This document shows, piece by piece, positions 1 to 64,000 of a DNA stretch of 64,000 nucleotides (within the stretch, counting starts at the first letter, position 1; every line of letters starts with the position of its first letter). The notes below the pieces were generated by a model. It searched no databases. It had not been told where the DNA came from and saw nothing but the letters and a program-made list of their open reading frames with translations. The position numbers were made by a program, and so were the translations under genes. Where the stretch lies: the IMG/VR virus record IMGVR_UViG_3300021963_000021, positions 124,001 through 188,000 of that record, one strand, 5' to 3'.

Positions 1-3000
1 CTAGAAACGATTAAATCGTCAGTGGTTGACGGGTATACACCTGTTGGCCTATTCAGTTATGTTTTAGATTACATTAGATCTAATGCTGTTAACACAGAAT
101 CATTATATGATTTCTTTAGTAACTATAATGTTAAGTTGTCTAGTCGCATTGGCGGGTTTGTTGATAAATCACAACAGAAATATCTATTAGACAGCAAGAG
201 TCCGCAGAGTAAAACATCTGGAGTGTTTATTCCTCAAGAAGATTACGAGATATTTTTTAATGTAAGTTCACCATCTTCCGTGGTAACATATTCTGGTGTT
301 ATCATAGAAAAAGTTCCTACAGGATTTAAACTATCAGGGTATGATAAGCTAGATGCTAGTTTTGTATATTATGATTATTTTGCCAGATTAGATGACCCTG
401 CGATATCCGTTGGAGGCGTCAGCGAAAACTACTCTGATTGGACTACTGAAAAATTTTATAGCAAAGGGGCACTTGTAAAATACAATTCTAAATTTTACAG
501 AGTCTCTCAAACACATACTAGTGGTCAAACATTTGACAGTAATCAATTTGTTGAAATTTCTACACTTCCACTTGTAGGCGCTGTTACAGCAGTTAAGAGA
601 ACTTCTTTTGACAAGCAGACTGTGTTAACAACGCCCTATGGAACTGTTATTGAAAATATACAAGGGGTAGTCGATTTCTTGTTAGGCTATCAAGCATACA
701 TGAAAGATCAAGGACTTGTATTTGATGATTATAATACAGATCTACAAGTTTCAAACGATTGGGAAACCAGTTGTAAAGAATTCATGTTCTGGACAACCCA
801 TAACTGGGCCACTGGTGCTATCATATCGTTGAGCCCTGCTGCTCTAAAGATAAAAATAACAGCAGTTGGTAGCGTAGCAGATAACATATTAGATACATTC
901 TACGACTACTCCATATTCAAAGCCGACGGAACAAAGTTATCTCCAGATGAAGTTGATGTATATAGAACCTATAATGAAATTATACTAGCACCTAGTAGTG
1001 TGACTACTGGTATCTATTATGCTAAGATTAGTTTTGTCTTAAAAGAACATGTGGTACTATTCAACGACAGAACTATATTCAATGATGTTATCTATGACAA
1101 AGGTCCTGGTTATAGACAGGAAAGAATTAAAGTTCTAGGTTTTAGAACCAGCGACTGGGACGGTGATTATACAAGTCCGGGATTTATCTATGATGTTGCT
1201 GATATTAATCCTTGGGAAAAATATACTGATTACAGACTAGGCGACATTGTACAATTTAAACAATTTAATTACGTCAGCAAGTATTTCCAGAAAGGTACTG
1301 CTGAGTTTGATAGGGCTGGATGGGAAAAACTTGATTCAGAACCGACGTCTGGTTTAGTAGCAAACTTTGATTATAAAATTAATCAAATTGAAGATTTCTA
1401 CGAAGTTGATTATCAAGGTATCAATAACGAGCAAAAAGTAATGGCTCGACATTCTATTGGTTATCAGAAACGAGAATTTTTACAAGACATGGCAGAAGAT
1501 GAAGTCAGTCAGTTTAGACTTTATCAAGGCTACATCAAAGAAAAAGGCACATACAACGCCATAACTAAGGTGTTTGATAAACTTAGTAGAATCCCCGAAG
1601 ACTCTGTAGAGCTTAAAGAAGAGTGGGCATTCTTGTTAGGAAGCATGGGCGGCACAGAGCAGTATAATGAAATAGAATTTTCTTTGAAACAAAATGCTCT
1701 TAAATTAAATCCTCAACCAGTGCTTTTAAATGAAAGAAACACATCAAAATCTGAATATCAAAATTATATTATTGTAAAGCAGAACGATTATACTGTAGGC
1801 AATAACTCTTATAAATTCCCAGTCAAGGATTATCCTGTAGGCAATTGGACTGCTGGATATGTTTACGCAGATGATGTTGATTATGTAGTTTCTTCATTCG
1901 CAGACATTTATCTACAAGATGTGACCACCTATAAAAACGGTCAAACAACTTGGGTGACATTTACAGATACTGGGTGGAATGTTTTAAGATATAGAATCAG
2001 TAATGTAATAGTGGGAGCCGTTGCGGTTGTTGATACAACAACAGTTGTATTAGAAACTAACAGAGTACATGGAATTGAAGTTGGCACAGTTATTGGTCTA
2101 ACAAATATAAAAAATCTAACAGGATTTTATTATGTTAAAGCAGTGTCGCCGACAAAAATAATTATAGCCATTGATGGATACAAAGAAGAACCAGAAATCG
2201 ATGAAAGCTCTTTCTGCTACGTGGGATATTTTATTCCTGCTAGAGTACCAAATTCTAATCCATTAATCAGCGACGAATACGCTTCGTTGCCATTGGGCAC
2301 ACGCCTATGGTTGGATTCAGACGAAAACAATCGTTGGAATGTTATAGAAAGACAGAAGCAGTATAAGGTAACAGAAATTTCCGAATACGGTGTTTCGTTC
2401 CCAACAGGAACTGGTGCTGCGGTAGAGTATCTAGAAAAACGAAATGTAACTATTGTTTCAAACCCAGGTAGTTCAGTAACATCTGGAGATGCTACTAGAG
2501 AAGCTGCGGTGATTGTTTATTCACAGGGATCTGCTGGATTAACACCGTTACAGATATTAAATCCTCAAAGTGGATTACAAGACACATTCCTAGGAACATA
2601 TGGTGATATTCTAAAATCCAGTAAAGATGGCCGCTGGCTGTTGATTGGTTCACCAAATGTATCTTATGTTCCTTCTAACTTTAGAGAGTCCTATGATCCT
2701 CAGGCAAATTACAATCAAGGCGATACAGTAATATATGCTGGAAAACTTTGGACAGCAAAACGTCCTATATACAGTGACGGAAGTACTGCGGTATTTGATT
2801 ATGATGATTGGGAATTAGCAACAATACATGAAGCAAATCCTTTAGGAAAGAATATCTATGATATAAATCAAGGATATAGACAACAAGGATCAGTTGACGT
2901 ATACGAGTACGATCAGGGGCAATATGTATTTAGAAATAGTTTGATTAGTCCACGTCCGGGTCGAGGTGAACAGTTTGGTTCGTCAATTGCCATCGGTAAG

Positions 3001-6000
3001 AGAGAAGGAATCGAAGGCACCAGTGGTGACCTAGTGCTAACAGTCAACAGTATAGATAGTCTAGGCGGTATTGCTGAAGTTTCAGTAGAAGGCACCAGCG
3101 GTCTAGCAGATGCTGTATTCAGCAATATCAGCGGTATTGATGTTAGTTCTCCGGGCGAAAATGCTTCCTTTGACGTTTTTAGATTTGGTAACAATTATAC
3201 AGTTACAGTTCGTAATGGTGGTACAAGATATACAGTAGGCGACAGAATAAAAATTATCGGCAGCAGAGTAGGAGGAGTTACACCTTTTAATGATCTCTTA
3301 GTGGATGTTATTGCTGTAAATTCTCAGGGAGAAATTTTAGGTTCTGAAACATATACTAACCTATCTGGTATTAATTCAGTATTGCCGACAGTGGCAGCAG
3401 TGTTTAATATCAGCAAGGTAAGAAACGTCTATTCTGTAGAAGCAATAAACAACGGCCTCGGTTACATTCCGAGAAGTGTAGTAAGATATGCTTCAAAATT
3501 ATATGCCTGTATCAAAGACACAGGAATCGACAGAGGAGTCTACGCTGTCGAAAGTACATACACTCCTGGAGACATTGTCAAGTATCCAGCTAATTCCAGT
3601 GCTTATTATAAGTGTATTCGTTATCTAGTTGATAGTGAAGATCCAGAACTACGTGTAGGCATTACTGGAATTCAAACATCTGATACCTATTACTGGGAAC
3701 CAGCAGCAACTATATTCCCAACAAACACAGAATATTGGGAATTGGTTTCAGGCGGCGCATTTCCGCTTATAGCAACTAACTGGCAAGACAAAGACAATAG
3801 AGGTAATTTAATACACTATGTTGCTGGATCAACTATATTTGTTTCGGGAGATCAGCTAGGCGGTGTGTCACCTGACAATGACTTGATCATAAGAGTTAAC
3901 CAAATAGAAAATGGGGCAATAGCTGATTTTTCTTTCAAGGGAACAGCGTCAACTGGTATTATATGGACAGGAAGCGCAGCTTCGGGTGAAGCTACCTACA
4001 ACGACCTAGTTGGTGAAGACGTCAGTGCGCCTGGATCGGGAGCTATCTTTAACATAGCAAGAACTAACGGGATTTATTCTGCTATAGTTAATGTCAGTGG
4101 CACAAGATATACAGTAGGCGATCAGATAAAAATTCTAGGAACTTCGTTGGGTGGAGTTAAAGAAGCCTATTACATGATTATTGGAGCTCCAGGTTCTAGA
4201 GACGATCAAGGTAGAGCATACCTTTACATCTATGAAGGGTTTAAGTGGAAACATTTAGAAGACCTAACATTCCAGGGAGTCTTTAACCCGGCTAACAATT
4301 ACAATGAAAGTGACACTGTTTGGTATGATACTTCATACTGGAAAGCTACATCGGCCTGGGCCGGTGACGGATCAACTGTTCCTACAGCACCGGCATGGGA
4401 ACAAATAGTTTCGTTGAATACAGGAATACTGCCAAAAGCAGCAGCATTTACTGATGATGGCTCTACAATACAGTCTGGACTTGTTGCCGACGGCATAGAG
4501 TTTTTAAACATCGGTGATAGATATGCTCAAAGCATGGACACCAATCAAACAGCAACTGTGCTAGTAGTTGGTGCTCCACAGGCAGACGCTTCGGAGTTTG
4601 AAGACTATGCCGGTGTATGGAAATCATATCAAACCTATTACACAGGGCAGACAGTTAGAAGAAATACTTCTTATTACACCTGTTTAGTTGACGGTTCGAT
4701 CAGTGATATACCAGAATCCGAACCAGCTATCTGGGAACTAGAAACCGGAGTAAACCAGTCTAGGACTGGAGAAGTTTTTGTATACCAGAAAGATGATCAA
4801 GATGTATACCATCTATTACAAACGCTTTCTTCTAGCACAGTGTCTCAGATATCAGCAAATGAATCTGGCGATCAGTTTGGCCATAAAGTCCTATTGTCAA
4901 CAGACGGTACTACATTATACGTATCTGCTCCAAATGTTGATATGCTTGGTGCTGACCAAGGCGCAGTTTATGTGTTTAAATTTGATAACAATCAGTTTGT
5001 ATTTGATCAAAAAATACAAAGCGTTGTACAAGATGCCGGCGAACGTTTTGGTTCGACACTATCTGTATCACCAGATGGCTCAACATTGGCCATTGGTGCT
5101 GAAGGTGCTGAAACTTTCTCTAATACTACATTTGATGCTGGTAGTACAGCATTTGATAGATTCGTTACTAGATTTAAAGATCCTGAAGGAAAAACAGGAA
5201 AAGTATATGTTTACAATCAATATATAGGAAAATATATACTGGCTGAAATTTTTGAAGACGGTCTAACAACTAACGAAGACTTTGGTCGATCTATATCAGT
5301 ATCAAATAATTCGATCATTGTTGGTTCTCCAAATTATCTTTCAGATGATCCAGCGTTTGATCAAATTAGAATTGGTCGTATACAAAAATTCACCAAGGCT
5401 GAGGGCGTAAAATCTTGGGCAGTGATAAGAGAACAATCATCTGGCGTTGATGTTTCTAAGATAAAAAATCTGTCATTCTACAATGGTTTGACAAATATAA
5501 AAATAGCAGATGTAGATGTAGTTGATCCGTTCAACGGAAAAATATTATCTATAGTTGAGCAAGACATTGATTACAAAACATCTTATGATCCGGCAGTTTA
5601 TTCTGTAGGCACAGATACTGATACTGTGGACGAGAAACAACCTTGGTTGTCTAATATGGTAGGTGCTATATGGTGGGATACTTCAACAACTAAATGGACT
5701 GTGTATAATCAAAATGATACATCGTTTAGATTAGGCAATTGGTCTAAACTAGCGTATGGAAGCTCTGTTGATGTCTACGAGTGGGTAGAGTCTGAATATT
5801 CGCCTAGTGAATGGGCCGACCTAACAGGAACAGCAGAAGCGTTTAATGTTGGAATATCAGGAACACCTTTAGAAAATGCTCCTTATTCTAAGAAAGACTT
5901 TGTAGATACAATAACAGGAGTGGTCAATAAGACTTATTATTACTACTGGGTTAAAGACAAATCTACATTGCCGACAAACAGTAAGAAAACTAATCCAGCT

Positions 6001-9000
6001 TCTGTAATTGCTGATTATATTGAAAATCCTACGCTGTCTGGATTGCCTTTTGCTGCGTTATTAGAGAACGATAAGATGGCATTGTATAATGCTTCTTACG
6101 TAGTTGATTCGGACGATTTCTTAGTCAATATTCAGTTTTTCAATAATGACAAACAGCAAAATCTAATCCATAACGAATATCAACTATTGGCAGAAGGATC
6201 AATAGAAGGTCCAAATCAAGAGTTAGAAAACAAATGGATTGACAGTTTAGTTGGTCAGGATATATTAGGTAACGAAGTACCTGATAGAAAACTAACAGAA
6301 AAATCAAAATATGGAATCGCAGCAAGACCTGTTCAAACTATGTTTGTTAATAAAAATGCTGCGGTAAAAATTACCATCGATTATATTAATGATGTATTGT
6401 TGACATATCCGTTGGCTGACAATATTTCATACGATAATTTAAACAGCATAAGTCAACCTCCGTCTAAGAATAAGAATCTATATGATCTTGTCTATGACAC
6501 CTATGAAGAAATTGCTCTGTTAAATGTTATTAAAATAAAAACAGCAACATTGAAAGCAAATATTATTAATGGACACATTAATACTGTCGATGTTGTTGAT
6601 GCTGGCTACGGATATAAAGTTCCTCCGACAGTGAAAATAATGGGCACAGGAGAAGGCGCAGTTCTTGAAACAGTAATAGATACATTTGGTAGAATTACCA
6701 AGGTCAATGTTTTACGTGCTGGCAAAAAATACACAGAGGCTAGAATTCAAGTTCGACCATTCAGTATCCTTGTAAATTCAGATTCTACAGTTAACGGGTT
6801 CTGGAGTATATGGAGTATCAATGATAGAAACAAAGAGTTCTATAGATCTGCTACGCAGACACACGATACTACCAAGTTCTGGGACAAGGTCGATTGGTGG
6901 GCAGCAGGATTCAACGAAAAATCTAGAATAAAATACAACCTTCCTGGATTGTATGCTGAGCCTGAAGTTGACCTCAACGTTGGTGAACTATTGCGTTTAG
7001 AAGACTACGGTTCGGGCGGCTGGGCAGTTATTGAACGAACAAACACAAATCCAACACTGTTAGGAAAATATAGATTAGTTGGTAGAGAGCTAGGAACAAT
7101 TCAGATATCTGAAAAGTTTTATAACAAAACAGCATCATCTTATGGTTATGATTTAACTCAGAGCTTTGACAGTGATAAGTTTGATACTTCATCTGCTATT
7201 GAATTTAGAAATATATTGAAAGCAGTAAAAGAAGATATCTTTATTAATGAGCTAGACACTGAGTGGAACAAATTGTTCTTTGCGAACATACATTATGTGT
7301 TTTCAGAACAGCTATATGTAAGCTGGGCTTTTAAAACTAGCTTTATGAATGCTGTACACAATGTTGGATACCTTGAAGAAAAATTAAATTATAAGAGCGA
7401 TAATTTATCTAGCTTCCAACAATACATCAATGAAGTTAAGCCTTATAGAACTAAGATTAGAAAATACACAAGTAGATATCTAGGGCTCGACAGGTCAGGT
7501 CTATTAACATCTGACTTTGATTTACCGCCAGCATATGATATTGACACAAATACAATTAATCCTGTAAAACTAGGAGATAGTTTAGTTGATCAGTATCCTT
7601 GGAAAAATTGGTTTGAAAATTACAAATATACCATAGTAGAAATAAAGATATTAGACAACGGTTCTACTTATAGAACTGTACCTCAAGTAATATTTGAGGG
7701 TGGCGGCGGCAGTGGTGCTAAAGCCAAGGCTTTTATCTCTAACGGCAAAGTTACTAATATTAAATTAATATCCGGAGGCTACGGTTATACAACAGCACCT
7801 AAAGTAAAAATAGTAGGTGGTGTAGGTAGCAATGAAGAAAATTCTGCTAAAGCTATCGCTGTGATTGGTAATTCAAAAGCAAGAACTTTCGATATGACTG
7901 TGAAGTTTGATCGTTACTCTAAACAAGGAAAATTCACAGCCTCTAGTAAGAATGAAAAATTTATAGAAACAGAAACCTTCCTAGAAGGTAAGAGCACTTA
8001 CGATTTAAAATACCCACCGACTACAGATAAGTCAAAAATATCTGTTACAGTTAATGGTAAGAAACTTTTAAGAAACGATTATGTAATAACATTGTTTACA
8101 AAAGAAGTTGACGGGTATACACAATTGAAAGGTCGACTAATACTGCCTGCTGTCGCAGTTGGAGCGGTGTTGGTAACGTATGAAAAGAACGATCAGATAT
8201 TAGATGCTCTAAACAGATTAGACAAATACTACAAGCCTTCTTCGGGTATGCTTGGATTCGAAAAGACCGAAATAACTGATGATAATGGAAATGTAATATC
8301 AGTTAAGAGTGATTACTCTCAACTAATGACAGGTATTGACTTTGGCGGAGTCATAGTACAAGGTGCTACATTTGATGTGGGCGCAGGTTGGGATGCTCTT
8401 CCATGGTTTACAGAAGGTTGGGACAGCTCGGAAACATTAGACTCTGATTTTTATATTGCTGCTGACGACAGCACACATTCATTTAATCTTCCAGAGATAT
8501 TAAAAGAAGGTACAGAGTTAAATGTCTACCAGAAGAAAAAATCTACAGGAAAAACAACAAGATTAGATCCTGACCAAATGCCAACATATGTTGCTGACGG
8601 ATCAACGTCTACAGTTATTATTCCTGACGAGATATTAGTTGAGAACGGAGATATATTCATATTCCGTAAGCCTTCAAGTGACGGCAGTTTAGTAATTGGT
8701 GGAAGAAATCTTCTTGATGCTAATGTGTCTGGTGGCAGTTTGTCTGGCATGACTCCTTATGCTACTGCGTTAGGAACAACAGCATCTGAAATAGTTATCG
8801 ATGGCGATAAGTTTGTCAGCCCAGATCAAGTTCCTGCTCCCGAGGAACAAGTTCCTGGTCAAGTTTTAGAAGCAGTGAGTATCAAGGTATTCCATACAAA
8901 CAGAACAGGCTCTCCTGCGGTACTGTCAAATGTTTATATCGCTGACGGAACAACAAATCTATTTGATATTGGTCAAACTGTCATTGAACAAAACTCTGTG

Positions 9001-10875
9001 TTAGTAACAGTTGATAAGACTCCTAAAACATTAAGCATGGACTATGTTATCGATACTGTATTGAATAAAGTTAGATTTATTGGAACAGCACCAGTGCCTG
9101 GCGCAGTTGTTGAAATATTCTCTATATCAGTAGGCGGTGTTGATATTCTTGATGTTAAAGAATTTGTAGGAGACGGCAACACACGATACTTCTTAACTGG
9201 TGCTGCCTATGCTGAAACAGGATCGATATTCGCAAGTATAAACGGATCTGCGGTTGAAGCGGGATGGGTTAACAGTAATGGTAGAGTCAATGAAATTGAC
9301 AAAACATTGATCGAATTTGGTGCTCCGCCTGCGGTTGGTAGAAAAGTTATTGTTATAGTATTATCATCAGATATTGCTTCAACACAGCCTCTAGTAAGAC
9401 TAAGACAAGAAACATTTACATTAGACGGATCTACAAGATCTTATCCTATACAATCTTTCATTAGTTATGAAGCTACCGCTACTGGATCGGTTCTAGTAGA
9501 TATAAACAATACTGCGTTAACATCAGTTGACACAGTGTATGTTGTCTATAATGCTGTAAATGAAATAGCAATAGGTTTAGATCCATTTAGAGATTATGGT
9601 TCTATTGTTGAATCTGACATTCGAATATACTTTAATAACGTGTTAAAAACTTTTGGTCTTGACTATGTCTTTAGTGGCGACATCAACGTGGTGACTATTA
9701 TTCCTGAACCGTCAGGTATAACACATGGTGACATAATAAGAATTGAAGATTATTCTAGTCCTAAGTTTACTATACAGGGAACAAACATAGTTCTTGATCC
9801 TGCTGTAACAATCGCCGACGGCGATGTTATGACAGTATCTTGGGCAGAACAATATCCTCAGTCTGATATACTAAAAGATATCTATACAGGCGGACGTGTA
9901 AGCTACGCTTTACAACGAACCGCTACTGCTTTATCTTACGTAAGAGTTTACAAAAATGGTGTTAGATTAACTCCGGATTTTGAATACTATCTTGGTAATG
10001 CCAACACTTCTGTGTATTTGAAAGACGCAACTAGCGAAACTGATGTAATAGAAATATTCACATATTCTAACACTGTGTGGAAACCGCCTGTGTCTTGGGA
10101 AATTTTCAAAGATGTGCTAAATCAAAATCATTATTCAAGATTTGTGATTGGTAATTCTTACTTGACTAAAGTACTGAACTATTATGACACTGAAATTGAA
10201 CTAACTGATGCTAGCCAATTTGCTACACCAGAATTTGACAAGCCGGGAATAGTTACTATAAACAACGAAAAGATTCAATACTTTGAAAAAGATGGCAACA
10301 TCCTAAAACAAATCAAACGAGGAGTTTTTGGAACAAGTATAGGTGCTTCCTACGCAGCGGGAACCGCTGTTGTAAACACAGGATTTACTGAAACTGTGCC
10401 GTACAAGGAAACACAAGAAAAAGAAGATTTCGTCAGCGATGGTATTTCGGATGATTCTACAATCGGAACTGCTAAAACTATTGGACCATTAAATTTTGTT
10501 CCAGTAAAATCTAGTGATACTGATTGGTATAGAGATACGATTCCTGTTACACACGGGCCCTGCGATCAAATAGAGGTATTTGTTGCTGGACGTAGACTAC
10601 GTAAAAACCCAACTTATTTGTATAATTCTGCGGTGGGATCGGACAGTCCTCAAGGAGATGTACAAGTTGAAGCTGAATTTAGCGTTGACGGTGCTACTGG
10701 ATATGTAAGATTAACAGAAACTCCGCCGGCTGGACAACGTGTTACAGTTATACGCAGAGTTGGCAGCATCTGGTATAGTCCAGGGCCAGAAACTGCTACA
10801 AACGGTAAAGGATTGACACAGAGCACATCGCCGGTGGCTAAATTCCTACAACAGAGCACAACAAATTTACCATAA
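1..10875 (+). CDS. Giant virion structural protein (baseplate wedge/gp7-like), 5'-truncated by the window edge
   Basis: Frame is open from base 1 (LETIKSSV...), so the true start is upstream. Contains FG-GAP-like propeller repeats (GEQFGSSIAIG, GDQFGHKVLLS, GERFGSTLSVS, EDFGRSISVS), W..Y..GD.V.Y CBM5/12-like modules and GxGY..xP.V.I.GG baseplate-type repeats. Followed by tail-fibre genes. Confidence 0.7.
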   Translation, partial: LETIKSSVVDGYTPVGLFSYVLDYIRSNAVNTESLYDFFSNYNVKLSSRIGGFVDKSQQKYLLDSKSPQSKTSGVFIPQEDYEIFFNVSSPSSVVTYSGVIIEKVPTGFKLSGYDKLDASFVYYDYFARLDDPAISVGGVSENYSDWTTEKFYSKGALVKYNSKFYRVSQTHTSGQTFDSNQFVEISTLPLVGAVTAVKRTSFDKQTVLTTPYGTVIENIQGVVDFLLGYQAYMKDQGLVFDDYNTDLQVSNDWETSCKEFMFWTTHNWATGAIISLSPAALKIKITAVGSVADNILDTFYDYSIFKADGTKLSPDEVDVYRTYNEIILAPSSVTTGIYYAKISFVLKEHVVLFNDRTIFNDVIYDKGPGYRQERIKVLGFRTSDWDGDYTSPGFIYDVADINPWEKYTDYRLGDIVQFKQFNYVSKYFQKGTAEFDRAGWEKLDSEPTSGLVANFDYKINQIEDFYEVDYQGINNEQKVMARHSIGYQKREFLQDMAEDEVSQFRLYQGYIKEKGTYNAITKVFDKLSRIPEDSVELKEEWAFLLGSMGGTEQYNEIEFSLKQNALKLNPQPVLLNERNTSKSEYQNYIIVKQNDYTVGNNSYKFPVKDYPVGNWTAGYVYADDVDYVVSSFADIYLQDVTTYKNGQTTWVTFTDTGWNVLRYRISNVIVGAVAVVDTTTVVLETNRVHGIEVGTVIGLTNIKNLTGFYYVKAVSPTKIIIAIDGYKEEPEIDESSFCYVGYFIPARVPNSNPLISDEYASLPLGTRLWLDSDENNRWNVIERQKQYKVTEISEYGVSFPTGTGAAVEYLEKRNVTIVSNPGSSVTSGDATREAAVIVYSQGSAGLTPLQILNPQSGLQDTFLGTYGDILKSSKDGRWLLIGSPNVSYVPSNFRESYDPQANYNQGDTVIYAGKLWTAKRPIYSDGSTAVFDYDDWELATIHEANPLGKNIYDINQGYRQQGSVDVYEYDQGQYVFRNSLISPRPGRGEQFGSSIAIGKREGIEGTSGDLVLTVNSIDSLGGIAEVSVEGTSGLADAVFSNISGIDVSSPGENASFDVFRFGNNYTVTVRNGGTRYTVGDRIKIIGSRVGGVTPFNDLLVDVIAVNSQGEILGSETYTNLSGINSVLPTVAAVFNISKVRNVYSVEAINNGLGYIPRSVVRYASKLYACIKDTGIDRGVYAVESTYTPGDIVKYPANSSAYYKCIRYLVDSEDPELRVGITGIQTSDTYYWEPAATIFPTNTEYWELVSGGAFPLIATNWQDKDNRGNLIHYVAGSTIFVSGDQLGGVSPDNDLIIRVNQIENGAIADFSFKGTASTGIIWTGSAASGEATYNDLVGEDVSAPGSGAIFNIARTNGIYSAIVNVSGTRYTVGDQIKILGTSLGGVKEAYYMIIGAPGSRDDQGRAYLYIYEGFKWKHLEDLTFQGVFNPANNYNESDTVWYDTSYWKATSAWAGDGSTVPTAPAWEQIVSLNTGILPKAAAFTDDGSTIQSGLVADGIEFLNIGDRYAQSMDTNQTATVLVVGAPQADASEFEDYAGVWKSYQTYYTGQTVRRNTSYYTCLVDGSISDIPESEPAIWELETGVNQSRTGEVFVYQKDDQDVYHLLQTLSSSTVSQISANESGDQFGHKVLLSTDGTTLYVSAPNVDMLGADQGAVYVFKFDNNQFVFDQKIQSVVQDAGERFGSTLSVSPDGSTLAIGAEGAETFSNTTFDAGSTAFDRFVTRFKDPEGKTGKVYVYNQYIGKYILAEIFEDGLTTNEDFGRSISVSNNSIIVGSPNYLSDDPAFDQIRIGRIQKFTKAEGVKSWAVIREQSSGVDVSKIKNLSFYNGLTNIKIADVDVVDPFNGKILSIVEQDIDYKTSYDPAVYSVGTDTDTVDEKQPWLSNMVGAIWWDTSTTKWTVYNQNDTSFRLGNWSKLAYGSSVDVYEWVESEYSPSEWADLTGTAEAFNVGISGTPLENAPYSKKDFVDTITGVVNKTYYYYWVKDKSTLPTNSKKTNPASVIADYIENPTLSGLPFAALLENDKMALYNASYVVDSDDFLVNIQFFNNDKQQNLIHNEYQLLAEGSIEGPNQELENKWIDSLVGQDILGNEVPDRKLTEKSKYGIAARPVQTMFVNKNAAVKITIDYINDVLLTYPLADNISYDNLNSISQPPSKNKNLYDLVYDTYEEIALLNVIKIKTATLKANIINGHINTVDVVDAGYGYKVPPTVKIMGTGEGAVLETVIDTFGRITKVNVLRAGKKYTEARIQVRPFSILVNSDSTVNGFWSIWSINDRNKEFYRSATQTHDTTKFWDKVDWWAAGFNEKSRIKYNLPGLYAEPEVDLNVGELLRLEDYGSGGWAVIERTNTNPTLLGKYRLVGRELGTIQISEKFYNKTASSYGYDLTQSFDSDKFDTSSAIEFRNILKAVKEDIFINELDTEWNKLFFANIHYVFSEQLYVSWAFKTSFMNAVHNVGYLEEKLNYKSDNLSSFQQYINEVKPYRTKIRKYTSRYLGLDRSGLLTSDFDLPPAYDIDTNTINPVKLGDSLVDQYPWKNWFENYKYTIVEIKILDNGSTYRTVPQVIFEGGGGSGAKAKAFISNGKVTNIKLISGGYGYTTAPKVKIVGGVGSNEENSAKAIAVIGNSKARTFDMTVKFDRYSKQGKFTASSKNEKFIETETFLEGKSTYDLKYPPTTDKSKISVTVNGKKLLRNDYVITLFTKEVDGYTQLKGRLILPAVAVGAVLVTYEKNDQILDALNRLDKYYKPSSGMLGFEKTEITDDNGNVISVKSDYSQLMTGIDFGGVIVQGATFDVGAGWDALPWFTEGWDSSETLDSDFYIAADDSTHSFNLPEILKEGTELNVYQKKKSTGKTTRLDPDQMPTYVADGSTSTVIIPDEILVENGDIFIFRKPSSDGSLVIGGRNLLDANVSGGSLSGMTPYATALGTTASEIVIDGDKFVSPDQVPAPEEQVPGQVLEAVSIKVFHTNRTGSPAVLSNVYIADGTTNLFDIGQTVIEQNSVLVTVDKTPKTLSMDYVIDTVLNKVRFIGTAPVPGAVVEIFSISVGGVDILDVKEFVGDGNTRYFLTGAAYAETGSIFASINGSAVEAGWVNSNGRVNEIDKTLIEFGAPPAVGRKVIVIVLSSDIASTQPLVRLRQETFTLDGSTRSYPIQSFISYEATATGSVLVDINNTALTSVDTVYVVYNAVNEIAIGLDPFRDYGSIVESDIRIYFNNVLKTFGLDYVFSGDINVVTIIPEPSGITHGDIIRIEDYSSPKFTIQGTNIVLDPAVTIADGDVMTVSWAEQYPQSDILKDIYTGGRVSYALQRTATALSYVRVYKNGVRLTPDFEYYLGNANTSVYLKDATSETDVIEIFTYSNTVWKPPVSWEIFKDVLNQNHYSRFVIGNSYLTKVLNYYDTEIELTDASQFATPEFDKPGIVTINNEKIQYFEKDGNILKQIKRGVFGTSIGASYAAGTAVVNTGFTETVPYKETQEKEDFVSDGISDDSTIGTAKTIGPLNFVPVKSSDTDWYRDTIPVTHGPCDQIEVFVAGRRLRKNPTYLYNSAVGSDSPQGDVQVEAEFSVDGATGYVRLTETPPAGQRVTVIRRVGSIWYSPGPETATNGKGLTQSTSPVAKFLQQSTTNLP
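3223..4121 (+). repeat. Intragenic 20-bp direct repeat ACAAGATATACAGTAGGCGA (3223-3242, 4102-4121)
   Basis: Exact DNA match inside a duplicated module (GTRYTVGDRIKIIG / GTRYTVGDQIKILG). Confidence 0.85.
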
Positions 10876-10881
10876 TAAATA
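10876..10881 (+). promoter_or_regulatory. T4-like late promoter core TAAATA
   Basis: TAAATA 6 nt before ATG 10888. The same hexamer recurs in many intergenic gaps. Confidence 0.6.
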
Positions 10882-10887
10882 CATGAT

Positions 10888-11547
10888 ATGAGACAAGAAG
10901 AGCCAAACACTATGCTAGAAAATAACCAAGTAAATCAACAGTCACCGCAAAAGCCTAATGAGCAAGGTGGCTTCCACGTCGAAGGACACATCAAGATTTT
11001 TGATCCTGAAACCAACGAAATTTACATCGATAAACGTAATGCTATACATTATGAAAATATGAGCGTGGCCATGGCGCAGGCCCTGTCAAATCAAGGATCA
11101 GGATGGATATCATCTATGGTATTTGGTAACGGGGGAACAGTGGTAGATCCAACAGGATTAATTACCTACCTAACACCAAATACAAATGGTATTAATTCTA
11201 GTCTTTATAATCAAACATTTTCTAAGGTAGTAGATCAAAATTCAGCTACCAACGCAGATCCTGTAAGAAACAAGATGGAAGTACGTCACGTTACAGGCGC
11301 AACTTACAGCGATATTGTAGTTTCTTGCTTACTAGATTATGGTGAGCCGAGCGGCCAAGAGGCGTTTGATAATTCTGTAGATATGAACGGCGACTATGTG
11401 TTTGACGAATTAGGGCTTAAATCATCGGGCACAGACAAATTACTAACACACGTAGTTTTCCACCCTGTACAAAAGTCATTAAACAGACTTATACAGATTG
11501 ATTACACAATTAGAATACAAAGCCTAACTGGTTTCACTGAGGTATAA
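10888..11547 (+). CDS. Putative virion structural protein (tail/baseplate region)
   Basis: 219-aa beta-rich ORF between the baseplate giant and the fibre genes. Confidence 0.55.
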   Translation: MRQEEPNTMLENNQVNQQSPQKPNEQGGFHVEGHIKIFDPETNEIYIDKRNAIHYENMSVAMAQALSNQGSGWISSMVFGNGGTVVDPTGLITYLTPNTNGINSSLYNQTFSKVVDQNSATNADPVRNKMEVRHVTGATYSDIVVSCLLDYGEPSGQEAFDNSVDMNGDYVFDELGLKSSGTDKLLTHVVFHPVQKSLNRLIQIDYTIRIQSLTGFTEV

Positions 11548-11549
11548 CA

Positions 11550-13733
11550 ATGCCATATAATGTATATTTTACAGATCCAACACTACATCCTGAACCGTTA
11601 GAAGTTCAAGATAATACCTCTAACGTTGATACTAATGTTACTATTCCTGGTAGAAACGTAACTGGTTATGGAAAAATTATAGCTGAGAATTTCTTACATT
11701 TATTAGAAAATTTTGCCAGTGACAATGCTCCTAATAGCTCTCAAGCTGTGATTGGTCAACTATGGTATGACACAGTAAACAACAGAGTACAGGTCTTTGA
11801 CGGAGTTGATTGGAAACCAACTAGCGGTATTACCACAGCAGTTAACGAACCATCTGGCGCAACAACAGGCGATCTCTGGGTTAACAACAGTACACAACAG
11901 TTGTACTTGAGAGCCAATGACACTTGGGTATTAGTTGGACCGCAATTTAGTGAAGGTACAAAATCGGGTCCTTTAGTTGAAAGTATTCTAGACATTGACA
12001 ACAGAAGTAGAACAGTTATTATATTCTACACTAGAGACATTCCTGTTGTTATTGTTAGCAAAGACACATTTATTCCTAAGGTAGTTATTCAAGGTTTTAC
12101 TAGTGTAGAATCTGGAATCAATATTACTACACGAACAGACATTTCTGATTTAACAGTAGTTCCTAAATTAATCGGTCGAGCAACAGCAGCAGAATCGTTG
12201 GTCGTTGGTACTACAGAAGTCCCAGCTACAACTTTTATTAGACGTGATCAAATAGAAACAATATCGGCTCAATTTAATGTTAGAGATGATTCTGGACTAT
12301 TCATAGGTACTAATGGTAATTTTAACCTTGGTGTTAGATCATCTAACGCATTGCTTTATAATTCAACACCAGGTGGCGCCATTGATATCCAATCAAGTAG
12401 AACAGGCAGCTTTGGTGTTCCGACTACAGTTATACGTGTTATTGAAGACAAGATTGGCGTAAACAACGCTACTCCAGAAGCAACATTGGACGTTATTGGT
12501 ACAGTTAGAGTTGCGGGTGTTGTTACATTAACTGACGAATCAAATTCTACAAATTTAAACAACGGTAGCTTTATTACAGCTGGCGGTATGGCTGTTAATA
12601 GAAATCTTAATGTCGGAGGAAACACTAGCATAAGCGGTACACTGACAACAAAATCAGTAGAGCCTGCTACAGCATCTGAAACTATTGGTACTGACACTAA
12701 TAGATATAAAGTTATCTACGCTGACCAATTGGTTGCTAATAAATTTACAGGTACGCTAACTGGTAATATTTCTGGAAACGCAGGGTCAGCTACTTCTTTA
12801 GCTAATTCTACAAACTTTAAATTAGAAGGTGACGTTTCAAGTAACGTGCTGTCCTTTAATGGTACAGGTAACCTTAACAAGACATTTACAACAACACTAA
12901 CTTCGGACATTATTTCCAACAAAGCATCATTAGGTAACATACAGAATAATGATGAAATGTTAGTTTACAGAGCTAACACTGGTCTAAGAAAAGTAACAAG
13001 ACAGACATTTATTGATGACGCTGGTGTACCTATTGGGTCTGTGTTTGCTTGGTCAGGCACTGAGGCACCAACCGGCTATGTGTTGTGTGACGGTTCAGAA
13101 TACGAACTTTACCGTTATAGAGAATTGGGTACAGTCCTAGGAACAACATACAATGGTTCTACTCCTTTACTAGGATCTCCAAAAGGCGTTACTTTCCGTG
13201 TTCCGGATCTACGTGGTAGATTTGTACTTGGTAAGCAAGACATGGATGCCGGTGTTAGAGTTCCTTATCCAGGTGGAGCAACTGCGCCCGACGCTGGCGG
13301 CGGACTAGTAGTCCCTGCTCGTGTAAGTGATACACAGGCAAACGTGTTAGGCGGTATCAGCGGTAAAGACCAATACGTTATTGAACAATACAATATTCCA
13401 GACCACGATCACGATTTGGCAGGAAGAAGAACTGATAATTCACCAAGTGGAACACAGTTTTATGTTATTAATGATTTATCATCAACGCAGCCTACAGATG
13501 TGTCACCGTATACATTAATTGGCGGTGCTGGTAGATTAAATGAAAGAACAAAAGCAGGCACAGTTATTGGTGGTGCTCAAAAAATGTCTTCAACAGGTTT
13601 GGTAAGAATTAACATTGAAGATAAACGTGTACCAGGAAATTCTGATTCGCTTATTGGCCGTCCATTTAACGTTATGAATCCGTTTATAACATTAAATTAC
13701 ATCATACGAAGCGGAAAGCCAACTAACGATTAA
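11550..13733 (+). CDS. Tail fibre protein with C-terminal tail-collar domain
   Basis: Shared N-terminal anchor (GRNVTGYG..IAENFLHLLENFA..GQLWYD). Collar motif VPIGSVFAW..APTGYVLCDG..FRVPDLRGRF. Confidence 0.8.
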   Translation: MPYNVYFTDPTLHPEPLEVQDNTSNVDTNVTIPGRNVTGYGKIIAENFLHLLENFASDNAPNSSQAVIGQLWYDTVNNRVQVFDGVDWKPTSGITTAVNEPSGATTGDLWVNNSTQQLYLRANDTWVLVGPQFSEGTKSGPLVESILDIDNRSRTVIIFYTRDIPVVIVSKDTFIPKVVIQGFTSVESGINITTRTDISDLTVVPKLIGRATAAESLVVGTTEVPATTFIRRDQIETISAQFNVRDDSGLFIGTNGNFNLGVRSSNALLYNSTPGGAIDIQSSRTGSFGVPTTVIRVIEDKIGVNNATPEATLDVIGTVRVAGVVTLTDESNSTNLNNGSFITAGGMAVNRNLNVGGNTSISGTLTTKSVEPATASETIGTDTNRYKVIYADQLVANKFTGTLTGNISGNAGSATSLANSTNFKLEGDVSSNVLSFNGTGNLNKTFTTTLTSDIISNKASLGNIQNNDEMLVYRANTGLRKVTRQTFIDDAGVPIGSVFAWSGTEAPTGYVLCDGSEYELYRYRELGTVLGTTYNGSTPLLGSPKGVTFRVPDLRGRFVLGKQDMDAGVRVPYPGGATAPDAGGGLVVPARVSDTQANVLGGISGKDQYVIEQYNIPDHDHDLAGRRTDNSPSGTQFYVINDLSSTQPTDVSPYTLIGGAGRLNERTKAGTVIGGAQKMSSTGLVRINIEDKRVPGNSDSLIGRPFNVMNPFITLNYIIRSGKPTND

Positions 13734-13744
13734 TGGAGCGATGA

Positions 13745-15805
13745 ATGGCATATACAATTAATAAAACCGACGGTACCGCAATAGCAACAGTAGCTGATGG
13801 ACAGATAGACTCGGCATCTACTTCTATTACGCTGATTGGTAAAAACTTTAGCGGATTCGGTGAGTATCTTAATGAAAACTTAGTTAAGCTACTGGAAAAT
13901 TTTGCCAGCAACGGAGTTGAACCAACACCTGCCCTAACAGGGCAACTTTGGTATGATACTGAAGAAAATCGTGTAAAGGTTTATTCGGGAACAGAATGGA
14001 AAGCAGTGGGCACGAGTGCGTTAGCGACAACAAGACCGCTCGATATTAGCACAGGTGATTTTTGGTTTAACACTACAGATAACCAACTGTATTTTTATGA
14101 TGGCAGTAGAGATTATCTAATAGGCCCTGACTACTCAGTATCCCAAGGTCAAACTGGTTTTAAAGTTGAAACCATAGAAGATTCGGCAAGAAGAAATAGA
14201 ACTGTAGCAACATTATATCTAGCAGGCGGCGCATTTGGATTTTACAGTGCTATTGAATTTACACCACGATTTCCTATTCCTAATTATTCTAGCAACGTTA
14301 TTAAGATTGGTTTTAATCCTATCAACGATACATTTAAATATCAAGGAACTTCAGCGAACTCGGATAAGCTAGGAAATGTTGAAGCTATCTTTTATGCTAG
14401 AAAAAATCAAACTAACATATTTTCTGAGCAGCTTACAGTATCTAATGATCAAGGTATCCGTTGGGGAACAGGTCCTCAAGGACAAGCTGGCGTCGAAAGT
14501 GGCGGTGACGTTTATATAAGAAACAGTGCCAACAATTTTAAACTAGCACTCAAAGTAACAAAAAATAATAACTCTCTAACTGCTATGACTATTGAGCCAG
14601 CATCAACTGGCGACGATATAATAAACATATTTCCTTCAAATCCTAACAGTCTAGTAAATGTTGGCGGCGATATGGTTATTGCCGGAGACCTAACAGTACA
14701 GGGCGCAACAATTATAGTCCAAGCAGAAACAGTTACACTTAAAGACAAACTGTTAGAAATAGGTGTTCCGTCGAGCGGATCTGCCACAGATACTGGCGCA
14801 GACGGTGGTGGTATAAAATTAAAAGGTGATACAGATCATTCTATGATCTGGGACAACGCTACAGACACTTGGGTGTTCAGCGAGTCTATAGATGTTCCAG
14901 CTGGCGCTGGTTATAAAATTGACGGTGTGCCTGTTTTAACTGATATTGGCACAGGCATTGAATTATCTGCAGCAGTTACAAGCGCACCAGGATTGACTGC
15001 GTTTGGTACATTAAACAGTTTTAACGTTGATAATATTACGTTCAACGACAATCTGATATCTAACAATGGTAACTCATCCCCATACCCAGATGGGGGCAAT
15101 GCGGGAGGAGTTAATCAATATGATTTACATATTGAACCTCGCGGAGACTTATATCTTGACGGAACAACACATCCAAAGATTATAGGCATACAAACTACTA
15201 ATGAATTAGCAATAGATCAAACAGTTGAATCACCTAATGTCTTAACTGGTACTGAATTATCTGAAGCAACTTCAAAACAGTATGTAACACAATTAGTTAG
15301 AACACGAAGCATTGCGTTGACATTAGATGTCACAGGTAAAGAACTAGTTAACTATGATTCTGACCTAGGCGATCCTTTAACAGATCAAGAAATAGTAGAT
15401 ATCTTAACAAATATTGCTCCTGTGGACGAATATGAACCAGGAACAAAAGCACGTATAGCTACTTGGAGATATTTCTTAGAAAATATTCCTGCTGTATCAA
15501 CGACTGGATCTCAGTGGACCGGTGGAAACATGATATCTACAGAAACATTGTACGATGTAACCGGAGCGTTAACTCCGAGTGGACCGACTGGGCCATACGG
15601 TGTTGTTAAAGAAGTAGCAGTTGATTCTCAAATACCAACTCAAAAACCTCCAAGATTTTATATCGTTAGAGGTTTAGTTGTATGTACTTTAACACAGACT
15701 TCTCCTTCGGTAGTTGAGTGGGTGCTTGATACTAGAGTAGAAGACCAAGATCCACCTGGACCATCCGGAGCAGCGTTGACATCATTCGAGAGACCAGCAT
15801 GGTAA
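13745..15805 (+). CDS. Tail fibre-like protein (paralogue 2)
   Basis: Same N-terminal anchor (GKNFSGFGEYLNENLVKLLENFA..GQLWYD); SD GGAG. Confidence 0.75.
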   Translation: MAYTINKTDGTAIATVADGQIDSASTSITLIGKNFSGFGEYLNENLVKLLENFASNGVEPTPALTGQLWYDTEENRVKVYSGTEWKAVGTSALATTRPLDISTGDFWFNTTDNQLYFYDGSRDYLIGPDYSVSQGQTGFKVETIEDSARRNRTVATLYLAGGAFGFYSAIEFTPRFPIPNYSSNVIKIGFNPINDTFKYQGTSANSDKLGNVEAIFYARKNQTNIFSEQLTVSNDQGIRWGTGPQGQAGVESGGDVYIRNSANNFKLALKVTKNNNSLTAMTIEPASTGDDIINIFPSNPNSLVNVGGDMVIAGDLTVQGATIIVQAETVTLKDKLLEIGVPSSGSATDTGADGGGIKLKGDTDHSMIWDNATDTWVFSESIDVPAGAGYKIDGVPVLTDIGTGIELSAAVTSAPGLTAFGTLNSFNVDNITFNDNLISNNGNSSPYPDGGNAGGVNQYDLHIEPRGDLYLDGTTHPKIIGIQTTNELAIDQTVESPNVLTGTELSEATSKQYVTQLVRTRSIALTLDVTGKELVNYDSDLGDPLTDQEIVDILTNIAPVDEYEPGTKARIATWRYFLENIPAVSTTGSQWTGGNMISTETLYDVTGALTPSGPTGPYGVVKEVAVDSQIPTQKPPRFYIVRGLVVCTLTQTSPSVVEWVLDTRVEDQDPPGPSGAALTSFERPAW

Positions 15806-15808
15806 AAT

Positions 15809-15814
15809 TAAATA
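15809..15814 (+). promoter_or_regulatory. Late promoter core TAAATA
   Basis: Intergenic TAAATA upstream of ATG 15833. Confidence 0.5.
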
Positions 15815-15832
15815 AACTGACGGAAGAAGCAG

Positions 15833-17710
15833 ATGCCATATCAAATTAACAAATATAACGGTGATAGACTAGTAGTACTAGAAGATGGTGTGTTAGACAC
15901 AACCACTAGTGTTGGTCTTGTAGGTAAAAACTTCGCTGGGTATGGCGAAATACAAAATGAAAACTTCCTATGGTTGTTGGAAAATTTTGCTGGAAGAAAT
16001 GCTCCAACAAAAGCCATACAAGGACAACTATGGTATGATTCTGAAACACAGCGTATTAGAGTTTACGATGGAATTGCTTGGAACATAGTCGGCAACACTG
16101 TTGTTTCAAGTACAGAGCCTGTTGACAATGCTCCAGGTGATGGATGGTTTAATACTACTTCCAAACAGCTCTATGTCTATGACGGTACACAATTTAGATT
16201 TGTTGGACCAGAAGCTGTCACTGATTTTGGCACAACACGTCTAGTATCTACAAAGATTAGAGATGTAACTTCTAATTATAGAGCAGTAATTAAAGTAACT
16301 TTAAATGATACGGTGATTGGCATCATAGCTGAAAGAGACTTTGACATAAGTCCGTCGGATGCTGTTCCTGGATTTACGTCACTTAAGAAAGGCATAACAC
16401 TTTCTACTACTTCTTTCTTAAAAGGTGACGTAGTAGGAAATGCTTCTACAGCAACAGCGTTGGATACAGCAAGAAATATTAATGGCGTTGCCTTTGACGG
16501 ATCGGCAGATATAACAATAAAATCTAGTACTACAAATTATCTAGTAAGTGGAAATTATATTACTGGTGATGACTTTGACGGATCTACACCTATAACATGG
16601 GGAGTTGATGCTACATCGAGCAATACCCACGGTAAAGTAGTGGCCAGAGACTTGTTGGGAAATTTTTCAGCATCGACTATCACAGCAGATTTAACCGGCA
16701 ATACAACCGGAACACATTATGGAAATGTTCAAGGAAATCTATCAGGCAATACTGTAGGTACACATACAGGACCTTTAGTAGGAAATGTGACAGGAAATGT
16801 GACAGGAAATGTAACTGGTTCATTAAACGGTATTGTCGGCAACACATCACCAACATCGGGCACATTTACAGTTTTAACAGTCAGCGGCGATTTTGTAGTT
16901 GACGGGTCAGCAGGGACTGTAGGACAGATATTAAAATCAAGAGGTGCCAGCCAACCACCAGTATGGGGATCACCTGTTGTGGATCTTGACACACAGGTAA
17001 CAAATATACTAGCCGGAAATCACGGCGGCACAGGAAGATCGTCACTTACATTGAACAGTCTTGTAGTTGGCAATGGAACTGGCCCGGTTAACTTAATTGC
17101 GCCAGGGCAAGCGGGCAATGTTTTACAATCAGACGGCGGCCAATGGGCTAGCCAACCTTTAGGCATTGTTGGGCAAGTTTGTTATTTTGCCATGGCAACC
17201 CCTCCAGCTGGTTGGTTAATATGTGATGGGAGAGCAATATCTAGAACTGCTTACCCTGCTCTTTATGCGGCAATTGGTATTCAATGGGGAGATGGCGATG
17301 GCGGTTCTACATTTAATCTACCAGACCTACGTGGAGAATTTATTAGAGGTTGGGACGGCGGTCGTGGTGTAGATTCTGGAAGATCATTTGCTTCTCCTCA
17401 ATCAACAAGTGTTGGACAGCACACACATGATTTCTATGACATCTATGGAATATGGGGTGATCACGTTGGTAACTATCGAATCACAGGCGGGGTTCCTGTA
17501 CTAAATGGACCAGAGCCTCCTGTAGCTGTTGGATCTGGATTTAGAGATGTTGATGGAAATTATCATACACAGTACTTCTATTATAGTGATGCGTATGATG
17601 GAGATAACGACGGCGGAGCTTGGGCAATTAAGAATAGAACACTAACAGCCGGACAAGCAGGCGAAACAAGACCAAGAAACGTAGCAATGCTACCTTGTAT
17701 TAAATATTAA
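15833..17710 (+). CDS. Tail fibre protein with tail-collar domain (paralogue 3)
   Basis: Anchor domain; ARNINGVAFDGSADITI fibre repeat; collar motif PPAGWLICDGRAISRTAYPALYAAIG..FNLPDLRGEFIRGWD; C-terminal ETRPRNVAMLPCIKY. Confidence 0.85.
   Translation: MPYQINKYNGDRLVVLEDGVLDTTTSVGLVGKNFAGYGEIQNENFLWLLENFAGRNAPTKAIQGQLWYDSETQRIRVYDGIAWNIVGNTVVSSTEPVDNAPGDGWFNTTSKQLYVYDGTQFRFVGPEAVTDFGTTRLVSTKIRDVTSNYRAVIKVTLNDTVIGIIAERDFDISPSDAVPGFTSLKKGITLSTTSFLKGDVVGNASTATALDTARNINGVAFDGSADITIKSSTTNYLVSGNYITGDDFDGSTPITWGVDATSSNTHGKVVARDLLGNFSASTITADLTGNTTGTHYGNVQGNLSGNTVGTHTGPLVGNVTGNVTGNVTGSLNGIVGNTSPTSGTFTVLTVSGDFVVDGSAGTVGQILKSRGASQPPVWGSPVVDLDTQVTNILAGNHGGTGRSSLTLNSLVVGNGTGPVNLIAPGQAGNVLQSDGGQWASQPLGIVGQVCYFAMATPPAGWLICDGRAISRTAYPALYAAIGIQWGDGDGGSTFNLPDLRGEFIRGWDGGRGVDSGRSFASPQSTSVGQHTHDFYDIYGIWGDHVGNYRITGGVPVLNGPEPPVAVGSGFRDVDGNYHTQYFYYSDAYDGDNDGGAWAIKNRTLTAGQAGETRPRNVAMLPCIKY
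16780..16815 (+). repeat. 3x12-bp in-frame tandem repeat (AGGAAATGTGAC) encoding GNVT x3
   Basis: Two perfect copies and one with a single mismatch, read directly. Confidence 0.85.
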
Positions 17711-17722
17711 TTGGAGCGATAA

Positions 17723-19504
17723 ATGCCATATCAGGTAGACAGATACAACGGAACAACACTAGTTACAGTCCCAGATCAAACTGTGGACTCGTCTAGCTGC
17801 GACATTAAATTAATAGGTAAAAATTACGCAGGGTATGGCGAATTACAAAACGAAAATTTCTTACACATGTTGGAACATTTTCGCGGTGAATATGCCCCAA
17901 GACGCCCTATAGTTGGTCAAATATGGTATGACGAACTTAATAATAAAATAAAGTTTAGAGATAAGAATAACAGTTGGCGAACTACTGCTATCCTTGATGT
18001 ATCGCCGACGGCTCCTACAGGATTAGCAGCCGCAGACAAGGGCAATTTTTGGTATGATGATACCTTAAAGCAAATAAACGTGTGGGACGGTTCTGATCAT
18101 ATAGTTGTAGGACCAGAAGTTGCTGTAAATTTTGGTAAAACTAGACTTAGCTCTGGGACTATACGTGATAATGGTAACACTGAACACGCTATCATTAGAG
18201 TATGGGCCGATGACACTGTTGTTGCTACTATCAGCAATGACGAATACAGTATTGGCGATATTGAAGAAATCGACGGTTTTACAGATATAAAGAAAGGTAT
18301 CACTCTAGTTGATACTCCAGCAACAGGTGTTACTAGCACACCTTATAGATTTTGGGGCACAGCTAGCAACACACTAAAGTTTGTTGGAAGACCAATATCA
18401 GACTTTGTTTTAAGATCCGGCGCAGGATCTACTTTTGATGATACCGGATTTTCTATAGGCAATGATAACGATCTAAAAATATTTGTTGAATCTACAGATA
18501 GACCAGTTATTTCTAATCAATTAGGTAACAGCATTCGTATTAGAATCAAAACTGGTACAATTAATAATGACGTTGGAGTGTTTGATGTTACTGGAATGGT
18601 TCCAGGCACAACCGAAAGTTATAATTTAGGTTCAACATTGCGTAAATGGAAAGAAATACATGCTAGTGATGTATTTGGTAATGTAGTTGGTTCTGTAACT
18701 GGCAACGTCTATGCCAACGATGATTCAGTAATGGTTAATGGTTTGACTAAAGAATTAGTTGGATCGCTAACAGGATCAGTCTCGGGAAATCTAAAAGCAC
18801 TTGATAGTACTATCGCCTATGATGGTTCTACTAAAACATTTACTAGTACTAACGCAAATTTTGTCAATTCTTCTATCGACACATTAACAATTATTAATCT
18901 AATAGATGGTGATTTAAAGGGTGACTTATACGCTTCAGACTCTACCATTGCCTACAACGCAGGAACTAAACAATTTACAGGGTCGTTAGTCGGTAATGCT
19001 GCTACAGCTAGCAAATTCTTAGACCCTAAATATATTAACGGTGTAGCATTCGATGGCTCAGTAAACATAACTATCGAAGACGATACTAAGGTAGCTAAAG
19101 CTGGCAGTGCTATGACTGGCTATCTAACATTATCTGGAGCGCCGACACAGCCAAATCACGCTGCTACTAAGCAGTATGTCGATGATAAAGTTTCATCTAA
19201 GACACTATTCTTTAGTTTAGATACTAGAGGATTATCTACAACAGGTAGTACCGCAGGTTCTGTTGTGTCTATATTGAATGAACTAGCACCTGCTTCTAAT
19301 TTCTTACCAGGAACAATGGCACACATTGCCAGTACTGTACAAAATGTACAGGCCACAGCAAACGTCGGATACAGCAGTAGAATTTCTATGACTTATGTGT
19401 CTAGTGTTTCTGTGACTACCACAGTACAAAATCCTACTAGAAACAATCTTTTGATATATCAAATCAATTACAGCGGAACAAGTTGGGAATATGTATCAGG
19501 TTAA
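17723..19504 (+). CDS. Tail fibre-like protein (paralogue 4)
   Basis: Anchor domain; INGVAFDGSVNITI repeat; MTGYLTLSGAPTQPNHAATKQYVD fibre motif. Confidence 0.8.
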   Translation: MPYQVDRYNGTTLVTVPDQTVDSSSCDIKLIGKNYAGYGELQNENFLHMLEHFRGEYAPRRPIVGQIWYDELNNKIKFRDKNNSWRTTAILDVSPTAPTGLAAADKGNFWYDDTLKQINVWDGSDHIVVGPEVAVNFGKTRLSSGTIRDNGNTEHAIIRVWADDTVVATISNDEYSIGDIEEIDGFTDIKKGITLVDTPATGVTSTPYRFWGTASNTLKFVGRPISDFVLRSGAGSTFDDTGFSIGNDNDLKIFVESTDRPVISNQLGNSIRIRIKTGTINNDVGVFDVTGMVPGTTESYNLGSTLRKWKEIHASDVFGNVVGSVTGNVYANDDSVMVNGLTKELVGSLTGSVSGNLKALDSTIAYDGSTKTFTSTNANFVNSSIDTLTIINLIDGDLKGDLYASDSTIAYNAGTKQFTGSLVGNAATASKFLDPKYINGVAFDGSVNITIEDDTKVAKAGSAMTGYLTLSGAPTQPNHAATKQYVDDKVSSKTLFFSLDTRGLSTTGSTAGSVVSILNELAPASNFLPGTMAHIASTVQNVQATANVGYSSRISMTYVSSVSVTTTVQNPTRNNLLIYQINYSGTSWEYVSG

Positions 19505-19985
19505 TCTTGTTAAAAACTATCTAACCAACTCCGATGAAATTATCGAGTTAGCTGAGAAGCATCTTGATAAATTTTCGGATAGATCTGCTGGCAGTAAACA
19601 CAGTTTCAGTACACAATATGGTACTAGTAAACTAAAAAGCATGTTCTATTTTGACATGCCAGAAGAATTAAAAGCAGCGGTATTTAAAACTATACCGGAT
19701 GATCGACGATTTGTTAGTAGCTTCACTATAAACAGATATGATCCGGGTGATTATTTGATACGCCATAGAGACAGCAGCGCAGGATATTGGAAATTCAAGC
19801 TGATATTTTTACGCAGCGATAAATCTCATTTTAAGTATTATGACGAAGATGGCACAGATTATCTAGTTGATGAAGAGCCTGGTGCTTTATTAGACATGCC
19901 TGTTCATTTAGAGCATGAAGTAACAGAAATAGGACCAGATGAAAGGCCAAAATATAGTTTGGTTTTAACATGGGGAAGAATGTAA
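19491..19985 (+). CDS. 2OG-Fe(II) oxygenase family protein
   Basis: INRYDPGDYLIRHRD (HxD), distal HEVTEI, and the RPKYSLV strand typical of the DSBH oxygenase fold. Confidence 0.7.
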   Translation: MYQVNLVKNYLTNSDEIIELAEKHLDKFSDRSAGSKHSFSTQYGTSKLKSMFYFDMPEELKAAVFKTIPDDRRFVSSFTINRYDPGDYLIRHRDSSAGYWKFKLIFLRSDKSHFKYYDEDGTDYLVDEEPGALLDMPVHLEHEVTEIGPDERPKYSLVLTWGRM

Positions 19986-20456
19986 ATGGCAAAAGTAAAA
20001 AGAGACTTATTATTTTTAAAGAATACAGGTGTGTTAATTGGCGAAATCCATGACGAAACTGACCGTGAGTCTTTGAATCTAGAAAAATTTGTAGTCAAAT
20101 CTGTAGAGTTTGATACTGAACTTGGCGAATATTGGTATGGTGATCATGATACAGGCGAGATCCGCTCTAGAGTCGAAAAGCCAGTGGTCACTGAGTCATA
20201 CGTGAAGTACGATACTAATCTAACAATAGTTGGTGAATATCCTGTACACAAACAACTCAACATCATAATTGACATGTTAAACAAGAGTTCTGTAGAAAAG
20301 ACCCCAGAGTTTCTAGCTATGAAAGAGTTCATTGATACTGTTAGATCAAACTATCAAGAGCAGGTAGCTGCTTATGCTAATAATCCAGAGGGTTATACTT
20401 GGATTTCTGAAGAAGAAGAACTAGAAATGCTGGACAAAAAGCGTAGATTTGAGTAA
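19986..20456 (+). CDS. Hypothetical protein (possible fibre assembly factor)
   Basis: 156-aa ORF abutting the oxygenase inside the fibre block. Confidence 0.5.
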   Translation: MAKVKRDLLFLKNTGVLIGEIHDETDRESLNLEKFVVKSVEFDTELGEYWYGDHDTGEIRSRVEKPVVTESYVKYDTNLTIVGEYPVHKQLNIIIDMLNKSSVEKTPEFLAMKEFIDTVRSNYQEQVAAYANNPEGYTWISEEEELEMLDKKRRFE

Positions 20457-20459
20457 GAA

Positions 20460-20465
20460 TAAATA
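20460..20465 (+). promoter_or_regulatory. Late promoter core TAAATA
   Basis: Intergenic TAAATA upstream of ATG 20484. Confidence 0.55.
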
Positions 20466-20483
20466 CAAGAAACTGGAACAAAC

Positions 20484-22268
20484 ATGACTTATCGCGTAGA
20501 CAGATATAATGGAACTTTTTTAACAAATGTTGCTGATGGCACCATTGATAGCACTACGGATTTAAGGTTCGTAGGCAGAAATTACTCTGGCTACGGTGAA
20601 GTCCAGAATGAAAATTTCTTACACTTATTGGAAAATTTCTCTAATACAGTGGCCCCTAGTAGACCAATTAATGGTCAAATTTGGTATGATTCTGGTACAA
20701 AGAAACTAAAATTCTATGACGGAATAAAATTTAAAGTAGCTAGTGGAGCAGAAGTTGCTTCTACAGCACCTTCAGGACTAGCAGCAGGTGACCTATGGTT
20801 CGATTCTGGCACTAATCAGTTGTCGGCATGGAACGGTTCAAGCTTCGTTCTTATTGGTCCACAAAGCGCACCCGGTTTTGGTACTTCACAGATCGTTACA
20901 CAGGTAGTAAAAGATACTAACAACACTAGCCACGTGATACTACGAGCAGTAGTAGGTGGCGTAACTACGGCGGTATTCAGCAATGATCCAGACTTTACAC
21001 TTTCTACATCCAACAACATTTCGGGTTTTTCGGAAACCGGTCGTCAAATTAAAAAGGGTATTACACTAAACTCGGTTTTATCGTCAGGGGTCAGTGACAG
21101 CGCAGGCTATAGATTCTGGGGCACAGCAAGTAACTCGGAAAGACTGGGCGGACAAACAATTGATAAATTTATTCGTAGTGATGCCGAGGGCGGCTTCACT
21201 GCTGAGATTAATTTTAAAGCTGGCCTTACTATTAATTCTGGAAACAGAAAAGACCTGAGAATTTGGGTCAATACTAATCAGCAGCCTACTATTGAAAATC
21301 AAGTTAACGGCCCGATAGTAATGAGAATTTCAAACAGCGGATCTCAGACTGACAAAGACGATATGCTGATCATGACTAGAGATCAGTTTGATAACAGTGA
21401 TGCTACATCGGCAAATGCTATATTTCCAGGTACTACAGGTAAACTTAATTTTGGTTCATCTAATAAGAGATGGAAAAGCATCTTTGCTAACACTGTAATA
21501 TCTAATCTAGTAGGAAATGTTACTGGAAACACAACCGGTGTACACAAAGGAAACATATTATCAGCAAACGATACTGTGGCATTTAATGCTACAACAAGAG
21601 CGTTTGTTGGCGACAGCTTTACAGGATCATTTACTGGCCCATTAACTGGCCAATCAACCTCATCTATTACATCATCTAAATTAAACAACTTAGATCCTAG
21701 TGAATTGGCTACTCCTGGATTAGCAACCATTCCTATTAGAACATCGTCTGGTATTATTCGAGCTGCGAGATTTGAAGGTCAAGCAACAGATTCTATAACA
21801 GTTAACGGTAGAGCACTATCTGTAACCAAAGATCCAAACACAATCGTCCTGCGAAACGCTGGTGGCGACGTTGAAGCACGTTATTTTAACGGCACGGCCA
21901 CTTCAGCTCAATATGCTGACTTAGCAGAGATATATAAAACTGACAAAGAATACGAAGTTGGAACTGTAGTAGCAGTTGGCGGTGATGCTGAAGTAACTGA
22001 AAGTATTTTAGGTGATAGAGCCATTGGTGTTATATCTGAGCATCCTGCGTATCTAATGAACAAAGATGCCGAAGGACAAGCGGTAGCACTAAAAGGTCGT
22101 GTGCCTGTTAAAGTTTCTGGAAGAGTTAAAAAAGGTCAGAGACTAGTAGCAGGCGCCAACGGCAGAGCAGTAGCCGCCACACATCATACATTAATGGATG
22201 TTTTTGCGATAGCATTAGAAACGCACACAGAACCGACAGACGGCGTGATTGAAGCGATAATAATATAA
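20484..22268 (+). CDS. Tail fibre-like protein with C-terminal intramolecular chaperone/autocleavage domain (paralogue 5)
   Basis: Anchor domain; C-terminal YADLAEIY..VGTVV..GVISEHPAYLMN..VALKGRVPVKV (peptidase G2/IMC-like). Confidence 0.75.
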   Translation: MTYRVDRYNGTFLTNVADGTIDSTTDLRFVGRNYSGYGEVQNENFLHLLENFSNTVAPSRPINGQIWYDSGTKKLKFYDGIKFKVASGAEVASTAPSGLAAGDLWFDSGTNQLSAWNGSSFVLIGPQSAPGFGTSQIVTQVVKDTNNTSHVILRAVVGGVTTAVFSNDPDFTLSTSNNISGFSETGRQIKKGITLNSVLSSGVSDSAGYRFWGTASNSERLGGQTIDKFIRSDAEGGFTAEINFKAGLTINSGNRKDLRIWVNTNQQPTIENQVNGPIVMRISNSGSQTDKDDMLIMTRDQFDNSDATSANAIFPGTTGKLNFGSSNKRWKSIFANTVISNLVGNVTGNTTGVHKGNILSANDTVAFNATTRAFVGDSFTGSFTGPLTGQSTSSITSSKLNNLDPSELATPGLATIPIRTSSGIIRAARFEGQATDSITVNGRALSVTKDPNTIVLRNAGGDVEARYFNGTATSAQYADLAEIYKTDKEYEVGTVVAVGGDAEVTESILGDRAIGVISEHPAYLMNKDAEGQAVALKGRVPVKVSGRVKKGQRLVAGANGRAVAATHHTLMDVFAIALETHTEPTDGVIEAIII

Positions 22269-22277
22269 GGATTAGAG

Positions 22278-23495
22278 ATGGCATTACCAGCAACCCCAGC
22301 GGCACAGTACGATCCAGTTAGATATAGCGATTATAACAATCTCTATAATTATGTTGCGGATACGTTAGGCCCAATACCAGTAGACGGCGGCAATGTCTTT
22401 GGGTACAGACTTGGTCGCGGTTATGGCCAATTGACATCGACTTTTAATTCTTTATTGTATCCTTTTACTAGAACTATTACAAATATCAGTAATGCTAATC
22501 CTGCGGTAGTTACGACATCATTAGCACACAACCTTGTTGCTGACGAAGTGGTGTTTTTAGGAAACTTTACACAGAGCGGATGGAATACTTCTCCTCTAGA
22601 AGGAAACTATCAGATAGTTGACCAGGTGTTGACATCTAACACCTTTACACTTAGAAACATAGATACACGATTAACTAATGGTTATGTTGCTTGGGGGTCT
22701 GGACAAACAGGCCAATGCAGCCAGCCTATTATTAGTGCCAACCAATTCAACAATCTAAAAACAGATGTAAACAAAATCGTTAAACATACTACAGGAGTTA
22801 ACGCAACAGTAGCGCAGTTACCTATAGTTGCTCGAGGAACTGCTATTAACCATAGCGTGTATCTTCCATATTACAATACAGTAGACAGTGTTTATAACGC
22901 TAACTTAAAATTAGGTGAAAGTATTGAGTATCTAACACCAACTAGACCTACAAGGACTGCTAGTTGGAACTCTAGTATCACTACAGAACTTACAGTACAG
23001 TGGCCAACTGAATATGATTTTGTACAATATTTTAACACCGGCGGCCTTTTAAAATTTAACATTTTAGTTACATCTATTTCAAGTGGCTCGAGCACAGCAA
23101 AAAACCAATCATACTTCGATTTGGCTAACAATAATTTTCCATTATATTATGGTGCTTATACCAAAGCAGTAATGGGATACGTTGACACCACCAAGTGGGC
23201 CAACGCAGGTGCGTATGGAGCATCGCTAGCTGGCTATACTGAAATCTATAGAGTGGCGCCATCGGGCACCTATGCTGCTAACTATTATAGACTCCAGCAT
23301 CGTTTGATCAATGCTCGAACATTGTCATTTATTCTAACTGCTCAAGACGATGTTGCCAACGCATTTGCTCAAGATGTCACTGCTGACTTTGAATTTAATA
23401 TATCACTGATATATTCCACAGGATCAGTTGTACTGAATTCCAATCCGTTGACTCAGGTTTCTATCGTTTATCAGCAGACCTGGAACGGTTCATAA
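22278..23495 (+). CDS. Putative virion structural protein
   Basis: T/N/Y-rich; ITNISNANPAVVTTSLAHNL beta-module typical of phage structural proteins. Confidence 0.55.
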   Translation: MALPATPAAQYDPVRYSDYNNLYNYVADTLGPIPVDGGNVFGYRLGRGYGQLTSTFNSLLYPFTRTITNISNANPAVVTTSLAHNLVADEVVFLGNFTQSGWNTSPLEGNYQIVDQVLTSNTFTLRNIDTRLTNGYVAWGSGQTGQCSQPIISANQFNNLKTDVNKIVKHTTGVNATVAQLPIVARGTAINHSVYLPYYNTVDSVYNANLKLGESIEYLTPTRPTRTASWNSSITTELTVQWPTEYDFVQYFNTGGLLKFNILVTSISSGSSTAKNQSYFDLANNNFPLYYGAYTKAVMGYVDTTKWANAGAYGASLAGYTEIYRVAPSGTYAANYYRLQHRLINARTLSFILTAQDDVANAFAQDVTADFEFNISLIYSTGSVVLNSNPLTQVSIVYQQTWNGS

Positions 23496-23510
23496 TTAAG
23501 TATATCCTAC

Positions 23511-23546
23511 AATATCCTAGCATAAGTATCATGCTAGGATATTTTT
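23511..23546 (+). promoter_or_regulatory. 13-bp perfect hairpin covering the RBS of 23547, with late-promoter-like TAAGTA at its loop; may also act as a terminator
   Basis: AATATCCTAGCAT (23511-23523) / ATGCTAGGATATT (23531-23543); TAAGTA at 23523-23528; T run then ATG. Confidence 0.75.
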
Positions 23547-23903
23547 ATGGATAAAAATCTGGAAAACATAATAGAGTTGTCGGATAAGATGTTGTCTTTT
23601 AGGACACAGCAGCTCTACGTCAAAGAAAAATTTGAAGCAGAAACTGTAGTAGGGTATTCCGGCGGAATCTTTAAAATTGATCAATCTTTGATATCCTATA
23701 TCAAAACTATAATTGATCTAGGAAAAAAAGACAATGTTGTAGTATTGGACATGAATCAACAGCCGATTCTAATACAAGATCTAACAGTGTTTCTAAGTGA
23801 TATAGTTGATAAACATCTTTCTGCCCTAGGAAGATACTATTTCCAAATACAAGAACTTAAAAAATCAAAACCGGGTTCTTGGAGAATAACACGCAAGGCA
23901 TGA
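23547..23903 (+). CDS. Hypothetical protein
   Basis: 118-aa ORF, first gene of the glycosyltransferase block. Confidence 0.6.
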   Translation: MDKNLENIIELSDKMLSFRTQQLYVKEKFEAETVVGYSGGIFKIDQSLISYIKTIIDLGKKDNVVVLDMNQQPILIQDLTVFLSDIVDKHLSALGRYYFQIQELKKSKPGSWRITRKA

Positions 23904-24730
23904 AACAAGGTGCCCTAATATTTGCCCATAATTCAGAGACTCTTAATTACTTAAAGATGTCTTTAGTGTCGGCAAGGCTAGTTAAAAAAAATCTTAATGT
24001 TCCTGTTTGTATAGTCACTGATCAATACAGTCTTGATCAAACACAAATAGACCTTTCTCAGCATGTTGATCATGTAGTATTAATTCCCAAACCCGCAGTA
24101 GATAATTATCGTAACTTAAACAACACAAGACATGCTTTTATAAATGGCAGTAGACACTCTGCTTGGAGTCTTACACCGTTTGATCGAACGCTGCTGATAG
24201 ATTCAGATCTGTTGATTATGTCTGATGCTTATTCTCAGTACTGGGACTCAGAAGATTTTTTAATGTGCGGCAGTATGACAGATTTAATTGGCAATAAATT
24301 AAGCCAAGAAGAGATGCGAGTATCGGATCATACAATTAGACTTCGATGGGCTACTGCTGTAATGTTTACAAAGAATGAATATACTAAGAAGATTTTTGAT
24401 ACAGTTGAATTTGTAAAAAGAGAATACAGGTATTTTTCGGATCTTTACGAATTTGATTCTAGAAATTTTAGAAATGACATTGCTTTTTCGATAGCAGCAC
24501 ACATAACAAACGGCTTTAAAGAAGCAGACATATTTTTACCATCACCGTTGTTTTTTACAGACGTTGATAACATCATTGATGTAGTTGACGACCAACTTTT
24601 GATATTAGCTACTAACGGATCAAAAAATATAATACTTCCGTTAAATGGAATCGACATACATTTCCTTAATAAGAAAAATATTTTAGAAAATTATGATAAG
24701 TTAATGGAGTTAGTATGTTTGGATACTTGA
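23879..24730 (+). CDS. GT-A (GT8-like) glycosyltransferase
   Basis: LTPFDRTLLIDSDL (DxD), RNDIAFSIA, IHFLNK. Start may be ATG 23900. Confidence 0.65.
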   Translation: MENNTQGMKQGALIFAHNSETLNYLKMSLVSARLVKKNLNVPVCIVTDQYSLDQTQIDLSQHVDHVVLIPKPAVDNYRNLNNTRHAFINGSRHSAWSLTPFDRTLLIDSDLLIMSDAYSQYWDSEDFLMCGSMTDLIGNKLSQEEMRVSDHTIRLRWATAVMFTKNEYTKKIFDTVEFVKREYRYFSDLYEFDSRNFRNDIAFSIAAHITNGFKEADIFLPSPLFFTDVDNIIDVVDDQLLILATNGSKNIILPLNGIDIHFLNKKNILENYDKLMELVCLDT

Positions 24731-25572
24731 TCATAATATCTAATGACAGTAAAAGAAACTATGCTGCTATGGCCACGCTGTTGGCGTTGTCTATCAAACA
24801 TACACAGCCTAGTGGCTACGACAATGTAGCAATAGTTACAGATGATCAAGAACAGGTAAAACTTTTTAAAGCATTGCCATACTTTGATAGAGTAATATTT
24901 TGGAACGAAAAAACACATTGGGATGGTAGAAGTTTCATGGATAAATTGACTCCGTGGGAACAGACTATTTGTCTCGATGCTGATATGATTTTTACTAGAG
25001 ATTACAGTCATTGGGTAGATCACTTCTTAAAAAATTGTGAGTTGTATATTCCTTCTACGGCCTATACATTTAGAGGTGACATAGTTACTTCTAATTATTA
25101 TAGAGAAACTTTTGTAAAAAATTCTCTGCCTAATCTTTATTCTGCTTATACCTACTTTACAAAAACCAGCGAGCTGGCTAGAGACTTTTTCAATTTACAA
25201 AGAGCTATAATAGAAAATCCGATTGAGTTTAAAAATCTCTATCTAGAAAAATTAATTCCTGAAGTGGTAGGAACAGATGAAGCTTTTGCTCTTGCTGCTA
25301 AAATTTTAGGAATAGAATCTCAAATATCTTACAAGATGAATTTTCCTAGATTTGTCCACATGAAGCCAATGGTCCAAGATTTTAAAAATCCTATTACAAC
25401 AACAGGCGTTGATCTTGGGTATTATTTTAATAATGATAATAAAATAAAGATAGGACAATACTATCAGACTGATATATTACACTACGCAGATAAAGATCTT
25501 GATATTGAAAGCATGATTAAGAATTATGAAAAGATGATGTTTAAAGGATTAAAAAACTATGAACATCTATAA
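24715..25572 (+). CDS. GT-A (GT8-like) glycosyltransferase
   Basis: LTPWEQTICLDADM (DxD), GTDEAFALA, FVHMK; paralogous to the previous gene. Confidence 0.65.
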   Translation: MFGYLIIISNDSKRNYAAMATLLALSIKHTQPSGYDNVAIVTDDQEQVKLFKALPYFDRVIFWNEKTHWDGRSFMDKLTPWEQTICLDADMIFTRDYSHWVDHFLKNCELYIPSTAYTFRGDIVTSNYYRETFVKNSLPNLYSAYTYFTKTSELARDFFNLQRAIIENPIEFKNLYLEKLIPEVVGTDEAFALAAKILGIESQISYKMNFPRFVHMKPMVQDFKNPITTTGVDLGYYFNNDNKIKIGQYYQTDILHYADKDLDIESMIKNYEKMMFKGLKNYEHL

Positions 25573-26143
25573 GATCTATGTTGATAAAAATTTGGGGACA
25601 GTTATAATGTTCTCAAACAGCGATCTGCCAGAAATGGATCATCCTGATTTTTTACCATTTACTGTTCCTGAGCAATATAGTGAACTATTTGATAGAATAA
25701 AAGAGGGTAAAGATTCTTTGAGCAGAATACGTGTAAACGTAAGCAGTAAAGAATTTAAAATTTATTCTTTAAATGATTTTAAAGACACTGACTATGAGTA
25801 TGGTAAATGGTTTAAATTACCTTGTTATAGAAGGAATCCTCCCGTCGAGGCAGATTTGATATTAACGATTATCAGTAAAAATTTTAAACCTTATCTATCT
25901 TTAAAGTTTGTCGGGGACCCTAAGATTTTAAAAGATCCCAAACGTCATTCTTTAAATTTCTATTTCACTAAACAAAATGATTTAAATTGTTTGTATGAAT
26001 CTTTCCATACAGACTTCGACAAACTAGACAAGAACAACGAAATCGTTTTTCCTATAGAGCGTATAGATCCTGATAAATTATTTCAAAATAATTTCAGTGT
26101 TTATTATAGAAAAATTTTTAAAACGGTATATTACGTATTATGA
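25559..26143 (+). CDS. Hypothetical protein
   Basis: 194-aa ORF overlapping both neighbours. Confidence 0.6.
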   Translation: MNIYKIYVDKNLGTVIMFSNSDLPEMDHPDFLPFTVPEQYSELFDRIKEGKDSLSRIRVNVSSKEFKIYSLNDFKDTDYEYGKWFKLPCYRRNPPVEADLILTIISKNFKPYLSLKFVGDPKILKDPKRHSLNFYFTKQNDLNCLYESFHTDFDKLDKNNEIVFPIERIDPDKLFQNNFSVYYRKIFKTVYYVL

Positions 26144-27042
26144 AACCATCAGATTTAGAAGTGATTTTTATCAGTTATGACGAGCCTAACGCAGATTTAA
26201 ATTATTCAGACTTATTAACTAAAGCACCATGGGCTAAAAGAATACACGGTGTTAAAGGCAGCGACAATGCGCATAAAGCTGCCGCAGCTGAATCATCTAC
26301 TGATTGGTTTGTTACAGTAGATGGTGACAACAAAGTAGATCCGAAGTTTTTTAACATTGAAATAGAAGAATTGCCAAATGTTAATGTATACGGATGGTGT
26401 GGTAAAAACAACATAAATGGTCTACGCTATGGCAATGGTGGTTTGAAAATCTGGAACAAACAATTTGTATTAGATATGAAGACACACGAGTCTGCTGAAG
26501 ATCCAAGAGCACAGGTTGATTTTTGCTGGGAAGCCGGATACATGAACTTTCCTACAGTGTTCAGTGAAACAATCATTAACTCAACTCCCTTCCAAGCATG
26601 GCGAGCAGGATTCCGTGAAGGTGTTAAGATGCTGTTGAAAGACGGACTTAAGATTGATAAAGCACGTCTTAAACAAGAAGTATATTGGCATAACATACAT
26701 AGACTTCGTATGTGGAGTTGCGTCGGGTCACATGTACCTAATGGAAATTATGCCATACTCGGTGCTAGGATGGGCAGCTGGATGGCATATTGTACTGATT
26801 GGGATCACATAAATGTTAGAGATTTTGATGTGTTAAAAGATCTCTATGAAAAGAATGTCACGCACGATGATATTGAGAATGACATAAAAGATCTAGGAAA
26901 AGAGTTACGAATTAACCTGGGGTTGAATTGGTCTTATTTTATACCCGAACAAAGTGAGTATGTTGTAGAGATGTATGAAGAATCTATAGCATTGGGACAG
27001 ACATATTTTAACAAGGCTCCGATATGGAAAAGTTCTTCTTAG
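26140..27042 (+). CDS. GT-A-fold glycosyltransferase-like protein
   Basis: IFISYDEPNA..VKGSDNAHKAAA..FVTVDGDN (DxD)..YGNGGLK..AWRAGFREGVK. Confidence 0.65.
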   Translation: MKPSDLEVIFISYDEPNADLNYSDLLTKAPWAKRIHGVKGSDNAHKAAAAESSTDWFVTVDGDNKVDPKFFNIEIEELPNVNVYGWCGKNNINGLRYGNGGLKIWNKQFVLDMKTHESAEDPRAQVDFCWEAGYMNFPTVFSETIINSTPFQAWRAGFREGVKMLLKDGLKIDKARLKQEVYWHNIHRLRMWSCVGSHVPNGNYAILGARMGSWMAYCTDWDHINVRDFDVLKDLYEKNVTHDDIENDIKDLGKELRINLGLNWSYFIPEQSEYVVEMYEESIALGQTYFNKAPIWKSSS

Positions 27043-27704
27043 CATTTGACGATCCAAATTCAAAAGAAAACTTTGATCGTGCTAGATCGATGATCCCTGA
27101 TCTACAGGAAGTTAACACAAAAATGTCTATAGTTGAATCACATAAACTGTGCGGGTCAATGTCGTTGACTAATCAATTTATGGTATTAGATGCTGATTCG
27201 TACTTGTTAGATGAATTCAATATGGCAGAACTTTATAACATCTGTAAAGACTCAGATTGGATTTACATATTTTCTGCTAGAAATCCCGTAAACGATTTAG
27301 AGTATGGTCACGGTGGTGTAAAGATATTTCAAAAAAAATATTTTAATAACAATGAAGTTATAGATTTTTCTACTAGCTTTTTAGGAAAGATCCGCACTGT
27401 TAAAAAAACACTAAACATACATAGATTTAATTCTAGCGCATTTCACGCATGGCGTACAGCATTTAGAGAATGTGTTAAGCTAAGTTCTTCCACTATTGTT
27501 AACAGAAATAAAATAGACGACGAATATAGATTGACAGTGTGGTGTGAAAAATTCAACGATGTTGAATACGCAGAATTTGTCAAACTAGGAGCGATACAGG
27601 GCAGAGACTTTGGTAATTCAAATAAAAATAATCCTGCTGAGCTTAAAAAGATAAATGATTTTATATGGTTAAACAGATCCTATGAACAAGTGGTACAACG
27701 ATAG
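27024..27704 (+). CDS. GT-A-fold glycosyltransferase-like protein (paralogue of 26140)
   Basis: FMVLDADS (DxD)..YGHGGVK..AWRTAFRECVK. Confidence 0.6.
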   Translation: MEKFFLAFDDPNSKENFDRARSMIPDLQEVNTKMSIVESHKLCGSMSLTNQFMVLDADSYLLDEFNMAELYNICKDSDWIYIFSARNPVNDLEYGHGGVKIFQKKYFNNNEVIDFSTSFLGKIRTVKKTLNIHRFNSSAFHAWRTAFRECVKLSSSTIVNRNKIDDEYRLTVWCEKFNDVEYAEFVKLGAIQGRDFGNSNKNNPAELKKINDFIWLNRSYEQVVQR

Positions 27705-29085
27705 ACTTGAATACAAAAAAGAATTAGACACCATTGGTCACGGATTTTGTTCGGCTAAATGGAGTCAAGTTACCATACACTTAGGTACGGGGCATAATCA
27801 CAGTTGTCATCATCCTAGGACACATTTTATTCCTATTGAAGAAATAGTCGAAGATCCAACAGCATTACACAATACAAAATTTAAAAAAGAAATACGTAGG
27901 CAGATGCTCAACGGTGAACGTCCAACGGAATGCGATTACTGTTGGAAAGTCGAAGATGCTGGCGAGCCTCTTAGCGACAGAGTATTAAAAAGTTATGAAC
28001 CGTGGAGCAGAGATTATTTTGACAAAATAATAAAAGCAGGATCGGAAGGTAATGTAGATCCTAGCTACTTAGAAGTTAGTTTTTCAAATGTTTGTAATTT
28101 TAAATGTTCTTATTGCTCTCCTGATGTTAGCAGTCAGTGGATGGAAGAAATTAAACAGCACGGACCTTACCCTACGTCTATACGATACAATAATATTGAT
28201 TGGATACAGAAGCAGGATAAGATGCCAATTCCTGAGCGTGAATACAATCCATATGTAGAAGCATTTTGGAAGTGGTGGCCGGACCTTTATAAAAATTTAC
28301 ATACATTCCGCATTACAGGCGGTGAACCATTATTAACTAAACACACATTTCGTGTATTAGATTATATAATTGAAAATCCTAACAAGAATCTAGAACTTAG
28401 CATTAACAGTAATTTCTGTGTACCTGATGATGTATTTGAAAAGTTTCTTTCGAAATTAGAAATAATACAATCAAAAAAATCAGTGAAGCATTTAGTTGTG
28501 TTTACTAGCTGTGAAGCAGCAGGGCCAAAAGCTGAATATATTAGACACGGATTGAATTATGCCAAATGGTATTCTAATTGTAATTTGTTTTTACAAAGAA
28601 TACCAAATGCTAAACTAGGTATTATGAGCACCTATAATGCGCTGTCAGTTACTAGCTATACTGATTTCTTAAAAGACATGTGGTTGTTAAATTATACGCA
28701 CAGCAAAAAGAAATGGTATCAATCAATCGCTAGCTTAGTGTCGACTGGTGATTTAGGTAAGCATCCATTGATATTAGATATTCCGTATCTTAATAACCCA
28801 CCGCATCAGACTGTGGGAATACTTACGCCCGACTACATACCTCGTATACAAGAATCTATTGATTACATGAACTCTAATAAAGAGTTCTATAAATCAGAAA
28901 CTCAAAAATTAGAAAGACTATTAAAAGTTTTTGAACCAAAAATTCTTGATGACAATCCTGGTAAAGCGCAGCACAGAAAAGATTTTGTTTCTTTTGTTGA
29001 CGAGCACGATAAGAGACGAGGAACGAACTTTTTAAGTACGTTCCCCGAAATGACAGAGTTTTATAACTTTTGTAAAACTTACTGA
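27682..29085 (+). CDS. Radical SAM protein with N-terminal Cys-rich (SPASM/twitch-like) segment
   Basis: CNFKCSYC (CxxxCxxC), ITGGEPLL; N-terminal CSAKW..SCHH..CDYCW. Confidence 0.85.
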   Translation: MNKWYNDRLEYKKELDTIGHGFCSAKWSQVTIHLGTGHNHSCHHPRTHFIPIEEIVEDPTALHNTKFKKEIRRQMLNGERPTECDYCWKVEDAGEPLSDRVLKSYEPWSRDYFDKIIKAGSEGNVDPSYLEVSFSNVCNFKCSYCSPDVSSQWMEEIKQHGPYPTSIRYNNIDWIQKQDKMPIPEREYNPYVEAFWKWWPDLYKNLHTFRITGGEPLLTKHTFRVLDYIIENPNKNLELSINSNFCVPDDVFEKFLSKLEIIQSKKSVKHLVVFTSCEAAGPKAEYIRHGLNYAKWYSNCNLFLQRIPNAKLGIMSTYNALSVTSYTDFLKDMWLLNYTHSKKKWYQSIASLVSTGDLGKHPLILDIPYLNNPPHQTVGILTPDYIPRIQESIDYMNSNKEFYKSETQKLERLLKVFEPKILDDNPGKAQHRKDFVSFVDEHDKRRGTNFLSTFPEMTEFYNFCKTY

Positions 29086-29747
29086 CTTACAAAATCGCCG
29101 GTCATTGGAAATACTGCGGCGATGACACAGGCACATTCTTTTGCTATTTGTTGATGTTCTAACTGTGTACCATTAGCTGAACGCAATTCGATAAAGTGAA
29201 TCCAACTACGCAATGTGCCATTCATGTATAACCGGCTTTCTGTTAGACCTTCTGGTAACACAGCACGAGCTTGTTCTTTAGCAATGCCACGCTCTATTGC
29301 TTCGGAGTAAGCTACGCTAGCCTGTTCAATGATCCATTTTTGCTTGGCATCCCACCATGCTTGTAACTCTGTATCATTTGTGATGATGCTGTTCTGACGA
29401 TTCTTGTTGTCTTGAAGTCTGGCTTCTCTTGTAACGAACGCCAAATCTTTAGTTGGGTCAGCATAGCGTTGACTGAACTCTTGGAAACTAAAACTTCTGT
29501 GTCGCAAGATTTGTCTAGCGATATCTCTTGTGGTTGTAATTTCACAACAGGCTGAGACCATTTCGAGTGGGCTCCAGTGTTTGTGTTTGACCAAGTATCG
29601 GATGAGTTTTTCTGATGTTTCGGTGTTAAGTTGGTTGGCTGGATTGCTGACACGGGCGCAATACGCAATGAGTTCTTGCGCATCTGAGATGCCCATATCT
29701 GCAAATTCCTGTGTTGGCTGTGAATAGGAAATAAGTCGTACATTCAT
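29079..29747 (-). CDS. thyX: FAD-dependent thymidylate synthase
   Basis: RHRSFSFQEFSQRY signature; HWSPLE; EQARAVLP. Confidence 0.95.
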   Translation of the reverse strand: MNVRLISYSQPTQEFADMGISDAQELIAYCARVSNPANQLNTETSEKLIRYLVKHKHWSPLEMVSACCEITTTRDIARQILRHRSFSFQEFSQRYADPTKDLAFVTREARLQDNKNRQNSIITNDTELQAWWDAKQKWIIEQASVAYSEAIERGIAKEQARAVLPEGLTESRLYMNGTLRSWIHFIELRSANGTQLEHQQIAKECACVIAAVFPMTGDFVSQ

Positions 29748-30058
29748 GAATCGCCTAGTAAACCTTTCGTTGAGTTAATAACGTCTTCTTTGAGTCTTGC
29801 TACATCCACTTGGAAATTTATAGTTTGAATTTCTTCGTGGTAGTCTTTTAGCGCACCCATAAGTTTTTCTATAATTTCATCTTCGCTGTCGAATTCCAAA
29901 CGTTCGTTAAGATCGATACCCCACACTCTTCCGTTGTCGAAAAGAATTTCTACGCCATGGATGTATTTTATTGGCATAGAACTCATGTAGATGTCCTCAA
30001 AAATTTCTGGCCATTCCCTAATTACATCCTTAGGTGGCTTTACGTATTTTTTAGGCAC
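29744..30058 (-). CDS. Hypothetical protein
   Basis: 104-aa ORF coupled to its neighbours. Confidence 0.6.
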   Translation of the reverse strand: MPKKYVKPPKDVIREWPEIFEDIYMSSMPIKYIHGVEILFDNGRVWGIDLNERLEFDSEDEIIEKLMGALKDYHEEIQTINFQVDVARLKEDVINSTKGLLGDS

Positions 30059-30668
30059 CTACTTCTTCTTCTTTATTCTTAGTTGCTTTCTTCTGAGGAG
30101 GATCTAGTTCGTCTGCTTGTTTACGCAACTTTGCTGCTTCTTTATACATAGCGTCAGCTTGGCTACGATAAGACTTAGCTATGTCTTTATCAGATAAAGG
30201 GTCATTGCTTGCTTTAGGAGGAGTTGCTGGAGTTTCTTTTACTTCCTTCGCAGCTTCCTTGGCCTTTTCTTCTTCACCTGGCGCTTTAAGCGATAAATCA
30301 TCAACAGCTAAACCACGTTGTTCTGCGATTAGAGCATTAAGTTCATCGAGCGGAATAGAAGTATTCGGGCTCGGAGTCATTTCTACATCGTTGGTAGGAA
30401 CCTTTACTAATTTTCCATCTTGATGTAATGCTGATAGCATCGGACGTCCATCTGGAAAAAATCTTGATGAAAGAATCTCACCAAATTCGTATACATCCTG
30501 CGCCTGTGGGCTTTCTACTAGATTAATGATAGCGTTATGCTGATCATCTGATAGATTTGCTGTTCCTATGACTAACGCATTGAAAGCATCTCCGGGTAGC
30601 GTACGAAATGCTACTAGAACCTTAGCTCTGTTTGCTTTCATACGTCCTATGTGTTTTAAGTTTGCCAT
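30051..30668 (-). CDS. Hypothetical protein (likely start MANLKH at 30668)
   Basis: SD AAGGA precedes ATG 30668. Confidence 0.6.
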   Translation of the reverse strand: MANLKHIGRMKANRAKVLVAFRTLPGDAFNALVIGTANLSDDQHNAIINLVESPQAQDVYEFGEILSSRFFPDGRPMLSALHQDGKLVKVPTNDVEMTPSPNTSIPLDELNALIAEQRGLAVDDLSLKAPGEEEKAKEAAKEVKETPATPPKASNDPLSDKDIAKSYRSQADAMYKEAAKLRKQADELDPPQKKATKNKEEEVGA

Positions 30669-30672
30669 GATA

Positions 30673-30909
30673 TTATCCTTGTTTAGGTGGCTGAGCAGGC
30701 TGCTGTGGAGGAGCAACTCCATCCAAGAATGTGTTCAACCGATTGTAAACCTTACCAATGGATTCCATTTCGCTCGCCTTGAAAGCACCTCTTGTGGTAG
30801 CTACATCAATAATGGTTCTCAATGCGTTGAGATCATTGATAGTTAATTCTGGTGCTGCGGTGCCTTGTTCAGTTGCTGGCGCCTCAGGCTTTTTTGCTTC
30901 TTCTGTCAT
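30673..30909 (-). CDS. Hypothetical protein (likely start MTEEAK at 30909)
   Basis: SD AGGAG precedes ATG 30909. Confidence 0.6.
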   Translation of the reverse strand: MTEEAKKPEAPATEQGTAAPELTINDLNALRTIIDVATTRGAFKASEMESIGKVYNRLNTFLDGVAPPQQPAQPPKQG

Positions 30910-31166
30910 TTTTGACTCCTTAAGTGTGTACAAGCTAGCATAAAGTATGTAAGTTCTTTTTCTTCTTCAAAACCTACATAGGTAAACACTCCTGTATCTT
31001 CGGCAGTGTTTACTAAACAATATCTGCCCTTCAATTTATATTTTATCCAGTCTTCAATCTCGGGACTTAAGAATTGGTCCTTAGTTCCGATTCTAGCCTT
31101 AGAAAAATGCGGAGGCATCCATTTTAATGCCCGCTTGTTTAAAATATCTAAAGGGTTGATATCCAT
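30906..31166 (-). CDS. Hypothetical protein
   Basis: 86 aa; preceded by TAAATA at 31179-31174. Confidence 0.6.
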   Translation of the reverse strand: MDINPLDILNKRALKWMPPHFSKARIGTKDQFLSPEIEDWIKYKLKGRYCLVNTAEDTGVFTYVGFEEEKELTYFMLACTHLRSQK

Positions 31167-31187
31167 TGCGATGTATTTACTACGTAG

Positions 31188-31592
31188 TTAATCTTGATCA
31201 GAGGATTCTTGGCTTAAACGTTTTGAAAGAGCTTTGTTGTATCCCATTTTTTGAACATCGCCTGAAAATAGGTATAGTTCAAAGGCTGTTCTTTCGGAAG
31301 TGACTGTTATGTCTTTCTTAGTAATATAATAAGGGGAATCAATGAATTTGTCAAGCCACACTAAAATTTGTGGTGTTATTGTAAACTGGCCTGGGAATTT
31401 AATATTGTAAGTTTTGAGCTTTGCTTCGTTTTGTACAAATTCAAAACCTTGTTCTGTAAGACGTAGCCCGCCGTTGTCTTTTCTTCTAACATTATACCAC
31501 CATTCGCTGCGTTTGGCATCTATAATTTGGTCGGTTGTTTCAAGACCTGCGGCGTTTAAAAATTTCTTTGTGTACTCGTTTTTGCTATCCAT
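31188..31592 (-). CDS. Hypothetical protein
   Basis: 134-aa ORF, TAATG-coupled. Confidence 0.6.
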   Translation of the reverse strand: MDSKNEYTKKFLNAAGLETTDQIIDAKRSEWWYNVRRKDNGGLRLTEQGFEFVQNEAKLKTYNIKFPGQFTITPQILVWLDKFIDSPYYITKKDITVTSERTAFELYLFSGDVQKMGYNKALSKRLSQESSDQD

Positions 31593-31879
31593 TACTTACC
31601 AATTACTTCACCTTGTGTCAATTTGACAACTTGGAAGTCTGAAGTCTTAAACATCCTGTTTAGTTTCTTCGAAAGGTTATGAGCATGTCCTGGGTTAGAA
31701 AAACTTACCTTCTTATATTTTGGTCCCGGGTAACTTAAAATCATACTACCGCTTTTAAGATTAAATGGAGCGCCTTTATAAAAAACAGCCCAAATGGCAT
31801 CGCTCTCTAACACCTGCTCAACCTTATGGTTTTCTTTGTTAGCGTATTCAAGTAATACTTTAGGTTTTGGTCTACTCAT
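31592..31879 (-). CDS. Hypothetical basic protein
   Basis: 95 aa; TAAATA at 31914-31909 upstream. Confidence 0.6.
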   Translation of the reverse strand: MSRPKPKVLLEYANKENHKVEQVLESDAIWAVFYKGAPFNLKSGSMILSYPGPKYKKVSFSNPGHAHNLSKKLNRMFKTSDFQVVKLTQGEVIGK

Positions 31880-31919
31880 TAAAAAATCTCAATAATAATA
31901 CACGCATATATTTATCTTC

Positions 31920-32168
31920 TTAAAATGTACCACCATCCATTTGTACGCTTATTTCCTGCGTGGTAGTATTCAATTTGTCCAATTTAGCATGTATTTCATC
32001 AATGGTTTTACCCAAGCGGCCAGTTATTAAAGCCAAATCGGCAATAAGATCTTTTCCTTCTTGTAGTGTAAGCCTTATTTCTCTTTGATTGCTTTTTTCA
32101 GCAGTAGCTACTCGTTGTATAATACGCTCAACACTACCTAGACGTTCTGGTAAATTATTTTGAGACAT
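31920..32168 (-). CDS. Hypothetical protein
   Basis: 82-aa helical ORF. Confidence 0.55.
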   Translation of the reverse strand: MSQNNLPERLGSVERIIQRVATAEKSNQREIRLTLQEGKDLIADLALITGRLGKTIDEIHAKLDKLNTTTQEISVQMDGGTF

Positions 32169-32631
32169 TTGACAGCCTTTGACGCATTTCTATTTCTGTT
32201 CTAAAAGGGCCTTCGTATTGATATCGCTGTAATGTAATTAGTTTAGGGCAAAAACTCTTAACCCAACCTTTATCAAAACGGATAACATAGTAACCTGCGC
32301 AGTAAAGACTTTTACTGTCACCGCTTTTTGTAAAAAGTGGAAGTTTTCTTTTGATGTCAAACATAGCATTGTGTGGTTCGACGCTTGTAGGAAAACCGTG
32401 AACTTCTAGTTCTTCGGCATCATAACTTTCTTTTACAATCTTGGCTATAAAGAAATCTTTACCGAACTGTTTTGTTAGACTTTCTTTATTAGGATAAATC
32501 TTGACGCCTAACTCGTTACTTAAGACAAAACGATCGTCTTCGTTCTTTCTTAAGGTAGCAAATCGACTTCCGTCTTTTTCTACAATCCAAAACTTATCTT
32601 TTATGATTGGCTTGGCATGTAACTCTGTCAT
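32155..32631 (-). CDS. Hypothetical protein
   Basis: 158-aa ORF coupled to the exonuclease gene. Confidence 0.6.
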   Translation of the reverse strand: MTELHAKPIIKDKFWIVEKDGSRFATLRKNEDDRFVLSNELGVKIYPNKESLTKQFGKDFFIAKIVKESYDAEELEVHGFPTSVEPHNAMFDIKRKLPLFTKSGDSKSLYCAGYYVIRFDKGWVKSFCPKLITLQRYQYEGPFRTEIEMRQRLSNVSK

Positions 32632-33614
32632 TGTGTGTACCTCGCATTAAGTGGTTCGGCATATGATTGTGCTTGGTCTGTAATTTTCTTAAGATCAAAA
32701 AGATTACAGAACTTCATTAATCTTATACCAACTTGGCTAATATTTTTATTAGCTGAAGTTGCTGTTTCAATTGTTTCTTTGATAATAGTTTTAATTTCTT
32801 CTGGTTGATGTGATAGATCGATGAGTCTACGATTACGTTCATAGTCATCTAATACACGATGTTCGACACCGTTGTGGTCTGTCCAACGTTGTAGCATTAG
32901 ATTGTTCCAAGAATATCCTTTGGCGTTTTTGTCGCTAAACGCTTCCAAGAGACCAACTTTAGATTTGGTCCCCTTTGTACGCACACCCGGGTAAGCACTA
33001 AAGACGTTGTCGCTAGTGTCACCTCGCATACACTTTTCGAAAAGTAACCATTGCGGATCAGGAGCGGCCTTTTCTTCGCCTGTCTTTTTATCTTTGACCT
33101 TATTACCTTTCGCATCAAAGTATCCCTCATGTGTTATAGTGACTTCGCTTACACCGTTATATTGTTTTACGTTAGGTGCGATCAGTTGCTCAAAATCTGA
33201 GTCAGTGGAAATAATAACATGTTTGCTGTCTGGATGGGATTGTATCCAGCCGGCGATTAAGTCGTCTGCTTCTAGTTGTGGGTGTTGAATTACTGTACAG
33301 TTAGTTTTTTCTGCTACAAATTCTTTAAACGTATCAAATGCTTCCCAGAATAGTTTATCTTCTTCTTGTTCAGAAGCAGTTAACGCAGCACGAGTTTCAG
33401 CTCTATTACGCTTATACGGCTCGTAATAGTCTTTTCGCCAGCTACGACCTTCTAGGCAGAACACTACATGACTGCCGTCAAAATCTTGCCACGCTTTGCG
33501 TATAGAATTTAAAGTAATGTGAAAAGCCATGCCGATTTTAATATCAGCATCACCGCGGATTACGTGTCTAGCACGAAAGAACGTGTTAGCAGTATCTACT
33601 AAAATATAGCTCAT
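32628..33614 (-). CDS. rnh: 5'-3' exonuclease / T4-type RNase H (FEN/PIN fold)
   Basis: ILVDTAN, YKRNR, LEADDLIA, IISTDSDFEQL, GDTSDNV motifs. Confidence 0.9.
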   Translation of the reverse strand: MSYILVDTANTFFRARHVIRGDADIKIGMAFHITLNSIRKAWQDFDGSHVVFCLEGRSWRKDYYEPYKRNRAETRAALTASEQEEDKLFWEAFDTFKEFVAEKTNCTVIQHPQLEADDLIAGWIQSHPDSKHVIISTDSDFEQLIAPNVKQYNGVSEVTITHEGYFDAKGNKVKDKKTGEEKAAPDPQWLLFEKCMRGDTSDNVFSAYPGVRTKGTKSKVGLLEAFSDKNAKGYSWNNLMLQRWTDHNGVEHRVLDDYERNRRLIDLSHQPEEIKTIIKETIETATSANKNISQVGIRLMKFCNLFDLKKITDQAQSYAEPLNARYTQ

Positions 33615-34045
33615 GAAACCTCAGACTTTCCTTTACTCAACGGAGTGACATTAATGAACCCTGCGTTTACACGCTCGGGCTCTGCTACTCCGTCATCGGC
33701 GAGCATGTTTCTAACAATATCACGGAACCAACGATCGACAATTTCTTCGTCAGCGTCGCCATCGAATCCGTAACCTTCTTGTTTTAATTGTAACACAAAT
33801 AATTCGTTCCAGTCAAGCTCAAAAAAACCGTTGCGTATATTATCCTTGTTAACATGAGTATCTAAAACGGATACCCAAGGTTCACCTTTTCTAGTAGCAC
33901 GTTCTTTTGGAGTCAGTTTAGCGAGTTCTTCTGCTTCTTTGGCTTTAAGTGCTTCTCCTTCGGCAACTTTCTTTTCTTGTTCTAATCTTGCTTTGTCTGC
34001 CTCTAATTTAGCAATACCTGTAATTTTTTTAAACCAATCTTTCAT
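33611..34045 (-). CDS. Hypothetical protein (likely start MKDWFK, TAATG-coupled to queE)
   Basis: Stop/start overlap at 34043-34047. Confidence 0.6.
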   Translation of the reverse strand: MKDWFKKITGIAKLEADKARLEQEKKVAEGEALKAKEAEELAKLTPKERATRKGEPWVSVLDTHVNKDNIRNGFFELDWNELFVLQLKQEGYGFDGDADEEIVDRWFRDIVRNMLADDGVAEPERVNAGFINVTPLSKGKSEVS

Positions 34046-34905
34046 TATGTACCCCACTCATTTTTAAATAACGGCACCTGTAAGCGGTCACTATAACGTA
34101 AACCATGTTTCATTGCCATAATAGCTACCGCTTTATTGTTTAATGCGTAAACACTTTCAACACCACCGACTGGCATTAGATAAACGTGTCCTTTAAATCC
34201 AGCGGCACGATATTCGCTTGCGGCTTTAAGCGCATAGTCGCGATCTTCTTCTGTGGCAATAACAAATTTCAAGTATGCTGTACCAACTTCTTCATACTCA
34301 CAAACAACCTCTGGAAGAATTGCTTCTTCCCACTTCTCACCACTACAAGGAAGTTTAGCACTGACACTGAATGTAACTTCTCTAGTGAAGTCTAAGTTAG
34401 GCATCTGCCACTGTAATAGATAGTCTTTAAATTCTGGACTTAGTTTTTGAGTACCATTTGTTTCAAAAGTAATTTCTTTCAATCCAGACATCTTAGGATT
34501 ATCTAGCAAGTCTGGATAAGCACGTTGCCAACCTAGCAATGGCTCGCCACCTGTAATTACGAGATGTTCGTCTAACCATTCATTATGTGGAAGGATTTCC
34601 ATAATTCGATCTGCTATAGCATCGCTTGTGAGCATTGGACTAAGGTCTTTGAATCTTGGATCCCAACTTGCGTAACTGTCACAGCCTGTACTAACAAGTG
34701 GAAGTTCTTCATATTTTGTAAATGGTTTTAAAGTATGTGCTAACGCAATGGTGTCAACTTCGTCACTTAGTTCACCACGTGGCATTCCGAAACCAGCACA
34801 TTTAAAGTTACAACCAAATGTACGTAAGAAAACAGAAGGCACACCCATATAGCGTCCTTCACCTTGTATGCTGTAAAACAGCTCTGCGATTTTGATTTTG
34901 CTCAT
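34045..34905 (-). CDS. queE: 7-carboxy-7-deazaguanine synthase (radical SAM)
   Basis: ELFYSIQGEGRYMGVPSVFLRTFGCN..C..CDS, VITGGEPLL, FETNGT, SDRLQ. Likely start ATG 34905. Confidence 0.88.
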   Translation of the reverse strand: MSKIKIAELFYSIQGEGRYMGVPSVFLRTFGCNFKCAGFGMPRGELSDEVDTIALAHTLKPFTKYEELPLVSTGCDSYASWDPRFKDLSPMLTSDAIADRIMEILPHNEWLDEHLVITGGEPLLGWQRAYPDLLDNPKMSGLKEITFETNGTQKLSPEFKDYLLQWQMPNLDFTREVTFSVSAKLPCSGEKWEEAILPEVVCEYEEVGTAYLKFVIATEEDRDYALKAASEYRAAGFKGHVYLMPVGGVESVYALNNKAVAIMAMKHGLRYSDRLQVPLFKNEWGT

Positions 34906-34911
34906 GTTTAT

Positions 34912-34941
34912 ATTATACACTCATTTCTTTAATTTTGTCAA
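34912..34941 (-). promoter_or_regulatory. Sigma70-type promoter TTGACA-18-TATAAT for queE
   Basis: Consensus hexamers at 34941-34936 and 34917-34912; ATG 6 nt downstream. Confidence 0.75.
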
Positions 34942-35509
34942 CTATACTTTTGAAAATAAATTCATTACCTTCTTTGGTATAATGATTAACATCACCACGG
35001 TTACTTGGCCAATACTCTGAAAAATCTAAATGATTCAATTCGTGACCAAAATGACTGCTGGCACTAGTATGGTCTAATGCTAGATATAGTGTTTGAACAT
35101 TTCTATCTATTTCACTGCGCATCAATCTATAGATATCTTCTTGATACTGTTCATCATAATGATGTTTAAACCAATTTAATGCTGTTACTAAACTTTCGTT
35201 TGATTTGTCTTGATTGTTTTCTAAATCATTAAAGATTAGATCACAGTTTTCGTGTAGCCCTTTTCTTTTTATAGGATGAGTGGGCGTGTGTACACGAAAG
35301 GGACTGGTATGACTAACAATCACTAGATTAAATTCTTTTGTGTTATTATTTTCTATTTGTTTTAAGATCTTATATTCACCAACACCTGCCTGCGCTACGT
35401 TTTTAACTGAATATTCTTTAGACAATAGATCTGCCCAACCAGGATACTCGCCGTTCCATTTGGCAGCAAAACTATCTCCGGCTAGCAGTATTTTTATTTT
35501 TTTAGCCAT
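34913..35509 (-). CDS. SGNH/GDSL-like hydrolase or acyltransferase
   Basis: LLAGDSFA, NVAQAGVG, terminal DVNHY. Confidence 0.65.
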   Translation of the reverse strand: MAKKIKILLAGDSFAAKWNGEYPGWADLLSKEYSVKNVAQAGVGEYKILKQIENNNTKEFNLVIVSHTSPFRVHTPTHPIKRKGLHENCDLIFNDLENNQDKSNESLVTALNWFKHHYDEQYQEDIYRLMRSEIDRNVQTLYLALDHTSASSHFGHELNHLDFSEYWPSNRGDVNHYTKEGNEFIFKSIVDKIKEMSV

Positions 35510-36309
35510 GGGATGAAACTTTCAGCTATCATGCGATGATAATCTTCGTTGTAATGTTCGTTGTCTGGAAGAAAGAATTTAGTATGATCGATAAACTTTT
35601 TACGAAAATAAGTTTCAACTGTTTGTTCGGAAATTTTAGTAGATTTTAATTTTGCGTAGTAATCTAATTTTTCCGGAAACTTAACACGATCAGTCATGTT
35701 AAACAGATACAGTTTACAGCCGTGTTCGTGGCACATAGTATCCATAACAAGTATATCTTTAAAAAAGTCTCTCTGTTCAAGATGTGTATTCAACTCAAAG
35801 AATAGTTTAACATCCATGTACGAATCTTTTCTAAGATCTGGTTTTATAAGACCGCTGGCATAATTAAAATTAATGTCTGCCATTCTTCCAAAATCTTCGT
35901 AAGTGGGTTTATTTAGAAGTTGGAATCTGTCATCTTTAAAAATCGTATCTTGGTATATGTCTACTAATCCGTGCTTGTTTTTATAAAATTCAGTAAAGTA
36001 ATCTGAACCAATAACATCAGCAGATAGTGTTTCATTGAATGCTAAGATAAAACGATTCCAGCTGGCTAGCAGTACAAACACTTCGTCGGTATCTGGATGT
36101 TTATCTAACATTGTTCTAAGCCAGTCTGTATATACTTTGTTTGCTGCTCCGGGAATAGCATACACTGACACTTGTTTGTTATTTTCTTTTGCGTAGAATT
36201 CTGCGTAGTTGTTGTCATTCCATAGGGAGTAACTACCAGGTCCCATCTTGCCTGGTTCTGTTATATAACCGCAGGTGTGACTATCGCCGAGAAATATTGC
36301 TCTACTCAT
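35494..36309 (-). CDS. SGNH/GDSL-like hydrolase or acyltransferase
   Basis: IFLGDSHT, AIPGAAN, terminal DNEHY. Confidence 0.65.
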   Translation of the reverse strand: MSRAIFLGDSHTCGYITEPGKMGPGSYSLWNDNNYAEFYAKENNKQVSVYAIPGAANKVYTDWLRTMLDKHPDTDEVFVLLASWNRFILAFNETLSADVIGSDYFTEFYKNKHGLVDIYQDTIFKDDRFQLLNKPTYEDFGRMADINFNYASGLIKPDLRKDSYMDVKLFFELNTHLEQRDFFKDILVMDTMCHEHGCKLYLFNMTDRVKFPEKLDYYAKLKSTKISEQTVETYFRKKFIDHTKFFLPDNEHYNEDYHRMIAESFIPWLKK

Positions 36310-36503
36310 TGAATACCTTCGCTTAACAGCAATCTACACATTAGCGCATCTTGTTCTGTTTTAAAATGAAACTTCATACATTCTGTGCTGACTTCTGTTG
36401 TATACCGTGTACCTGGTAAACCAAAGTGTTCCATAACGCTAGCACAGGTTTCATTCCACCAAATGTCTTTTTGATTTTGCCAGGGCACGTTTATTGTAAT
36501 CAT
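36306..36503 (-). CDS. Hypothetical protein
   Basis: 65 aa, ATGA-coupled. Confidence 0.55.
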   Translation of the reverse strand: MITINVPWQNQKDIWWNETCASVMEHFGLPGTRYTTEVSTECMKFHFKTEQDALMCRLLLSEGIQ

Positions 36504-36703
36504 TCTGGTACTTGTCTAAATCTAGTAATGAAGCTTTCTAAATAACAGCTATATTCTTTGTTGTTATCTGGATCTTCAGGATCAATAACTACATTTTCTT
36601 TTCTGTAATGTACCCAGGTGTGATCATGTATATCAATTACGTGTATCACACGAAACTTTTGACTAGTTGAACCTTCCCACAATGTACCTTCTTTAACGAT
36701 CAT
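36500..36703 (-). CDS. Hypothetical protein
   Basis: 67 aa, ATGA-coupled. Confidence 0.55.
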   Translation of the reverse strand: MIVKEGTLWEGSTSQKFRVIHVIDIHDHTWVHYRKENVVIDPEDPDNNKEYSCYLESFITRFRQVPE

Positions 36704-37092
36704 TTTTCGCCCTTTCGATAGTTACCTTTTCCTGGGATAGTGTTTCGAACACCGCCCACAGGATCTTCTACATCACCTTTGCGTCTTGGAATGAGATGTA
36801 CATGCGGATACATTACAGTCTGACCAGCAGCTTCACCCCAATTAAGACCAATATTAAATCCGTCCCATTCGCCAATGGCTACCATTTCTTTTCCGTGCTT
36901 GAAAGCATCGGCAAAGCAATCTTCAATAACTCCGTCGGCAGAGTATTGAGGAACGAAAAGAAGATGCCCGGGTGTACAAGGATATTTGTCCTCGAAAACC
37001 ACAACATGGAAGTCCTCCCGGATCTTTTCTGTCCATGGCGCTACGCCATTGGCCGCGGCATCTTCTAAAGTGTAATATTGTATCTTACTCAT
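36700..37092 (-). CDS. HIT-family nucleotide hydrolase
   Basis: DKYPCTPGHLLFVP..FNIGLNWGEAAGQTVMYPHVHLIPR. Confidence 0.9.
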   Translation of the reverse strand: MSKIQYYTLEDAAANGVAPWTEKIREDFHVVVFEDKYPCTPGHLLFVPQYSADGVIEDCFADAFKHGKEMVAIGEWDGFNIGLNWGEAAGQTVMYPHVHLIPRRKGDVEDPVGGVRNTIPGKGNYRKGEK

Positions 37093-37316
37093 CTTGAAAA
37101 GTCCTTGCGCTCTTGCGGTAGCGCATCTTCTTTAACAACAAACTCTCGTCCTAGCATACTGCCGACGTAGACTTTGGTGTTTTCTTTATATACCATTCGT
37201 ATCTTAACAGTTTGTAACGCTACTTCTAGGAAAGCCTTTGGCTTGTGTCCTAGTATATGAGCATCGAGGTCTTTGCCGTTATCAGTACAACGTATTTTTA
37301 TTTTCGAATCAATCAT
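37089..37316 (-). CDS. Hypothetical protein
   Basis: 75 aa, ATGA-coupled. Confidence 0.55.
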   Translation of the reverse strand: MIDSKIKIRCTDNGKDLDAHILGHKPKAFLEVALQTVKIRMVYKENTKVYVGSMLGREFVVKEDALPQERKDFSR

Positions 37317-37810
37317 TTAGTCCACCAATCTTCGTATGGAAAATCAATCCATATATTACGTTCTGCTTTATTAATTTCTTCCCCGGTGAAATCCATTTTA
37401 ACTTTACAGCTCGATGCTAGGTTATCAAACATCACAGCAAATTTCACATTGTTATTCCACACTTCGTTCCAGCGTGTGTGATCGGGCAAACAATTCGCTT
37501 GCCAGTCGTCCATGATCCAATTAAGTGTAGCACCTGTATCGTTGATATCGTCGGCAATTAAGATATTCTTTTCTTCGAACGCATCTTCTGCCATCCAGAG
37601 ATTGCTTTCGCAATCGTCACCATCTCTTAACTGTACTTTAATTGTTTGGCAAGGAATATTAAAATAGTGGCTAATCATTACAGCTGGCAGCAGCCCGCCT
37701 CGGGTTATTCCAACCACATAGTCGGGTTTCCAATCAGATAAACTAATATCTCTACAGATCTTATTGATCAACGCTTGGTACTGTAACCAGCTTACGTTAT
37801 ATTTTTCCAC
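37313..37810 (-). CDS. Type I phosphoribosyltransferase (xanthine/guanine PRT-like)
   Basis: VVGITRGGLLPA, ILIADDINDTGAT PRPP loop, WIDFPYE. Confidence 0.88.
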   Translation of the reverse strand: MEKYNVSWLQYQALINKICRDISLSDWKPDYVVGITRGGLLPAVMISHYFNIPCQTIKVQLRDGDDCESNLWMAEDAFEEKNILIADDINDTGATLNWIMDDWQANCLPDHTRWNEVWNNNVKFAVMFDNLASSCKVKMDFTGEEINKAERNIWIDFPYEDWWTK

Positions 37811-38270
37811 TCTCTAATTTCCTTACGGCAATATATTCCTCATGTTGAATCCATTTGTTATTGACTAGGAAACCCCAATCACGTTTATGTGGACCGGGCA
37901 TAAACAATGTCCAGGCTGTTACACCTTCTTTTAATTCAATGCGATGATAGCTTGTTGGCTTACAAATACGAAAATGCCCAGGGCCTCTCCAGTGGCGTAT
38001 CTCGCCAATCTTTTGGCCAATACTATTAAACTGTGGAACCCATTCATAGTACCCGCCTTTCAAAATTAGTGTAGCATATGGCCAAGGATGATCATGTACA
38101 TCGTCGGGATCGCCTTTTAAAAACTTGTGTAGAAACACATTAAAAGGAAACCAAGAACGATCTTTTAGAAAAAGGTAATACCTTTCTAAGTAAGGCTCAT
38201 TACTTTGCCTATCCATAATAATACGCTTGCGGCCAATGCTATCAAGCCAATTTAGAAAACGGTAAAACAT
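37797..38270 (-). CDS. Cupin-fold protein
   Basis: HDHPW..ILKGGYYE..YHRI..AWTLF metal-binding cupin pattern. Confidence 0.65.
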   Translation of the reverse strand: MFYRFLNWLDSIGRKRIIMDRQSNEPYLERYYLFLKDRSWFPFNVFLHKFLKGDPDDVHDHPWPYATLILKGGYYEWVPQFNSIGQKIGEIRHWRGPGHFRICKPTSYHRIELKEGVTAWTLFMPGPHKRDWGFLVNNKWIQHEEYIAVRKLESGKI

Positions 38271-38277
38271 TATATCC

Positions 38278-38511
38278 TCATTTTTTAGGTTTTGTTGCTT
38301 CTGGTGGTGTGTCAGCGGTTAATGGTCTTCCTTGATCATCATAATGAATATATGTGTCAATGTATCGTACCATACGAACCGGAACCCAATATGCCCTTAG
38401 TAATTTGTTAATACCAATAGCTGTAACGACAATTAATAGGACAGTTAGACAGCCAACAAATGTACCGCCAAACATTGACAGACCTGTAAGTATTGCTGAG
38501 CATTCATTCAT
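38278..38511 (-). CDS. Small membrane protein
   Basis: One long hydrophobic segment; SD AAGGA. Confidence 0.55.
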   Translation of the reverse strand: MNECSAILTGLSMFGGTFVGCLTVLLIVVTAIGINKLLRAYWVPVRMVRYIDTYIHYDDQGRPLTADTPPEATKPKK

Positions 38512-38524
38512 ATATTTCCTTTAG

Positions 38525-39349
38525 TTAGCGTGGAGCAAATTCTTGTTGAAGTTTAATATTATCCATGAACTCTTTTTTAGTTCCTGGATCATCTTTAAAC
38601 GCACCTTTTAATACTGTAGTCTGCGTTAAAGAACTGTGTGCCATAATACCGCGATTCTCACAGCAACCATGTGTTGCCTGTACATAGACTGCTACATTTT
38701 CTGAGTCAGTGGCTTTGCTAATCTCGCGGGCAATGTCGTTACAAAGTTCCTCCTGGAGAGTACCACGTCTTGCACACCACTGTGCGATGCGTGTGTACTT
38801 TGAGAGTCCAATGAGTTTTTGTGCGGCAATAATACCAATATAAGCAACGCCAGTAACGGGTTGATGATGATGGCTACACATACTGCGAAGCTCACTGCGA
38901 ACCACAAGCATACCTTCGTAGCGGTCCTCCGAGTCATTTGGGAAAGCGGTTGCGTCTGGTGCTGGGTCATACCTACCTGCCATTATTTCATTAAAGTACA
39001 TCTTAGCAAGCCTGCGGGCTGTGCCTTGACTGTTAGGATCATTTTCACGGTCAATTAGTAGCGTATCTAACACACGTTCAAACGCTTCTGTTGCTTCGTC
39101 GATAAGTTTTGCTTTATCTTCTTCAGTGACATAGTCACTGATATTGTCACCGGCCCAGAAGCGTTTTTTATCACGCTTCAATTTCGCACGAATAGCATCA
39201 CCTAAATAGCCTTCTGAATATCCTTTGTCGGACATCATTTCACCTGCTTTAACGTACACTTGCTTTTCTAATGGTACGTATTTTTCTTCAACGAACTTTT
39301 TGTCTAACGGTTCGTTGAGAACAGGATCTGGTGTAAATTCTTTTGTCAA
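38525..39349 (-). CDS. folE: GTP cyclohydrolase I
   Basis: SMCSHHHQP, IGLSKYTRI, LQEEL, HGCCENRG; TTG start with SD GGAG. Confidence 0.93.
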   Translation of the reverse strand: MTKEFTPDPVLNEPLDKKFVEEKYVPLEKQVYVKAGEMMSDKGYSEGYLGDAIRAKLKRDKKRFWAGDNISDYVTEEDKAKLIDEATEAFERVLDTLLIDRENDPNSQGTARRLAKMYFNEIMAGRYDPAPDATAFPNDSEDRYEGMLVVRSELRSMCSHHHQPVTGVAYIGIIAAQKLIGLSKYTRIAQWCARRGTLQEELCNDIAREISKATDSENVAVYVQATHGCCENRGIMAHSSLTQTTVLKGAFKDDPGTKKEFMDNIKLQQEFAPR

Positions 39350-39389
39350 TTTATTGTTCTCCGAGTTAATGTCGTGGATGACATATATG

Positions 39390-40454
39390 TTATTTTAAAT
39401 TCTTTAGAAGATTTTCGCAACTGAAGAAGTTGTTTTTTAATTCTTCTACCTGTTTATTTAGGCTAGGTAAGAATTTTTCATAATTTTCCATGTACTGGAT
39501 TATCTTATGACACACTTCTTTTCTATGAACTTCATAGGATTCGAATGATTCTGTCCATTCGCTAGGATATTTGAATGGATCAAATGCCATTTCACTGTAG
39601 CTGAGTCTATCAGGAACCATAGGAATAGCATCTACAACTGCCCCTTCGTACCAACTGATACCTAGGGTTTCTTGTAGATTAGCACTGAATACTAGTTTAG
39701 CTTCACCTAGCATATTATGATATTCGTTCTTGGTCAACGGATATTCTTGGCATACTTTAAATTCGTATTGTGGAAGATGCTTTTTTAAATCAAGAAATAT
39801 ATCTAGCTGCTTTTCTGGAGCAATACGATGTGGGAATAGAATTAAGTTTTTCTTTTCCATTCCTTTATACATCATAAGAGCATTAGTCATATACTCCATT
39901 GGCCAGCCTGTGCGTATAACCTTACCGTCAAAGTCTGCGCCTGAAATAACTTTAGTTCCAAATAGATTTTCAAAGAACATCTTAATATGGAAGTTTGTGG
40001 CAAAGTAGTTGTGGTCAAACGCTTCGTAAAAACTTTTCTCAGCGTGTCTAACCCAAGGCTTGTTGCCAACAAGACGTCCTAGGAAGTCTTGAGGATCATA
40101 ACTGCCAGCATGCCACAGGCCATGAGTGACTACAGGAATATCCAGCAATTCACTCATGTACTTTAAGTTTATGATACCAGGGTGCCAAGCATCAGTAAAA
40201 ATAAAATGATCCCCAGGCTTAATTGCTCCGGCGCAAAATAAACGACCAATCTGCTCAACCTGACTAGACTTGTATATATTAGTCCCGCCAAAATTAAGAA
40301 AGGCCCCAGGAGTAGTGGCACTAGGAATATCCGTAGGGCCAGAGATAACTTGAACATTGTGTCCTGCCTTTCGTAGAAGTTCAGGTACATGAGTCTTCCA
40401 TTGACCCGTGTACCTGGTTTCAACCGCTTCTAGATCAACGAGAAAAACGGTCAT
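39390..40454 (-). CDS. GT-B fold glycosyltransferase (likely start MTVFLV at 40454)
   Basis: ILFPHRIAPEKQ, VFSANLQETLGISWYEGAVVDAIPMVPDRLSYSEM (GT-B E-x7-E-like region). Confidence 0.75.
   Translation of the reverse strand: MTVFLVDLEAVETRYTGQWKTHVPELLRKAGHNVQVISGPTDIPSATTPGAFLNFGGTNIYKSSQVEQIGRLFCAGAIKPGDHFIFTDAWHPGIINLKYMSELLDIPVVTHGLWHAGSYDPQDFLGRLVGNKPWVRHAEKSFYEAFDHNYFATNFHIKMFFENLFGTKVISGADFDGKVIRTGWPMEYMTNALMMYKGMEKKNLILFPHRIAPEKQLDIFLDLKKHLPQYEFKVCQEYPLTKNEYHNMLGEAKLVFSANLQETLGISWYEGAVVDAIPMVPDRLSYSEMAFDPFKYPSEWTESFESYEVHRKEVCHKIIQYMENYEKFLPSLNKQVEELKNNFFSCENLLKNLK
39392..39420 (-). promoter_or_regulatory. Possible sigma70 promoter TTGCGA-17-TAAAAT for folE
   Basis: Near-consensus hexamers with a 17-nt spacer. 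Confidence 0.45.
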
Positions 40455-40704
40455 TGTTATATCTCGGTTTATTACCTTGGTAAGGTTTGCGTTCACCGTT
40501 GTTTCGATCTACCCAAGGACGCTTTGGGCGTTTACTATACAGATAGTTCTGATAGTTTTTTGAATCCTTGCGGTACAAATCCGCAGGGTTGAAATCGCAG
40601 AGTTCAATTCTGCAGTAGTCCAAATACGCTTCAAGATCTTCAAAGATCTTGACAACGTCAGGACGGTTAGTGAAGTAGGAATAGTCCTTGTAGTTCTTAG
40701 ACAT
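40435..40704 (-). CDS. Hypothetical protein
   Basis: 89 aa with SD GAGG and a basic tail. Confidence 0.6.
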   Translation of the reverse strand: MSKNYKDYSYFTNRPDVVKIFEDLEAYLDYCRIELCDFNPADLYRKDSKNYQNYLYSKRPKRPWVDRNNGERKPYQGNKPRYNNDRFSR

Positions 40705-40713
40705 TTTAGCCTC

Positions 40714-41109
40714 TTAGTATTTGATAAACGAACCATTTTCTCCGTCTTCGGAGATCTCAATCCAAATCTCGCGATCTGGATACTTTAGCGAAATAATGTT
40801 GAACAAATCGTCCGACATCATTTCACAACTCTTGTAGTCAAGGCTTAGAATGGAACCTTGACCATTATACAGCGACTCGAGCCATCGTTTGAACTGGATG
40901 AACTCGATGTCCCTGTCATTATGGAGCACACTGATCCACACCCTGAAATGAAAGATGTGGCGATGAGGGTGACCCAAAAACGATACATCATATTCATCTC
41001 CTGTAGCTAAGTTGGGATCTGTAAGAGCCGCAGGATATTTATGAATACCTTCCTTTTGAAAGGTAACCCAGATCATTTTGTTAGGTCTAATATCTTGTTT
41101 AATGATCAT
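40714..41109 (-). CDS. QueD-paralogous T-fold protein, DpdL-like (putative CDG decarboxylase)
   Basis: GIHKYP..LGHPHRHIFHF..DIEFIQFK..SCE..ISEDGENG. Matches the LxxxHRHxF signature I recall for DpdL (from memory, not searched). Confidence 0.65.
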   Translation of the reverse strand: MIIKQDIRPNKMIWVTFQKEGIHKYPAALTDPNLATGDEYDVSFLGHPHRHIFHFRVWISVLHNDRDIEFIQFKRWLESLYNGQGSILSLDYKSCEMMSDDLFNIISLKYPDREIWIEISEDGENGSFIKY

Positions 41110-41408
41110 GCCTTTAGTCCTTCCATAGTAATGATCTTACCGATCTCGTCACCTAGATCTTTATCGTCTGTGATAATATAAAGACCATTATTGCTGGTGT
41201 CACGCTTCATGTCGTATTTGCGTGTTTCGATGATAGTTCCGCCGTTTGCTCGGAATACCTTAAGGGTAAATCCGTTTGCGTCAATGGACCTTTCACCGGT
41301 AGAAAGCACTGCGGCTGTTCCCATTTTTATTCCTTCATCTTGGTATTTGTGGCTGTTATCCCACATATCGCGGGTCTTTTTATACAGCCATTTATCAAAC
41401 CATTTCAT
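41106..41408 (-). CDS. Hypothetical protein
   Basis: 100 aa, ATGA-coupled. Confidence 0.6.
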   Translation of the reverse strand: MKWFDKWLYKKTRDMWDNSHKYQDEGIKMGTAAVLSTGERSIDANGFTLKVFRANGGTIIETRKYDMKRDTSNNGLYIITDDKDLGDEIGKIITMEGLKA

Positions 41409-41947
41409 TTAATAATCTCATCGTTAGTGTAAGCACTCCACGGTGTGAACTTACTGCGGTCTTTTAAATCGTGTAGGCTATGACACCACACGCCGGGATT
41501 GGTTGCTTTAAAATCTTTGTCATCGATTTTAAGCATTGTATTGTAATTCCATAGTTTGATATATGGGATAGGTATACGGATTTGCGGAATAAACATCTCG
41601 TAGTCGTTTAAGCAGCCGTCATTGAACTCTTCTACTTGATTTAGTGGAATATCTAGACTACACCAATACCCTTGATCGAGAAAATGTGTAATCATATCTT
41701 CCCATGCCTTGTGCTCATCATATCCTGTAGGATTGAAACTATGATTAGCACCAAAGAAGATATGTTTAATATGTTTGCTAGTGTCGAGCAAACAATTCAT
41801 ATCACCAAGAATGTGGTCAATGACTTGTTCATTTTGAACACCAGTTACAAACAATGTACGCATACCAAACGTGGGAGTATTCTCGACTTCGTTACCGATG
41901 AAAAAATTCACATCTTCTAATGTGCCAGTGGAATAATCACGCTTCAT
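41405..41947 (-). CDS. Hypothetical enzyme-like protein within the deazaguanine locus
   Basis: 180 aa with motif-like blocks GNEVENTP, HIFFGANHSF, KIDDKDFKATNPGVWCH. Confidence 0.6.
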   Translation of the reverse strand: MKRDYSTGTLEDVNFFIGNEVENTPTFGMRTLFVTGVQNEQVIDHILGDMNCLLDTSKHIKHIFFGANHSFNPTGYDEHKAWEDMITHFLDQGYWCSLDIPLNQVEEFNDGCLNDYEMFIPQIRIPIPYIKLWNYNTMLKIDDKDFKATNPGVWCHSLHDLKDRSKFTPWSAYTNDEIIK

Positions 41948-42114
41948 TGTTTAAACCAGTTTCTAATTGACTTCATTAAATTATAGTATCTTGCTTTGTA
42001 GTTGTCAACCAGGATATCATCAATCATTGGGCGACGATGTGGGCAGCGACCTTGTCTCCAGTCGCAACCTGCGTGAATTTCTTCACCGCAAGTTTCGCAT
42101 TTTCTAGCTACCAT
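41944..42114 (-). CDS. 56-aa Cys-rich (zinc-finger-like) protein missing from the ORF track
   Basis: Hand translation: MVARKCETCGEEIHAGCDWRQGRCPHRRPMIDDILVDNYKARYYNLMKSIRNWFKQ. Fills the gap and overlaps both neighbours. Confidence 0.65.
   Translation of the reverse strand: MVARKCETCGEEIHAGCDWRQGRCPHRRPMIDDILVDNYKARYYNLMKSIRNWFKQ
41980..42008 (-). promoter_or_regulatory. Perfect sigma70 promoter TTGACA-17-TATAAT
   Basis: Hexamers at 42008-42003 and 41985-41980, upstream of the 41947 / DpdL-like / GT genes. Confidence 0.8.
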
Positions 42115-42338
42115 GTGTTTACGTCAGTGATATCAACGGTGGTGTCGATGTCCTTGTCGGCATCGTTGAATAGGTTGAACTTAACAACAACGGCAGGACC
42201 AATTCCGCTGGTGTGACTTTCTTCGAGAGTGAACCACTCTACTTCTTTGAAGTGAGCAGATATTTTAGCAAGTTTTTCAATTTGTCCTTTGTTAAGAGCA
42301 AACTGTGTTGGTACGTAGTCTTTATCTTTCTTCGTCAT
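42108..42338 (-). CDS. Hypothetical protein
   Basis: 76-aa ORF. Confidence 0.55.
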   Translation of the reverse strand: MTKKDKDYVPTQFALNKGQIEKLAKISAHFKEVEWFTLEESHTSGIGPAVVVKFNLFNDADKDIDTTVDITDVNTW

Positions 42339-42531
42339 AATCTATGCTTTCGTGATCATGTTCCCACTGTAGTCTAGTAAGTCTAGCAAGTTCGTCCTTA
42401 TAAAGCAACTTCTTTTTCTTTAATTCGGACAAATTCTCATCGGTAAATTTACCATTTCTTTCTAACGCAGAAATCTGTTCGTCAATTAATCTGTGTGTTT
42501 CGGTTAACGTTTTGATTCGAGATTCGTACAT
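42322..42531 (-). CDS. DUF465/YdcH-like small coiled-coil protein
   Basis: L..H..ID.QI..LE....LSELKKKKLLYKDEL pattern. Confidence 0.65.
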   Translation of the reverse strand: MYESRIKTLTETHRLIDEQISALERNGKFTDENLSELKKKKLLYKDELARLTRLQWEHDHESIDYDEER

Positions 42532-42546
42532 TTTGGCCTCCGATAA

Positions 42547-44079
42547 TCAATTGGCTGTTTGCTCTAGAAATTCGTGTTCTAATTCTTCGAGCATATCTTC
42601 GTCTAACACAGGCATTGCTGACACTTGTGACACAGACTTGTCTAATACTACTTCATCTGATTCAAAGTGTTTGTTAAACGTGTTGTTGGCGTTTCCACCA
42701 CGTAGACGCATACCCATCATTTTGTTCAGCATAGGTCTAGCATCTTCAATCATCTGCATTGGAGTTTCGCTGGTAAACAATTCTTCAACGAAGTTATTGA
42801 AGTACAGGATGTTACGAGGTACCCATTCAGAGTATTCATCGCTCTTATCCATGTCTTTGAGATTCTTCCATTGACGCCAGTTAGGACTTACTTTGGCAGT
42901 TTCAATATCCATTAAATTGTTAGCACGTTGTACAGCAACGATGTGACAATATGTATTATGTGCCATCATTAGCGCATAACCAAAGCTGTCCCAAGAAGTT
43001 TTTCCTTCTTTGCCGATTTTGTTTAACATTCCCGGCTTGTACCAGCAGATGTCTCCGATGTTAAGGCGCCTGCCAATTTCTGATTCAAACGGGAAGGGGA
43101 TGTTAAAAGCCTGGCTAATTGCTTTGTTGTCTGGGGCCTTGTCCATGATGACTGACCAGCGTTTGTTGGTGTGCTGGGCATTTGTGTAGACAAGCCCGTG
43201 GGCTGTAGCAATGAAGGGTGATGCGCAATCAAAAGATATGGTAAAGTTTTCATTCACGTGCTTCCTTACTTGGCGTTGGATTAAAGTTAAGTAACAAGAC
43301 CAATCTAACTGTGCTGTACCCAAGAAGTGCATCCAGTTACGATCGTCTAACAGTTTCTCATCACGCAGGATAATGAGACGTTTTAGTGCGACTTCCATAT
43401 CACACATATTCTTACCGCCCATTGCCCACCCTTCTGTAGGCAAGTGTTTAACTGCTTCGTACCAAGCCTGTGCTGTTTCCCAGTCACTGCCTTGTAGAAC
43501 GTTAAGGAATTTAGTTTGACCTAAGCGATTACGTATAAAGTAATCATTGTTGTGAAGTGTTTTATCTAAACAGTCTTGAAAACTCTTTAATCCTGTCTTT
43601 GGACTATGGATATGATCGCTAGCCCATGTCGGGACGTCTAATAACATTGACCAATCAGCAGTTAATTCTAGCCAGTTAAGGATGCTGTCACGAGTTTTAT
43701 TGGCAGCAGCACCTTCAAAGTTCATCCAATCAAACTTAAGAACACCTTTACCGATCTGATAGCCGCCGGAGTCGCCTACAATAAGTGTGTTGTTACGATC
43801 TCTACTTTGAATCATAGCATCTTGAATCATTGTCTTTTCAAGATCTAATTGTGCGTGGCCTGCTGAGTAAAGACCATATTTGTAAGTAAAGTATCCTTGC
43901 TCAGGATTAAGGAAGTTCATTCCTTCAATGCCGCGATCAAACCCTTGCGGAATACGATCGTTAGGAACAAACTCGCTGAATCTTTGTTTGCTTACATATG
44001 TTGAATAAAAACAACTAATCGCAGGCAAATAGACTGCGTAGTCTTTCTGTAGGGGTGTTAAATTAACTGGTGGTCTCAT
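42547..44079 (-). CDS. TGT-fold deazaguanine transglycosylase-like protein (divergent DpdA, DpdA3-like)
   Basis: TGT motifs in order: GDSGGYQ, MLLDVP, LNVLQG, GWAMGG, MHFLG, SFDCASP, LMMAHN. No CxCxxC zinc site of tRNA TGTs. Lies near folE/queE. Confidence 0.75.
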   Translation of the reverse strand: MRPPVNLTPLQKDYAVYLPAISCFYSTYVSKQRFSEFVPNDRIPQGFDRGIEGMNFLNPEQGYFTYKYGLYSAGHAQLDLEKTMIQDAMIQSRDRNNTLIVGDSGGYQIGKGVLKFDWMNFEGAAANKTRDSILNWLELTADWSMLLDVPTWASDHIHSPKTGLKSFQDCLDKTLHNNDYFIRNRLGQTKFLNVLQGSDWETAQAWYEAVKHLPTEGWAMGGKNMCDMEVALKRLIILRDEKLLDDRNWMHFLGTAQLDWSCYLTLIQRQVRKHVNENFTISFDCASPFIATAHGLVYTNAQHTNKRWSVIMDKAPDNKAISQAFNIPFPFESEIGRRLNIGDICWYKPGMLNKIGKEGKTSWDSFGYALMMAHNTYCHIVAVQRANNLMDIETAKVSPNWRQWKNLKDMDKSDEYSEWVPRNILYFNNFVEELFTSETPMQMIEDARPMLNKMMGMRLRGGNANNTFNKHFESDEVVLDKSVSQVSAMPVLDEDMLEELEHEFLEQTAN

Positions 44080-44428
44080 AATCTCTCGCTAGTTTTGCTG
44101 TAATGTTTAAATGTTGTCTTGCCTGTTCTAGGTTGTCTAATGCTATTTTAACAGCCTTATTCTCATTTGCCAAGCTCTGCCACATCTTTTCTTCGTCACG
44201 TTTCTTACGTGCCCATTGTACTATATCTAGTACATCTTGATCTAGGCCTACAGTGGCATAGCTGGTACTCATACTAATCCAACTACTACCATCGAACACC
44301 TGAATGTCACTGCCCCAAACACGCATCATGCCTGTTACGGGGTTATTGGTATTTTGATTAACATAAGGTACGCTAGTGTTACCACCAGATACTGTTACGC
44401 CGCTAACGCCTTGTAGACCTTTGATCAT
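44063..44428 (-). CDS. Hypothetical protein
   Basis: 121-aa ORF. Confidence 0.6.
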   Translation of the reverse strand: MIKGLQGVSGVTVSGGNTSVPYVNQNTNNPVTGMMRVWGSDIQVFDGSSWISMSTSYATVGLDQDVLDIVQWARKKRDEEKMWQSLANENKAVKIALDNLEQARQHLNITAKLARDYETTS

Positions 44429-44429
44429 A

Positions 44430-45164
44430 TTACGCCTGTGCTGGAATAATGTACTTGTAAACTGCTACACCGCTGTCAAGAGTGATTTGAATAGCACCTT
44501 CGTTTGACAAAGACATCTTTGTGTTGTTTACATCAGCAATCTTTAAAATGCTTAAGATTGGCATCACTGGCCAAGTCCAGCCACGATCTAGTTTACCTGC
44601 TACATTTTGTGCGAATACAAATTCGCCACCGTGTGTTGACAAGTCACCAAATGTAAACTTTAGATTTCCACCTTCTGTCTTAGCAAGGAATGTTGGATGT
44701 TCGTTGTGAGCACCTGCTTGGAAGTTAAAACGTGTAACAGAAGCAACGCTTGGCTCTAGTTCAACGTCCCACTTAACACCACGGAATTTCACAGACTTCA
44801 TCTTTTCGTTGATGACTTCTTGATTCATAAAACGATAGTCGTTTTTAAAGTCGCCGTCTTTGTTTTCAAAGTGAATGCCAACTGGAATAGTTTCTCCGTT
44901 GCGTTCTGCTGTAGTGATACTGATTTTAGCATCATCTTTGTATTCGTTGCCATCGAGCAAATACTTTAGTTTATTAAGCTGAGGCATACCAAATGTACCA
45001 ATCATGTCTGGATATGGCTGGTATGTAGTAGCTTCCATAATAACAGAACGGTCTTCAGCCATTGAAAAGAATGTAGTTGACTCTTCTGTTCCTGTAATTT
45101 TAACTGTAGTCAAGAACCCTAGGTTCTGTGTATGACTAACGATGTCTTGTAAAATATCTTTCAT
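44430..45164 (-). CDS. Putative DNA sliding clamp (gp45/PCNA-like)
   Basis: 244 aa, alternating beta/alpha pattern, C-terminal YKYIIPAQ; directly downstream of DNA polymerase. Confidence 0.55.
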   Translation of the reverse strand: MKDILQDIVSHTQNLGFLTTVKITGTEESTTFFSMAEDRSVIMEATTYQPYPDMIGTFGMPQLNKLKYLLDGNEYKDDAKISITTAERNGETIPVGIHFENKDGDFKNDYRFMNQEVINEKMKSVKFRGVKWDVELEPSVASVTRFNFQAGAHNEHPTFLAKTEGGNLKFTFGDLSTHGGEFVFAQNVAGKLDRGWTWPVMPILSILKIADVNNTKMSLSNEGAIQITLDSGVAVYKYIIPAQA

Positions 45165-45187
45165 TAAGATTCTCCGGTTATATTAAG

Positions 45188-45216
45188 ATTATATTTAGAT
45201 TTATGTGAAAAAGCAA
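45188..45216 (-). promoter_or_regulatory. Promoter TTGCTT-17-TATAAT with an overlapping TAAATA
   Basis: Hexamers 45216-45211 and 45193-45188; TAAATA 45197-45192; SD GGAG downstream. Confidence 0.6.
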
Positions 45217-45224
45217 GAGCTAAA

Positions 45225-47897
45225 TCACTCAAAATCAAACAATTTACTGAATGTGTTATCACTGCGTGTTGAACTAATGTCCCATTCCAACACTCCGATT
45301 AGGTTTTCTAACTTTTCATCGATAACTGTGGTTTCCATTTCGGCATCATCGAACGGTAGTTCTTTGAACCATTGCGGCAAACGTAGTTCGTCTACCGGAT
45401 ACGCTACTGAAGTATAGCCCATTGGGTTATCTCTGACTTTACAAACAATCACTTTAGCACCGTCAGTGATGCCCATTGAGTACTTGTCATCCATCATGCG
45501 TTTGAGAGTATTCCAATTAAGACTTGCTCTAACATGACCAGGCATGTTAGTCTTACCAGCCTTCTTCTCTTTTGCGGCGTATTCTGTAATGTTGTTGGCA
45601 CGTTTGGGAGAGCCTTTCTCCCAACCTGGGCGAGTTTTAAATTCTGTACGGAAATTAGTGATGTGTTCTAGTACTTCTTCTTTTGAAGCACCGGTTAGCA
45701 CTTTTTCTAATACATCACTTAAGAAGTTTTGAATGACTACTGGAGTATCACTGCGTTTAAGGTCTAGACCCATGGCCTTGATCTTACCAGGTTTACCATC
45801 TACATCACTGCGCTTGCCTTCTTTGTCATAGTAAAGCACAGCATAACGCTTCTTAGTAATGAACAGACCTTTTGACGCAACAATTTCACGACCTGCTTTA
45901 ATAACTTCGCCACGAGTCTTTGGACAATGGAACTGTTCTGTCATCATTTTAGGAAAACTCTGATTGACTTCGTCGGCTATTTGATCATACAACTGTACTA
46001 CAGTTTCTTTACTCCAAGGCAAGTGCCCAGATTCAATTTCTTTTCTCAGTACAGGGTATGCTGAAAAGTAGCAGGAGTCAGTATCACCATAGATAACAGC
46101 CTTGCCTTTGTAATCATATTCGCCACAAATGATTTCATTTATCTTTGAGGCCATGTGTTTGACAATAGTCCTGCCTGTGAGTGTAGTGGATTGACCGATT
46201 CTATTATCAAAGAAGCGGCAACCAGGATTAAGAATAGCGCCATAAAGACTATTGAGGTTAATTTTCTTAACAAGCTGTCGTTTGTCCCAGTATTCTTCTT
46301 CAATTTTATTTCCACTTGCTATACATTCCTTTAGTTTAGCTTGCATTTCTTTACGTTCAGCATACCAACGCTTTAGCAGTCCTGGAATAATACCATCTTT
46401 TTCATAGGTAAAGATAGTTCCGTTAGAACTGATCATCCAGGGCTGACCAGAATCAAATATGAGATCATTGATCTGTGCGCCAGTTAATGTATCACTGCCG
46501 CCATTTTCCCAGTCAATGACGATTTCTTTAGCAATGTTTCGTTCCATTACATACTCATACTCCAAGCTACCGAACATTCCTTCCCATGCTGCCGCAAAAG
46601 ATTTACCATGCCGCACCATTTGATCGTCAATATAGTTCTTTGTGTAGTCTGGACGAAGTTGACCGACAATGGTTTCCGGTCCCATGTTTAGCGCACGAAT
46701 CGCAGACGGATACAGTGAGTTCAAGTCAACTGATCCGATCCATTCGTGAATGCCTTTCTTGGGATAAGCAACATAAGCACCTGCTGCCTGTGTGGATTCT
46801 GTGTCGTCACGTCTCTTACGATTCGGTACAACAAAGCCTCTACGATGTGCTTCGTTGATAATTGCCTGCTCAGTAACAGCAACCGCACCCATCGCAGTCT
46901 GTAGTAACACAGTATTTTCGTGGGCAATCTTGTTAGCTAGATCCAAAAACTGTAGTTTCTTATCTAACTTGTCTAGCAGTGCTGTGTCTTGTCTGTTGTA
47001 TTCGATGAATTTTTTAAAGTCGTTGTTGTAAAGTTGATCCAGTGTACCTTCGTAGACTGTTTTGTTTTCACCGATCTCCATTTCACCAATAGCATCTAGT
47101 CGATATGTGTGTCGTTCTTCATATGTGTACTTTCTATAAAGTTCGAGACTATCAAGATGTACACGCCCTACTAGATCATATGTGACAGCCTGGCGACCAA
47201 ACTTTTCAAACTCACGTTTTTTAGGAAACTGATTCCATAAACAGAATCGACGTGTATCTTCTTTTGACAACGCTTTTGTTACACGGTTAACGGTGTATGG
47301 AATATCGAAACCTTCTGAATTCCAACCACTTAACACATCAGCATCTTCAATGAGTGTTAAGAAGTTGTCAAGAAGATCTGCTTCGTTGTCAAAAAGATAT
47401 GTGTTTGGAAATTCTGCTACTGCCTTTTCTGCTTCTGCCATTGACATAGTCTTTGGAGGTACAGCAAGACAGATTAATGTGTTAAGCCATTGTAAGTGAA
47501 CAGCAATCGCAGTGATCGGCATAAACGCATCATCTGGTGAAGCATACCCACGTTCGGGATCAAAGTCTACTTCAATGTCAAAGAATGCTACGTTTAGTTT
47601 TGGGGAATCTTGATTAAGATAGTTTTCTTCAAGACAACGGAATATAGGATTAATATCAGATTCATAAAGTTTCTGACTTCCGTGTATTTTTTGTTCTTTG
47701 TGGAATTCTTTTAGATTTTTACAAGTAACACGACTCAGCGGAATGCCGTGAGTACTAACATACTTGCCTTTAGGATCTTGATAATAAAAAAGATATTTGG
47801 CAGCATATTCTTTAAACTGTCTGCGACCATCTTTATCTCTTTCGACAACAGAGATAAGATCACTGTCTCTGTCGTAGTAAGCATCTACGTAACTCAT
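45225..47897 (-). CDS. Family B DNA polymerase (gp43-like); likely start MSYVDA at 47897
   Basis: Exo motifs FDIEVD, GWNSEGFDIPY, YNRQD; pol motifs SVDLNSLYPS, KINLNSLYG, YGDTDS, KKRYA; SD AAGGAG. Confidence 0.95.
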   Translation of the reverse strand: MSYVDAYYDRDSDLISVVERDKDGRRQFKEYAAKYLFYYQDPKGKYVSTHGIPLSRVTCKNLKEFHKEQKIHGSQKLYESDINPIFRCLEENYLNQDSPKLNVAFFDIEVDFDPERGYASPDDAFMPITAIAVHLQWLNTLICLAVPPKTMSMAEAEKAVAEFPNTYLFDNEADLLDNFLTLIEDADVLSGWNSEGFDIPYTVNRVTKALSKEDTRRFCLWNQFPKKREFEKFGRQAVTYDLVGRVHLDSLELYRKYTYEERHTYRLDAIGEMEIGENKTVYEGTLDQLYNNDFKKFIEYNRQDTALLDKLDKKLQFLDLANKIAHENTVLLQTAMGAVAVTEQAIINEAHRRGFVVPNRKRRDDTESTQAAGAYVAYPKKGIHEWIGSVDLNSLYPSAIRALNMGPETIVGQLRPDYTKNYIDDQMVRHGKSFAAAWEGMFGSLEYEYVMERNIAKEIVIDWENGGSDTLTGAQINDLIFDSGQPWMISSNGTIFTYEKDGIIPGLLKRWYAERKEMQAKLKECIASGNKIEEEYWDKRQLVKKINLNSLYGAILNPGCRFFDNRIGQSTTLTGRTIVKHMASKINEIICGEYDYKGKAVIYGDTDSCYFSAYPVLRKEIESGHLPWSKETVVQLYDQIADEVNQSFPKMMTEQFHCPKTRGEVIKAGREIVASKGLFITKKRYAVLYYDKEGKRSDVDGKPGKIKAMGLDLKRSDTPVVIQNFLSDVLEKVLTGASKEEVLEHITNFRTEFKTRPGWEKGSPKRANNITEYAAKEKKAGKTNMPGHVRASLNWNTLKRMMDDKYSMGITDGAKVIVCKVRDNPMGYTSVAYPVDELRLPQWFKELPFDDAEMETTVIDEKLENLIGVLEWDISSTRSDNTFSKLFDFE

Positions 47898-47907
47898 TTT
47901 TTTCTCC

Positions 47908-47954
47908 TTGCGATTTTTGGCTCGCAAATACCAAACTAGTCATTTATGGCTGAC
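47908..47954 (-). promoter_or_regulatory. Twin RNA hairpins with near-identical 8-nt loops abutting the polymerase RBS (putative translational operator)
   Basis: mRNA: GUCA-GCCAUAAA-UGAC ... UUGCGA-GCCAAAAA-UCGCAA-GGAG-A7-AUG. Confidence 0.65.
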
Positions 47955-47969
47955 GAGACCGTACTCATA

Positions 47970-48260
47970 TTAATTAATTAGCATTCTAACTAGGCCGAAT
48001 GTGTCAATTGCGGTTAGCAAGATGTAGTTAGCCAACATGCCAAACGATTTCCTAGTATAAGCAGCCCAAGCATACATAGCACAGCCGCTGATCCAAATAG
48101 GATATAACGCAAGTAACGGGGGATTCGGGACGGTGATTGCCATAGTAATACTACACCCAATACTAACAGCCCAGGCAAGCAGCTCAATAATAAAACGGAA
48201 AGGATGACTATTCCAATCATCACGGATCCAATCAAATGTTGGTTTGAATAGATCTATCAT
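47970..48260 (-). CDS. Small multi-pass membrane protein
   Basis: Three hydrophobic segments in 96 aa. Confidence 0.6.
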   Translation of the reverse strand: MIDLFKPTFDWIRDDWNSHPFRFIIELLAWAVSIGCSITMAITVPNPPLLALYPIWISGCAMYAWAAYTRKSFGMLANYILLTAIDTFGLVRMLIN

Positions 48261-48523
48261 TCAGAATCGGGCAAACGCTTAGTTACACCAAGAATCATTT
48301 CAATCTCGTCCCATTCTTCTTCGTGAGATTTCCAATTATCTTTGTGAGCAATCTTAATTGCTTTATTAATAATACTTGGTTTGATTTGTAGCTCTTCTGC
48401 TACTGCTTTGACAGTCTCTTTGAGACCTTCTTGTAGATCTTCTACTTCACGTAATACATTGCCGCCTTCGTTAATAAGGCGTTCTAATTTTGCTTTTTCT
48501 TCAGGACCATACATCTTTGCCAT
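48257..48523 (-). CDS. Small dsDNA-binding protein (T4 DsbA-like)
   Basis: 88-aa helical; LKETVKAVAEELQIKPSIINKAIKIAHK pattern; upstream TTGCTC-18-TATAAT and SD AGGAG. Confidence 0.5.
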   Translation of the reverse strand: MAKMYGPEEKAKLERLINEGGNVLREVEDLQEGLKETVKAVAEELQIKPSIINKAIKIAHKDNWKSHEEEWDEIEMILGVTKRLPDSE

Positions 48524-48580
48524 ATAATAAACTCCTTGTTACAGTCTATTATATATGACCTAGGCCCTGAAGAGCAAATA

Positions 48581-49198
48581 TTATCCTACCAAAATGTGTA
48601 GTGCGTGTTCGTAGTGTTTTTTACGATCTTCTAAACCAATAGTGCCACCGTTAATACGTTTGGTCATTGTTAGAATATCGCCAGAGTCGGCGAATTGATT
48701 TAAATTATTTGCTGCCCAAAACCAACCTGCTGAAAGAACTGCTCCCGGAGATGTCTCTAGTAATTCTGGTTCTTCAAGTAAGTCTGCTCCGAGTGCTTCA
48801 CCGCAGGCACGATAGTTATTTTTACCAGTGACTTGGATTAGCCCGCGACCGCGATATTTAAAACCTTCACCGCTGGCTTCGTCACCGTTGCCCATACGAT
48901 TAGCATACACTCTATTAGCAATCATTTGTGGCTTGCGTTCGTAGTGTGCTGCTGTGGCATCATCTGGGAAATATTTTGGGAATGTGCCTCTTAGTCCCTT
49001 TGCTCCATAGTTGAGATTCTCAACCATGAAATTAAAATTACCACTTTCATGAGCACACTGAGCAAGGAAAGCAGCTTGCCTTGCTGGTGTCATGATATCG
49101 AACAATTCAAATGTTTCTACAAAACCTTCATACAGTTCTGCTACTCTTTGCTTTTTAGCCTCAGGAAAGGCTTCTTGAATTTGTTCTAAAAGAATCAT
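48581..49198 (-). CDS. GH19 (chitinase-class) endolysin
   Basis: AAFLAQCAHES, ENLNY, YRGRGLIQVTGKNNY, SAGWFW, TKRINGG. Confidence 0.92.
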   Translation of the reverse strand: MILLEQIQEAFPEAKKQRVAELYEGFVETFELFDIMTPARQAAFLAQCAHESGNFNFMVENLNYGAKGLRGTFPKYFPDDATAAHYERKPQMIANRVYANRMGNGDEASGEGFKYRGRGLIQVTGKNNYRACGEALGADLLEEPELLETSPGAVLSAGWFWAANNLNQFADSGDILTMTKRINGGTIGLEDRKKHYEHALHILVG

Positions 49199-49208
49199 CT
49201 CTTGTCCT

Positions 49209-50021
49209 TTATTCTGCTAGAGTCTTGTGGAGATCCCACTCACCGCCCATTTTTTCGTAAGTAACAGCAGCAAATGCCTGAGCCTTAGCAGACTCGTTGA
49301 ATTTGCTAGTACCTACTCTGTTTGCCCACTGCCATAGATTCTTGTCAAGTGGATCAATCTGCATTGTGCCTTGACTTTCGCTAACAATCTGTAAGCAACG
49401 CTTGAATGTTAGTCTGTCTGCGCTTTCTTTAACAGCAACTTTCTTTTTATCTTTGACCGCTTTCTTCATCGGCTCTTTCTTGTCGCCGTCTTTGTCCATG
49501 TCTAAGAAGTCTGGTTTAGATCCTTCAGCAACCTTCTTATCTTTCTTTTTCTTAGCAATAGCTATAGCGGCCTGCTGTTTAGCATTAGCAGCTTCTTTGA
49601 CTTTTTTCTTTGTTGTTTCTGGCTTGTCATCGTCATCAACTTCTGGCTTGTTATCATCAGAACCGCCGTAGTTGCCTGGACCAGCTTTGTGAACGATACC
49701 TGTTTTAGTCTTAGTAACAGTACCACCTTTAGCAGTTTTCTTGCTGTCGCCGACTTTCATTTCTTCTTTGACTGCGCCTTTCTTCTTGTCAGCAACAGCT
49801 TTTTTCATTGGCTCTTTTTTGTTGCCGTCTTTGTCCATGTCTAAGAAGTCTGGTTTAGCTTTTTTAGCTTCTGCCAATACTGTTGATAGTCCAGCTAGCA
49901 CACGGATTTCAGCATCTTCTGATAGCTGAATCTTTGGCGCTGCCGCTTCAGTTATCGTTACTGCTTTTTTAGCAGGTGTTTCGAAACTTGCGATTTTAGA
50001 TACTAGTGCTTTGAAATCCAT
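49209..50021 (-). CDS. Lys-rich putative internal head protein with duplicated DxDxDG module (likely start MDFKAL at 50021)
   Basis: KPDFLDMDKDG(N/D)KKEPMKKAV occurs twice; several xxE junctions; SD AAGGA. Confidence 0.6.
   Translation of the reverse strand: MDFKALVSKIASFETPAKKAVTITEAAAPKIQLSEDAEIRVLAGLSTVLAEAKKAKPDFLDMDKDGNKKEPMKKAVADKKKGAVKEEMKVGDSKKTAKGGTVTKTKTGIVHKAGPGNYGGSDDNKPEVDDDDKPETTKKKVKEAANAKQQAAIAIAKKKKDKKVAEGSKPDFLDMDKDGDKKEPMKKAVKDKKKVAVKESADRLTFKRCLQIVSESQGTMQIDPLDKNLWQWANRVGTSKFNESAKAQAFAAVTYEKMGGEWDLHKTLAE
49485..49858. repeat. Exact 35-bp direct repeat (49485-49519, 49824-49858)
   Basis: GCCGTCTTTGTCCATGTCTAAGAAGTCTGGTTTAG occurs twice, with imperfect flanks. Confidence 0.9.
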
Positions 50022-50025
50022 GATA

Positions 50026-50373
50026 TTATCCTTGGGTTTTGTAATTTTTCCATTGTTCAAGAAGCTGACTTTCAACTTCCTGCTTTGCTGATTCGTCGAG
50101 ATCTAGATCACCTTCGTCGGCATTATCTTGATCTGCGGGTTCAAATTTCTTTTGATATTCTAAATGATGAGAAACAGTGTCTAGATAATCAGAAGCTAGA
50201 GTTATTTTCTTTGAAACCCAACCTTCTAAATTATCGCCTGGCTGAATCATATGAAACAGCTTGATAGCATATTCTGCTGCTTTGTAAAGCTCAGCTTTAG
50301 CCATAGAAGCTTCGTGATCGTGATGATCTGCTTCATACGGAATAGTCTGGTTTTCTTTGAATACCTTTTTCAT
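50026..50373 (-). CDS. Hypothetical protein, probable head-associated
   Basis: 115 aa; TAAATA (50384-50379) 5 nt before the ATG. Confidence 0.6.
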   Translation of the reverse strand: MKKVFKENQTIPYEADHHDHEASMAKAELYKAAEYAIKLFHMIQPGDNLEGWVSKKITLASDYLDTVSHHLEYQKKFEPADQDNADEGDLDLDESAKQEVESQLLEQWKNYKTQG

Positions 50374-50381
50374 AGTTGTAT

Positions 50382-50642
50382 TTATCTTTTGATAGCAGAG
50401 CCGCTGCCAAACAAACTAGTGCCTTGATCTAGGGCATTTTTAGCTGTGCCGTCTGCATTTTTACGTTGTGAAACTTTTGGCTGTGGTGGCGCTTTTGTAC
50501 CGGATTTTCCAGGACTTCCTGTGTAGCTTTTCTTACCACGTGCTGGACCTGGGCTAATATGAGGGTTAGGAACGCTAGCAATATTACCAGCGGATGTTGC
50601 TCCGGCAGTTGCTGTTTCCCTTAATATGTCTGATATTTTCAT
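50382..50642 (-). CDS. Small basic putative internal head protein
   Basis: MKISDILRE N-terminus; G/P/K-rich. Confidence 0.55.
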   Translation of the reverse strand: MKISDILRETATAGATSAGNIASVPNPHISPGPARGKKSYTGSPGKSGTKAPPQPKVSQRKNADGTAKNALDQGTSLFGSGSAIKR

Positions 50643-50824
50643 TTTATTTCTCTAATATTATTTACTAATGCGTCTTTACCGTACTGGGCTCTAAGTAGCC
50701 TTCTAGCCATTTCTTTATTTTTAGCAGTTACTGTAGTGTCGATCATTTGGCTATAGCCAGGCTGTTTTACTTTAACACGAGCACTCCAAAATTTAAAAGG
50801 AAATGTAACTTCTTCGGCTCTCAT
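50639..50824 (-). CDS. Hypothetical protein
   Basis: 61 aa, ATGA-coupled on both sides. Confidence 0.55.
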   Translation of the reverse strand: MRAEEVTFPFKFWSARVKVKQPGYSQMIDTTVTAKNKEMARRLLRAQYGKDALVNNIREIK

Positions 50825-52665
50825 TTCTTTTTACCCTGTCTCATATTTATTTGCCAATGTGCCAATTGTTTTTTACGAGGGCTAGCTGAATCGCTGCTGC
50901 GAATCTTTTTTAACTGAGCAATAGTCATGCCCTTTCTAATACCGTGACGTTTACTATCGCCTTTGTCTTGCGGGTTTTTACCATCAGCAAAATTTTCGTC
51001 TACATTATATGTTGGATCAGTCTTCTGCCGTTTCATTTTTTTAGGCTGCTTAGGATCTTTAGGGTCGATGTCTGTTGTAGTAAGTCCTGATTTTTCTAGA
51101 CCTTTGATATATTTGTGTTCTTCTTCTTCGCTGCCAAAGGAAAAAATTGTACTAGGAGGTCCCTTACCGAAGTCGTGTTTACCTAGACCTTTCATATTGC
51201 TTATGTGCTGTCCTAGTTTATACCAATCGTATACATCACTTACATCGACCCTAACTGTACCGGCTGGCATAGTAGGTTTAACTTCCGGGCCGCGCGGCTG
51301 TTCGTTTGGATGTTGGTCTTCATCTTGCTTGTTTATATCAAAGTCTGGCTCATCATCTTGGCCAAATATTTTTTCTAAGAATTCACCTACATACCAAAAC
51401 CAGTTTTTAAAATGCCCAGGATTAGTATCGTAATCCATGTGTGCTGAGTGCGATGCGGCATTATAAAGATTTTTTAGTTGAGGTTTAACACTGAACTCAC
51501 TCGCTACTCTAGTTAACTCTTTGCTAATCCTATTAGCACCTTCTTCGTCTTCATGTTGTTCTACACCGAAGCTGGCTTCTCTATAAGCACCTAATAACGC
51601 TCTACCAGCTTTAGGATCCATGCTTTGCCATGATGTTGATGCTTCTTGTATACTTTCGATAGCTGGTTTATCAAACAGGTTCGGGTATTTCTTATTGAAG
51701 TGTCTCATGATCACACCGCCTATAGCGTGTGCTTCATTCTCGTCACTGCTGCCGGTTTCGCCGCTGTTTTTGTTTAGTTGATGATGAGTTAGCTGTTTCC
51801 AATGTACTAGTTCATGGGCCAGGGTTCTCATAATATCTAATGGATGTCTGTTTTTAACTCCTACGTAGATAACTTTTTCATCATTTTCTAATTTGCCAAA
51901 TGTAGGTTGATCGGAGTTATCTATTTTTTTCAGTAGCACTATCTTAGGTAACTTCTTTATTCCTAACTGTTTCATAGCAATAGGAAAGAACTTTCTTAAA
52001 ACACTTTTTAGATCAGTATCGATATTTTCTTTAACTTCTTCGTCTTTGTCACCGCTAGAATGAACAGCAATCATCTTACCTCTATCTAAGCTCTGTAACT
52101 TTTGCGGTTCATGTTTTTCATCGCCTTGACCTACACGCCTGGCACGTTTAAAGCCGTCTAGAATTTTTTGTAGGCTGTCTTCGTCTGCTTGGTACTTGAT
52201 ACCAATACCGCCCGCAGCTTCCCAAGCAGTAATGTTGCTGCCTCTATCATCAATTAGTACGTTAGGCATGCCGTTGGCATTTTTAGCATACTTGGCTTTG
52301 TTAGAAACAATATAGATATTCTTTGGAGGTATGTTTAAATGTTTGTTGATCCAGACTTTTTTGTAGTGTGCGGATCCTTCATGATCACCACGCAACGGAC
52401 TAGAGCAGATGTTGTAACTGTCTGCGGCCTGTACTACCATTTGTAATAGTTTATCTGCTGTGGGGAACTTAGGCAATCGAGCAAAGAAATCTGTACCTAC
52501 CATTTTATTTAAAGTAGGGTCTGTTTTTGCTGGAGGAATATCTCTGTAGTTGCCGCTTTCAATACCGGCAAGTTTTGCGTACTCAGTAAAAAAGTCAGCG
52601 AGAACACCGTCCATGTCAACATAGACTTCCATTCCTTCTGGTAATTTTAAATCGTTAGCTTTCAT
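50821..52665 (-). CDS. Multidomain protein: HAD 5'-nucleotidase-like + HExxH metallopeptidase-like + basic modules (likely start 52665)
   Basis: VYVDMDGVLADF..LIDDRGSN..W..AGG; RTLAHELVHWKQ..ENEAHA. Confidence 0.75.
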   Translation of the reverse strand: MKANDLKLPEGMEVYVDMDGVLADFFTEYAKLAGIESGNYRDIPPAKTDPTLNKMVGTDFFARLPKFPTADKLLQMVVQAADSYNICSSPLRGDHEGSAHYKKVWINKHLNIPPKNIYIVSNKAKYAKNANGMPNVLIDDRGSNITAWEAAGGIGIKYQADEDSLQKILDGFKRARRVGQGDEKHEPQKLQSLDRGKMIAVHSSGDKDEEVKENIDTDLKSVLRKFFPIAMKQLGIKKLPKIVLLKKIDNSDQPTFGKLENDEKVIYVGVKNRHPLDIMRTLAHELVHWKQLTHHQLNKNSGETGSSDENEAHAIGGVIMRHFNKKYPNLFDKPAIESIQEASTSWQSMDPKAGRALLGAYREASFGVEQHEDEEGANRISKELTRVASEFSVKPQLKNLYNAASHSAHMDYDTNPGHFKNWFWYVGEFLEKIFGQDDEPDFDINKQDEDQHPNEQPRGPEVKPTMPAGTVRVDVSDVYDWYKLGQHISNMKGLGKHDFGKGPPSTIFSFGSEEEEHKYIKGLEKSGLTTTDIDPKDPKQPKKMKRQKTDPTYNVDENFADGKNPQDKGDSKRHGIRKGMTIAQLKKIRSSDSASPRKKQLAHWQINMRQGKKK

Positions 52666-52739
52666 TAATGTTGCCCGTATGGATTTAAAGGGCGATCTTC
52701 TTCGCCTTGTTGTTCTGGATAAACAGGATATTGGTTCAT
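52665..52739 (-). CDS. 24-aa micro-protein [24 protein letters not shown]
   Basis: Start overlaps the erpA stop (ATGA); stop overlaps the next start (TAATG). Confidence 0.55.
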
Positions 52740-53062
52740 ACTGAAAAACTACTCCCACAACCACATGTAGATTGAGCGTTAGGATTTTTAATCACAAACT
52801 GACTGCCTTGTAATTCTTCTTTGTAATCTATTTCGGCTTCGTTCATATAGGTCATGCTCATTGAATCAATCAACACAACATGCTTTTCATCTAACGGTAT
52901 TTCCCAATCATCTTCATTCTTTACTTCGTCAAATGTAAAACCATATTGGAAACCAGAACAGCCGCCACCTTGAACAAAGGTGCGTAGCATTAAGTTAGGA
53001 TTGTTTTCTTCTAATAGAAGATCAAGTATTTTTGCTTTTGCTGATGCTGTTATCTCAACCAT
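52736..53062 (-). CDS. erpA: A-type Fe-S cluster carrier (ErpA/IscA/HesB)
   Basis: [31 protein letters not shown]. Confidence 0.9.
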
Positions 53063-53283
53063 TTATCATCCCCAATAGGTTTTTCTCCGGTCAGGTAAGG
53101 CTTACTGAACCATAATTTAAACCATTCTGGTGTGCCTGGTTTGATATTATGTTTCTTCATTAGCTCGCCTTTTTCGTTTCCAGTTATGCTGATGTTGCTA
53201 CCTTGTTCAATGGCATATGGTGTATATCCTTTGAACTCGTTAGTAATACCTGCTAACTTTTTTAGTTCACTTATCGGATCCAT
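53050..53283 (-). CDS. Hypothetical protein
   Basis: 77 aa; [21 protein letters not shown]. Confidence 0.6.
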
Positions 53284-53992
53284 CTGCTTTCTTATGGCTC
53301 TTGTAGCCTTTGTTTTTCATTGACCATGCTAGGGCAAAAGGATTGTCTATGTCTTTATGTTTCTTCATAGCTTTAACTGTGCCTTTAAAACCTGGAGGTG
53401 CTTTTTCACCTAATGCGCCTTTGATATCACCTTTAGCTAATTTCTTCAGCGGCCCGCCAATATCTTTGGCAATCTTCTGACCTATTGTCTTAGGTTCAGC
53501 AGCTTTTTTTGCTAACTTTTGCTCAGCACGATCAGCACGGTAGTTAATTTCTGCTTCACGAGATTTTGCCATGGCGTCTTTATATTCCTGACTTGTTTCA
53601 GCAATGCTTTCTGTTGCTGGCTCACCGGTAACATGAACAGTCCACTTCTTACCAGTAGCAGCAGATTTTTTATCAGCCCATGCTTTTAATTGTTGATAGT
53701 GGGCTTTTTCACGATAGTCGTCGGCATACGTTCCACGTCCTGCAAATACTTTCCATTTTTTACCGTTGATGTAGACAGCAAAGTTATTTGGCGGTTCTGT
53801 ATTGCCTTCGTCCCAATCTTCTGGATCTCTGGCCTCTGCTACTTCTTTATTCTTATGCTTAACATCGCCTTGCTTGGCAGCTTTCTTTTTATCTTTGTGT
53901 GCGCCAGCACCGCTTTTGACAGCGTTCTTAGCTACAAAGTTACGTGGCTTTGGAGGTTCTTTCTTTTCAAAAATAAGATCTTTAATTTTCAT
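53267..53992 (-). CDS. Lys-rich modular putative internal head protein
   Basis: MKIKDLIFE N-terminus; modules separated by VAE/ATE/IAE/LGE. Confidence 0.55.
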   Translation of the reverse strand: MKIKDLIFEKKEPPKPRNFVAKNAVKSGAGAHKDKKKAAKQGDVKHKNKEVAEARDPEDWDEGNTEPPNNFAVYINGKKWKVFAGRGTYADDYREKAHYQQLKAWADKKSAATGKKWTVHVTGEPATESIAETSQEYKDAMAKSREAEINYRADRAEQKLAKKAAEPKTIGQKIAKDIGGPLKKLAKGDIKGALGEKAPPGFKGTVKAMKKHKDIDNPFALAWSMKNKGYKSHKKADGSDK

Positions 53993-53993
53993 A

Positions 53994-54878
53994 TTAATAT
54001 TTTCCTATATCTATTTCACGGCCTCTGCCTATAGGACGCTTACCTTGTTTTTCTTTAAACCGGTTATACTGAGCTAATGCTCGTATTTTTGCTTCCATAG
54101 CTCCTGCCTTGTACAAGACGTACTCAATGTTTTCATAGTTTCCATATTTAAGAAATTCTAATATGGACTCGAACTGTTTATTTAAACTCGATACTAGGGC
54201 CTGCTCGTTCCAAGTCCCCATGCCACCGTCAGGTCTAATCTCTACACCTTTTTCTGGATTGTTAACTAACACAGCTTCATCGGCCATGTCTTCTTTAATT
54301 TTTAATCCCATTCTTACTGCCTTATAGAGTTCGTCTGACAAATTACCAGCGCCTGTTACTTGAGCAAACGTTTCAGGATCATTGCTTCTTGCTGCGTTAC
54401 GAGCTGCGCTGGCACTAATGCCTGTTAGCCCTTCGCCGTCTGGATCTCTGTCACCACTAGATACTAGGTTGATGCTGTCAAATTGATAAACACCGTGAGC
54501 TGATTCGACGCCGTTATATTTTTCTAACAGCTCTCTAAAACTCTCAAGTCTATCAGAACCTGCGACAACTGTTACATTTCTATAACCTTCGTTATACAAC
54601 ATAACAGAAATTTTCATTATGGTATTGATGCTAGCATCGTCTGATATGTGTGATGCGTGTTGCGGAAACATTGACTTTAGAAATTTCACTTTGGTAGCAA
54701 AATCTAAAGGATTATCTTTCTTTGGTGTTTGAGCAGGGCTAACAAATATTCTATAATTTTTATTAGTCTGTGCTAGAGTGTCAAACACTGCTCCGTGACC
54801 AATCGTAGGAGGATTCATTCTGCCAAAGCAGAAAGCAATAGAATCATCCTTGGCTTCGAACAGGTGTCTTAATCTCAT
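53994..54878 (-). CDS. Cytidylyltransferase-like (HIGH-class) nucleotidyltransferase
   Basis: FCFGRMNPPTIGH, KDNPL, VAGSDR, GISASAAR. Confidence 0.8.
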   Translation of the reverse strand: MRLRHLFEAKDDSIAFCFGRMNPPTIGHGAVFDTLAQTNKNYRIFVSPAQTPKKDNPLDFATKVKFLKSMFPQHASHISDDASINTIMKISVMLYNEGYRNVTVVAGSDRLESFRELLEKYNGVESAHGVYQFDSINLVSSGDRDPDGEGLTGISASAARNAARSNDPETFAQVTGAGNLSDELYKAVRMGLKIKEDMADEAVLVNNPEKGVEIRPDGGMGTWNEQALVSSLNKQFESILEFLKYGNYENIEYVLYKAGAMEAKIRALAQYNRFKEKQGKRPIGRGREIDIGKY

Positions 54879-55231
54879 CGATCATATGCTCCAGAGTCAA
54901 TATGATTTTTTTGTTCATCGGCAAATCGTTGAGCAACACTCTTTAATAGATCATCTGTAAAAATTTTATCTTTAATGTCATTTAGATCAAATTTCTTAAC
55001 ATAGATGTCTAGACATTTCTTTACAGGCTCCATGTAATACTTTGATGCTGGATCTTCTGAGTGTAGATCTTCTTGATGCTTTTTAATAGCAGGGAAGAAG
55101 TGTGTAGACAACAGGTCGTTGTCGTTGTCGATGAAGAATTTTAAATCGCCTGCGTAATCGACGTCTTGATCAAGGCGTTTGTCTTTGGTCTCTGATGGTA
55201 CCTCAAATAATTCATTCAATAACATTACCAA
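54875..55231 (-). CDS. Hypothetical protein
   Basis: 118 aa; MLLNELFE N-terminus (start possibly 55225). Confidence 0.6.
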   Translation of the reverse strand: MVMLLNELFEVPSETKDKRLDQDVDYAGDLKFFIDNDNDLLSTHFFPAIKKHQEDLHSEDPASKYYMEPVKKCLDIYVKKFDLNDIKDKIFTDDLLKSVAQRFADEQKNHIDSGAYDR

Positions 55232-56001
55232 CTCCTACAAGACCAATAACGTGCTTTCCAACGTGGGCCTGGATTTTTACAATTATGACGAGCTCTAAAA
55301 GACTTGCGTCTCTTAGGATTAGATTTTTTAATACGCATGTTCTTATCGCCAAAGTTTACTTTGACAATATTACCGTTAGGCTTGCGTACATATACTTTTG
55401 ATTTCTTTACATCGCCTGGAAGTTTTTTACCTAGCGGAACATTCTTTCCGTGATATTCTGCTTCTTCCATGCTACATTCTTTCAGACCGTGTACTGGGCA
55501 ACTTTCTCCCAACGGTGTGTGATTACATTCTGCTTCTTCATTTGTAGGTACACAATTAGGAACAGTTTTTCCACCCTTCTTCTTAGTACCGACTGGCTTG
55601 TAGCCTTTCCAGCAAGGATTTTCTGTTCTAAGGCTTTCTGTTAGACCGCCATCTAGAAAACGCACACCTTCTGATTCTAAATATTGAATTGCTTGATCAT
55701 CTAATTCAACAACTATACCATCTTCTGTAAAGCCAACTATTTCTGTACCGATCTCGAAATCTTCAGAAAAGCTAAATCCTATGCTGTCGCCTAGTGCTAG
55801 TCCTTTGGACTTGGCTTCTCTATCTAGGTCAGCTTTACGTTGTAAAATTGCTTGGGAAATTTCAGGGTCTTCAGCAGCAACAGGATCCGTCTGTAGATCT
55901 TGTAGTGCTTTCTTTTTTGCTTCGTAATCGCCCTTAGGGTCTTTGGGATTTAGAGCAGTTTCTTTTATAATGCTGTCTAGTTTATCCAGAATGTCACGCA
56001 T
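55225..56001 (-). CDS. Modular protein with Cys-containing basic modules (putative internal head protein)
   Basis: NPCWKGY..VPNCVP; CNHT..CPVHG..C; VNFGD..RRKSFRARHNC..ARYWSC. Confidence 0.6.
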   Translation of the reverse strand: MRDILDKLDSIIKETALNPKDPKGDYEAKKKALQDLQTDPVAAEDPEISQAILQRKADLDREAKSKGLALGDSIGFSFSEDFEIGTEIVGFTEDGIVVELDDQAIQYLESEGVRFLDGGLTESLRTENPCWKGYKPVGTKKKGGKTVPNCVPTNEEAECNHTPLGESCPVHGLKECSMEEAEYHGKNVPLGKKLPGDVKKSKVYVRKPNGNIVKVNFGDKNMRIKKSNPKRRKSFRARHNCKNPGPRWKARYWSCRSW

Positions 56002-56031
56002 AGTATGTTCCTCGAGATCATACTATATTTA
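56000..56031 (-). promoter_or_regulatory. Late promoter TAAATA overlapping a hairpin that encloses the RBS/start of 56001
   Basis: mRNA-sense: TAAAT-ATAGTATG-ATCTCGAGGAA-CATACTAT-G; 8-bp stem. Confidence 0.65.
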
Positions 56032-56045
56032 GCTAGATTTTATGC

Positions 56046-56381
56046 TTAGTGATTATAACGGATTTCGCGGATAGTACCTTCTTCTAAGGTCCCTGTAGTG
56101 CGTAACCACACGAAATTTCCGTTGATGTTTTGATAGTATGATGAATTATCAAATACTGTGCTGTCCCCGCCTAGTTCGTAGACTGTAAACCAATCGGTTT
56201 CTGTTGGATCTAGTGCTAGAGTAGCCTGTATTTTAATAGTGCCTTTAAAGGCATCCACAAGAAAAACGACAGTATGTAGACCGTCGCCTAGGTTATAGTA
56301 GCCGTCACCTTTTTGCTTTTCGCTGGTGAAATCGCCTACTGTGCTGGTTTGTGCTAATAATTGAACGCTGTTTGCTGGCAT
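56046..56381 (-). CDS. Small beta-rich probable virion protein
   Basis: 111 aa; TAAATA (56392-56387) 5 nt before the ATG. Confidence 0.55.
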   Translation of the reverse strand: MPANSVQLLAQTSTVGDFTSEKQKGDGYYNLGDGLHTVVFLVDAFKGTIKIQATLALDPTETDWFTVYELGGDSTVFDNSSYYQNINGNFVWLRTTGTLEEGTIREIRYNH

Positions 56382-56385
56382 ACTA

Positions 56386-57078
56386 CTATTTATCTACAAC
56401 TTTATAATCATAGACAGCACCTACTATGTCTCCACACCGTAGTTTTAACATCAGCAATGATTTTTCATCCTCGGCCATGATGTATCTGCGATCCCAATTC
56501 CATCCGGTTACAATAAACCATTGCGCAGTAGTATCAGTTATGTGTAAATTGCTTTGACTTTTAATCCATTTAACGGTTTCTGCTTTTTGCTGCGAGTCTT
56601 TGATCTTATGAGGTGCTAAAAACACCTTGTGTTTAAAGCGTCCTTCTGGATATTTGTTAACTATTATCACATTTCTGCTTTTTAATAGATCTTCTGTGCC
56701 TTCTGCTGGGCTAAACACCGAAGTTATATGGTCTGGATGTGTAGTCAGTAGTTTCTGTAATAGTTCTTTTTTGTCAGTATACACATCGAGCATGGCCGAT
56801 TCTAGTCTTATTTGAAAGTCTTCTTTAGGAAGACTATCTAAAAAATAAGCCATGTCTATGATAACTTCGGAGTTAAGGCGGATATCTGTGTGGAAAGACC
56901 CCTTCCACCTAAGCATTCTGTCTGGAGGATCAGTAATATATGCCTGTAATTTATCTAGTGTGCGTTCTCTTAGCACACTAACACCAGGAATACGGTAAGT
57001 GACCTTGTAGGGCCACTTACGATAAAACAATTTTTTAGTTTGTTTGTGTTTCATTGGTAAGCAGATTTGCTCCATCAT
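56386..57078 (-). CDS. Hypothetical protein
   Basis: 230-aa ORF; start may be internal (MKHKQTK). Confidence 0.6.
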   Translation of the reverse strand: MMEQICLPMKHKQTKKLFYRKWPYKVTYRIPGVSVLRERTLDKLQAYITDPPDRMLRWKGSFHTDIRLNSEVIIDMAYFLDSLPKEDFQIRLESAMLDVYTDKKELLQKLLTTHPDHITSVFSPAEGTEDLLKSRNVIIVNKYPEGRFKHKVFLAPHKIKDSQQKAETVKWIKSQSNLHITDTTAQWFIVTGWNWDRRYIMAEDEKSLLMLKLRCGDIVGAVYDYKVVDK

Positions 57079-59377
57079 TGATTCTACGTTGATGCTTTAA
57101 TGCTCGTTTTTCATACTTGCTTAATTCATCACCGAGATTTTTAATTTCAAATGAAAGTTTATCATCAATGACTGTGACAAATACACGGCCGCCTTCTTTT
57201 AGCTCACCAAACAGCATTTTACGACTTAACGGACTTTTGAGTTCGTTGTCAATTAAACGTGACAGCGGTCTTGCGCCCATCTTGCTGTTGTAACCATTCT
57301 TAGCTAACCAGTCTCTTGATTCTTCATTTAACACAATCTCAACATACTTGTCTTTGATCTGTGTGTTAAGCTCACGAATAAACTTGTCAACAATGATTCT
57401 AACGGTGTCTACAGACAGTTTGCCGAACTTGACAATGGCATCTAAACGATTGCGGAATTCAGGAGCAAAATATTTCTTAACTGCCTTAACGTCCTCGCCT
57501 TCTTTGTCTAATTCGCCAAAGCCGATTGTATTCTTTTCGTTGTCAGCGGCACCTAAGTTTGAAGTCATAATTAGAATACAGTTACGACCGTCTGCTTGTT
57601 TGCCATTTGACCCTGTTACAAATCCATTATCCATGAACTGTAATAGGATGTTTGAAACATCGGGATGAGCCTTTTCGATCTCATCTAACAACAGAATAGC
57701 GTTTGGCGTTTCTTGTAACTTGGTAATCAGTTGTCCAGCGTTATCTTCAAAGCCGACGTAGCCCGGGGGAGCACCGATTAGACGTGCTACACTGTGTTTC
57801 TCTTGATATTCACTCATATCAAAACGCAGTAACGGCATTGCCATTTTTTCCGATAGCTGTTTAGCAGTTTCTGTTTTGCCTGTACCAGTTGGCCCAACGA
57901 ATAAGAAGCAACCGATTGGTTTGTTAGGATTTTTCATTCCTGCTTGTGCTACAAAGATCTTGTCTAGTAGATTTGAAATAGCATCGTCTTGACCAAACAC
58001 TGAGTTTTTAAGATTAGATTCTAAGTCAACGAGATTCTTGCTTTCTTTTTCAGACACAGTTTCAAACGGCATCTTAGTCATTTTGCTGACTTCGAACATT
58101 ATCTGTTCAATGTCTACAAAATTAATTCCTTCGCCCTGTGTTTCATCGTCTTTGATTTTGTATCTAGCACAGGCACAGTCGATAATGTCAATGGCCTTGT
58201 CTGGCAATTTCTTATCTGGCATATACTTGACACTCATCTTAACAGCGTTCTCGACAGCAGCATCGGTAATGCGTACTTTGTGATGTTGCTCGTAATAGCG
58301 TTTAATTCCTTTGAGAATCTTAACAGCTAGCTCTGGAGTAGGCTCGTCAACAGTAACACGCTGGAATCTGCGCATTAGGGCACGATCCTTTTCAAAGTGC
58401 TTGCGATATTCTTCCCAAGTAGTTGACGCAATGACTTTCATAGTTCCTTTGGTCAACATGGGCTTGAGCATATTTGCCAAGTCGTTAGCTGAACCATTGG
58501 CAGCACCTGCTCCGTTCATCATATGTGCTTCGTCAATGAACAGCACGACCTTACCTTTGCGTTCAAGGGCAGCGATAACTGCTTTAAGTCGTTCTTCGAA
58601 ATCACCGCGGTACTTGCTGCCGGCTAGCAGTGCTGAGATGTCTAATGTGTATACAATATGATCTTGTATAAATTTAGGAACCTTTCTTTCGAAGATCTTG
58701 CGAGCAAGTCCTTCTGCGATAGCAGTCTTACCGACACCTGGTTCACCGATCAACAGTACATTGCTCTTCGATCGCCTTGCTAGAATTAATTGTATATCTT
58801 CTAGTTCTTGTTCACGGCCAATTACAGGGTCAATCTTCTTTTGTTTTGCCATTAAACTAAGGTTAGTACAATAGGCATTTAGGATTTTATCAAGTTGGTT
58901 TGGGTTCAATGTTTTAACAGCGTTTTCTGGTTCTTCGGAATTTTCAAATTTTTCTTGGTAATACTCGATAAACTTTTCTTTGACAACGCCTGCCTTAGTT
59001 AGATAGTAATAGGAAAAACTTTTCTTTTCAGATAGGATAGAAATTAAGACATCTTGTACTTCAATTTTTTGACGCCCACTAAACAACACCTGTGTAAAGC
59101 TACGATTAAGCACACGTTCTACAGATGCTGTACGTTTAGGTTTTACGCCAGGTTGTGAAGTTTTAATTTCGCTGAGATTAGTTTTTAAAAACTGTTCTAG
59201 ATTTGCTTTAATAAAATCACAGTTGGCACCGTAATCTAGAAGTTCTTTAAAAGTTTCTTCGTCACACATCACAGCAAATACTAGATGCTCGAGTGTTACG
59301 TATTCGTGCTCTAGCTTTTGCGCAATGTCAATAGCTCTTTCAAAAATGGCTTGTAATTTATCGCTTGGTTCTAGCAT
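57035..59377 (-). CDS. clpA: ClpA-type AAA+ chaperone/protease ATPase
   Basis: Clp N-domain (HEYVTLEHL); two Walker A motifs (GEPGVGKT, GPTGTGKT); RFDMSEY; IGF ClpP-docking loop; no ClpB middle domain. Confidence 0.92.
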   Translation of the reverse strand: MLEPSDKLQAIFERAIDIAQKLEHEYVTLEHLVFAVMCDEETFKELLDYGANCDFIKANLEQFLKTNLSEIKTSQPGVKPKRTASVERVLNRSFTQVLFSGRQKIEVQDVLISILSEKKSFSYYYLTKAGVVKEKFIEYYQEKFENSEEPENAVKTLNPNQLDKILNAYCTNLSLMAKQKKIDPVIGREQELEDIQLILARRSKSNVLLIGEPGVGKTAIAEGLARKIFERKVPKFIQDHIVYTLDISALLAGSKYRGDFEERLKAVIAALERKGKVVLFIDEAHMMNGAGAANGSANDLANMLKPMLTKGTMKVIASTTWEEYRKHFEKDRALMRRFQRVTVDEPTPELAVKILKGIKRYYEQHHKVRITDAAVENAVKMSVKYMPDKKLPDKAIDIIDCACARYKIKDDETQGEGINFVDIEQIMFEVSKMTKMPFETVSEKESKNLVDLESNLKNSVFGQDDAISNLLDKIFVAQAGMKNPNKPIGCFLFVGPTGTGKTETAKQLSEKMAMPLLRFDMSEYQEKHSVARLIGAPPGYVGFEDNAGQLITKLQETPNAILLLDEIEKAHPDVSNILLQFMDNGFVTGSNGKQADGRNCILIMTSNLGAADNEKNTIGFGELDKEGEDVKAVKKYFAPEFRNRLDAIVKFGKLSVDTVRIIVDKFIRELNTQIKDKYVEIVLNEESRDWLAKNGYNSKMGARPLSRLIDNELKSPLSRKMLFGELKEGGRVFVTVIDDKLSFEIKNLGDELSKYEKRALKHQRRINDGANLLTNETQTN

Positions 59378-59378
59378 A

Positions 59379-59873
59379 TCACCTTCTCTTTTTAATTTTC
59401 TTCATTGCTAAGTCTAACTTCATCTTACTAACTCTGTCAACAAAACAGATGCCCTCTAAATGATCATACTCATGTTGAAAACATTTTGCTAGGTATCCGT
59501 CCATCTTGACTTCGTGTATGTTGCCTTTGCTGTCTTGATATTCTGCTCGAATCCAAGCAGGTCGTTTTACCATCAACCACATTCCGGGAAAACTCAAACA
59601 ACCTTCTTTGTCCATCTTTGTTTCTTCGCTGTGTTCTAGGATCACAGGATTAAACAACGCAAAAGGTTCTGGAAATCCTGTTATGTTTTTACTGCCCATA
59701 ACAAACACACGTTTAGCAAGTCCTATTTGATTTGCTGCTAGACCAATACCTCCGTTGGCTAACATAAAATCTACCATTTCTTTTTCTAGTTGCTCAGCAT
59801 CACCGTCTGTGCCGAACTCCCAAGGAGTGCTAGCTGAGGTTAAACTTTCGTGTATACCTAATTTATATTCCAT
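59379..59873 (-). CDS. def: Peptide deformylase
   Basis: [24 protein letters not shown]. Confidence 0.95.
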
Positions 59874-60684
59874 TTTTGGCTTGTTCTAATAGCTGTTTTT
59901 GATTTTCGTTTAGATTCTTGGGTATTTTAACTTTTACTCTTATTAAAAGATTACCCCTGACTCCACTTTTATGATGAGGAATGCCTTCTCCTCTACAACT
60001 TAATACAGTTTCCGGTTGTGTGCCCGGAGGAATACCTATAGTAAAAGTTTTATTATCTATAGATGTTATAGTCATTTCAGAACCTAATAATGCTTCCCAG
60101 ACAGATATCTCATGTTCACAGATTAAGTTAACGCCTTCTCTCTTAAATTTTGGATGGGGTCTAACTCTAACTGTTACTATTAAATCGCCTGGAGCAAATT
60201 TAGGTTGACTATGGTCGCCCATTCCTGGGTAACGTATCTGTACATTATCATCAATGCCTACTGGAATATTAATAGATACCAGTTTTCGTTGTCCGTTGCG
60301 GAAAGTAACTTCGGCATTAAGTTCTTTGCCGGTCATTACATCTTCTAGGCCAATTTCAACATGAGCACCTATGTTACTATTTCTTGGCTGTGCCTGTTGG
60401 AAACCAAATCCAAACTGTGGCCCGCCAAAGAACGTAGAAAATATTCCATCGTCACCAAATTGGCTGCTAAACCCTCCAGCACCGCCAAAGGGATTTGGGC
60501 TATCGTATTCTGCTCTTTTTTGATCATCGCTAAGAGTAGCATACGCTTCTTGTATTTCTTGAAACTTTGCGGGGTCTCCGCCGCGGTCAGGATGATGCTT
60601 CATCGCTAATTTGCGATAAGCTGATTTTATTTCATCTGATGTTGCTGAGGCAGAAACGCCTAATACTTTATAATAATCCATCAT
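59863..60684 (-). CDS. dnaJ: DnaJ/CbpA-type co-chaperone (no zinc finger)
   Basis: J domain with HPD, G/F-rich linker, C-terminal GDLIV/GNLLI domain. Confidence 0.9.
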
Positions 60685-60689
60685 ATATT

Positions 60690-60729
60690 ATTTTAGTATC
60701 AGGCGTCAGGTTTGTCAATGAATATTGAC
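60690..60729 (-). promoter_or_regulatory. Sigma70 promoter TTGACA-17-TAAAAT with palindrome GTCAAT-N4-ATTGAC over the -35
   Basis: Hexamers 60718-60713 and 60695-60690; palindrome 60714-60729. Confidence 0.7.
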
Positions 60730-60730
60730 T

Positions 60731-61267
60731 CTATTTTTTAGATAATGAGCTTCTTCCAGGCATTCCTACTGGTGCTGTGGATTCTCCGAATCCTTCGGCT
60801 TTTGGTGATCCGAAAGGTTCTGGAGCCGCTGCTGTAGGTGTGCTTCCAAAGCCGCTTCCGCTAAACCCTGTTGTAGCTGGAGTTGTGGCTCCGAAGCTTG
60901 GGGTTGTCGCTGGTGCTGCTGGAGGTACGCTAAATGCTGAAGGCTGGCTCGATGGTAAGTTTGCTCCGCCATTGTTTGCTCCTGCTAATTTTTCTTGTGT
61001 ACGACCTAGTGCGGCAATACCAAGTACAGCACCCATTGCGATGTGGAATAGACCAGCACCTTGTAATGTCAATGGTTGCCATTGTGTAATTTGTGCTACG
61101 TGCATTACTGCCTGTAATGCGCTCCACAAGATGGGAAACAATACGAAGTCAAAGGCGCATACGCCCATGTACAACCAGCCCATCATTGGACGCCATTTGC
61201 TGTTCATCCAATCTTCTTTTTTCTTTTCACTGTCACTCATAGCTTGATATTCTTCTGCTGTTGGCAT
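60731..61267 (-). CDS. Putative holin (GTA 3TM-holin-like)
   Basis: KWRPMMGWLY..FDFVLFP..MGAVLGIAALGRTQEK; low-complexity tail; in the spanin block. Confidence 0.65.
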   Translation of the reverse strand: MPTAEEYQAMSDSEKKKEDWMNSKWRPMMGWLYMGVCAFDFVLFPILWSALQAVMHVAQITQWQPLTLQGAGLFHIAMGAVLGIAALGRTQEKLAGANNGGANLPSSQPSAFSVPPAAPATTPSFGATTPATTGFSGSGFGSTPTAAAPEPFGSPKAEGFGESTAPVGMPGRSSLSKK

Positions 61268-61285
61268 AATTCGCTCCTTTATTTT

Positions 61286-61846
61286 TTACATCCAAAGCAA
61301 CAAGCCCTGGGCACTTAATAGTACGCCAGCACCTGCTACTACAAAACTACCCCAGAACAGAGGCATGCTTACAGCAAGAATACTTGCCGATAGTAAAACG
61401 ATTGCTAATTGATATGCTGTTGACGCATAACCAATCCACGGTGAACGTGTTTTTGCTTCATCACGTTCTTTTTCTAACTTTGTTGCCTTTTCAGCTATCT
61501 CTTTCTTTTCAGCATCCATACGTGCTTTTTCTTCTAAGAGATGCTTTTTATTTTCGCCTGTTGCCTGTAATGCTGATGTTTCGTAGATAACGCCACGAAC
61601 GTTCTTTGCTTGATACCATGACCATTGATTGTTAGCTGAGATAGTATTGTTTAATACTGTGCTAGATAACTTACCACCATACCATGCGTTTAATGCCAGT
61701 AACAACGCAAACACGTTAATTACTAATCCTGCTTTGTCTTTGATTTTAGCTTCACGTTCACTGCGTGAACCTGGCGCTGGTTTTGGTGCGTCTGGATCTT
61801 TCGGTTGTTTGTTAAAAATATTTAGAACTGAATCTATTAATGCCAT
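61286..61846 (-). CDS. DUF4337-like membrane protein
   Basis: TM-ANNQWSWYQAKNVR-coiled coil-QLAIVLLSASIL-TM. Confidence 0.65.
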   Translation of the reverse strand: MALIDSVLNIFNKQPKDPDAPKPAPGSRSEREAKIKDKAGLVINVFALLLALNAWYGGKLSSTVLNNTISANNQWSWYQAKNVRGVIYETSALQATGENKKHLLEEKARMDAEKKEIAEKATKLEKERDEAKTRSPWIGYASTAYQLAIVLLSASILAVSMPLFWGSFVVAGAGVLLSAQGLLLWM

Positions 61847-61864
61847 ATTCGCTCCTTTATGCGA

Positions 61865-62131
61865 TTATTTTATTTCGTCGAAGATTTTTTTGTTTGATTT
61901 GTGCCATTCGATCCAAAGATCCATTTTGGCCCTACACTCGTGATATTGAGAATAATTTTCTACTACTGTATTTAATACGTCGGATAATTGAGCACCCTTC
62001 TTGACCTCTTTTAGGTCTGGACATTCTTTAAACATTTCTTCAGGTGCGTCTGGAAAAGACATCTTAACAGGTGCTGTAGTCATACAACCTGCTAAGAGTA
62101 ATACTGGTAATAAGATTAAAAGTCTTTTCAT
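61865..62131 (-). CDS. Putative o-spanin lipoprotein
   Basis: Lipobox LLLAGC; Pro-rich segment with two further Cys; overlaps the i-spanin end. Confidence 0.75.
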   Translation of the reverse strand: MKRLLILLPVLLLAGCMTTAPVKMSFPDAPEEMFKECPDLKEVKKGAQLSDVLNTVVENYSQYHECRAKMDLWIEWHKSNKKIFDEIK

Positions 62132-62592
62132 TTTTTATCTTTTTTAATTGTTTTCGCTGAGTGATTTAAAATATTAACTGCGTCATCTGGTACTTTACAT
62201 TCGGCATTGATGATCACTTCTTTTTCTTTGATTTCTTCTTGTACAACTATTTTGGTATCAGTGATTACTTGGACTCGGTCCTTGTACTCGACAACAATTT
62301 TTTCGTTTACCTGTTGTGACTTTTCTTCAGCAGCCGCCACTTGTTTTTCTAGTTCAGCAACACGCTCTCTCCACATTATTTCGACACCATAGCCGCCTTT
62401 GAAATACACGCCGGCAGTTAGCAGTAACACACCGATGATCTGGATTGGAGTGCGATACTGATTAACAAATGGTATAAACTTAATGAAGAATCCTGCTAGA
62501 GTGCCTACAGCACCGATAAGCAGGACCGTGTTAATAATCCATAGCAAAACGGAATCTGGAATTAAACTGATCATCCAGCCTATCTGCCCCAT
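62128..62592 (-). CDS. Putative i-spanin
   Basis: N-terminal TM segments, coiled coil, terminal Cys (AECKVP). Confidence 0.7.
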   Translation of the reverse strand: MGQIGWMISLIPDSVLLWIINTVLLIGAVGTLAGFFIKFIPFVNQYRTPIQIIGVLLLTAGVYFKGGYGVEIMWRERVAELEKQVAAAEEKSQQVNEKIVVEYKDRVQVITDTKIVVQEEIKEKEVIINAECKVPDDAVNILNHSAKTIKKDKK

Positions 62593-62593
62593 C

Positions 62594-63334
62594 TTAGACT
62601 CCTGATATTCTAATAGTCATAGCTCGGTTGCCGTTTTCTAATACAAAGGCTTCACCGTATTTGTTAATATTAAAGTCGCCTAATAATTTTGTTAACCATA
62701 AAGATTCAGCTGTGCTCTTGGTATCAATCTTAAGTGTTTCAGTTAGATCTTTTTGTATGTCGTCCTTGGCTCCGAACTTAACTATATCAAAACTAAACTT
62801 CATACCGAATGGTTTTGTTATAGTAATTTTGTTGCCTTCGACAACTATTGAATCCTTGTATGTCTTTCCAAAGAATCGTGTAATTCCATCAACACGTTTT
62901 GATTCCATCATAGTTTCATAGTCTAGCGCAGATGTTGGAACAATGCGGTTAATGTTTTCTTCGTTTAGATCATGTGAAGCAGTGCTTCTGTAATACTTGA
63001 ACTTCCACTCTTTGATATTAGTCAGTCTAGTAATACCATCGACTAGTTCGTGGATGTGTTCAGCTAGCTTAGGGCTTCTGGCTAATTCTACGAATACATG
63101 ATAGGTTCCTTCACGATCTTCGCCGGCGCTGACATCAGCGTCTAATACAAAGCCGTACCCTTTTTCTATAAATTCCATCATGTCTTTGGCAGGTGCTCTA
63201 TCTCTAGCTCTAAAAGACAATACGCAGACATCTCTGTCTTCGCCCATCTTGCTTTGGAATGCGTCAATTTCAAAAACATTGAACAGCATATCTTCTAAGT
63301 CATTAGGTCTTAGACCTTCTCTTAGTACTCTCAT
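62594..63334 (-). CDS. Hypothetical protein
   Basis: 246 aa; MRVLRE N-terminus. Confidence 0.6.
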   Translation of the reverse strand: MRVLREGLRPNDLEDMLFNVFEIDAFQSKMGEDRDVCVLSFRARDRAPAKDMMEFIEKGYGFVLDADVSAGEDREGTYHVFVELARSPKLAEHIHELVDGITRLTNIKEWKFKYYRSTASHDLNEENINRIVPTSALDYETMMESKRVDGITRFFGKTYKDSIVVEGNKITITKPFGMKFSFDIVKFGAKDDIQKDLTETLKIDTKSTAESLWLTKLLGDFNINKYGEAFVLENGNRAMTIRISGV

Positions 63335-63849
63335 TATACTTCTCCCTCTACAGGTTCAGTTGTGCCTTGCTGTGCTTGGGTCATTGGCATATCTACCTTG
63401 GGGATATCTTTGTCTACTTGATTTGTCTTGAGATCTCTGTAACCCTTGTTGATATCGAACATTAGTTTCTTAGGCATATGGATTTCAACGATCCATATAG
63501 GTTCGCGGTCGATCTTACCTTTTTTAGTTCCTGGTCGAATATCGTCGGGAGTTTTAATCTTACGAACTTTAGAAAGTTCTTCTTGTTTGTACAGCACTTT
63601 ACAGCCGTAATCTAACAAACGCTTCCCGCCCTGCGGGTTTGGCATTTTTTTAAGTGGCCACATAAAGCTACAGGTGACCCAGTATCTTGAATCTTTTGGA
63701 CCCGCAACAAGCTCTCCGTCGATCCAGTTTTCGTAAACATACAGATCTAGCTCGTCTAACACACGCTCGAAATCCTTCAAAATACTCAAGCTGGTAGTAG
63801 AACCATATATGTTTTCGATGTTTTTTAGCACTTCTTTGATATCTTGCAT
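63334..63849 (-). CDS. Hypothetical protein (likely start MQDIKE at 63849)
   Basis: SD GAGGA 63864-63860 and TAAATA 63875-63870 upstream. Confidence 0.6.
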   Translation of the reverse strand: MQDIKEVLKNIENIYGSTTSLSILKDFERVLDELDLYVYENWIDGELVAGPKDSRYWVTCSFMWPLKKMPNPQGGKRLLDYGCKVLYKQEELSKVRKIKTPDDIRPGTKKGKIDREPIWIVEIHMPKKLMFDINKGYRDLKTNQVDKDIPKVDMPMTQAQQGTTEPVEGEV

Positions 63850-63869
63850 AGGTGATTTGTCCTCACAAG

Positions 63870-64000
63870 TATTTATTTCGATCAAAAAGTTATCATAAGT
63901 TATTATATTTTTAAAATGGTTGTAAATATCTGTGTGTTCGGCAACGGCACAAACGGTTTGGGCCCGTGCCTAGCACATCAATAGGAGGCTTACCCTTTGA
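63870..64000. promoter_or_regulatory. Divergent late promoters; the plus-strand one is followed by a structured leader and SD AGGAGG for a gene starting at the window edge
   Basis: TAAATA on minus (63875-63870) and plus (63923-63928); GGCAC/GTGCC stem; AGGAGG at 63983-63988. Confidence 0.5.

Follow-up and report, generated by a model that had tools for sequence, protein, structure and literature searches.

One of the closest known systems to the locus studied here is the phage 7-deazaguanine DNA modification pathway with DpdL and DpdA3, established in Cellulophaga phage phiST, whose product is plain dDG (Cui et al. 2023, PMC10516641). In bacteria, the Dpd system (DpdA/DpdB/DpdC, preQ0/ADG in DNA) uses a tRNA-guanine transglycosylase (TGT)-family enzyme to write a deazaguanine into genomic DNA from a mobile island that also carries nuclease-type genes. 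Sugars, on the other hand, have been described in DNA only on pyrimidines (hmC, hmU, and 5-hydroxycytosine), and deazaguanines in DNA only with small C7 groups. The T4 alpha- and beta-glucosyltransferases (AGT and BGT) are GT-B fold phage enzymes that decorate an already modified base, 5-hydroxymethylcytosine, with sugar taken from the host UDP-sugar pool, and their genes are not linked to the base-synthesis genes. The vertebrate queuosine glycosyltransferases QTMAN (GTDC1) and QTGAL put a sugar on a 7-deazaguanine nucleoside already installed in a nucleic acid by a TGT-family enzyme, but the substrate is tRNA and the acceptor is the cyclopentenediol hydroxyl of queuosine (bioRxiv 10.64898/2026.06.28.735034; PMC12518689). 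HuiG of huimycin biosynthesis is a glycosyltransferase that uses a free 7-deazapurine base as acceptor and is encoded beside FolE/QueD/QueE-type genes, in an actinomycete secondary-metabolite cluster without a transglycosylase, and its product is not put into nucleic acid (bioRxiv 10.64898/2026.04.15.718813).

We analysed a 64,000-nucleotide stretch (hereafter, the window), positions 124,001 to 188,000 of the 363,943-bp viral record IMGVR_UViG_3300021963_000021, which is rated 100% complete. Like phiST, this jumbo phage encodes FolE, QueD, QueE, and DpdL with the LxxxHRHxF motif, lacks QueC, and carries a divergent TGT-fold DpdA, all next to the replication genes. Unlike phiST, it encodes a predicted GT-B glycosyltransferase (GT) in the middle of the pathway, and its DpdA-like protein belongs to a clade of 416–540 amino acids, whereas the phiST DpdA3 has 259 amino acids. 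An earlier note, made from the sequence alone, had pointed to this GT between a DpdL-like gene and folE and proposed that it glycosylates a deazaguanine. The observation itself was confirmed, and the interpretation was supported in part. No report linking a glycosyltransferase to DpdA or to DNA deazaguanines was found in the literature searched, which was incomplete. The new result is comparative, and the finding extends a known Dpd-type pathway by an apparently dedicated GT.

The predicted glycosyltransferase and its gene neighbourhood

The longest reading frame of the GT gene, 39390–40496 on the minus strand, is open from a GTG codon. The ATG at 40454 gives a protein of 354 amino acids whose N-terminus lines up with those of its homologues from residues 1–3, so the coordinates given in the note are right. 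The gene lies in a run of closely spaced or overlapping minus-strand genes that extends from an exact sigma70-type promoter through DpdL and the GT to FolE (Table 1), and the neighbours were as the note had described them. No QueC was found in the genome.

Table 1. Features of the predicted deazaguanine cluster. Positions are those of the window, except for those prefixed G000, which refer to the phage genome. "Related loci" are 80 viral loci retrieved with a 12-sequence GT alignment; they are close relatives and were not counted as independent evidence. L097 and L098 are metagenomic loci of distant GT homologues; L101–L108 are loci from the prokaryote-assembly scan.
Position	Strand	Feature	Supporting observations
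29079–29747		ThyX	Confirmed
34045–34920	−	QueE (radical-SAM 7-carboxy-7-deazaguanine synthase)	Weak Radical_SAM/Fer4_12 Pfam matches; 50% identical to annotated QueE of Synechococcus phage BUCT-ZZ01 and 30% to that of Xanthomonas phage BUDD
37313–37810	−	Purine-type phosphoribosyltransferase, recurrent in deazaguanine clusters	PF00156, E 6.4e-14; homologues in the PA5oct and BUCT-ZZ01 clusters and beside the GT in L097
37797–38270	−	Metal-binding cupin (HDHPW...H..E motif), clade-specific neighbour, not part of the universal module	phrog_4786, E 6.5e-36; motif seen in an alignment; in 73 of 80 related loci; no match in the PA5oct, ACP17, Phosso, or BUDD clusters
38465–38481	−	Terminator-like hairpin (38481–38465) after the last gene	Terminator-like sites not enriched
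38525–39349	−	FolE (GTP cyclohydrolase I), first step of the deazaguanine pathway	PF01227, E 6.1e-40; phrog_2197
39390–40454	−	Predicted GT-B (GT4-like, retaining-type) glycosyltransferase, 354 aa	
40435–40704	−	Basic ORF of unknown function, 89 aa (pI 9.3), between DpdL and the GT; its end overlaps the GT start by 20 nt	In 79 of 80 related loci and in L101, L103, L104, and L107; no Pfam or PHROG match
40714–41109	−	DpdL, 131 aa (QueD-like T-fold; proposed 7-carboxy-7-deazaguanine decarboxylase)	LGHPHRHIF matches the published LxxxHRHxF (PMC10516641); 33% identical to phiST CGPG_00067, the founding DpdL; motif conserved in distant homologues
41106–41408	−	ORF of unknown function, 100 aa	In 45 of 80 related loci
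41405–41947	−	Acidic ORF of unknown function, 180 aa, first gene after the promoter	Homologue two genes upstream of the GT in ACP17; directly upstream and overlapping in L098; in L101, L103, L104, L106, and L108; protein-atlas search scored below 0.8 and was uninformative
41980–42008	−	Exact sigma70-type consensus promoter (TTGACA-17-TATAAT), 33 nt upstream of the 180-aa ORF	Only 12/12 site in 37000–45000
42547–44079	−	DpdA-like DNA-guanine transglycosylase (predicted TGT fold), 510 aa	GDSGGYQ motif (DSGGxQ invariant); hhalign probability 96.3% to the DpdA family of ACP17, BUDD, BCSR5, and BUCT-ZZ01; model pLDDT 77.6, top 50 PDB matches all tRNA-guanine transglycosylases (E about 3e-8); no match to the Pfam TGT model
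G000:214652–215041		QueD	

Searches with the single GT sequence against Pfam, PHROGs, and PDB sequences gave nothing useful, so the GT-B assignment in the note was an unverified call, and only the family profile and the structural model revealed the family. A search of 1.84 billion cluster representatives detected 1107 related clusters at 50% identity, and more than 8000 metagenomic clusters at 90% identity share about 80% identity with this protein. An alignment of 61 full-length members with 26–56% identity gave an AlphaFold2 model with a pLDDT of 95.7 and a pTM of 0.92, which is a GT-B fold with two Rossmann-like alpha/beta domains and a cleft between them. Foldseek found 439 PDB matches at E ≤ 0.001, headed by glycogen synthase, BshA, MshA, GlgM, and PimA. 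The family profile also found GT4 chains in PDB (8xsg, E 9e-5), and its E-x7-E motif aligned to that of the solved GT4 chains 8xsg and 2f9f. In the 61 homologues, H115, R210, K215, E262, and E270 were kept in 58–61 sequences (R210, K215, and E262 in 58 each and E270 in all 61). R-x4-K, which holds the donor diphosphate, and E-x7-E are the donor-binding signatures of retaining GT4/GT5 enzymes; their roles here are assigned by analogy with MshA and glycogen synthase, not from a residue-level superposition. The window protein scored 12.8 bits against Pfam PF00534 (Glycos_transf_1), below the gathering threshold of 26.4, whereas 47 of the 61 homologues matched at E ≤ 1 (best 3e-8), indicating a divergent branch rather than a canonical member. 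From these features, we infer a divergent retaining-type GT-B enzyme whose catalytic motifs are intact.

The nearest solved neighbours listed (sucrose-phosphate synthase, BshA, MshA, GlgM, and OtsA) all act on small molecules rather than DNA. Sequence identity to BshA, MshA, and sucrose-phosphate synthase was only 9–12%, and the N-terminal acceptor domain of the GT carries its own conserved motifs (E9, R14-Y15, W19, TDAW, and WHAGSYDPxDxLG). The note had compared the enzyme with T4 AGT and BGT, but no particular likeness was supported, because neither appeared among the top 50 matches of the Foldseek PDB search, its VIA re-ranking, or the viral (BFVD) search. A possible homology to QTMAN was likewise not supported, because the QTMAN_N domain (PF12038) had no match in the whole phage genome at E ≤ 1 and QTMAN was absent from the top 30 Swiss-Prot AlphaFold matches; it remains only a functional analogy. 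The tetrahydrobiopterin glucosyltransferases (BGluT) 5zes and 9v0l were matched at ranks 47 and 34 with TM-scores of about 0.5–0.57, which is no better than for dozens of other GT4 enzymes. The GT family is acidic (median pI 5.7) and no DNA-binding feature was identified, although pI does not discriminate in this respect, because the DpdA-like protein and the DNA polymerase are also acidic.

Linkage to deazaguanine genes in phages and bacterial islands

The note had named as a refuting condition that homologues would mostly occur without folE, queE, or dpdA, and this condition clearly failed. Among isolated phages, tblastn found the GT in 23 records, although a megablast search with 20 kb of the window found no match. 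We looked at one record from each group. In Sinorhizobium phage Phosso, Pseudomonas phage PA5oct (representing the PA5oct group), Acidovorax phage ACP17, Xanthomonas phage BUDD (BUDD/X1), Synechococcus phage BUCT-ZZ01, and Burkholderia phage BCSR5, the GT lies among FolE, QueD, QueE, DpdL, and a DpdA-like gene, usually directly beside DpdL or DpdA and often with overlapping stop and start codons. These six lineages infect different phyla, Proteobacteria and Cyanobacteria. Of six distant metagenomic representatives that were looked up, the three with 27–32% identity (L091, L093, and L095) all have DpdL adjacent. Of the other three (31–35% identity), L097 has a second GT4, a phosphoribosyltransferase, and a NUDIX gene but no DpdL within its 7 kb, L098 has the 180-aa ORF family adjacent, and L099 is too short to judge. 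A second GT4 gene also sits in the same cluster in BUCT-ZZ01 and in the Shimia-type islands described below, as expected for real glycan chemistry.

A scan of one genome per prokaryotic species returned 45 loci, of which 32 had at least 3 kb on both sides. Of these 32 loci, a DpdA-like gene lies within 3 kb in 29 and within 8 kb in 30, and DpdL lies within 3 kb in 18, FolE in 6, and QueD in 2. Some deazaguanine gene is present in 31 of the 32. Of the two exceptions without a DpdA-like gene within 8 kb, one has DpdL, FolE, QueD, and QueE and the other is a 45-residue fragment match. Thus, the GT subfamily is almost never found away from deazaguanine genes, and its tightest partner is the DpdA-like transglycosylase, not DpdL or FolE, with DpdL as a frequent third member of the group.

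The pattern of presence and absence was consistent with this. DpdL occurs in 28 phage records, and those without a GT match include phiST, Rhizobium phage RHph_I1_18, and Aeromonas phage Ahp1. A profile search of these three whole genomes found no GT, whereas the same profile found it in four positive controls. Profiles of the two large DpdA-like families hit every GT-positive genome tested and none of the three GT-negative genomes. A distant GT homologue (26% identity) in Xanthomonas phage PhiXhv-15 lies beside GlmS and an LmbE-type deacetylase rather than deazaguanine genes, but even this phage encodes a DpdA-like ORF elsewhere.

In cultured Alphaproteobacteria (Pelagibacterium, Ochrobactrum, Devosia, Azospirillum, Aurantimonas, Methylobacterium, Magnetospirillum, Shimia, Sulfitobacter, and Thalassobius), the GT/DpdA-like pair lies in what look like mobile islands with otherwise different gene content. 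These islands carry integrase or resolvase genes; a HEPN protein, a CoiA-like nuclease, or an OLD-family nuclease; often a MASE1 histidine kinase with a LuxR-type response regulator; sometimes DpdL and QueD; often a small protein with a weak match to the YhhQ/Vut_1 queuosine-precursor transporter family (E 3.4e-5, below threshold); and, in the Shimia/Sulfitobacter type, a second GT4. They pair a different DpdA clade from that of the bacterial Dpd system with a GT, and no DpdB or DpdC was seen in the ORFs scanned. The islands may represent a so far undescribed deazaguanine-based chromosomal DNA-marking system.

Possible glycosylation of a deazaguanine

Our preferred explanation, which we regard as about as likely as not, is that the GT and the large DpdA-like transglycosylase form a two-enzyme module. 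In this view, FolE, QueD, and QueE would make 7-carboxy-7-deazaguanine (CDG) from GTP, DpdL would decarboxylate it to 7-deazaguanine (a step proposed, not proven, in PMC10516641), and the DpdA-like enzyme would exchange guanine in phage DNA for the deazapurine. The GT would transfer a sugar from a host-supplied NDP-sugar onto the deazapurine, either on DNA after insertion, as T4 glucosyltransferases act on DNA and QTMAN on tRNA, or on the free base that this DpdA clade would then insert, with a free base as acceptor as for HuiG. The virion DNA would consequently carry a glycosylated 7-deazaguanine that shields it from host nucleases. The analysis itself establishes the fold (as a model), the conserved donor-site motifs, the pathway genes, and the co-inheritance with DpdA-like and DpdL; sugar transfer, the acceptor atom, the donor, the presence of a deazaguanine derivative in virion DNA, and the order of glycosylation and insertion are inferred, in the absence of biochemical or mass-spectrometric data for any GT-positive phage. 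The small-molecule acceptors of the nearest solved structures favour the free-base route, whereas the constant pairing with a distinct, enlarged DpdA clade fits both routes. 7-Deazaguanine itself has no hydroxyl, and any of the conceivable acceptors (N2, the C7 carboxyl, or a further-modified side chain) would be without precedent in DNA. DpdL is absent from about a third of the bacterial loci, so the acceptor cannot depend strictly on the DpdL product. No sugar-1-phosphate nucleotidyltransferase (PF00483) was found in the phage genome.

The specific chemistry suggested in the note was not supported. Nothing shows that the acceptor is the CDG carboxyl or that the reaction happens on DNA rather than on the free base. 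Because the cupin is not co-inherited with the GT outside this phage's own clade, a cupin-made hydroxyl cannot be the general acceptor, although the cupin, a plausible metal enzyme, may still act in this clade.

Two published observations fit the hypothesis. ACP17 dpdL plus dpdA gave no dDG in E. coli, and the authors suspected a missing enzyme (PMC10516641); the GT gene lies between those two genes, the three being consecutive, and is a concrete candidate for it. PA5oct DNA resists several restriction enzymes and carries an uncharacterised modified G, inferred from this resistance (PMC12191111), for which the GT is likewise a candidate. It remains possible, though less likely than not, that the module is a previously unrecognised DNA-writing system that installs a glycosylated 7-deazaguanine in genomic DNA, used as a shield by abundant aquatic jumbo phages, PA5oct-like, ACP17-like, and other phages, and as a self-mark by alphaproteobacterial mobile islands. 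This would be the first sugar-bearing purine analogue in DNA and would explain the inactivity of ACP17 dpdA plus dpdL alone. A sugar on a DNA deazaguanine would be a new class of hypermodification, with consequences for restriction, CRISPR, and glycosylase-based defences and for sequencing chemistry. The large size of the family and its occurrence in cultured, tractable phages (PA5oct, ACP17, Phosso, and BUDD) make the prediction readily testable.

Among the alternatives, glycosylation of a small-molecule intermediate or by-product that never enters DNA, such as a pterin (as in cyanobacterial biopterin glucoside) or a free deazapurine (as by HuiG), is the least unlikely, although we consider it doubtful. 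Such a reaction could serve storage, detoxification, or pulling the pathway forward. It would suit the small, often anionic acceptors of the nearest solved structures (malate, inositol phosphate, sugar phosphates, and ergothioneine), the BGluT matches, the facts that FolE makes a pterin and DpdL is a pterin/purine-binding T-fold (PMC10516641), and the known N-glycosylation of a free 7-deazapurine by HuiG. However, the most constant neighbour of the GT is the DNA transglycosylase homologue rather than FolE or QueD, many bacterial islands carry the GT and DpdA-like gene with no pterin-forming enzyme nearby, and the BGluT matches are not distinctive.

Less likely still, the GT-fold protein may be an accessory subunit that the large DpdA clade needs for base exchange, analogous to DpdB for bacterial DpdA, with no sugar transferred to the final base or with NDP-sugar binding only regulating the exchange. 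The strict co-occurrence with one DpdA clade, the frequent stop/start overlap with it (as in PA5oct, ACP17, and L091), and the failure of DpdA3-type enzymes on their own in E. coli (PMC10516641) are compatible with this reading, but a purely structural partner would not need the strong conservation of all donor-site catalytic motifs, and the two genes are 2 kb apart in the window and about 170 kb apart in Phosso. A complex prediction for the GT with the DpdA-like protein (residues 1–450) and DpdL returned no answer (score 0.00), which is not evidence against binding and was not used either way. An acceptor unrelated to deazaguanine (hmC/hmU DNA, a host envelope component, or a protein), with the gene in the cluster by chance, is very unlikely. 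GT4 enzymes are very diverse in acceptor and the PhiXhv-15 homologue lies outside a deazaguanine cluster, but the linkage recurs across phages and bacterial islands, and no thymidylate-synthase-type hydroxymethylase was seen among the window ORFs scanned.

Other features of the window

The note had also placed a late GT-A block far from the GT. This was not confirmed: Pfam searches found no GT-A/GT2 domain in the plus-strand ORFs at 20484–29085, and the only PF00535 match in the genome is at G000:16798–17022, outside the window. We gave little weight to the terminator-like hairpin after the last gene, in view of the lack of enrichment of such sites. Weaker promoter-like sites in the 8 kb scanned were no more frequent than in shuffled sequence, so among these sites only the exact consensus promoter ahead of the 180-aa ORF is noteworthy.

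Genes recurring around the GT

A purine-type phosphoribosyltransferase (PRTase) recurred inside the deazaguanine clusters of PA5oct, Synechococcus phage BUCT-ZZ01 (annotated as a xanthine-guanine PRTase), the metagenome contig L097, and the contigs L101–L106. This enzyme could recycle the guanine released by base exchange back to GMP/GTP for FolE or, alternatively, could make a deazapurine nucleotide, as TubE does in tubercidin biosynthesis. A 180-aa acidic ORF with no family assignment travels with the GT in ACP17, the metagenome locus L098, and several related contigs. Its weak language-model neighbours were FkbM-type methyltransferases, with a score below 0.8, which is a lead only. The cupin, which has an invariant HDHPW...H..E metal motif (PHROG label "cysteine dioxygenase"), was conserved in this phage clade beside the GT or FolE, but was absent from other GT-positive clusters. 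In the metagenomic locus L093, a different, PMI/FdtA-like cupin and an FkbM methyltransferase follow the GT. Between QueE and the PRTase lie two weak SGNH/GDSL-like ORFs and a HIT-family gene, the latter of which is kept in the related contigs L103, L104, and L106.

Coordinates of the additional features in the window and in other sequences
Sequence	Position	Strand	Feature
Window	1-10875	+	Giant open frame
Window	20484-29085	+	ORFs without a GT2 match
Window	27682-29085	+	Second radical-SAM protein, role unknown
Window	34913-36309 and 36700-37092	-	Two weak SGNH/GDSL-like ORFs and a HIT-family nucleotide hydrolase/transferase
Window	37313-37810	-	Purine-type phosphoribosyltransferase
Window	37797-38270	-	Cupin
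Window	41405-41947	-	180-aa acidic ORF
Window	41944-42114	-	Putative small frame containing the exact consensus promoter
Window	57035-59377	-	ClpB/Hsp104-type double AAA+ chaperone
G000 (phage genome)	16798-17022		PF00535 match
L086 (Synechococcus phage BUCT-ZZ01)	5001-6344		Second GT4-type glycosyltransferase
L097 (metagenome contig)	845-1849		Second GT4-type glycosyltransferase
L131 (Shimia/Sulfitobacter-type island)	12275-13471		Second GT4-type glycosyltransferase
L088 (Xanthomonas phage PhiXhv-15)	7800-8903		Distant GT homologue
Xanthomonas phage PhiXhv-15 record	12047-12490		DpdA-like ORF

The GT in bacterial islands and other genomes

In prokaryote genome contigs (L110–L137 and L140), alphaproteobacterial genomic islands pair the GT with a DpdA-like gene. 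These islands also carry a weak YhhQ/Vut_1-like protein, a MASE1 histidine kinase and LuxR regulator, integrase or resolvase genes, nuclease-type genes (CoiA-like, OLD, and HEPN), and sometimes DpdL, QueD, and a second GT4, and may represent an undescribed deazaguanine-based DNA modification or restriction system. A second GT4-type glycosyltransferase was located next to the GT/DpdA module in BUCT-ZZ01, in L097, and in the Shimia/Sulfitobacter islands, which hints at a disaccharide or alternative sugars. In PhiXhv-15, the distant GT homologue (26% identity) lies beside GlmS and an LmbE-type deacetylase, an arrangement that resembles the BshA/BshB logic. The same genome has a DpdA-like ORF about 94 kb away.

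Other features of the window

The earlier note had mentioned a "late GT-A block", but this was not seen with Pfam: the ORFs at 20484-29085 had no GT2 match, and the only PF00535 match in the genome lies elsewhere. At the left end of the window, a giant open frame of more than 3600 codons runs off the sequence. The phage also encodes a full-length ClpB/Hsp104-type chaperone (AAA_2, E 1e-55; Clp_N; ClpB_D2-small). The exact consensus promoter lies inside the 3' end of a putative small frame that reads MVARKCETCGEEIHAGCDWRQGRCPH..., which, if the frame is real, may be a zinc-ribbon-like peptide.

What the first reader, a model, noticed from the sequence alone, without database searches (positions are those of the whole stretch)
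47895..47960. Twin hairpins with matching 8-nt loops (GCCAUAAA / GCCAAAAA) at the DNA polymerase RBS
Seen in the mRNA: GUCA-GCCAUAAA-UGAC, then UAGUUUGGUAU, then UUGCGA-GCCAAAAA-UCGCAA running straight into SD GGAG and AUG. The linker UUUGGU can also pair with a loop GCCAAA (pseudoknot or alternative fold). Known: T4 gp43 represses its own translation by binding a short stem with an 8-nt loop just upstream of its SD. Inference: this is a duplicated, possibly switchable, autogenous operator with a different loop sequence.
Basis: partly seen in the sequence, partly recalled or inferred. Interest (0 to 1): 0.7.

Follow-up and report, generated by a model that had tools for sequence, protein, structure and literature searches.

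The report
Twin pseudoknot leader of phage polymerase
Just before the ribosome-binding site of a giant freshwater phage's DNA polymerase gene lie two near-identical small RNA pseudoknots, kept by evolution in every relative examined; they are most likely a switch that controls how much polymerase is made, possibly by binding the polymerase itself.

Summary
The polymerase mRNA (minus strand, 47960-47895) carries two hairpins with 8-nt loops GCCAUAAA and GCCAAAAA, then the SD GGAG and AUG.

- **Conservation:** 318 related IMG/VR loci, anchored on the polymerase gene, gave 199 distinct leaders. All carry both units.
- **Stems:** both covary heavily. Hairpin 2 is 98-100% paired, with about 30 independent pair switches on the polymerase tree. 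Hairpin 1 has 41 stem versions.
- **Pseudoknot:** the loop's invariant GCC pairs with a conserved GGY 6-8 nt upstream. At unit 1, GGU:GCC changed to AGU:GCU five times independently with no half-changed intermediates (AU test p=3e-5). Each "hairpin" is therefore a small H-type pseudoknot.
- **Specificity:** the element occurs once in the 364-kb genome, always at the head of the polymerase translation unit. It is absent from polymerases at or below 57% identity, from T4 and RB49, and from Rfam.

Best reading: a new, clade-specific translational operator, most plausibly autogenous as with T4 gp43. Binding is untested. A tandem riboswitch, another protein or a stability element remain possible.

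The parts
47958..47960 (-). Unit 1, pseudoknot stem S1, 5' strand (GGU). Pairs with GCC at 47948-47950.
   Evidence: A5 columns 17-19 with 27-29 are 98.3% paired. G:C 131, A:U 5, U:G 122, C:G 13; the rest are misaligned rows. AGU:GCU arose 5 times on the ML tree, and one clade is rejected at p-AU 2.7e-5.
47955..47957 (-). Unit 1 loop L1 (CUC), variable in sequence
   Evidence: The distance from GGY to the loop's first G is 6-7 nt in all 139 leaders.
47939..47954 (-). Unit 1 hairpin: GUCA / loop GCCAUAAA (47943-47950) / UGAC
   Evidence: There are 41 distinct stem versions. 128 of 139 have at least 4 bp, and 10 more reach 4 bp with a 1-nt bulge; arm-swap control averages 50.6 of 139. Loop consensus is G C C A Y A A N. 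The closing pair switches 17 times on the tree.
47933..47938 (-). Inter-unit linker (UAGUUU), variable in length and sequence
Evidence: Alignments A2 and A5.
47930..47932 (-). Unit 2, pseudoknot stem S1, 5' strand (GGU). Proposed to pair with GCC at 47919-47921.
   Evidence: 100% paired in A2. In A5: U:G 113, U:A 5, C:G 2; the 'unpaired' cells belong to a sub-clade whose GGU is aligned 3-5 columns further 3'. Only one-sided changes are seen, so unit 2 is supported by analogy with unit 1.
47908..47929 (-). Unit 2: L1 (AU) and hairpin UUGCGA / loop GCCAAAAA (47914-47921) / UCGCAA
   Evidence: Stem is 100% paired in A2 and 98.4% in A5, and all 5 pairs show double-sided changes. The two central pairs each switch 31-32 times on the polymerase tree, in step with their single columns. 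Loop consensus is G C C N N A A R.
47904..47907 (-). Shine-Dalgarno GGAG, directly after unit 2
   Evidence: GGAG is present in 133 of 139 leaders. It starts 1-3 nt after the fifth base pair of unit 2 in 120 of 139.
47895..47897 (-). Start codon AUG of the polymerase
   Evidence: Among 199 distinct relatives, 158 use ATG and 32 use TTG.
45225..47897 (-). Family-B (T4 gp43-like) DNA polymerase gene, 890 aa: the gene the element controls
   Evidence: Pfam. tblastn against phages: best isolates Phosso 49.6%, Atu_ph07 46.6%, 121Q group 44%.
47970..48260 (-). Upstream ORF (96 aa, no family match). Its stop codon lies 9 nt before the first GGU. It is context, not part of the element.
   Evidence: In some relatives this ORF is missing and the element follows the DsbA-like gene directly.

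Best explanation
The 66-nt stretch is a cis-acting regulatory leader of the polymerase mRNA, made of two tandem copies of one small H-type pseudoknot. Each copy runs GGY, 1-3 nt, a 4-6 bp stem, a loop that opens with GCC (paired back to the GGY) and continues N-N-A-A-N, then the second stem strand. Unit 2 ends 0-3 nt before the SD. The most likely mechanism is translational repression. A protein recognises the folded units, and when it sits on unit 2 it blocks the 30S subunit from the adjacent SD and start codon. The most likely binder is the DNA polymerase itself when it is not engaged on DNA, as with gp43 of T4, RB69 and RB49. The two units would give two-site, possibly cooperative, binding. 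Shown here: the fold, its conservation, its uniqueness to this gene and its position against the SD. Inferred: that it represses translation, and which molecule binds.
For: Structure: both stems and the unit-1 loop-to-flank pairing are supported by many independent compensatory changes. G:U pairs alternating with G:C or A:U place the structure on the sense RNA. Dedication to the polymerase: model R1 hits the genome once (70.9 bits; next best 11.2). A strict single-unit scan gives 9 hits against 6.3 expected, and only the two leader units have good stems and an SD. All 199 distinct polymerase-anchored leaders have the element. A motif-first scan of IMG/VR gave 117 loci, and in all of them the element heads the polymerase translation unit. 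In 112 it sits directly before the polymerase. In 4 an inserted ORF follows whose stop overlaps, or lies 12 nt before, the polymerase start. One locus (L342) is a recent disruption. Position: GGAG lies 1-3 nt after unit 2 in 120 of 139 leaders, and 16% of distinct leaders use the weak start UUG, as expected for a tightly limited gene. Precedent: T4, RB69 and RB49 gp43 repress their own translation through a leader hairpin at the RBS. Their loops contain UAAC or UAAA, and the 3' AC/AA bases are the key ones (PMC3014915; T4 and RB49 leaders read). Here AA at loop positions 6-7 is invariant and unit 1 reads A-UAA-A. Small pseudoknots are also known high-affinity ligands of a polymerase's template-primer cleft (HIV-1 RT aptamers, PMC2588506).
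Against: The RNA is not a detectable homologue of the T4 or RB49 operators. It differs from them in having two units and a pseudoknot, whereas the review states there is no evidence of a pseudoknot in T4. Some T4-related polymerases do not autoregulate (PMC3014915). Nearly all conserved bases (GG:CC, and AA in the loop crossing that short helix) can be explained by the fold alone, so little sequence is left to point to a particular binder. In four lineages a gene sits between the element and the polymerase, so control of the polymerase there would depend on translational coupling. In L342 the element is cut off from the polymerase altogether.
Confidence: 0.42

Rival explanations
1. Tandem riboswitch: each mini-pseudoknot is an aptamer for a small molecule (for example a nucleotide or a DNA-precursor-related metabolite). 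Ligand-stabilised folding of unit 2 next to the SD tunes polymerase translation.
For: The size and topology match the smallest known pseudoknot aptamers: an H-type fold with an A-rich third loop, about 25 nt. Tandem aptamers and twin-hairpin riboswitches exist (established knowledge of preQ1-I, SAM-II and guanidine-II). The element is gene-specific and sits against the SD. A 3-bp helix is marginal alone and might need a ligand.
Against: No Rfam family matches, even at E<=10. The SD is not part of any conserved pairing, and no conserved alternative fold was found. No unpaired junction bases are conserved beyond those the fold itself explains. A DNA polymerase gene suggests no obvious metabolite, and the element precedes no metabolic gene anywhere in the genome.
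Confidence: 0.15
2. Operator for a different RNA-binding protein (a phage regulator or a host protein), perhaps a dimer that contacts both matching units. The thrS operator, where dimeric ThrRS binds two similar stem-loops, is the model.
For: Two near-identical units suggest a symmetric or two-site binder. The position at the SD fits repression.
Against: A general regulator should have several targets, yet the element and its single unit occur only at the polymerase gene. No RegA-like or other RNA-binding family was found among the flanking genes (Pfam and PHROGs).
Confidence: 0.15
3. A ligand-independent structural leader: a folded 5' element that protects the polymerase mRNA from nucleases, directs processing, or holds the SD in an exposed context (an enhancer rather than a repressor).
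For: The element always sits at the head of the translation unit, even when another ORF is inserted before the polymerase. In several relatives a TATAAATA box lies 8-15 nt upstream, so the RNA could begin just before unit 1.
Against: Generic stabilisers do not need invariant loop bases, two matching units or a fixed 1-3 nt distance to the SD. The window itself has no TATAAATA and no promoter-like site upstream. Metatranscriptome contigs run through the leader into the upstream gene.
Confidence: 0.15
4. Chance inverted repeats, or a DNA-level site (promoter, terminator or protein-binding DNA).
For: The single-sequence fold is not significant (z -1.09), and the loop word is not enriched.
Against: Covariation is massive and includes G:U pairs that would be A:C on the other strand. 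No U-run follows, and no terminator-like or promoter-like site is called on this strand.
Confidence: 0.02

Closest known systems
Autogenous translational operator of T4, RB69 and RB49 DNA polymerase (gene 43)
   Same: It lies in the 5' leader of a gp43-type family-B polymerase gene, at or against the RBS. It has a short stem (4-6 bp) with an 8-nt loop as in T4 (AGCCU / AAUAACUC / GGGCU). The loop carries an A-UAA-A core like the UAAC of T4 and RB69 and the UAAA of RB49 (PMC3014915). It is specific to one gene.
   Different: There are two units rather than one. The first three loop bases are paired to an upstream GGY to form a pseudoknot, whereas none is known for T4. The SD is 0-3 nt from the structure (7 nt in T4; overlapped by the stem in RB49). 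No sequence or structure homology is detectable. Binding by the polymerase is untested.
T4/RB69 gene 32 (SSB) operator pseudoknot
   Same: A pseudoknot in the leader of a phage replication gene that is autoregulated at translation (PMC535899).
   Different: Gene 32 has a single pseudoknot far upstream, followed by more than 40 nt of unstructured UUAAA repeats over which gp32 spreads cooperatively. Here two pseudoknots abut the SD and there is no A/U repeat tract.
Pseudoknot RNA aptamers of HIV-1 reverse transcriptase
   Same: They are small H-type pseudoknots bound with nanomolar affinity in a polymerase's template-primer cleft (PMC2588506). From my memory of Tuerk et al. 1992 (not checked here), they also have a conserved G/C-rich first stem, a variable second stem and an A-rich loop between them, which is the conservation pattern seen here.
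   Different: They are artificial ligands for an unrelated polymerase family and have no regulatory role. The resemblance concerns fold and plausibility, not ancestry.
E. coli thrS operator (two anticodon-like stem-loops bound by dimeric ThrRS); knowledge-based comparison
   Same: Two hairpins with matching loops lie just upstream of the SD of the regulated gene, and repression works by competition with the ribosome.
   Different: The thrS loops mimic a tRNA anticodon arm. No pseudoknot is involved, and the binder is a known dimer.
Small pseudoknot and twin-hairpin riboswitches (preQ1-I, SAM-II, guanidine-II/mini-ykkC); knowledge-based comparison
   Same: Very small size, H-type topology with an A-rich loop, tandem or twin arrangement, and a location next to the SD.
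   Different: No Rfam match. The SD is not sequestered in the fold. The gene context is a polymerase rather than a metabolic or transport gene.

Membership tests
T4/RB69-type gp43 translational operator | Located in the 5' leader of the gene-43-type polymerase, at or overlapping the ribosome-binding site | tested here: met
   The element spans 47960-47908. SD is at 47907-47904 and AUG at 47897 of a DNA_pol_B gene. The SD lies 1-3 nt from unit 2 in 120 of 139 relatives.
T4/RB69-type gp43 translational operator | One hairpin of 16-18 nt (5-bp stem and 8-nt loop in T4) with no pseudoknot | tested here: not met
   There are two units. The unit-1 loop GCC pairs with the upstream GGY, backed by five independent compensatory changes. 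T4 has a single hairpin, and the review states there is no evidence for a pseudoknot (PMC3014915).
T4/RB69-type gp43 translational operator | Loop core UAAC/UAAA with functionally critical 3' AC or AA | tested here: inconclusive
   AA at loop positions 6-7 is present in 171-174 of 174 parsed 8-nt loops of unit 1 and 180 of 180 of unit 2. Unit 1 reads GCC-A-Y-A-A-N, most often AUAAA. The register in the loop differs from T4, and the AA can also be explained by the pseudoknot fold.
T4/RB69-type gp43 translational operator | Sequence/structure homology to the known operators | tested here: not met
   Covariance model R1 finds nothing at the T4 or RB49 gene 43 leaders; the best hit is 7.7 bits elsewhere. 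It also finds nothing in Phosso, Atu_ph07, 121Q or Vibrio phage 2.275.O, nor in polymerase clusters at 49-54% identity.
T4/RB69-type gp43 translational operator | Specific binding by the cognate polymerase and repression of its translation | not testable with these tools
   The complex-prediction job with polymerase plus leader RNA was not folded, and by the tool's own statement it is no evidence either way.
H-type RNA pseudoknot (structural class) | Hairpin-loop bases pair with a flanking single strand, shown by covariation | tested here: met
   Unit 1: G:C to A:U at columns 17/29 in 5 of 139 leaders, plus L414, with no half-changed intermediates. Five changes are needed on the ML tree, and one clade is rejected (p-AU 2.7e-5). 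U:G to C:G occurs with 13 changes on the tree. Unit 2 shows only one-sided changes that keep pairing (U:G to U:A 5, C:G 2), so it is supported by analogy.
Any Rfam 15 family, including riboswitch classes | Match to a curated covariance model | tested here: not met
   cmscan of 47000-49000 at E<=10 gives four chance-level hits of 12-17 bits. None lies on the leader and none is near its gathering score.
T4 gene 32-type operator | A single 5' pseudoknot followed by a long unstructured UUAAA/UAAA tract reaching the RBS | tested here: not met
   Two pseudoknots, the second within 0-3 nt of the SD, and no repeat tract. Definition taken from PMC535899.
Intrinsic terminator / attenuator | A G+C-rich hairpin followed by a U-run | tested here: not met
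   No terminator-like site is called on the minus strand in 47700-48700. Unit 2 is followed by GGAGAAAAAAA.

The most novel reading that the evidence does not exclude
The twin mini-pseudoknots are a new tandem riboswitch class that reads a small molecule tied to DNA synthesis (for example a nucleotide or dNTP-pool signal) and sets the level of the replicative polymerase in a large clade of uncultivated freshwater jumbo phages. A weaker form of this reading: they are natural polymerase-cleft aptamers that titrate idle polymerase.
Probability: 0.13. Interest if true: 0.85.

Novelty: new variant of a known kind. Interest (0 to 1): 0.62.

Why it matters
Autogenous control of a replicative DNA polymerase through its own mRNA is a classic result, but it is known from only a handful of T4-type phages and no RNA-protein structure has been solved. 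This element provides hundreds of natural sequence variants of a compact RNA with a clearly defined fold at the same regulatory position, in a very abundant group of uncultivated jumbo phages. If the polymerase binds it, three things follow. It would be a second, independently evolved solution to the same control problem. It would be a natural counterpart of the SELEX result that polymerases favour small pseudoknots. And it would be an easy target for structural work: about 25 nt per unit, with known covariation to guide mutants. If a small molecule binds instead, it would be among the smallest riboswitches known and the first to govern a DNA polymerase. Either way it is a well-supported RNA motif that is absent from Rfam.

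Tried and rejected
1. Single-sequence folding: not significant, so all weight rests on the comparative data.
2. Dispersed repeat or regulon: rejected. Loop word count, hairpin scan, model R1 on the whole genome and a strict single-unit scan (9 hits against 6.3 expected) all agree. A relaxed unit scan (66 against 46.9) was too permissive to use.
4. An alternative AUUU:AAAU hairpin as a switch: no better than shuffles.
5. Linker GGU pairing with loop 1: no covariation.
6. megablast against isolated phages: no match. The closest isolates lack the element.
7. Polymerase clusters at 49-57% identity: four leaders were read and none has the element. DNA for P0002 could not be fetched, and L446 has only 31 nt upstream.
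8. Complex prediction with polymerase plus RNA: not folded, so no evidence.
9. Sequencing runs: three metatranscriptomes hold the region, but only as contigs that run across the leader and both genes, so no 5' end can be read. One X15 contig ends at 47967, which I do not count as evidence.
10. Sigma-70 promoter and terminator scan: nothing on the gene's strand near the leader. TATAAATA is absent from the window.
11. The model-based alignment A4 kept the MAFFT register and did not resolve hairpin 1 bulges, so hairpin 1 was analysed with my own loop-anchored script. My first greedy unit parser mis-registered some units and was dropped.
12. The primary papers by Petrov & Karam 2002 and Tuerk et al. 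1992 are not held. Statements about them come from the review PMC3014915 or are marked as memory.
Full report
**What is there.** The window is part of a 363,943-bp IMG/VR virus record. On the minus strand, an 890-aa family-B DNA polymerase gene runs from 47897 to 45225. Its closest isolated relatives are jumbo phages at only 44-50% identity: Phosso, Atu_ph07 and the 121Q/Rak2 group. In order: GGU CUC, then GUCA-GCCAUAAA-UGAC, then UAGUUU GGU AU, then UUGCGA-GCCAAAAA-UCGCAA, then GGAG, seven A's and AUG.

**Is it more than chance?** Not on the evidence of one sequence. The leader's folding energy is ordinary (z = -1.09). The loop word is not enriched. Hairpins with a GCCNNAAN loop are as common in the genome as in shuffles (12 against 11.1). 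The case rests on relatives.

- Four polymerase-anchored scans of IMG/VR returned 318 loci with an intact leader and 199 distinct leader sequences.
- All 199 carry both units. The 12 that my script failed to parse are visibly bulged versions.
- RNAalifold, run without any prior, recovered the hairpin 2 stem and the GGU:GCC pairing.

**Stems.**

- Hairpin 2 is 100% paired in the first 57 leaders and 98.4% in 139, and every one of its five pairs shows double-sided changes. For the whole tested structure, 96% of cells are paired, against 85-87% in shuffles and 13-47% with slid partners.
- On a polymerase tree, the two central pairs of hairpin 2 each change identity 31-32 times. That equals the count for either column alone (30-31), so the two sides change on the same branches.
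- Hairpin 1 comes in 41 stem versions, for example GCGG/CCGC, GCG(a)G/CCGC, GAUCA/UGAUC, AACCA/UGGUU, GCAG/CUGC and GUCC/GGAC. 128 of 139 have at least 4 bp, and 10 more reach 4 bp with a one-base bulge. When 5' and 3' arms are swapped among sequences, the figure falls to 50.6 of 139.
- G:U pairs that alternate with G:C and A:U place the structure on the sense RNA.

**Each hairpin is a pseudoknot.** The loops are not free. Their first three bases (GCC) and a GGY triplet 6-7 nt (unit 1) or mostly 8 nt (unit 2) upstream of the loop are almost invariant.

- At unit 1, all five of the 139 leaders with a GCU loop have AGU upstream, and a sixth case (L414) appeared later. No leader has only one of the two changes.
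- On a FastTree of 138 polymerases this state needs 4 changes. On an IQ-TREE of 59 rows that includes all six cases it needs 5. The tree that forces them into one clade is 982 log-likelihood units worse (p-AU 2.7e-5).
- The third pair switches U:G to C:G, with 13 changes on the tree, and U:G to U:A where the loop begins with A.
- Two caveats apply. The group was named after a first tree had been seen. Exchange of leaders by recombination could also inflate the event counts. Neither can produce the strict co-occurrence.
- The linker GGU does not follow loop 1's changes, so each GGY pairs with the loop 3' of it.
- The unit is therefore S1 (GGY:GCC, 3 bp), L1 (1-3 nt), S2 (4-6 bp), no L2, and L3 (N-N-A-A-N). 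This is a classical H-type pseudoknot of about 25 nt.
- For unit 2 the same pairing is 100% compatible but is backed only by one-sided changes.
- The invariant AA in L3 is what one expects for bases lying in the minor groove of a short G:C helix. That last point is inference from known pseudoknots.

The 6-bp UUUGGU:GCCAAA helix exists in the window, but its UUU:AAA part is unpaired in 62-68% of the 139 relatives and scores below shuffles. A competing hairpin built from the conserved AUUU and AAAU is 80.0% paired against 78.8% in shuffles. A structural switch therefore has no comparative support.

**Where it occurs.**

- The covariance model built from the leaders (R1) hits the 364-kb genome once, at 70.9 bits, with the next hit at 11.2 bits.
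- A strict scan for single units finds 9 against 6.3 expected. Only the two leader units have solid stems and an SD. So this is not the site of a general regulator.
- A motif-first scan of IMG/VR, which does not select on the polymerase, gave 117 new loci. In 112 of them the polymerase (MSYVD or MSFVD) follows directly.
- In L266, L267 and L282 a 57-63-aa Cys-rich ORF follows, and its stop overlaps the polymerase start. In L336 a 204-aa ORF follows, with the polymerase UUG start 12 nt after its stop. In these four the element still heads the polymerase translation unit.
- In L342 a homing-endonuclease-like gene on the opposite strand has inserted right after the element's SD and AUG, and the polymerase has its own new SD 800 nt downstream.
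- Outside the clade the element is absent: Phosso, Atu_ph07, 121Q and Vibrio phage 2.275.O; four polymerase clusters at 49-54% identity; T4 and RB49; and Rfam.

**How it most likely works.**

- Unit 2 ends 1-3 nt before GGAG in 120 of 139 leaders, and GGAG is present in 133 of 139. One in six distinct leaders uses a UUG start.
- A folded, ligand-bound unit 2 would sit within the 30S binding site.
- The T4 family supplies the precedent. gp43 represses its own translation by binding a leader hairpin plus the RBS, and RNA and DNA binding are mutually exclusive. The loops carry UAAC (T4, RB69) or UAAA (RB49), and the 3' AC/AA bases are critical (PMC3014915, PMC535899).
- I read the T4 operator (AGCCU-AAUAACUC-GGGCU, 7 nt from the SD) and the RB49 one (CUUUC-GUAAAU-GAAGG, overlapping the SD) directly. 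The three known operators already differ greatly from one another. The present element shares with them the gene, the position, the short stem, the 8-nt loop and an A-UAA-A core. It adds a second unit and the pseudoknot.
- Polymerases can bind small pseudoknots tightly in their template-primer cleft, as the HIV-1 RT aptamers show (PMC2588506).
- I therefore rank an autogenous, polymerase-bound translational operator first, at 0.42. Repression and the identity of the binder are inferred, not shown.

**Rivals.**

- A tandem riboswitch (0.15) fits the size, the topology and the gene specificity. It lacks an Rfam match, a sequestered SD, an alternative fold and a sensible metabolite context.
- Another RNA-binding protein (0.15) would explain two matching sites, but it should have more targets than one.
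- A ligand-free stabilising or enhancing leader (0.15) fits the position at the head of the unit. It also fits the TATAAATA box just upstream in some relatives. It does not explain invariant loop bases, duplication or the fixed distance to the SD, and the window has no such box.
- Chance or a DNA-level site is excluded by the covariation.

**Novelty and verdict.** The kind of element is known: a leader RNA controlling a phage replication gene at the RBS. This architecture, twin H-type pseudoknots with GGY:GCC and an N-N-A-A-N loop, is not in Rfam. I found no description of it. I call it a new variant of a known kind. It is very well supported as a functional RNA (above 0.95), with its mechanism still open. 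Interest 0.62.

Noticed in passing
whole genome G000; window 1-64000: TATAAATA, the T4 late-promoter box, is strongly avoided. There are 0 copies in the window against 6.9 expected, and 12 genome-wide against 42.5 in shuffles. 10 of the 12 are on the minus strand, and several sit shortly before a start codon. This suggests a T4-like late promoter signal. In several relatives (L017, L020, L029, L032) a copy lies 8-15 nt upstream of the element, overlapping the stop codon of the upstream ORF.
   Followed up: partly
L342:134-1000: A 247-aa gene on the opposite strand (DUF723 plus a treble-clef zinc finger, homing-endonuclease-like) has inserted directly after the element's SD and AUG. The polymerase starts 800 nt downstream with a new SD. 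This is a natural uncoupling of the element from the polymerase.
   Followed up: partly
L267:2042-2227(-), also L266 and L282: A 57-63-aa Cys-rich ORF (MEEF.ICTECIRPE.C..RCEC...), with no family match, sits between the element and the polymerase. Its stop overlaps the polymerase start, so the two are translationally coupled.
   Followed up: partly
L336:2817-3431(-): A 204-aa ORF with no Pfam match is inserted between the element and the polymerase. The polymerase starts with UUG 12 nt after its stop.
   Followed up: no
polymerase start codons in relatives (window 47895-47897): 32 of 199 distinct leaders start the polymerase with UUG rather than AUG. That is unusually frequent for one gene family.
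   Followed up: partly
window 48006-48172: Summed contig depth jumps to 1356 in DNA run X1 (about 40-60 elsewhere) and to 120 in RNA-library run X3, and many contigs break here. It looks like a stretch of the 96-aa upstream ORF that many co-occurring strains share or that varies between them.
   Followed up: no
window 48257-48523(-), 48581-49198(-), 50821-52764(-): Neighbouring genes: a T4 DsbA-like transcriptional regulator, a protein with a chitinase class I / lysozyme-like domain, and a 647-aa protein with a 5'-3' deoxyribonucleotidase domain. No RegA-like repressor lies near the polymerase, unlike in T4. The window has no tRNA genes.
   Followed up: partly
L085 (Atu_ph07, MF403008.1 211877-214846): The polymerase of Agrobacterium phage Atu_ph07 is annotated as two adjacent CDS (601-2298 and 2317-3570 in the locus), meaning it is split or interrupted.
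   Followed up: no

Follow-up and report, generated by a model that had tools for sequence, protein, structure and literature searches.

Candidate capsid-targeted proteins behind T4-like leaders in a probably late gene run of a T4-related jumbo phage

The 64,000-nt stretch of DNA analysed here (the window) belongs to an uncultured 363,943-bp IMG/VR jumbo phage, and on balance we consider it probable that in this T4-related phage window positions 49209-56001 encode internal or ejected proteins, forming a locus that is plastic and transcribed late. Because its products start with a T4-like leader ending in Glu, this cargo is probably loaded into the capsid, trimmed there by the head protease and delivered with the DNA.

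Organization of the gene run and its leaders

Seven leader-type N-termini quoted in an earlier sequence-only reading of this DNA were all found to be true ORF starts (7/7), all within a tightly coupled minus-strand run whose start codons abut or overlap upstream stops (TAATG, ATGA), and the same starts are used by orthologues in a relative. Leaders occur on seven to eight of the 11 products in the interval, seven of them clear and one doubtful (S-F-E, in a 270-aa protein). They are 8-14 residues long, usually of the form M-(K/R)-h-x-(D/E)-(L/I)-h-(x)-E, and agree with the T4-type propeptide, about 10-19 aa at the N-terminus with (L/I)-x-Glu at its end; P3 is L, I or F in the seven clear cases. 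Three genes of the interval lack a leader (a 61-aa ORF, a 77-aa ORF and an IscA-like gene). Unrelated protein bodies sit behind leaders of this one kind.

The run opens with a 258-aa protein (55225..56001, minus strand, as for all features below), in which a 14-aa leader (MRDILDKLDSIIKE/T, the slash marking the predicted cut) is accompanied by a Cys/Lys-rich C-terminal domain. It is followed by a 116-aa acidic protein (54875..55225; MLLNELFE/V), a 294-aa HxGH nucleotidyltransferase that is 'cytidylyltransferase'-like by PHROG and fold (53994..54878; MRLRHLFE/A) and a 241-aa Lys-rich protein (53267..53992; MKIKDLIFE/K). Next come a 77-aa ORF without a convincing leader (53050..53283), whose N-terminal motif is internal in the relative L010, and an IscA/HesB-like Fe-S cluster protein (52736..53062; Pfam PF01521, 2.8e-17) that has no leader and breaks the run. 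Beyond it lie a 614-aa mosaic protein identified by Pfam NT5C and PHROG (50821..52665), with an ATG start and a 10-aa leader that has Pro at P2 and is followed by /G; a leaderless 61-aa basic ORF that is kept in L010 (50639..50824); an 86-aa protein (50382..50642; MKISDILRE/T); and a 115-aa acidic helical protein, supported by homologues (50026..50373; MKKVFKE/N). The last member, a 270-aa Lys-rich protein noted for its h-x-E sites (49209..50021), is the weaker eighth case, as its possible 14-aa leader (MDFKALVSKIASFE/T) has Ser at P3, not an aliphatic residue. A GH19-type lysozyme lies directly downstream (48581..49198) and is not a cargo candidate; the Pfam Glyco_hydro_19 match was to its L010 orthologue.

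Late TAAATA promoters had been proposed to precede the runs, and we located such motifs ahead of the run and, within it, ahead of three later genes. The first (56026..56031; context GCTAAATATAG) is 24 nt upstream of the run's first gene, and the others precede the 61-aa ORF (50844..50849), the 86-aa gene (50659..50664) and, by 5 nt, the ATG of the 115-aa gene (50379..50384), which might possibly be expressed from a leaderless late mRNA. All four were assigned by motif class, which matches the T4 late-promoter class: nTAAATA is strongly enriched 5' of genes in this genome, structural genes included (83 sites at most 80 nt upstream, 463 ORFs), 8-mers of the class are enriched 15-24 fold upstream of genes, and a gp55-like late sigma is encoded by the same genome.

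Head-assembly genes and comparison with known systems

This phage shares with T4 the head set of S77 protease, gp22-like scaffold and gp23-like capsid protein. Pfam searches of the same genome identified, above cut-off, a head protease (Peptidase_S77 PF03420, 88.9 bits) and a gp23-like major capsid protein (Gp23 PF07068, 272 bits), and between their genes is encoded a 363-aa coiled-coil-like protein, the gp22-like scaffold. The scaffold begins with MLDIVKQLFE and contains 22 h-x-E sites (11.4 expected), the protease begins with MKNYLSE, and an acidic core protein begins with MSDKNKIAE. By eye, we aligned the predicted capsid maturation site with ...FLTE/A of T4 gp23 (cleavage position Glu65 in the literature) and placed it at ...KYLSE/SATAG. 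The h-x-E signature is common to the cluster leaders, the scaffold, the protease and this predicted capsid site.

In T4, IPI, IPII, IPIII and Alt carry a capsid targeting sequence that is cut off by the prohead protease gp21 (Mullaney & Black 1996, reviewed in PMC9026906), and in IPIII residues 4 and 7 are reported determinants of targeting and residues 8 and 10 of processing (PMC9026906). As the sequence-only reading had suggested, the leaders described here resemble those of T4 (NC_000866) IPII and IPIII (MKTYQEFIAE), gp22 (MLKEQLIAE), gp24 (MAKINELLRE) and Alt (MELITELFDE), and in both phages a propeptide with this type of ending, (L/I)-x-Glu in T4, is found beyond the cargo, on scaffold and vertex proteins in T4. 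Alt is an enzyme cargo, and the predicted cargo here also includes enzymes. Where T4 has MKTYQEFIAE, the consensus given above spans 8-14 residues. Counted back from the Glu, the IPIII determinants fall on hydrophobic residues in the 9-residue leaders (MKIKDLIFE, MKISDILRE), which match T4 at P7 and P4; in the 8-residue leaders (MRLRHLFE, MLLNELFE), hydrophobic residues occupy P6, P3 and P2. Pfam and PHROG searches found no homology of the mature bodies to T4 IPI, IPII, IPIII or Alt. Since the T-even IP loci are themselves diverse (PMC9026906), homology to the T4 internal proteins is not defining for the mechanism. The T4 system has been studied experimentally, whereas the set in this phage is known here from its sequence.

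A T4-like prohead protease is likewise found in giant phages of the phiKZ/SPN3US type, in which the cleavage motif is (S/A/G)-x-E and the gene families of the ejection and inner-body proteins differ, with no homology to the cluster. According to two reports, these phages package many proteins with N-terminal propeptides that are cut after Glu (PMC5694885, PMC10052503).

The polymerase of the phage is nearest to those of Atu_ph07/Phosso and of 121Q-like (Asteriusvirus) jumbo phages, a set classed as Rak2-like by Attai et al. (PMC6102473). T4 internal-protein loci vary between relatives while the leader is kept, and the same was seen here: in L010 and L011, the interval from ClpA to DNA polymerase contains partly different genes with leaders of the same kind. 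Orthologues in L010 and L011 keep h-x-E (for the 258-aa protein, ...VLFE/TALNP in L010), with the exception of the MLLNELFE gene, whose L010 orthologue starts with MKLFELFG, Gly replacing the P1 Glu. In Atu_ph07, the closest cultured relative by polymerase, the leader genes are absent from the syntenic interval.

Leader conservation, virion homologues and alternative explanations

The nucleotidyltransferase provides the most detailed view of a leader. It matches a PHROG cytidyltransferase (6.5e-48) and Pfam PF01467 at 17.9 bits, under the cut-off of 21, and it has the (H/T)xGH motif (GRMNPPTIGH) and the ISxxxxR-type second motif (ISASAAR); G27, H28, S155 and R160 do not vary across 57 sequences. 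After its core (residues 13-195) come a disordered linker and then a helical tail, and Foldseek matched its AF2 model to NadM (NMNAT), PPAT and NadD with probability 1.00. In that model the leader (residues 1-10, pLDDT 56) lies outside the predicted Rossmann core, whose first strand spans residues 13-19. A threshold of E ≤ 0.001 yields 1876 homologues; Glu is present at residue 8 in 111 of 118 homologues, and Leu6, Phe7 and Glu8 are at least 90% conserved, on par with core positions, while a 121Q-like homologue lacks the leader altogether. As codons at the conserved leader positions vary synonymously between genes and relatives, selection acts on the leader peptide.

Cyanophage cytidylyltransferases are 37-43% identical to this enzyme over the core (tblastn), and mass spectrometry has detected such homologues in virions purified from S-SM1 (PMC3037559) and S-CREM2 (PMC10665884). 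The virion enzymes of these two phages have T4-shaped leaders (e.g., MKNFSSFLTE and MKDFDSFLEE) with the exact 10-residue T4 spacing, whereas many leaders here have 8-9 residues. When we searched the whole six-frame translation of S-CREM2 for the pattern [MV][KQ]x[FL]xxF[LF]xE at a start codon, it occurred five times, in a SAM hydrolase, a kinase, the cytidylyltransferase, gp13 and gp136, and 5/5 are in the virion proteome (hypergeometric P=6e-4, given 52/221 ORFs in the proteome), with the limit, noted by the S-CREM2 authors, that virion detection may partly be carry-over of abundant proteins (PMC10665884). In the literature searched, the S-SM1 and S-CREM2 papers included, virion presence is nowhere tied to the leader.

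These observations bear on the leading alternative, which we judge unlikely: that the proteins are ordinary intracellular late or auxiliary proteins whose shared N-terminus is a frequent kind of amphipathic first helix, serving folding, oligomerisation or expression and unrelated to capsid targeting. A leader as conserved as core positions though outside the predicted fold, common to unrelated bodies and also seen on scaffold and protease and at the capsid cleavage site, is hard to reconcile with it, as are the homologues in virions and an S-CREM2 pattern that marks virion proteins only. It is favoured by the resemblance of the nucleotidase, nucleotidyltransferase and IscA to metabolic auxiliaries, by the Glu missing in one orthologue and by the frequency of the loose motif. 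That motif (h-x-E within the first 16 aa) matches 23% of ORFs in this genome and 20% in T4, where the matching ORFs are mostly not head proteins, and the clustering at this locus, although it has the top count in the genome (8/11), is not significant (permutation P=0.11).

A second alternative, which we regard as less likely again, is that the leader proteins are prohead-protease substrates that enter the prohead but act in assembly, as core or scaffold accessories or DNA-condensing peptides, and are degraded or retained, not delivered as effectors. T4 offers gp67, gp68 and gp22 as examples of core proteins that end up as peptides (PMC9026906); the 270-aa and 241-aa products, rich in Lys, exceed expectation in h-x-E sites as the scaffold does, and the 86-aa protein copies the post-cleavage arm of the capsid protein. 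Folded enzymes that lack excess internal sites are hard to fit as scaffold parts, though, and delivery of cargo has its own T4 examples in Alt and the internal proteins.

Coincidence, that is, a chance run of Lys/Glu-rich N-termini in an AT-rich genome, is in our view very improbable. The permutation result for the loose rule speaks for it, but an independent profile, built solely from foreign nucleotidyltransferase homologues, found eight N-termini at a score of at least 6 in this genome (0.44 expected), the query itself and the head scaffold among them and the 116-aa protein second-best; furthermore, conservation of the leader extends over >100 homologues in one family and 120 in a second, and h-x-E is kept in L010 and L011 orthologues. 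A tight motif gave 11 matches against 2.3 expected and was defined post hoc on data already seen, and a small generic leader profile was noisy, also scoring a ClpA-like protein and a protein with a weak radical-SAM resemblance (10.1 bits; Pfam Radical_SAM below cut-off). There is scarcely any likelihood that the leader is a tag for regulated unfolding or degradation by the adjoining phage ClpA-like/ClpP/DnaJ machinery, to which the ClpA-like, DnaJ and peptide deformylase genes directly upstream of the cluster and a ClpP-like N-terminus at G000 330174-330761 (a putative ClpP) would point, since the ClpA-DnaJ pair is kept in Atu_ph07, whose interval has no leader genes, the leaders, with Met kept ahead of K, R or L, are no N-degrons, head proteins carry the same leader, and no Clp gene lies beside the leader genes in the regions examined of P-SSM3, Melnitz and S-CREM2.

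Candidate cargo, proposed mechanism and implications

Under the preferred reading, that of an internal or ejected protein set, the fate of the cargo would differ between products. The sequence-only reading had described basic modules joined at h-x-E and cut into peptides. Both parts suit the 270-aa protein, which has nine h-x-E sites (2.8 expected) and two Lys-rich 'KPDFLDMDKDGxKKEPMKKAV' repeats, each flanked by such sites; 6/9 sites stay h-x-E in L010 despite indels, and PHROG 24078 matches two stretches of the protein. Of all the products it is the strongest candidate for an internal protein that is associated with DNA and cut into peptides. The modular description also applies weakly to the 241-aa protein, and cutting into peptides perhaps so. 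Its residues 1-131 match a 131-aa L010 gene, and an extra C-terminal module is joined to them at ...PATE SIAE/T. Neither part extends to the enzymes, as internal h-x-E sites in the nucleotidyltransferase and the 614-aa protein showed no excess over expected.

The 614-aa protein starts with an NT5C-type (HAD) 5'-deoxynucleotidase domain that extends to about residue 165; an HExxH module is inserted at residues 217-554, and residues 555-614 form a basic tail that is conserved. The nucleotidase assignment is based on PF06941 (32.7 bits, cut-off 24.8; 8.6e-08), the VDMDGVLADF sequence, which contains motif I (DxDGVL), and PHROG 2643 deoxyribonucleotidase (1.3e-20). The L010 orthologue has 345 aa and has in common just residues 1-216 and 555-614, and the junctions of the HExxH module read ...EVKE/N and ...VDE/N. 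The module contains HELVH, and its matches were sub-threshold (Tox-MPTase3, 16.1 bits, cut-off 25; an Atlas lead to M78, 0.87).

Three further products have distinctive sequences behind the leader. In the 86-aa protein, the leader is followed by ATAGATSAGNIA, which copies the stretch of the major capsid protein that lies past its predicted maturation site; the stretch occurs in two places only in the genome (the 86-aa gene and the capsid gene), their nucleotide sequences having diverged, and PHROG 17311 matches residues 7-24 of the protein. The 115-aa protein has six homologues besides its L010 and L011 relatives, all with a 7-9-aa leader ending in (V/F/L/I)-x-E, and a conserved core, DHEASMA(K/R)AELYK, follows. 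More than 8000 homologues were found for the 258-aa protein, with PHROG matches of unknown function only, and the best 120 of these >8000 all begin MRD(L/I)(L/I)xKL...(I/V/L)xE/T.

By analogy with T4, the 8-14-residue amphipathic propeptide would dock each protein onto the scaffold core during prohead assembly, and the gp21-type (Peptidase_S77) protease would cut after the Glu, as for the scaffold and capsid protein. Cleavage would free the mature protein inside the head, to leave with the DNA at infection. The predicted cargo comprises the HxGH nucleotidyltransferase, the NT5C nucleotidase-HExxH fusion, the Lys-rich proteins and the small proteins, and at least one Lys-rich protein is probably broken up by cleavage, giving basic peptides that could associate with the DNA. 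Docking, cleavage, packaging and ejection, like any function in the host, are steps that we infer, and a role of the cargo as anti-defence effectors is conjecture.

The locus may show a strategy already known from T4 at work in a new lineage, with cargo that is also new. More tentatively, and with a clearly smaller chance of being right, the portable T4-type leader might mark a large unrecognised 'ejectome' in marine T4-like and related jumbo phages. If so, whole families would be virion-delivered, among them the leader-bearing nucleotidyltransferases, the MRDLLSKLDAIVSE family (>8000 matches), ligase-like DUF6267 proteins, SAM hydrolases and kinases. Fusion of a module behind the leader or between h-x-E sites would be enough to recruit new cargo, so that some genes would encode protease-released polyproteins, and injected proteins would be predictable by their leader from sequence alone.

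Leader peptides of the gene run and their conservation

The seven N-termini that the sequence-only reading had quoted from the minus-strand run at window 49209–56001 all proved to be genuine minus-strand ORF starts, in genes packed head-to-tail with overlapping stop and start codons. The orthologues in L010, a 74-kb metagenomic relative whose nucleotidyltransferase is 73% identical, use the same starts. The 270-aa protein (window 49209–50021, minus strand), with the possible leader MDFKALVSKIASFE, is an eighth and weaker case of these short N-terminal peptides ending in hydrophobic-x-Glu (h-x-E). Three interval genes lack a leader, namely two small ORFs (61 and 77 aa) and an IscA/HesB-like gene for Fe-S assembly (window 52736–53062, minus strand; PF01521, 2.8e-17) inside the putative cargo run. 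A second ORF, at positions 210,539–210,859 of the whole phage genome, has an N-terminus similar to that of the IscA/HesB-like gene. Pfam gave no match for seven of the ten cluster proteins or for most of the dissected modules, and megablast against 50,697 phage records returned no DNA-level match to the interval.

The 294-aa nucleotidyltransferase (window 53994–54878) has 1876 database homologues. Glu was present at residue 8 in 111 of the 118 best of these, with the query and its 87% twin left out, and most of their N-termini read M-x-(L/I/F)-x-x-(L/I)-F-E. Among 57 aligned sequences, whose columns averaged 25% identity, Leu6, Phe7 and Glu8 were at least 90% conserved, a level comparable to that of conserved residues of the nucleotide-binding motif. 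The AlphaFold model places residues 1–10 outside the Rossmann core (pLDDT 56, versus above 90 in the core), with the first strand at residues 13–19; a distant 121Q-like coliphage homologue, usable as a contrast only since it is leaderless, begins directly at this strand. At the conserved leader positions, genes and relatives use different synonymous codons, so it is the peptide, not the RNA, that is under selection. For the 115-aa protein, all six homologues and the relatives in L010 and in L011, another metagenomic relative, have a leader of 7–9 residues ending in (V/F/L/I)-x-E and then a conserved core, and in the 258-aa family (more than 8000 hits) all 120 best hits have MRD(L/I)(L/I)xKL...(I/V/L)xE↓T, the arrow marking the predicted cut. 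These two families behave like the nucleotidyltransferase, and the alignments and the structure model are evidence for a putatively functional leader.

Chance occurrence and the signature shared with head proteins

A loose rule, requiring hydrophobic-x-Glu within the first 16 residues, was satisfied by 23% of the ORFs of the phage genome, and a similar rule by 55 of 273 T4 ORFs (20%), mostly not head proteins; in T4 it is poorly predictive. The cluster had the highest count in the genome (eight of 11 consecutive genes), the head module and a second locus at 312–320 kb ranking next, and this clustering was not significant by label permutation (P = 0.11). The leaders do not exceed chance under the loose definition, and sharper tests carry the case. 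With a profile whose sole source was residues 1–8 of foreign nucleotidyltransferase homologues, eight N-termini in the genome scored 6 bits or more, versus 0.44 expected from internal windows; one of them was the query itself, and the matches included the adjacent 116-aa gene, the head scaffold and two further proteins of the head module. A tight motif, which was set post hoc, occurred in 11 genes versus 2.3 in shuffles. A genome-wide cargo list by a generic profile of 13 relatives' leaders was dropped as too noisy. One false positive with leader profiles was a 286-aa protein (window 34045–34905, minus strand) that starts MSKIKIAELFYSIQGEG and matches Pfam Radical_SAM and Fer4_12 weakly, both below cut-off. 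Its start resembles QueE (7-carboxy-7-deazaguanine synthase); were this assignment right, it would point to modification of the DNA with 7-deazaguanine.

The window covers bases 124,001–188,000 of an IMG/VR virus record of 363,943 bp, for which the CheckV rating is complete. This genome encodes a family-B DNA polymerase 44–50% identical to those of Sinorhizobium phage Phosso, Agrobacterium phage Atu_ph07, Vibrio phage 2.275.O and 121Q-like coliphages, as well as a gp55-like late sigma (E = 1.2e-10). A T4-type head module lies outside the window and contains a Peptidase_S77 (gp21-type) protease (PF03420, 88.9 bits), a Gp23 capsid protein (272 bits), a 363-aa scaffold-like protein encoded between these two and, immediately upstream of the protease, an acidic core protein. 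The scaffold starts with MLDIVKQLFE, the protease with MKNYLSE and the core protein with MSDKNKIAE, and the capsid protein has ...KYLSE↓SATAG, placed by eye against ...FLTE↓A of T4 gp23, whose cleavage position is Glu65. By these signatures, the cluster leaders agree with the sequences that the protease of this phage presumably cuts. In the scaffold, (L/I/V)-x-E occurs 22 times versus 11.4 expected from composition, an excess that would befit a protein that gets chopped up. In the 86-aa protein (window 50382–50642, minus strand), ATAGATSAGN(I/V)A stands right after the leader, as it does after the predicted capsid maturation site; E↓[ST]ATAGATSAGN[IV]A, a 12-residue stretch, was found in only two places in the genome, this protein and the capsid protein (~92,960), with diverged DNA. 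The repeat could imitate the N-arm of the capsid protein or an extended recognition site for the protease.

The T4 leaders, read directly from NC_000866, are MKTYQEFIAE (IPII and IPIII), MLKEQLIAE (gp22), MAKINELLRE (gp24), MELITELFDE (Alt) and MIDKDYIAE (inh). In the same T4 record, the 54-aa hypothetical protein gp61.1 (167–331 of the T4 stretch L040, NC_000866 18,966–19,130) starts with MKTFKEFIKE, almost the capsid targeting sequence of IPII and IPIII. In the IPIII leader, residues 4 and 7 determine targeting and residues 8 and 10 processing (PMC9026906). Counting back from Glu, the 9-residue leaders here are hydrophobic at the same positions as IPIII; in the 8-residue leaders the pattern is one position off.

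Transcription signals, locus plasticity and modules

The claim that TAAATA precedes the gene runs was correct, and the pattern is wider than claimed, with upstream enrichment across the genome: 8-mers containing TAAATA were enriched 15–24 fold within 60 nt upstream of genes, and 83 sites lay at most 80 nt upstream of 463 ORFs, large structural genes included. Within the interval, the motif precedes the first gene (window 56026–56031) and three later genes. In twenty genes of the genome, with in-window cases at 50374–50384 and 56382–56392 (minus strand), it is located exactly 4–5 nt before the ATG, where the spacing histogram peaks sharply. As this spacing leaves no room for a Shine-Dalgarno sequence, the corresponding late mRNAs may be leaderless or near-leaderless. 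Between 47.5 and 61.5 kb of the window, predicted sigma-70 promoters were no better than those in shuffles, and the promoter and terminator scan gave no clear operon boundary.

Directly upstream, the cluster is adjoined by a protein-quality-control block (window 57035–60684, minus strand) with a 780-aa ClpA/ClpB-like AAA+ protein, a peptide deformylase (PF01327, 2e-44) and DnaJ; elsewhere, the ORF starting at 330,174 of the genome has a presumably ClpP-like N-terminus. The ClpA-DnaJ pair is kept in Atu_ph07, L010 and L011. At the other end of the window, an open frame exceeding 3,600 codons extends beyond its start (window 1–10875, plus strand) and is followed by a long plus-strand gene run of ~590–730 aa each; three of these proteins (625, 593 and 594 aa) have the common N-terminus MPYQ(I/V)(N/D)(K/R)YNG and are therefore probably paralogues with a fibre or baseplate role. 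The scan of the window for tRNA genes gave none.

The interval from the ClpA-like gene to the DNA polymerase is syntenic in L010 and L011, with different contents. L010 has the extra leader genes MRWKEIAE, MRINEILTE (DUF6321) and MRQYINILE, and in L011 there are MKTTDFITE and, on a 723-aa protein, MNIFNLFE. This recalls the internal-protein loci of T-even phages, where bodies vary and the leader persists (PMC9026906). The corresponding interval of Atu_ph07 has no leader-bearing genes, suggesting that the set is specific to the aquatic clade of our phage; Atu_ph07 was rejected as a cultured proxy, as its virion proteome could not test the idea. Further leader genes are located elsewhere in the phage genome: at 312.5–323.9 kb (within L018, 309,800–324,000), a DUF6267 protein (MRAFEFLTE), whose KxDG motif suggests a ligase, and 377-aa and 320-aa proteins (MKLLDVIDE, MKTFKDYLRE); at 285,933–287,009, MRAFEFLFE; and at 104,794–106,047, MKIHDVITE. 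TAAATA is directly upstream of some of these.

The proposal that cluster proteins are strings of basic modules joined at h-x-E held for the 270-aa protein, with nine sites versus 2.8 expected, and failed for the enzymes, which have no excess of internal sites. This Lys-rich protein has two 'KPDFLDMDKDGxKKEPMKKAV' repeats with h-x-E sites bracketing each, and six of the nine sites are kept as h-x-E in L010 despite indels. The two enzymes have four internal sites versus 3.9 expected and five versus 6.6, and are more likely to be trimmed once than diced. Comparison with L010 shows apparent module gain at h-x-E junctions: the 241-aa protein (MKIKDLIFE) equals a 131-aa L010 gene plus an extension, with the joint at ...PATE SIAE↓T, and the 614-aa protein shares residues 1–216 and 555–614 with its 345-aa orthologue, an HExxH module being inserted between ...EVKE↓N and ...VDE↓N. 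This module gave sub-threshold peptidase hints only (Atlas score <0.9, a lead); elsewhere in the 614-aa protein, a deoxynucleotidase domain of NT5C type scores above the Pfam cut-off. The 294-aa protein belongs to the HxGH nucleotidyltransferases (PHROG cytidyltransferase, 6.5e-48), and its model fold matches NadM, PPAT and NadD at 11–17% identity; a PDB sequence search with it returned spurious S-layer matches only.

Virion proteins of relatives and the T4-like model

By tblastn, the nucleotidyltransferase family was found in 555 phage records, mostly T4-like cyanomyoviruses but also Methylophilales phage Melnitz and several jumbo phages. In purified virions of S-SM1, a 'citidylyltransferase' was detected (Sullivan et al. 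2010, PMC3037559), and supplementary file 3 of that paper has a 'Cytitidyltransferase' row reading 'YES' across cyanophage genomes under a column header that is not visible. S-CREM2 virions contain the ORF154 cytidylyltransferase, and kinases and cytidyltransferases are often detected in cyanophage virion proteomes, for which no mechanism is offered (PMC10665884). The cytidyltransferases of P-SSM3 and Melnitz, and several of their neighbours, have leaders such as MKKFSAFLKE, MQGFKTFLSE and MKKFSEIIE. In the six-frame translation of S-CREM2, [MV][KQ]x[FL]xxF[LF]xE at a start codon occurred exactly five times, and all five matches were starts of virion-proteome proteins: SAM hydrolase gp6, gp13, kinase gp14, gp136 and cytidylyltransferase gp154. 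The proteome covers 52 of 221 ORFs, which gives a hypergeometric P of 6e-4 for this strict pattern; it was picked after looking, though it is the T4 leader shape. The strict pattern replaced a broad one that was marginal in a 2x2 test (P = 0.057) and missed the GTG-start kinase. Carry-over contamination is a possible source of the cyanophage virion detections.

We infer a T4-like model, which we hold to be somewhat probable, in which the leader would dock on the scaffold core, the S77 protease would cut after the leader Glu, and the mature protein, packaged by being kept in the head, would then leave with the DNA, perhaps for a host-directed role. Against this model stand the commonness of the bare motif, the possible proteome carry-over, the Gly that replaces the leader Glu in the L010 orthologue of the 116-aa protein (MLLNELFE), and the leaders of the 614-aa and 270-aa proteins, with Pro at P2 and Ser at P3, respectively (counted back from Glu as P1). 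An anti-defence function of the cargo is a conjecture. The mechanism itself is already known as the classical T4 capsid targeting sequence, and no paper linking such leaders to packaging outside T-even phages was found in the searchable literature; what is new is that an uncultured jumbo-phage lineage, and abundant protein families of marine phages, probably use it.

The leader reading offers an explanation for enzymes in cyanophage virions and, if the system is T4-like, would solve the puzzle of the cytidylyltransferases, kinases and SAM hydrolases, 'metabolic' enzymes that recur in their proteomes. Sequence alone would then reveal the proteins that an uncultured jumbo phage brings into the cell, a direct candidate list for first-minute takeover or counter-defence functions. 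Packaging tags for the engineering of non-T-even phages are another possible use of such leaders. The reading also suggests how T4-related phages could renew their injected arsenal in evolution, simply by joining a leader to any module.
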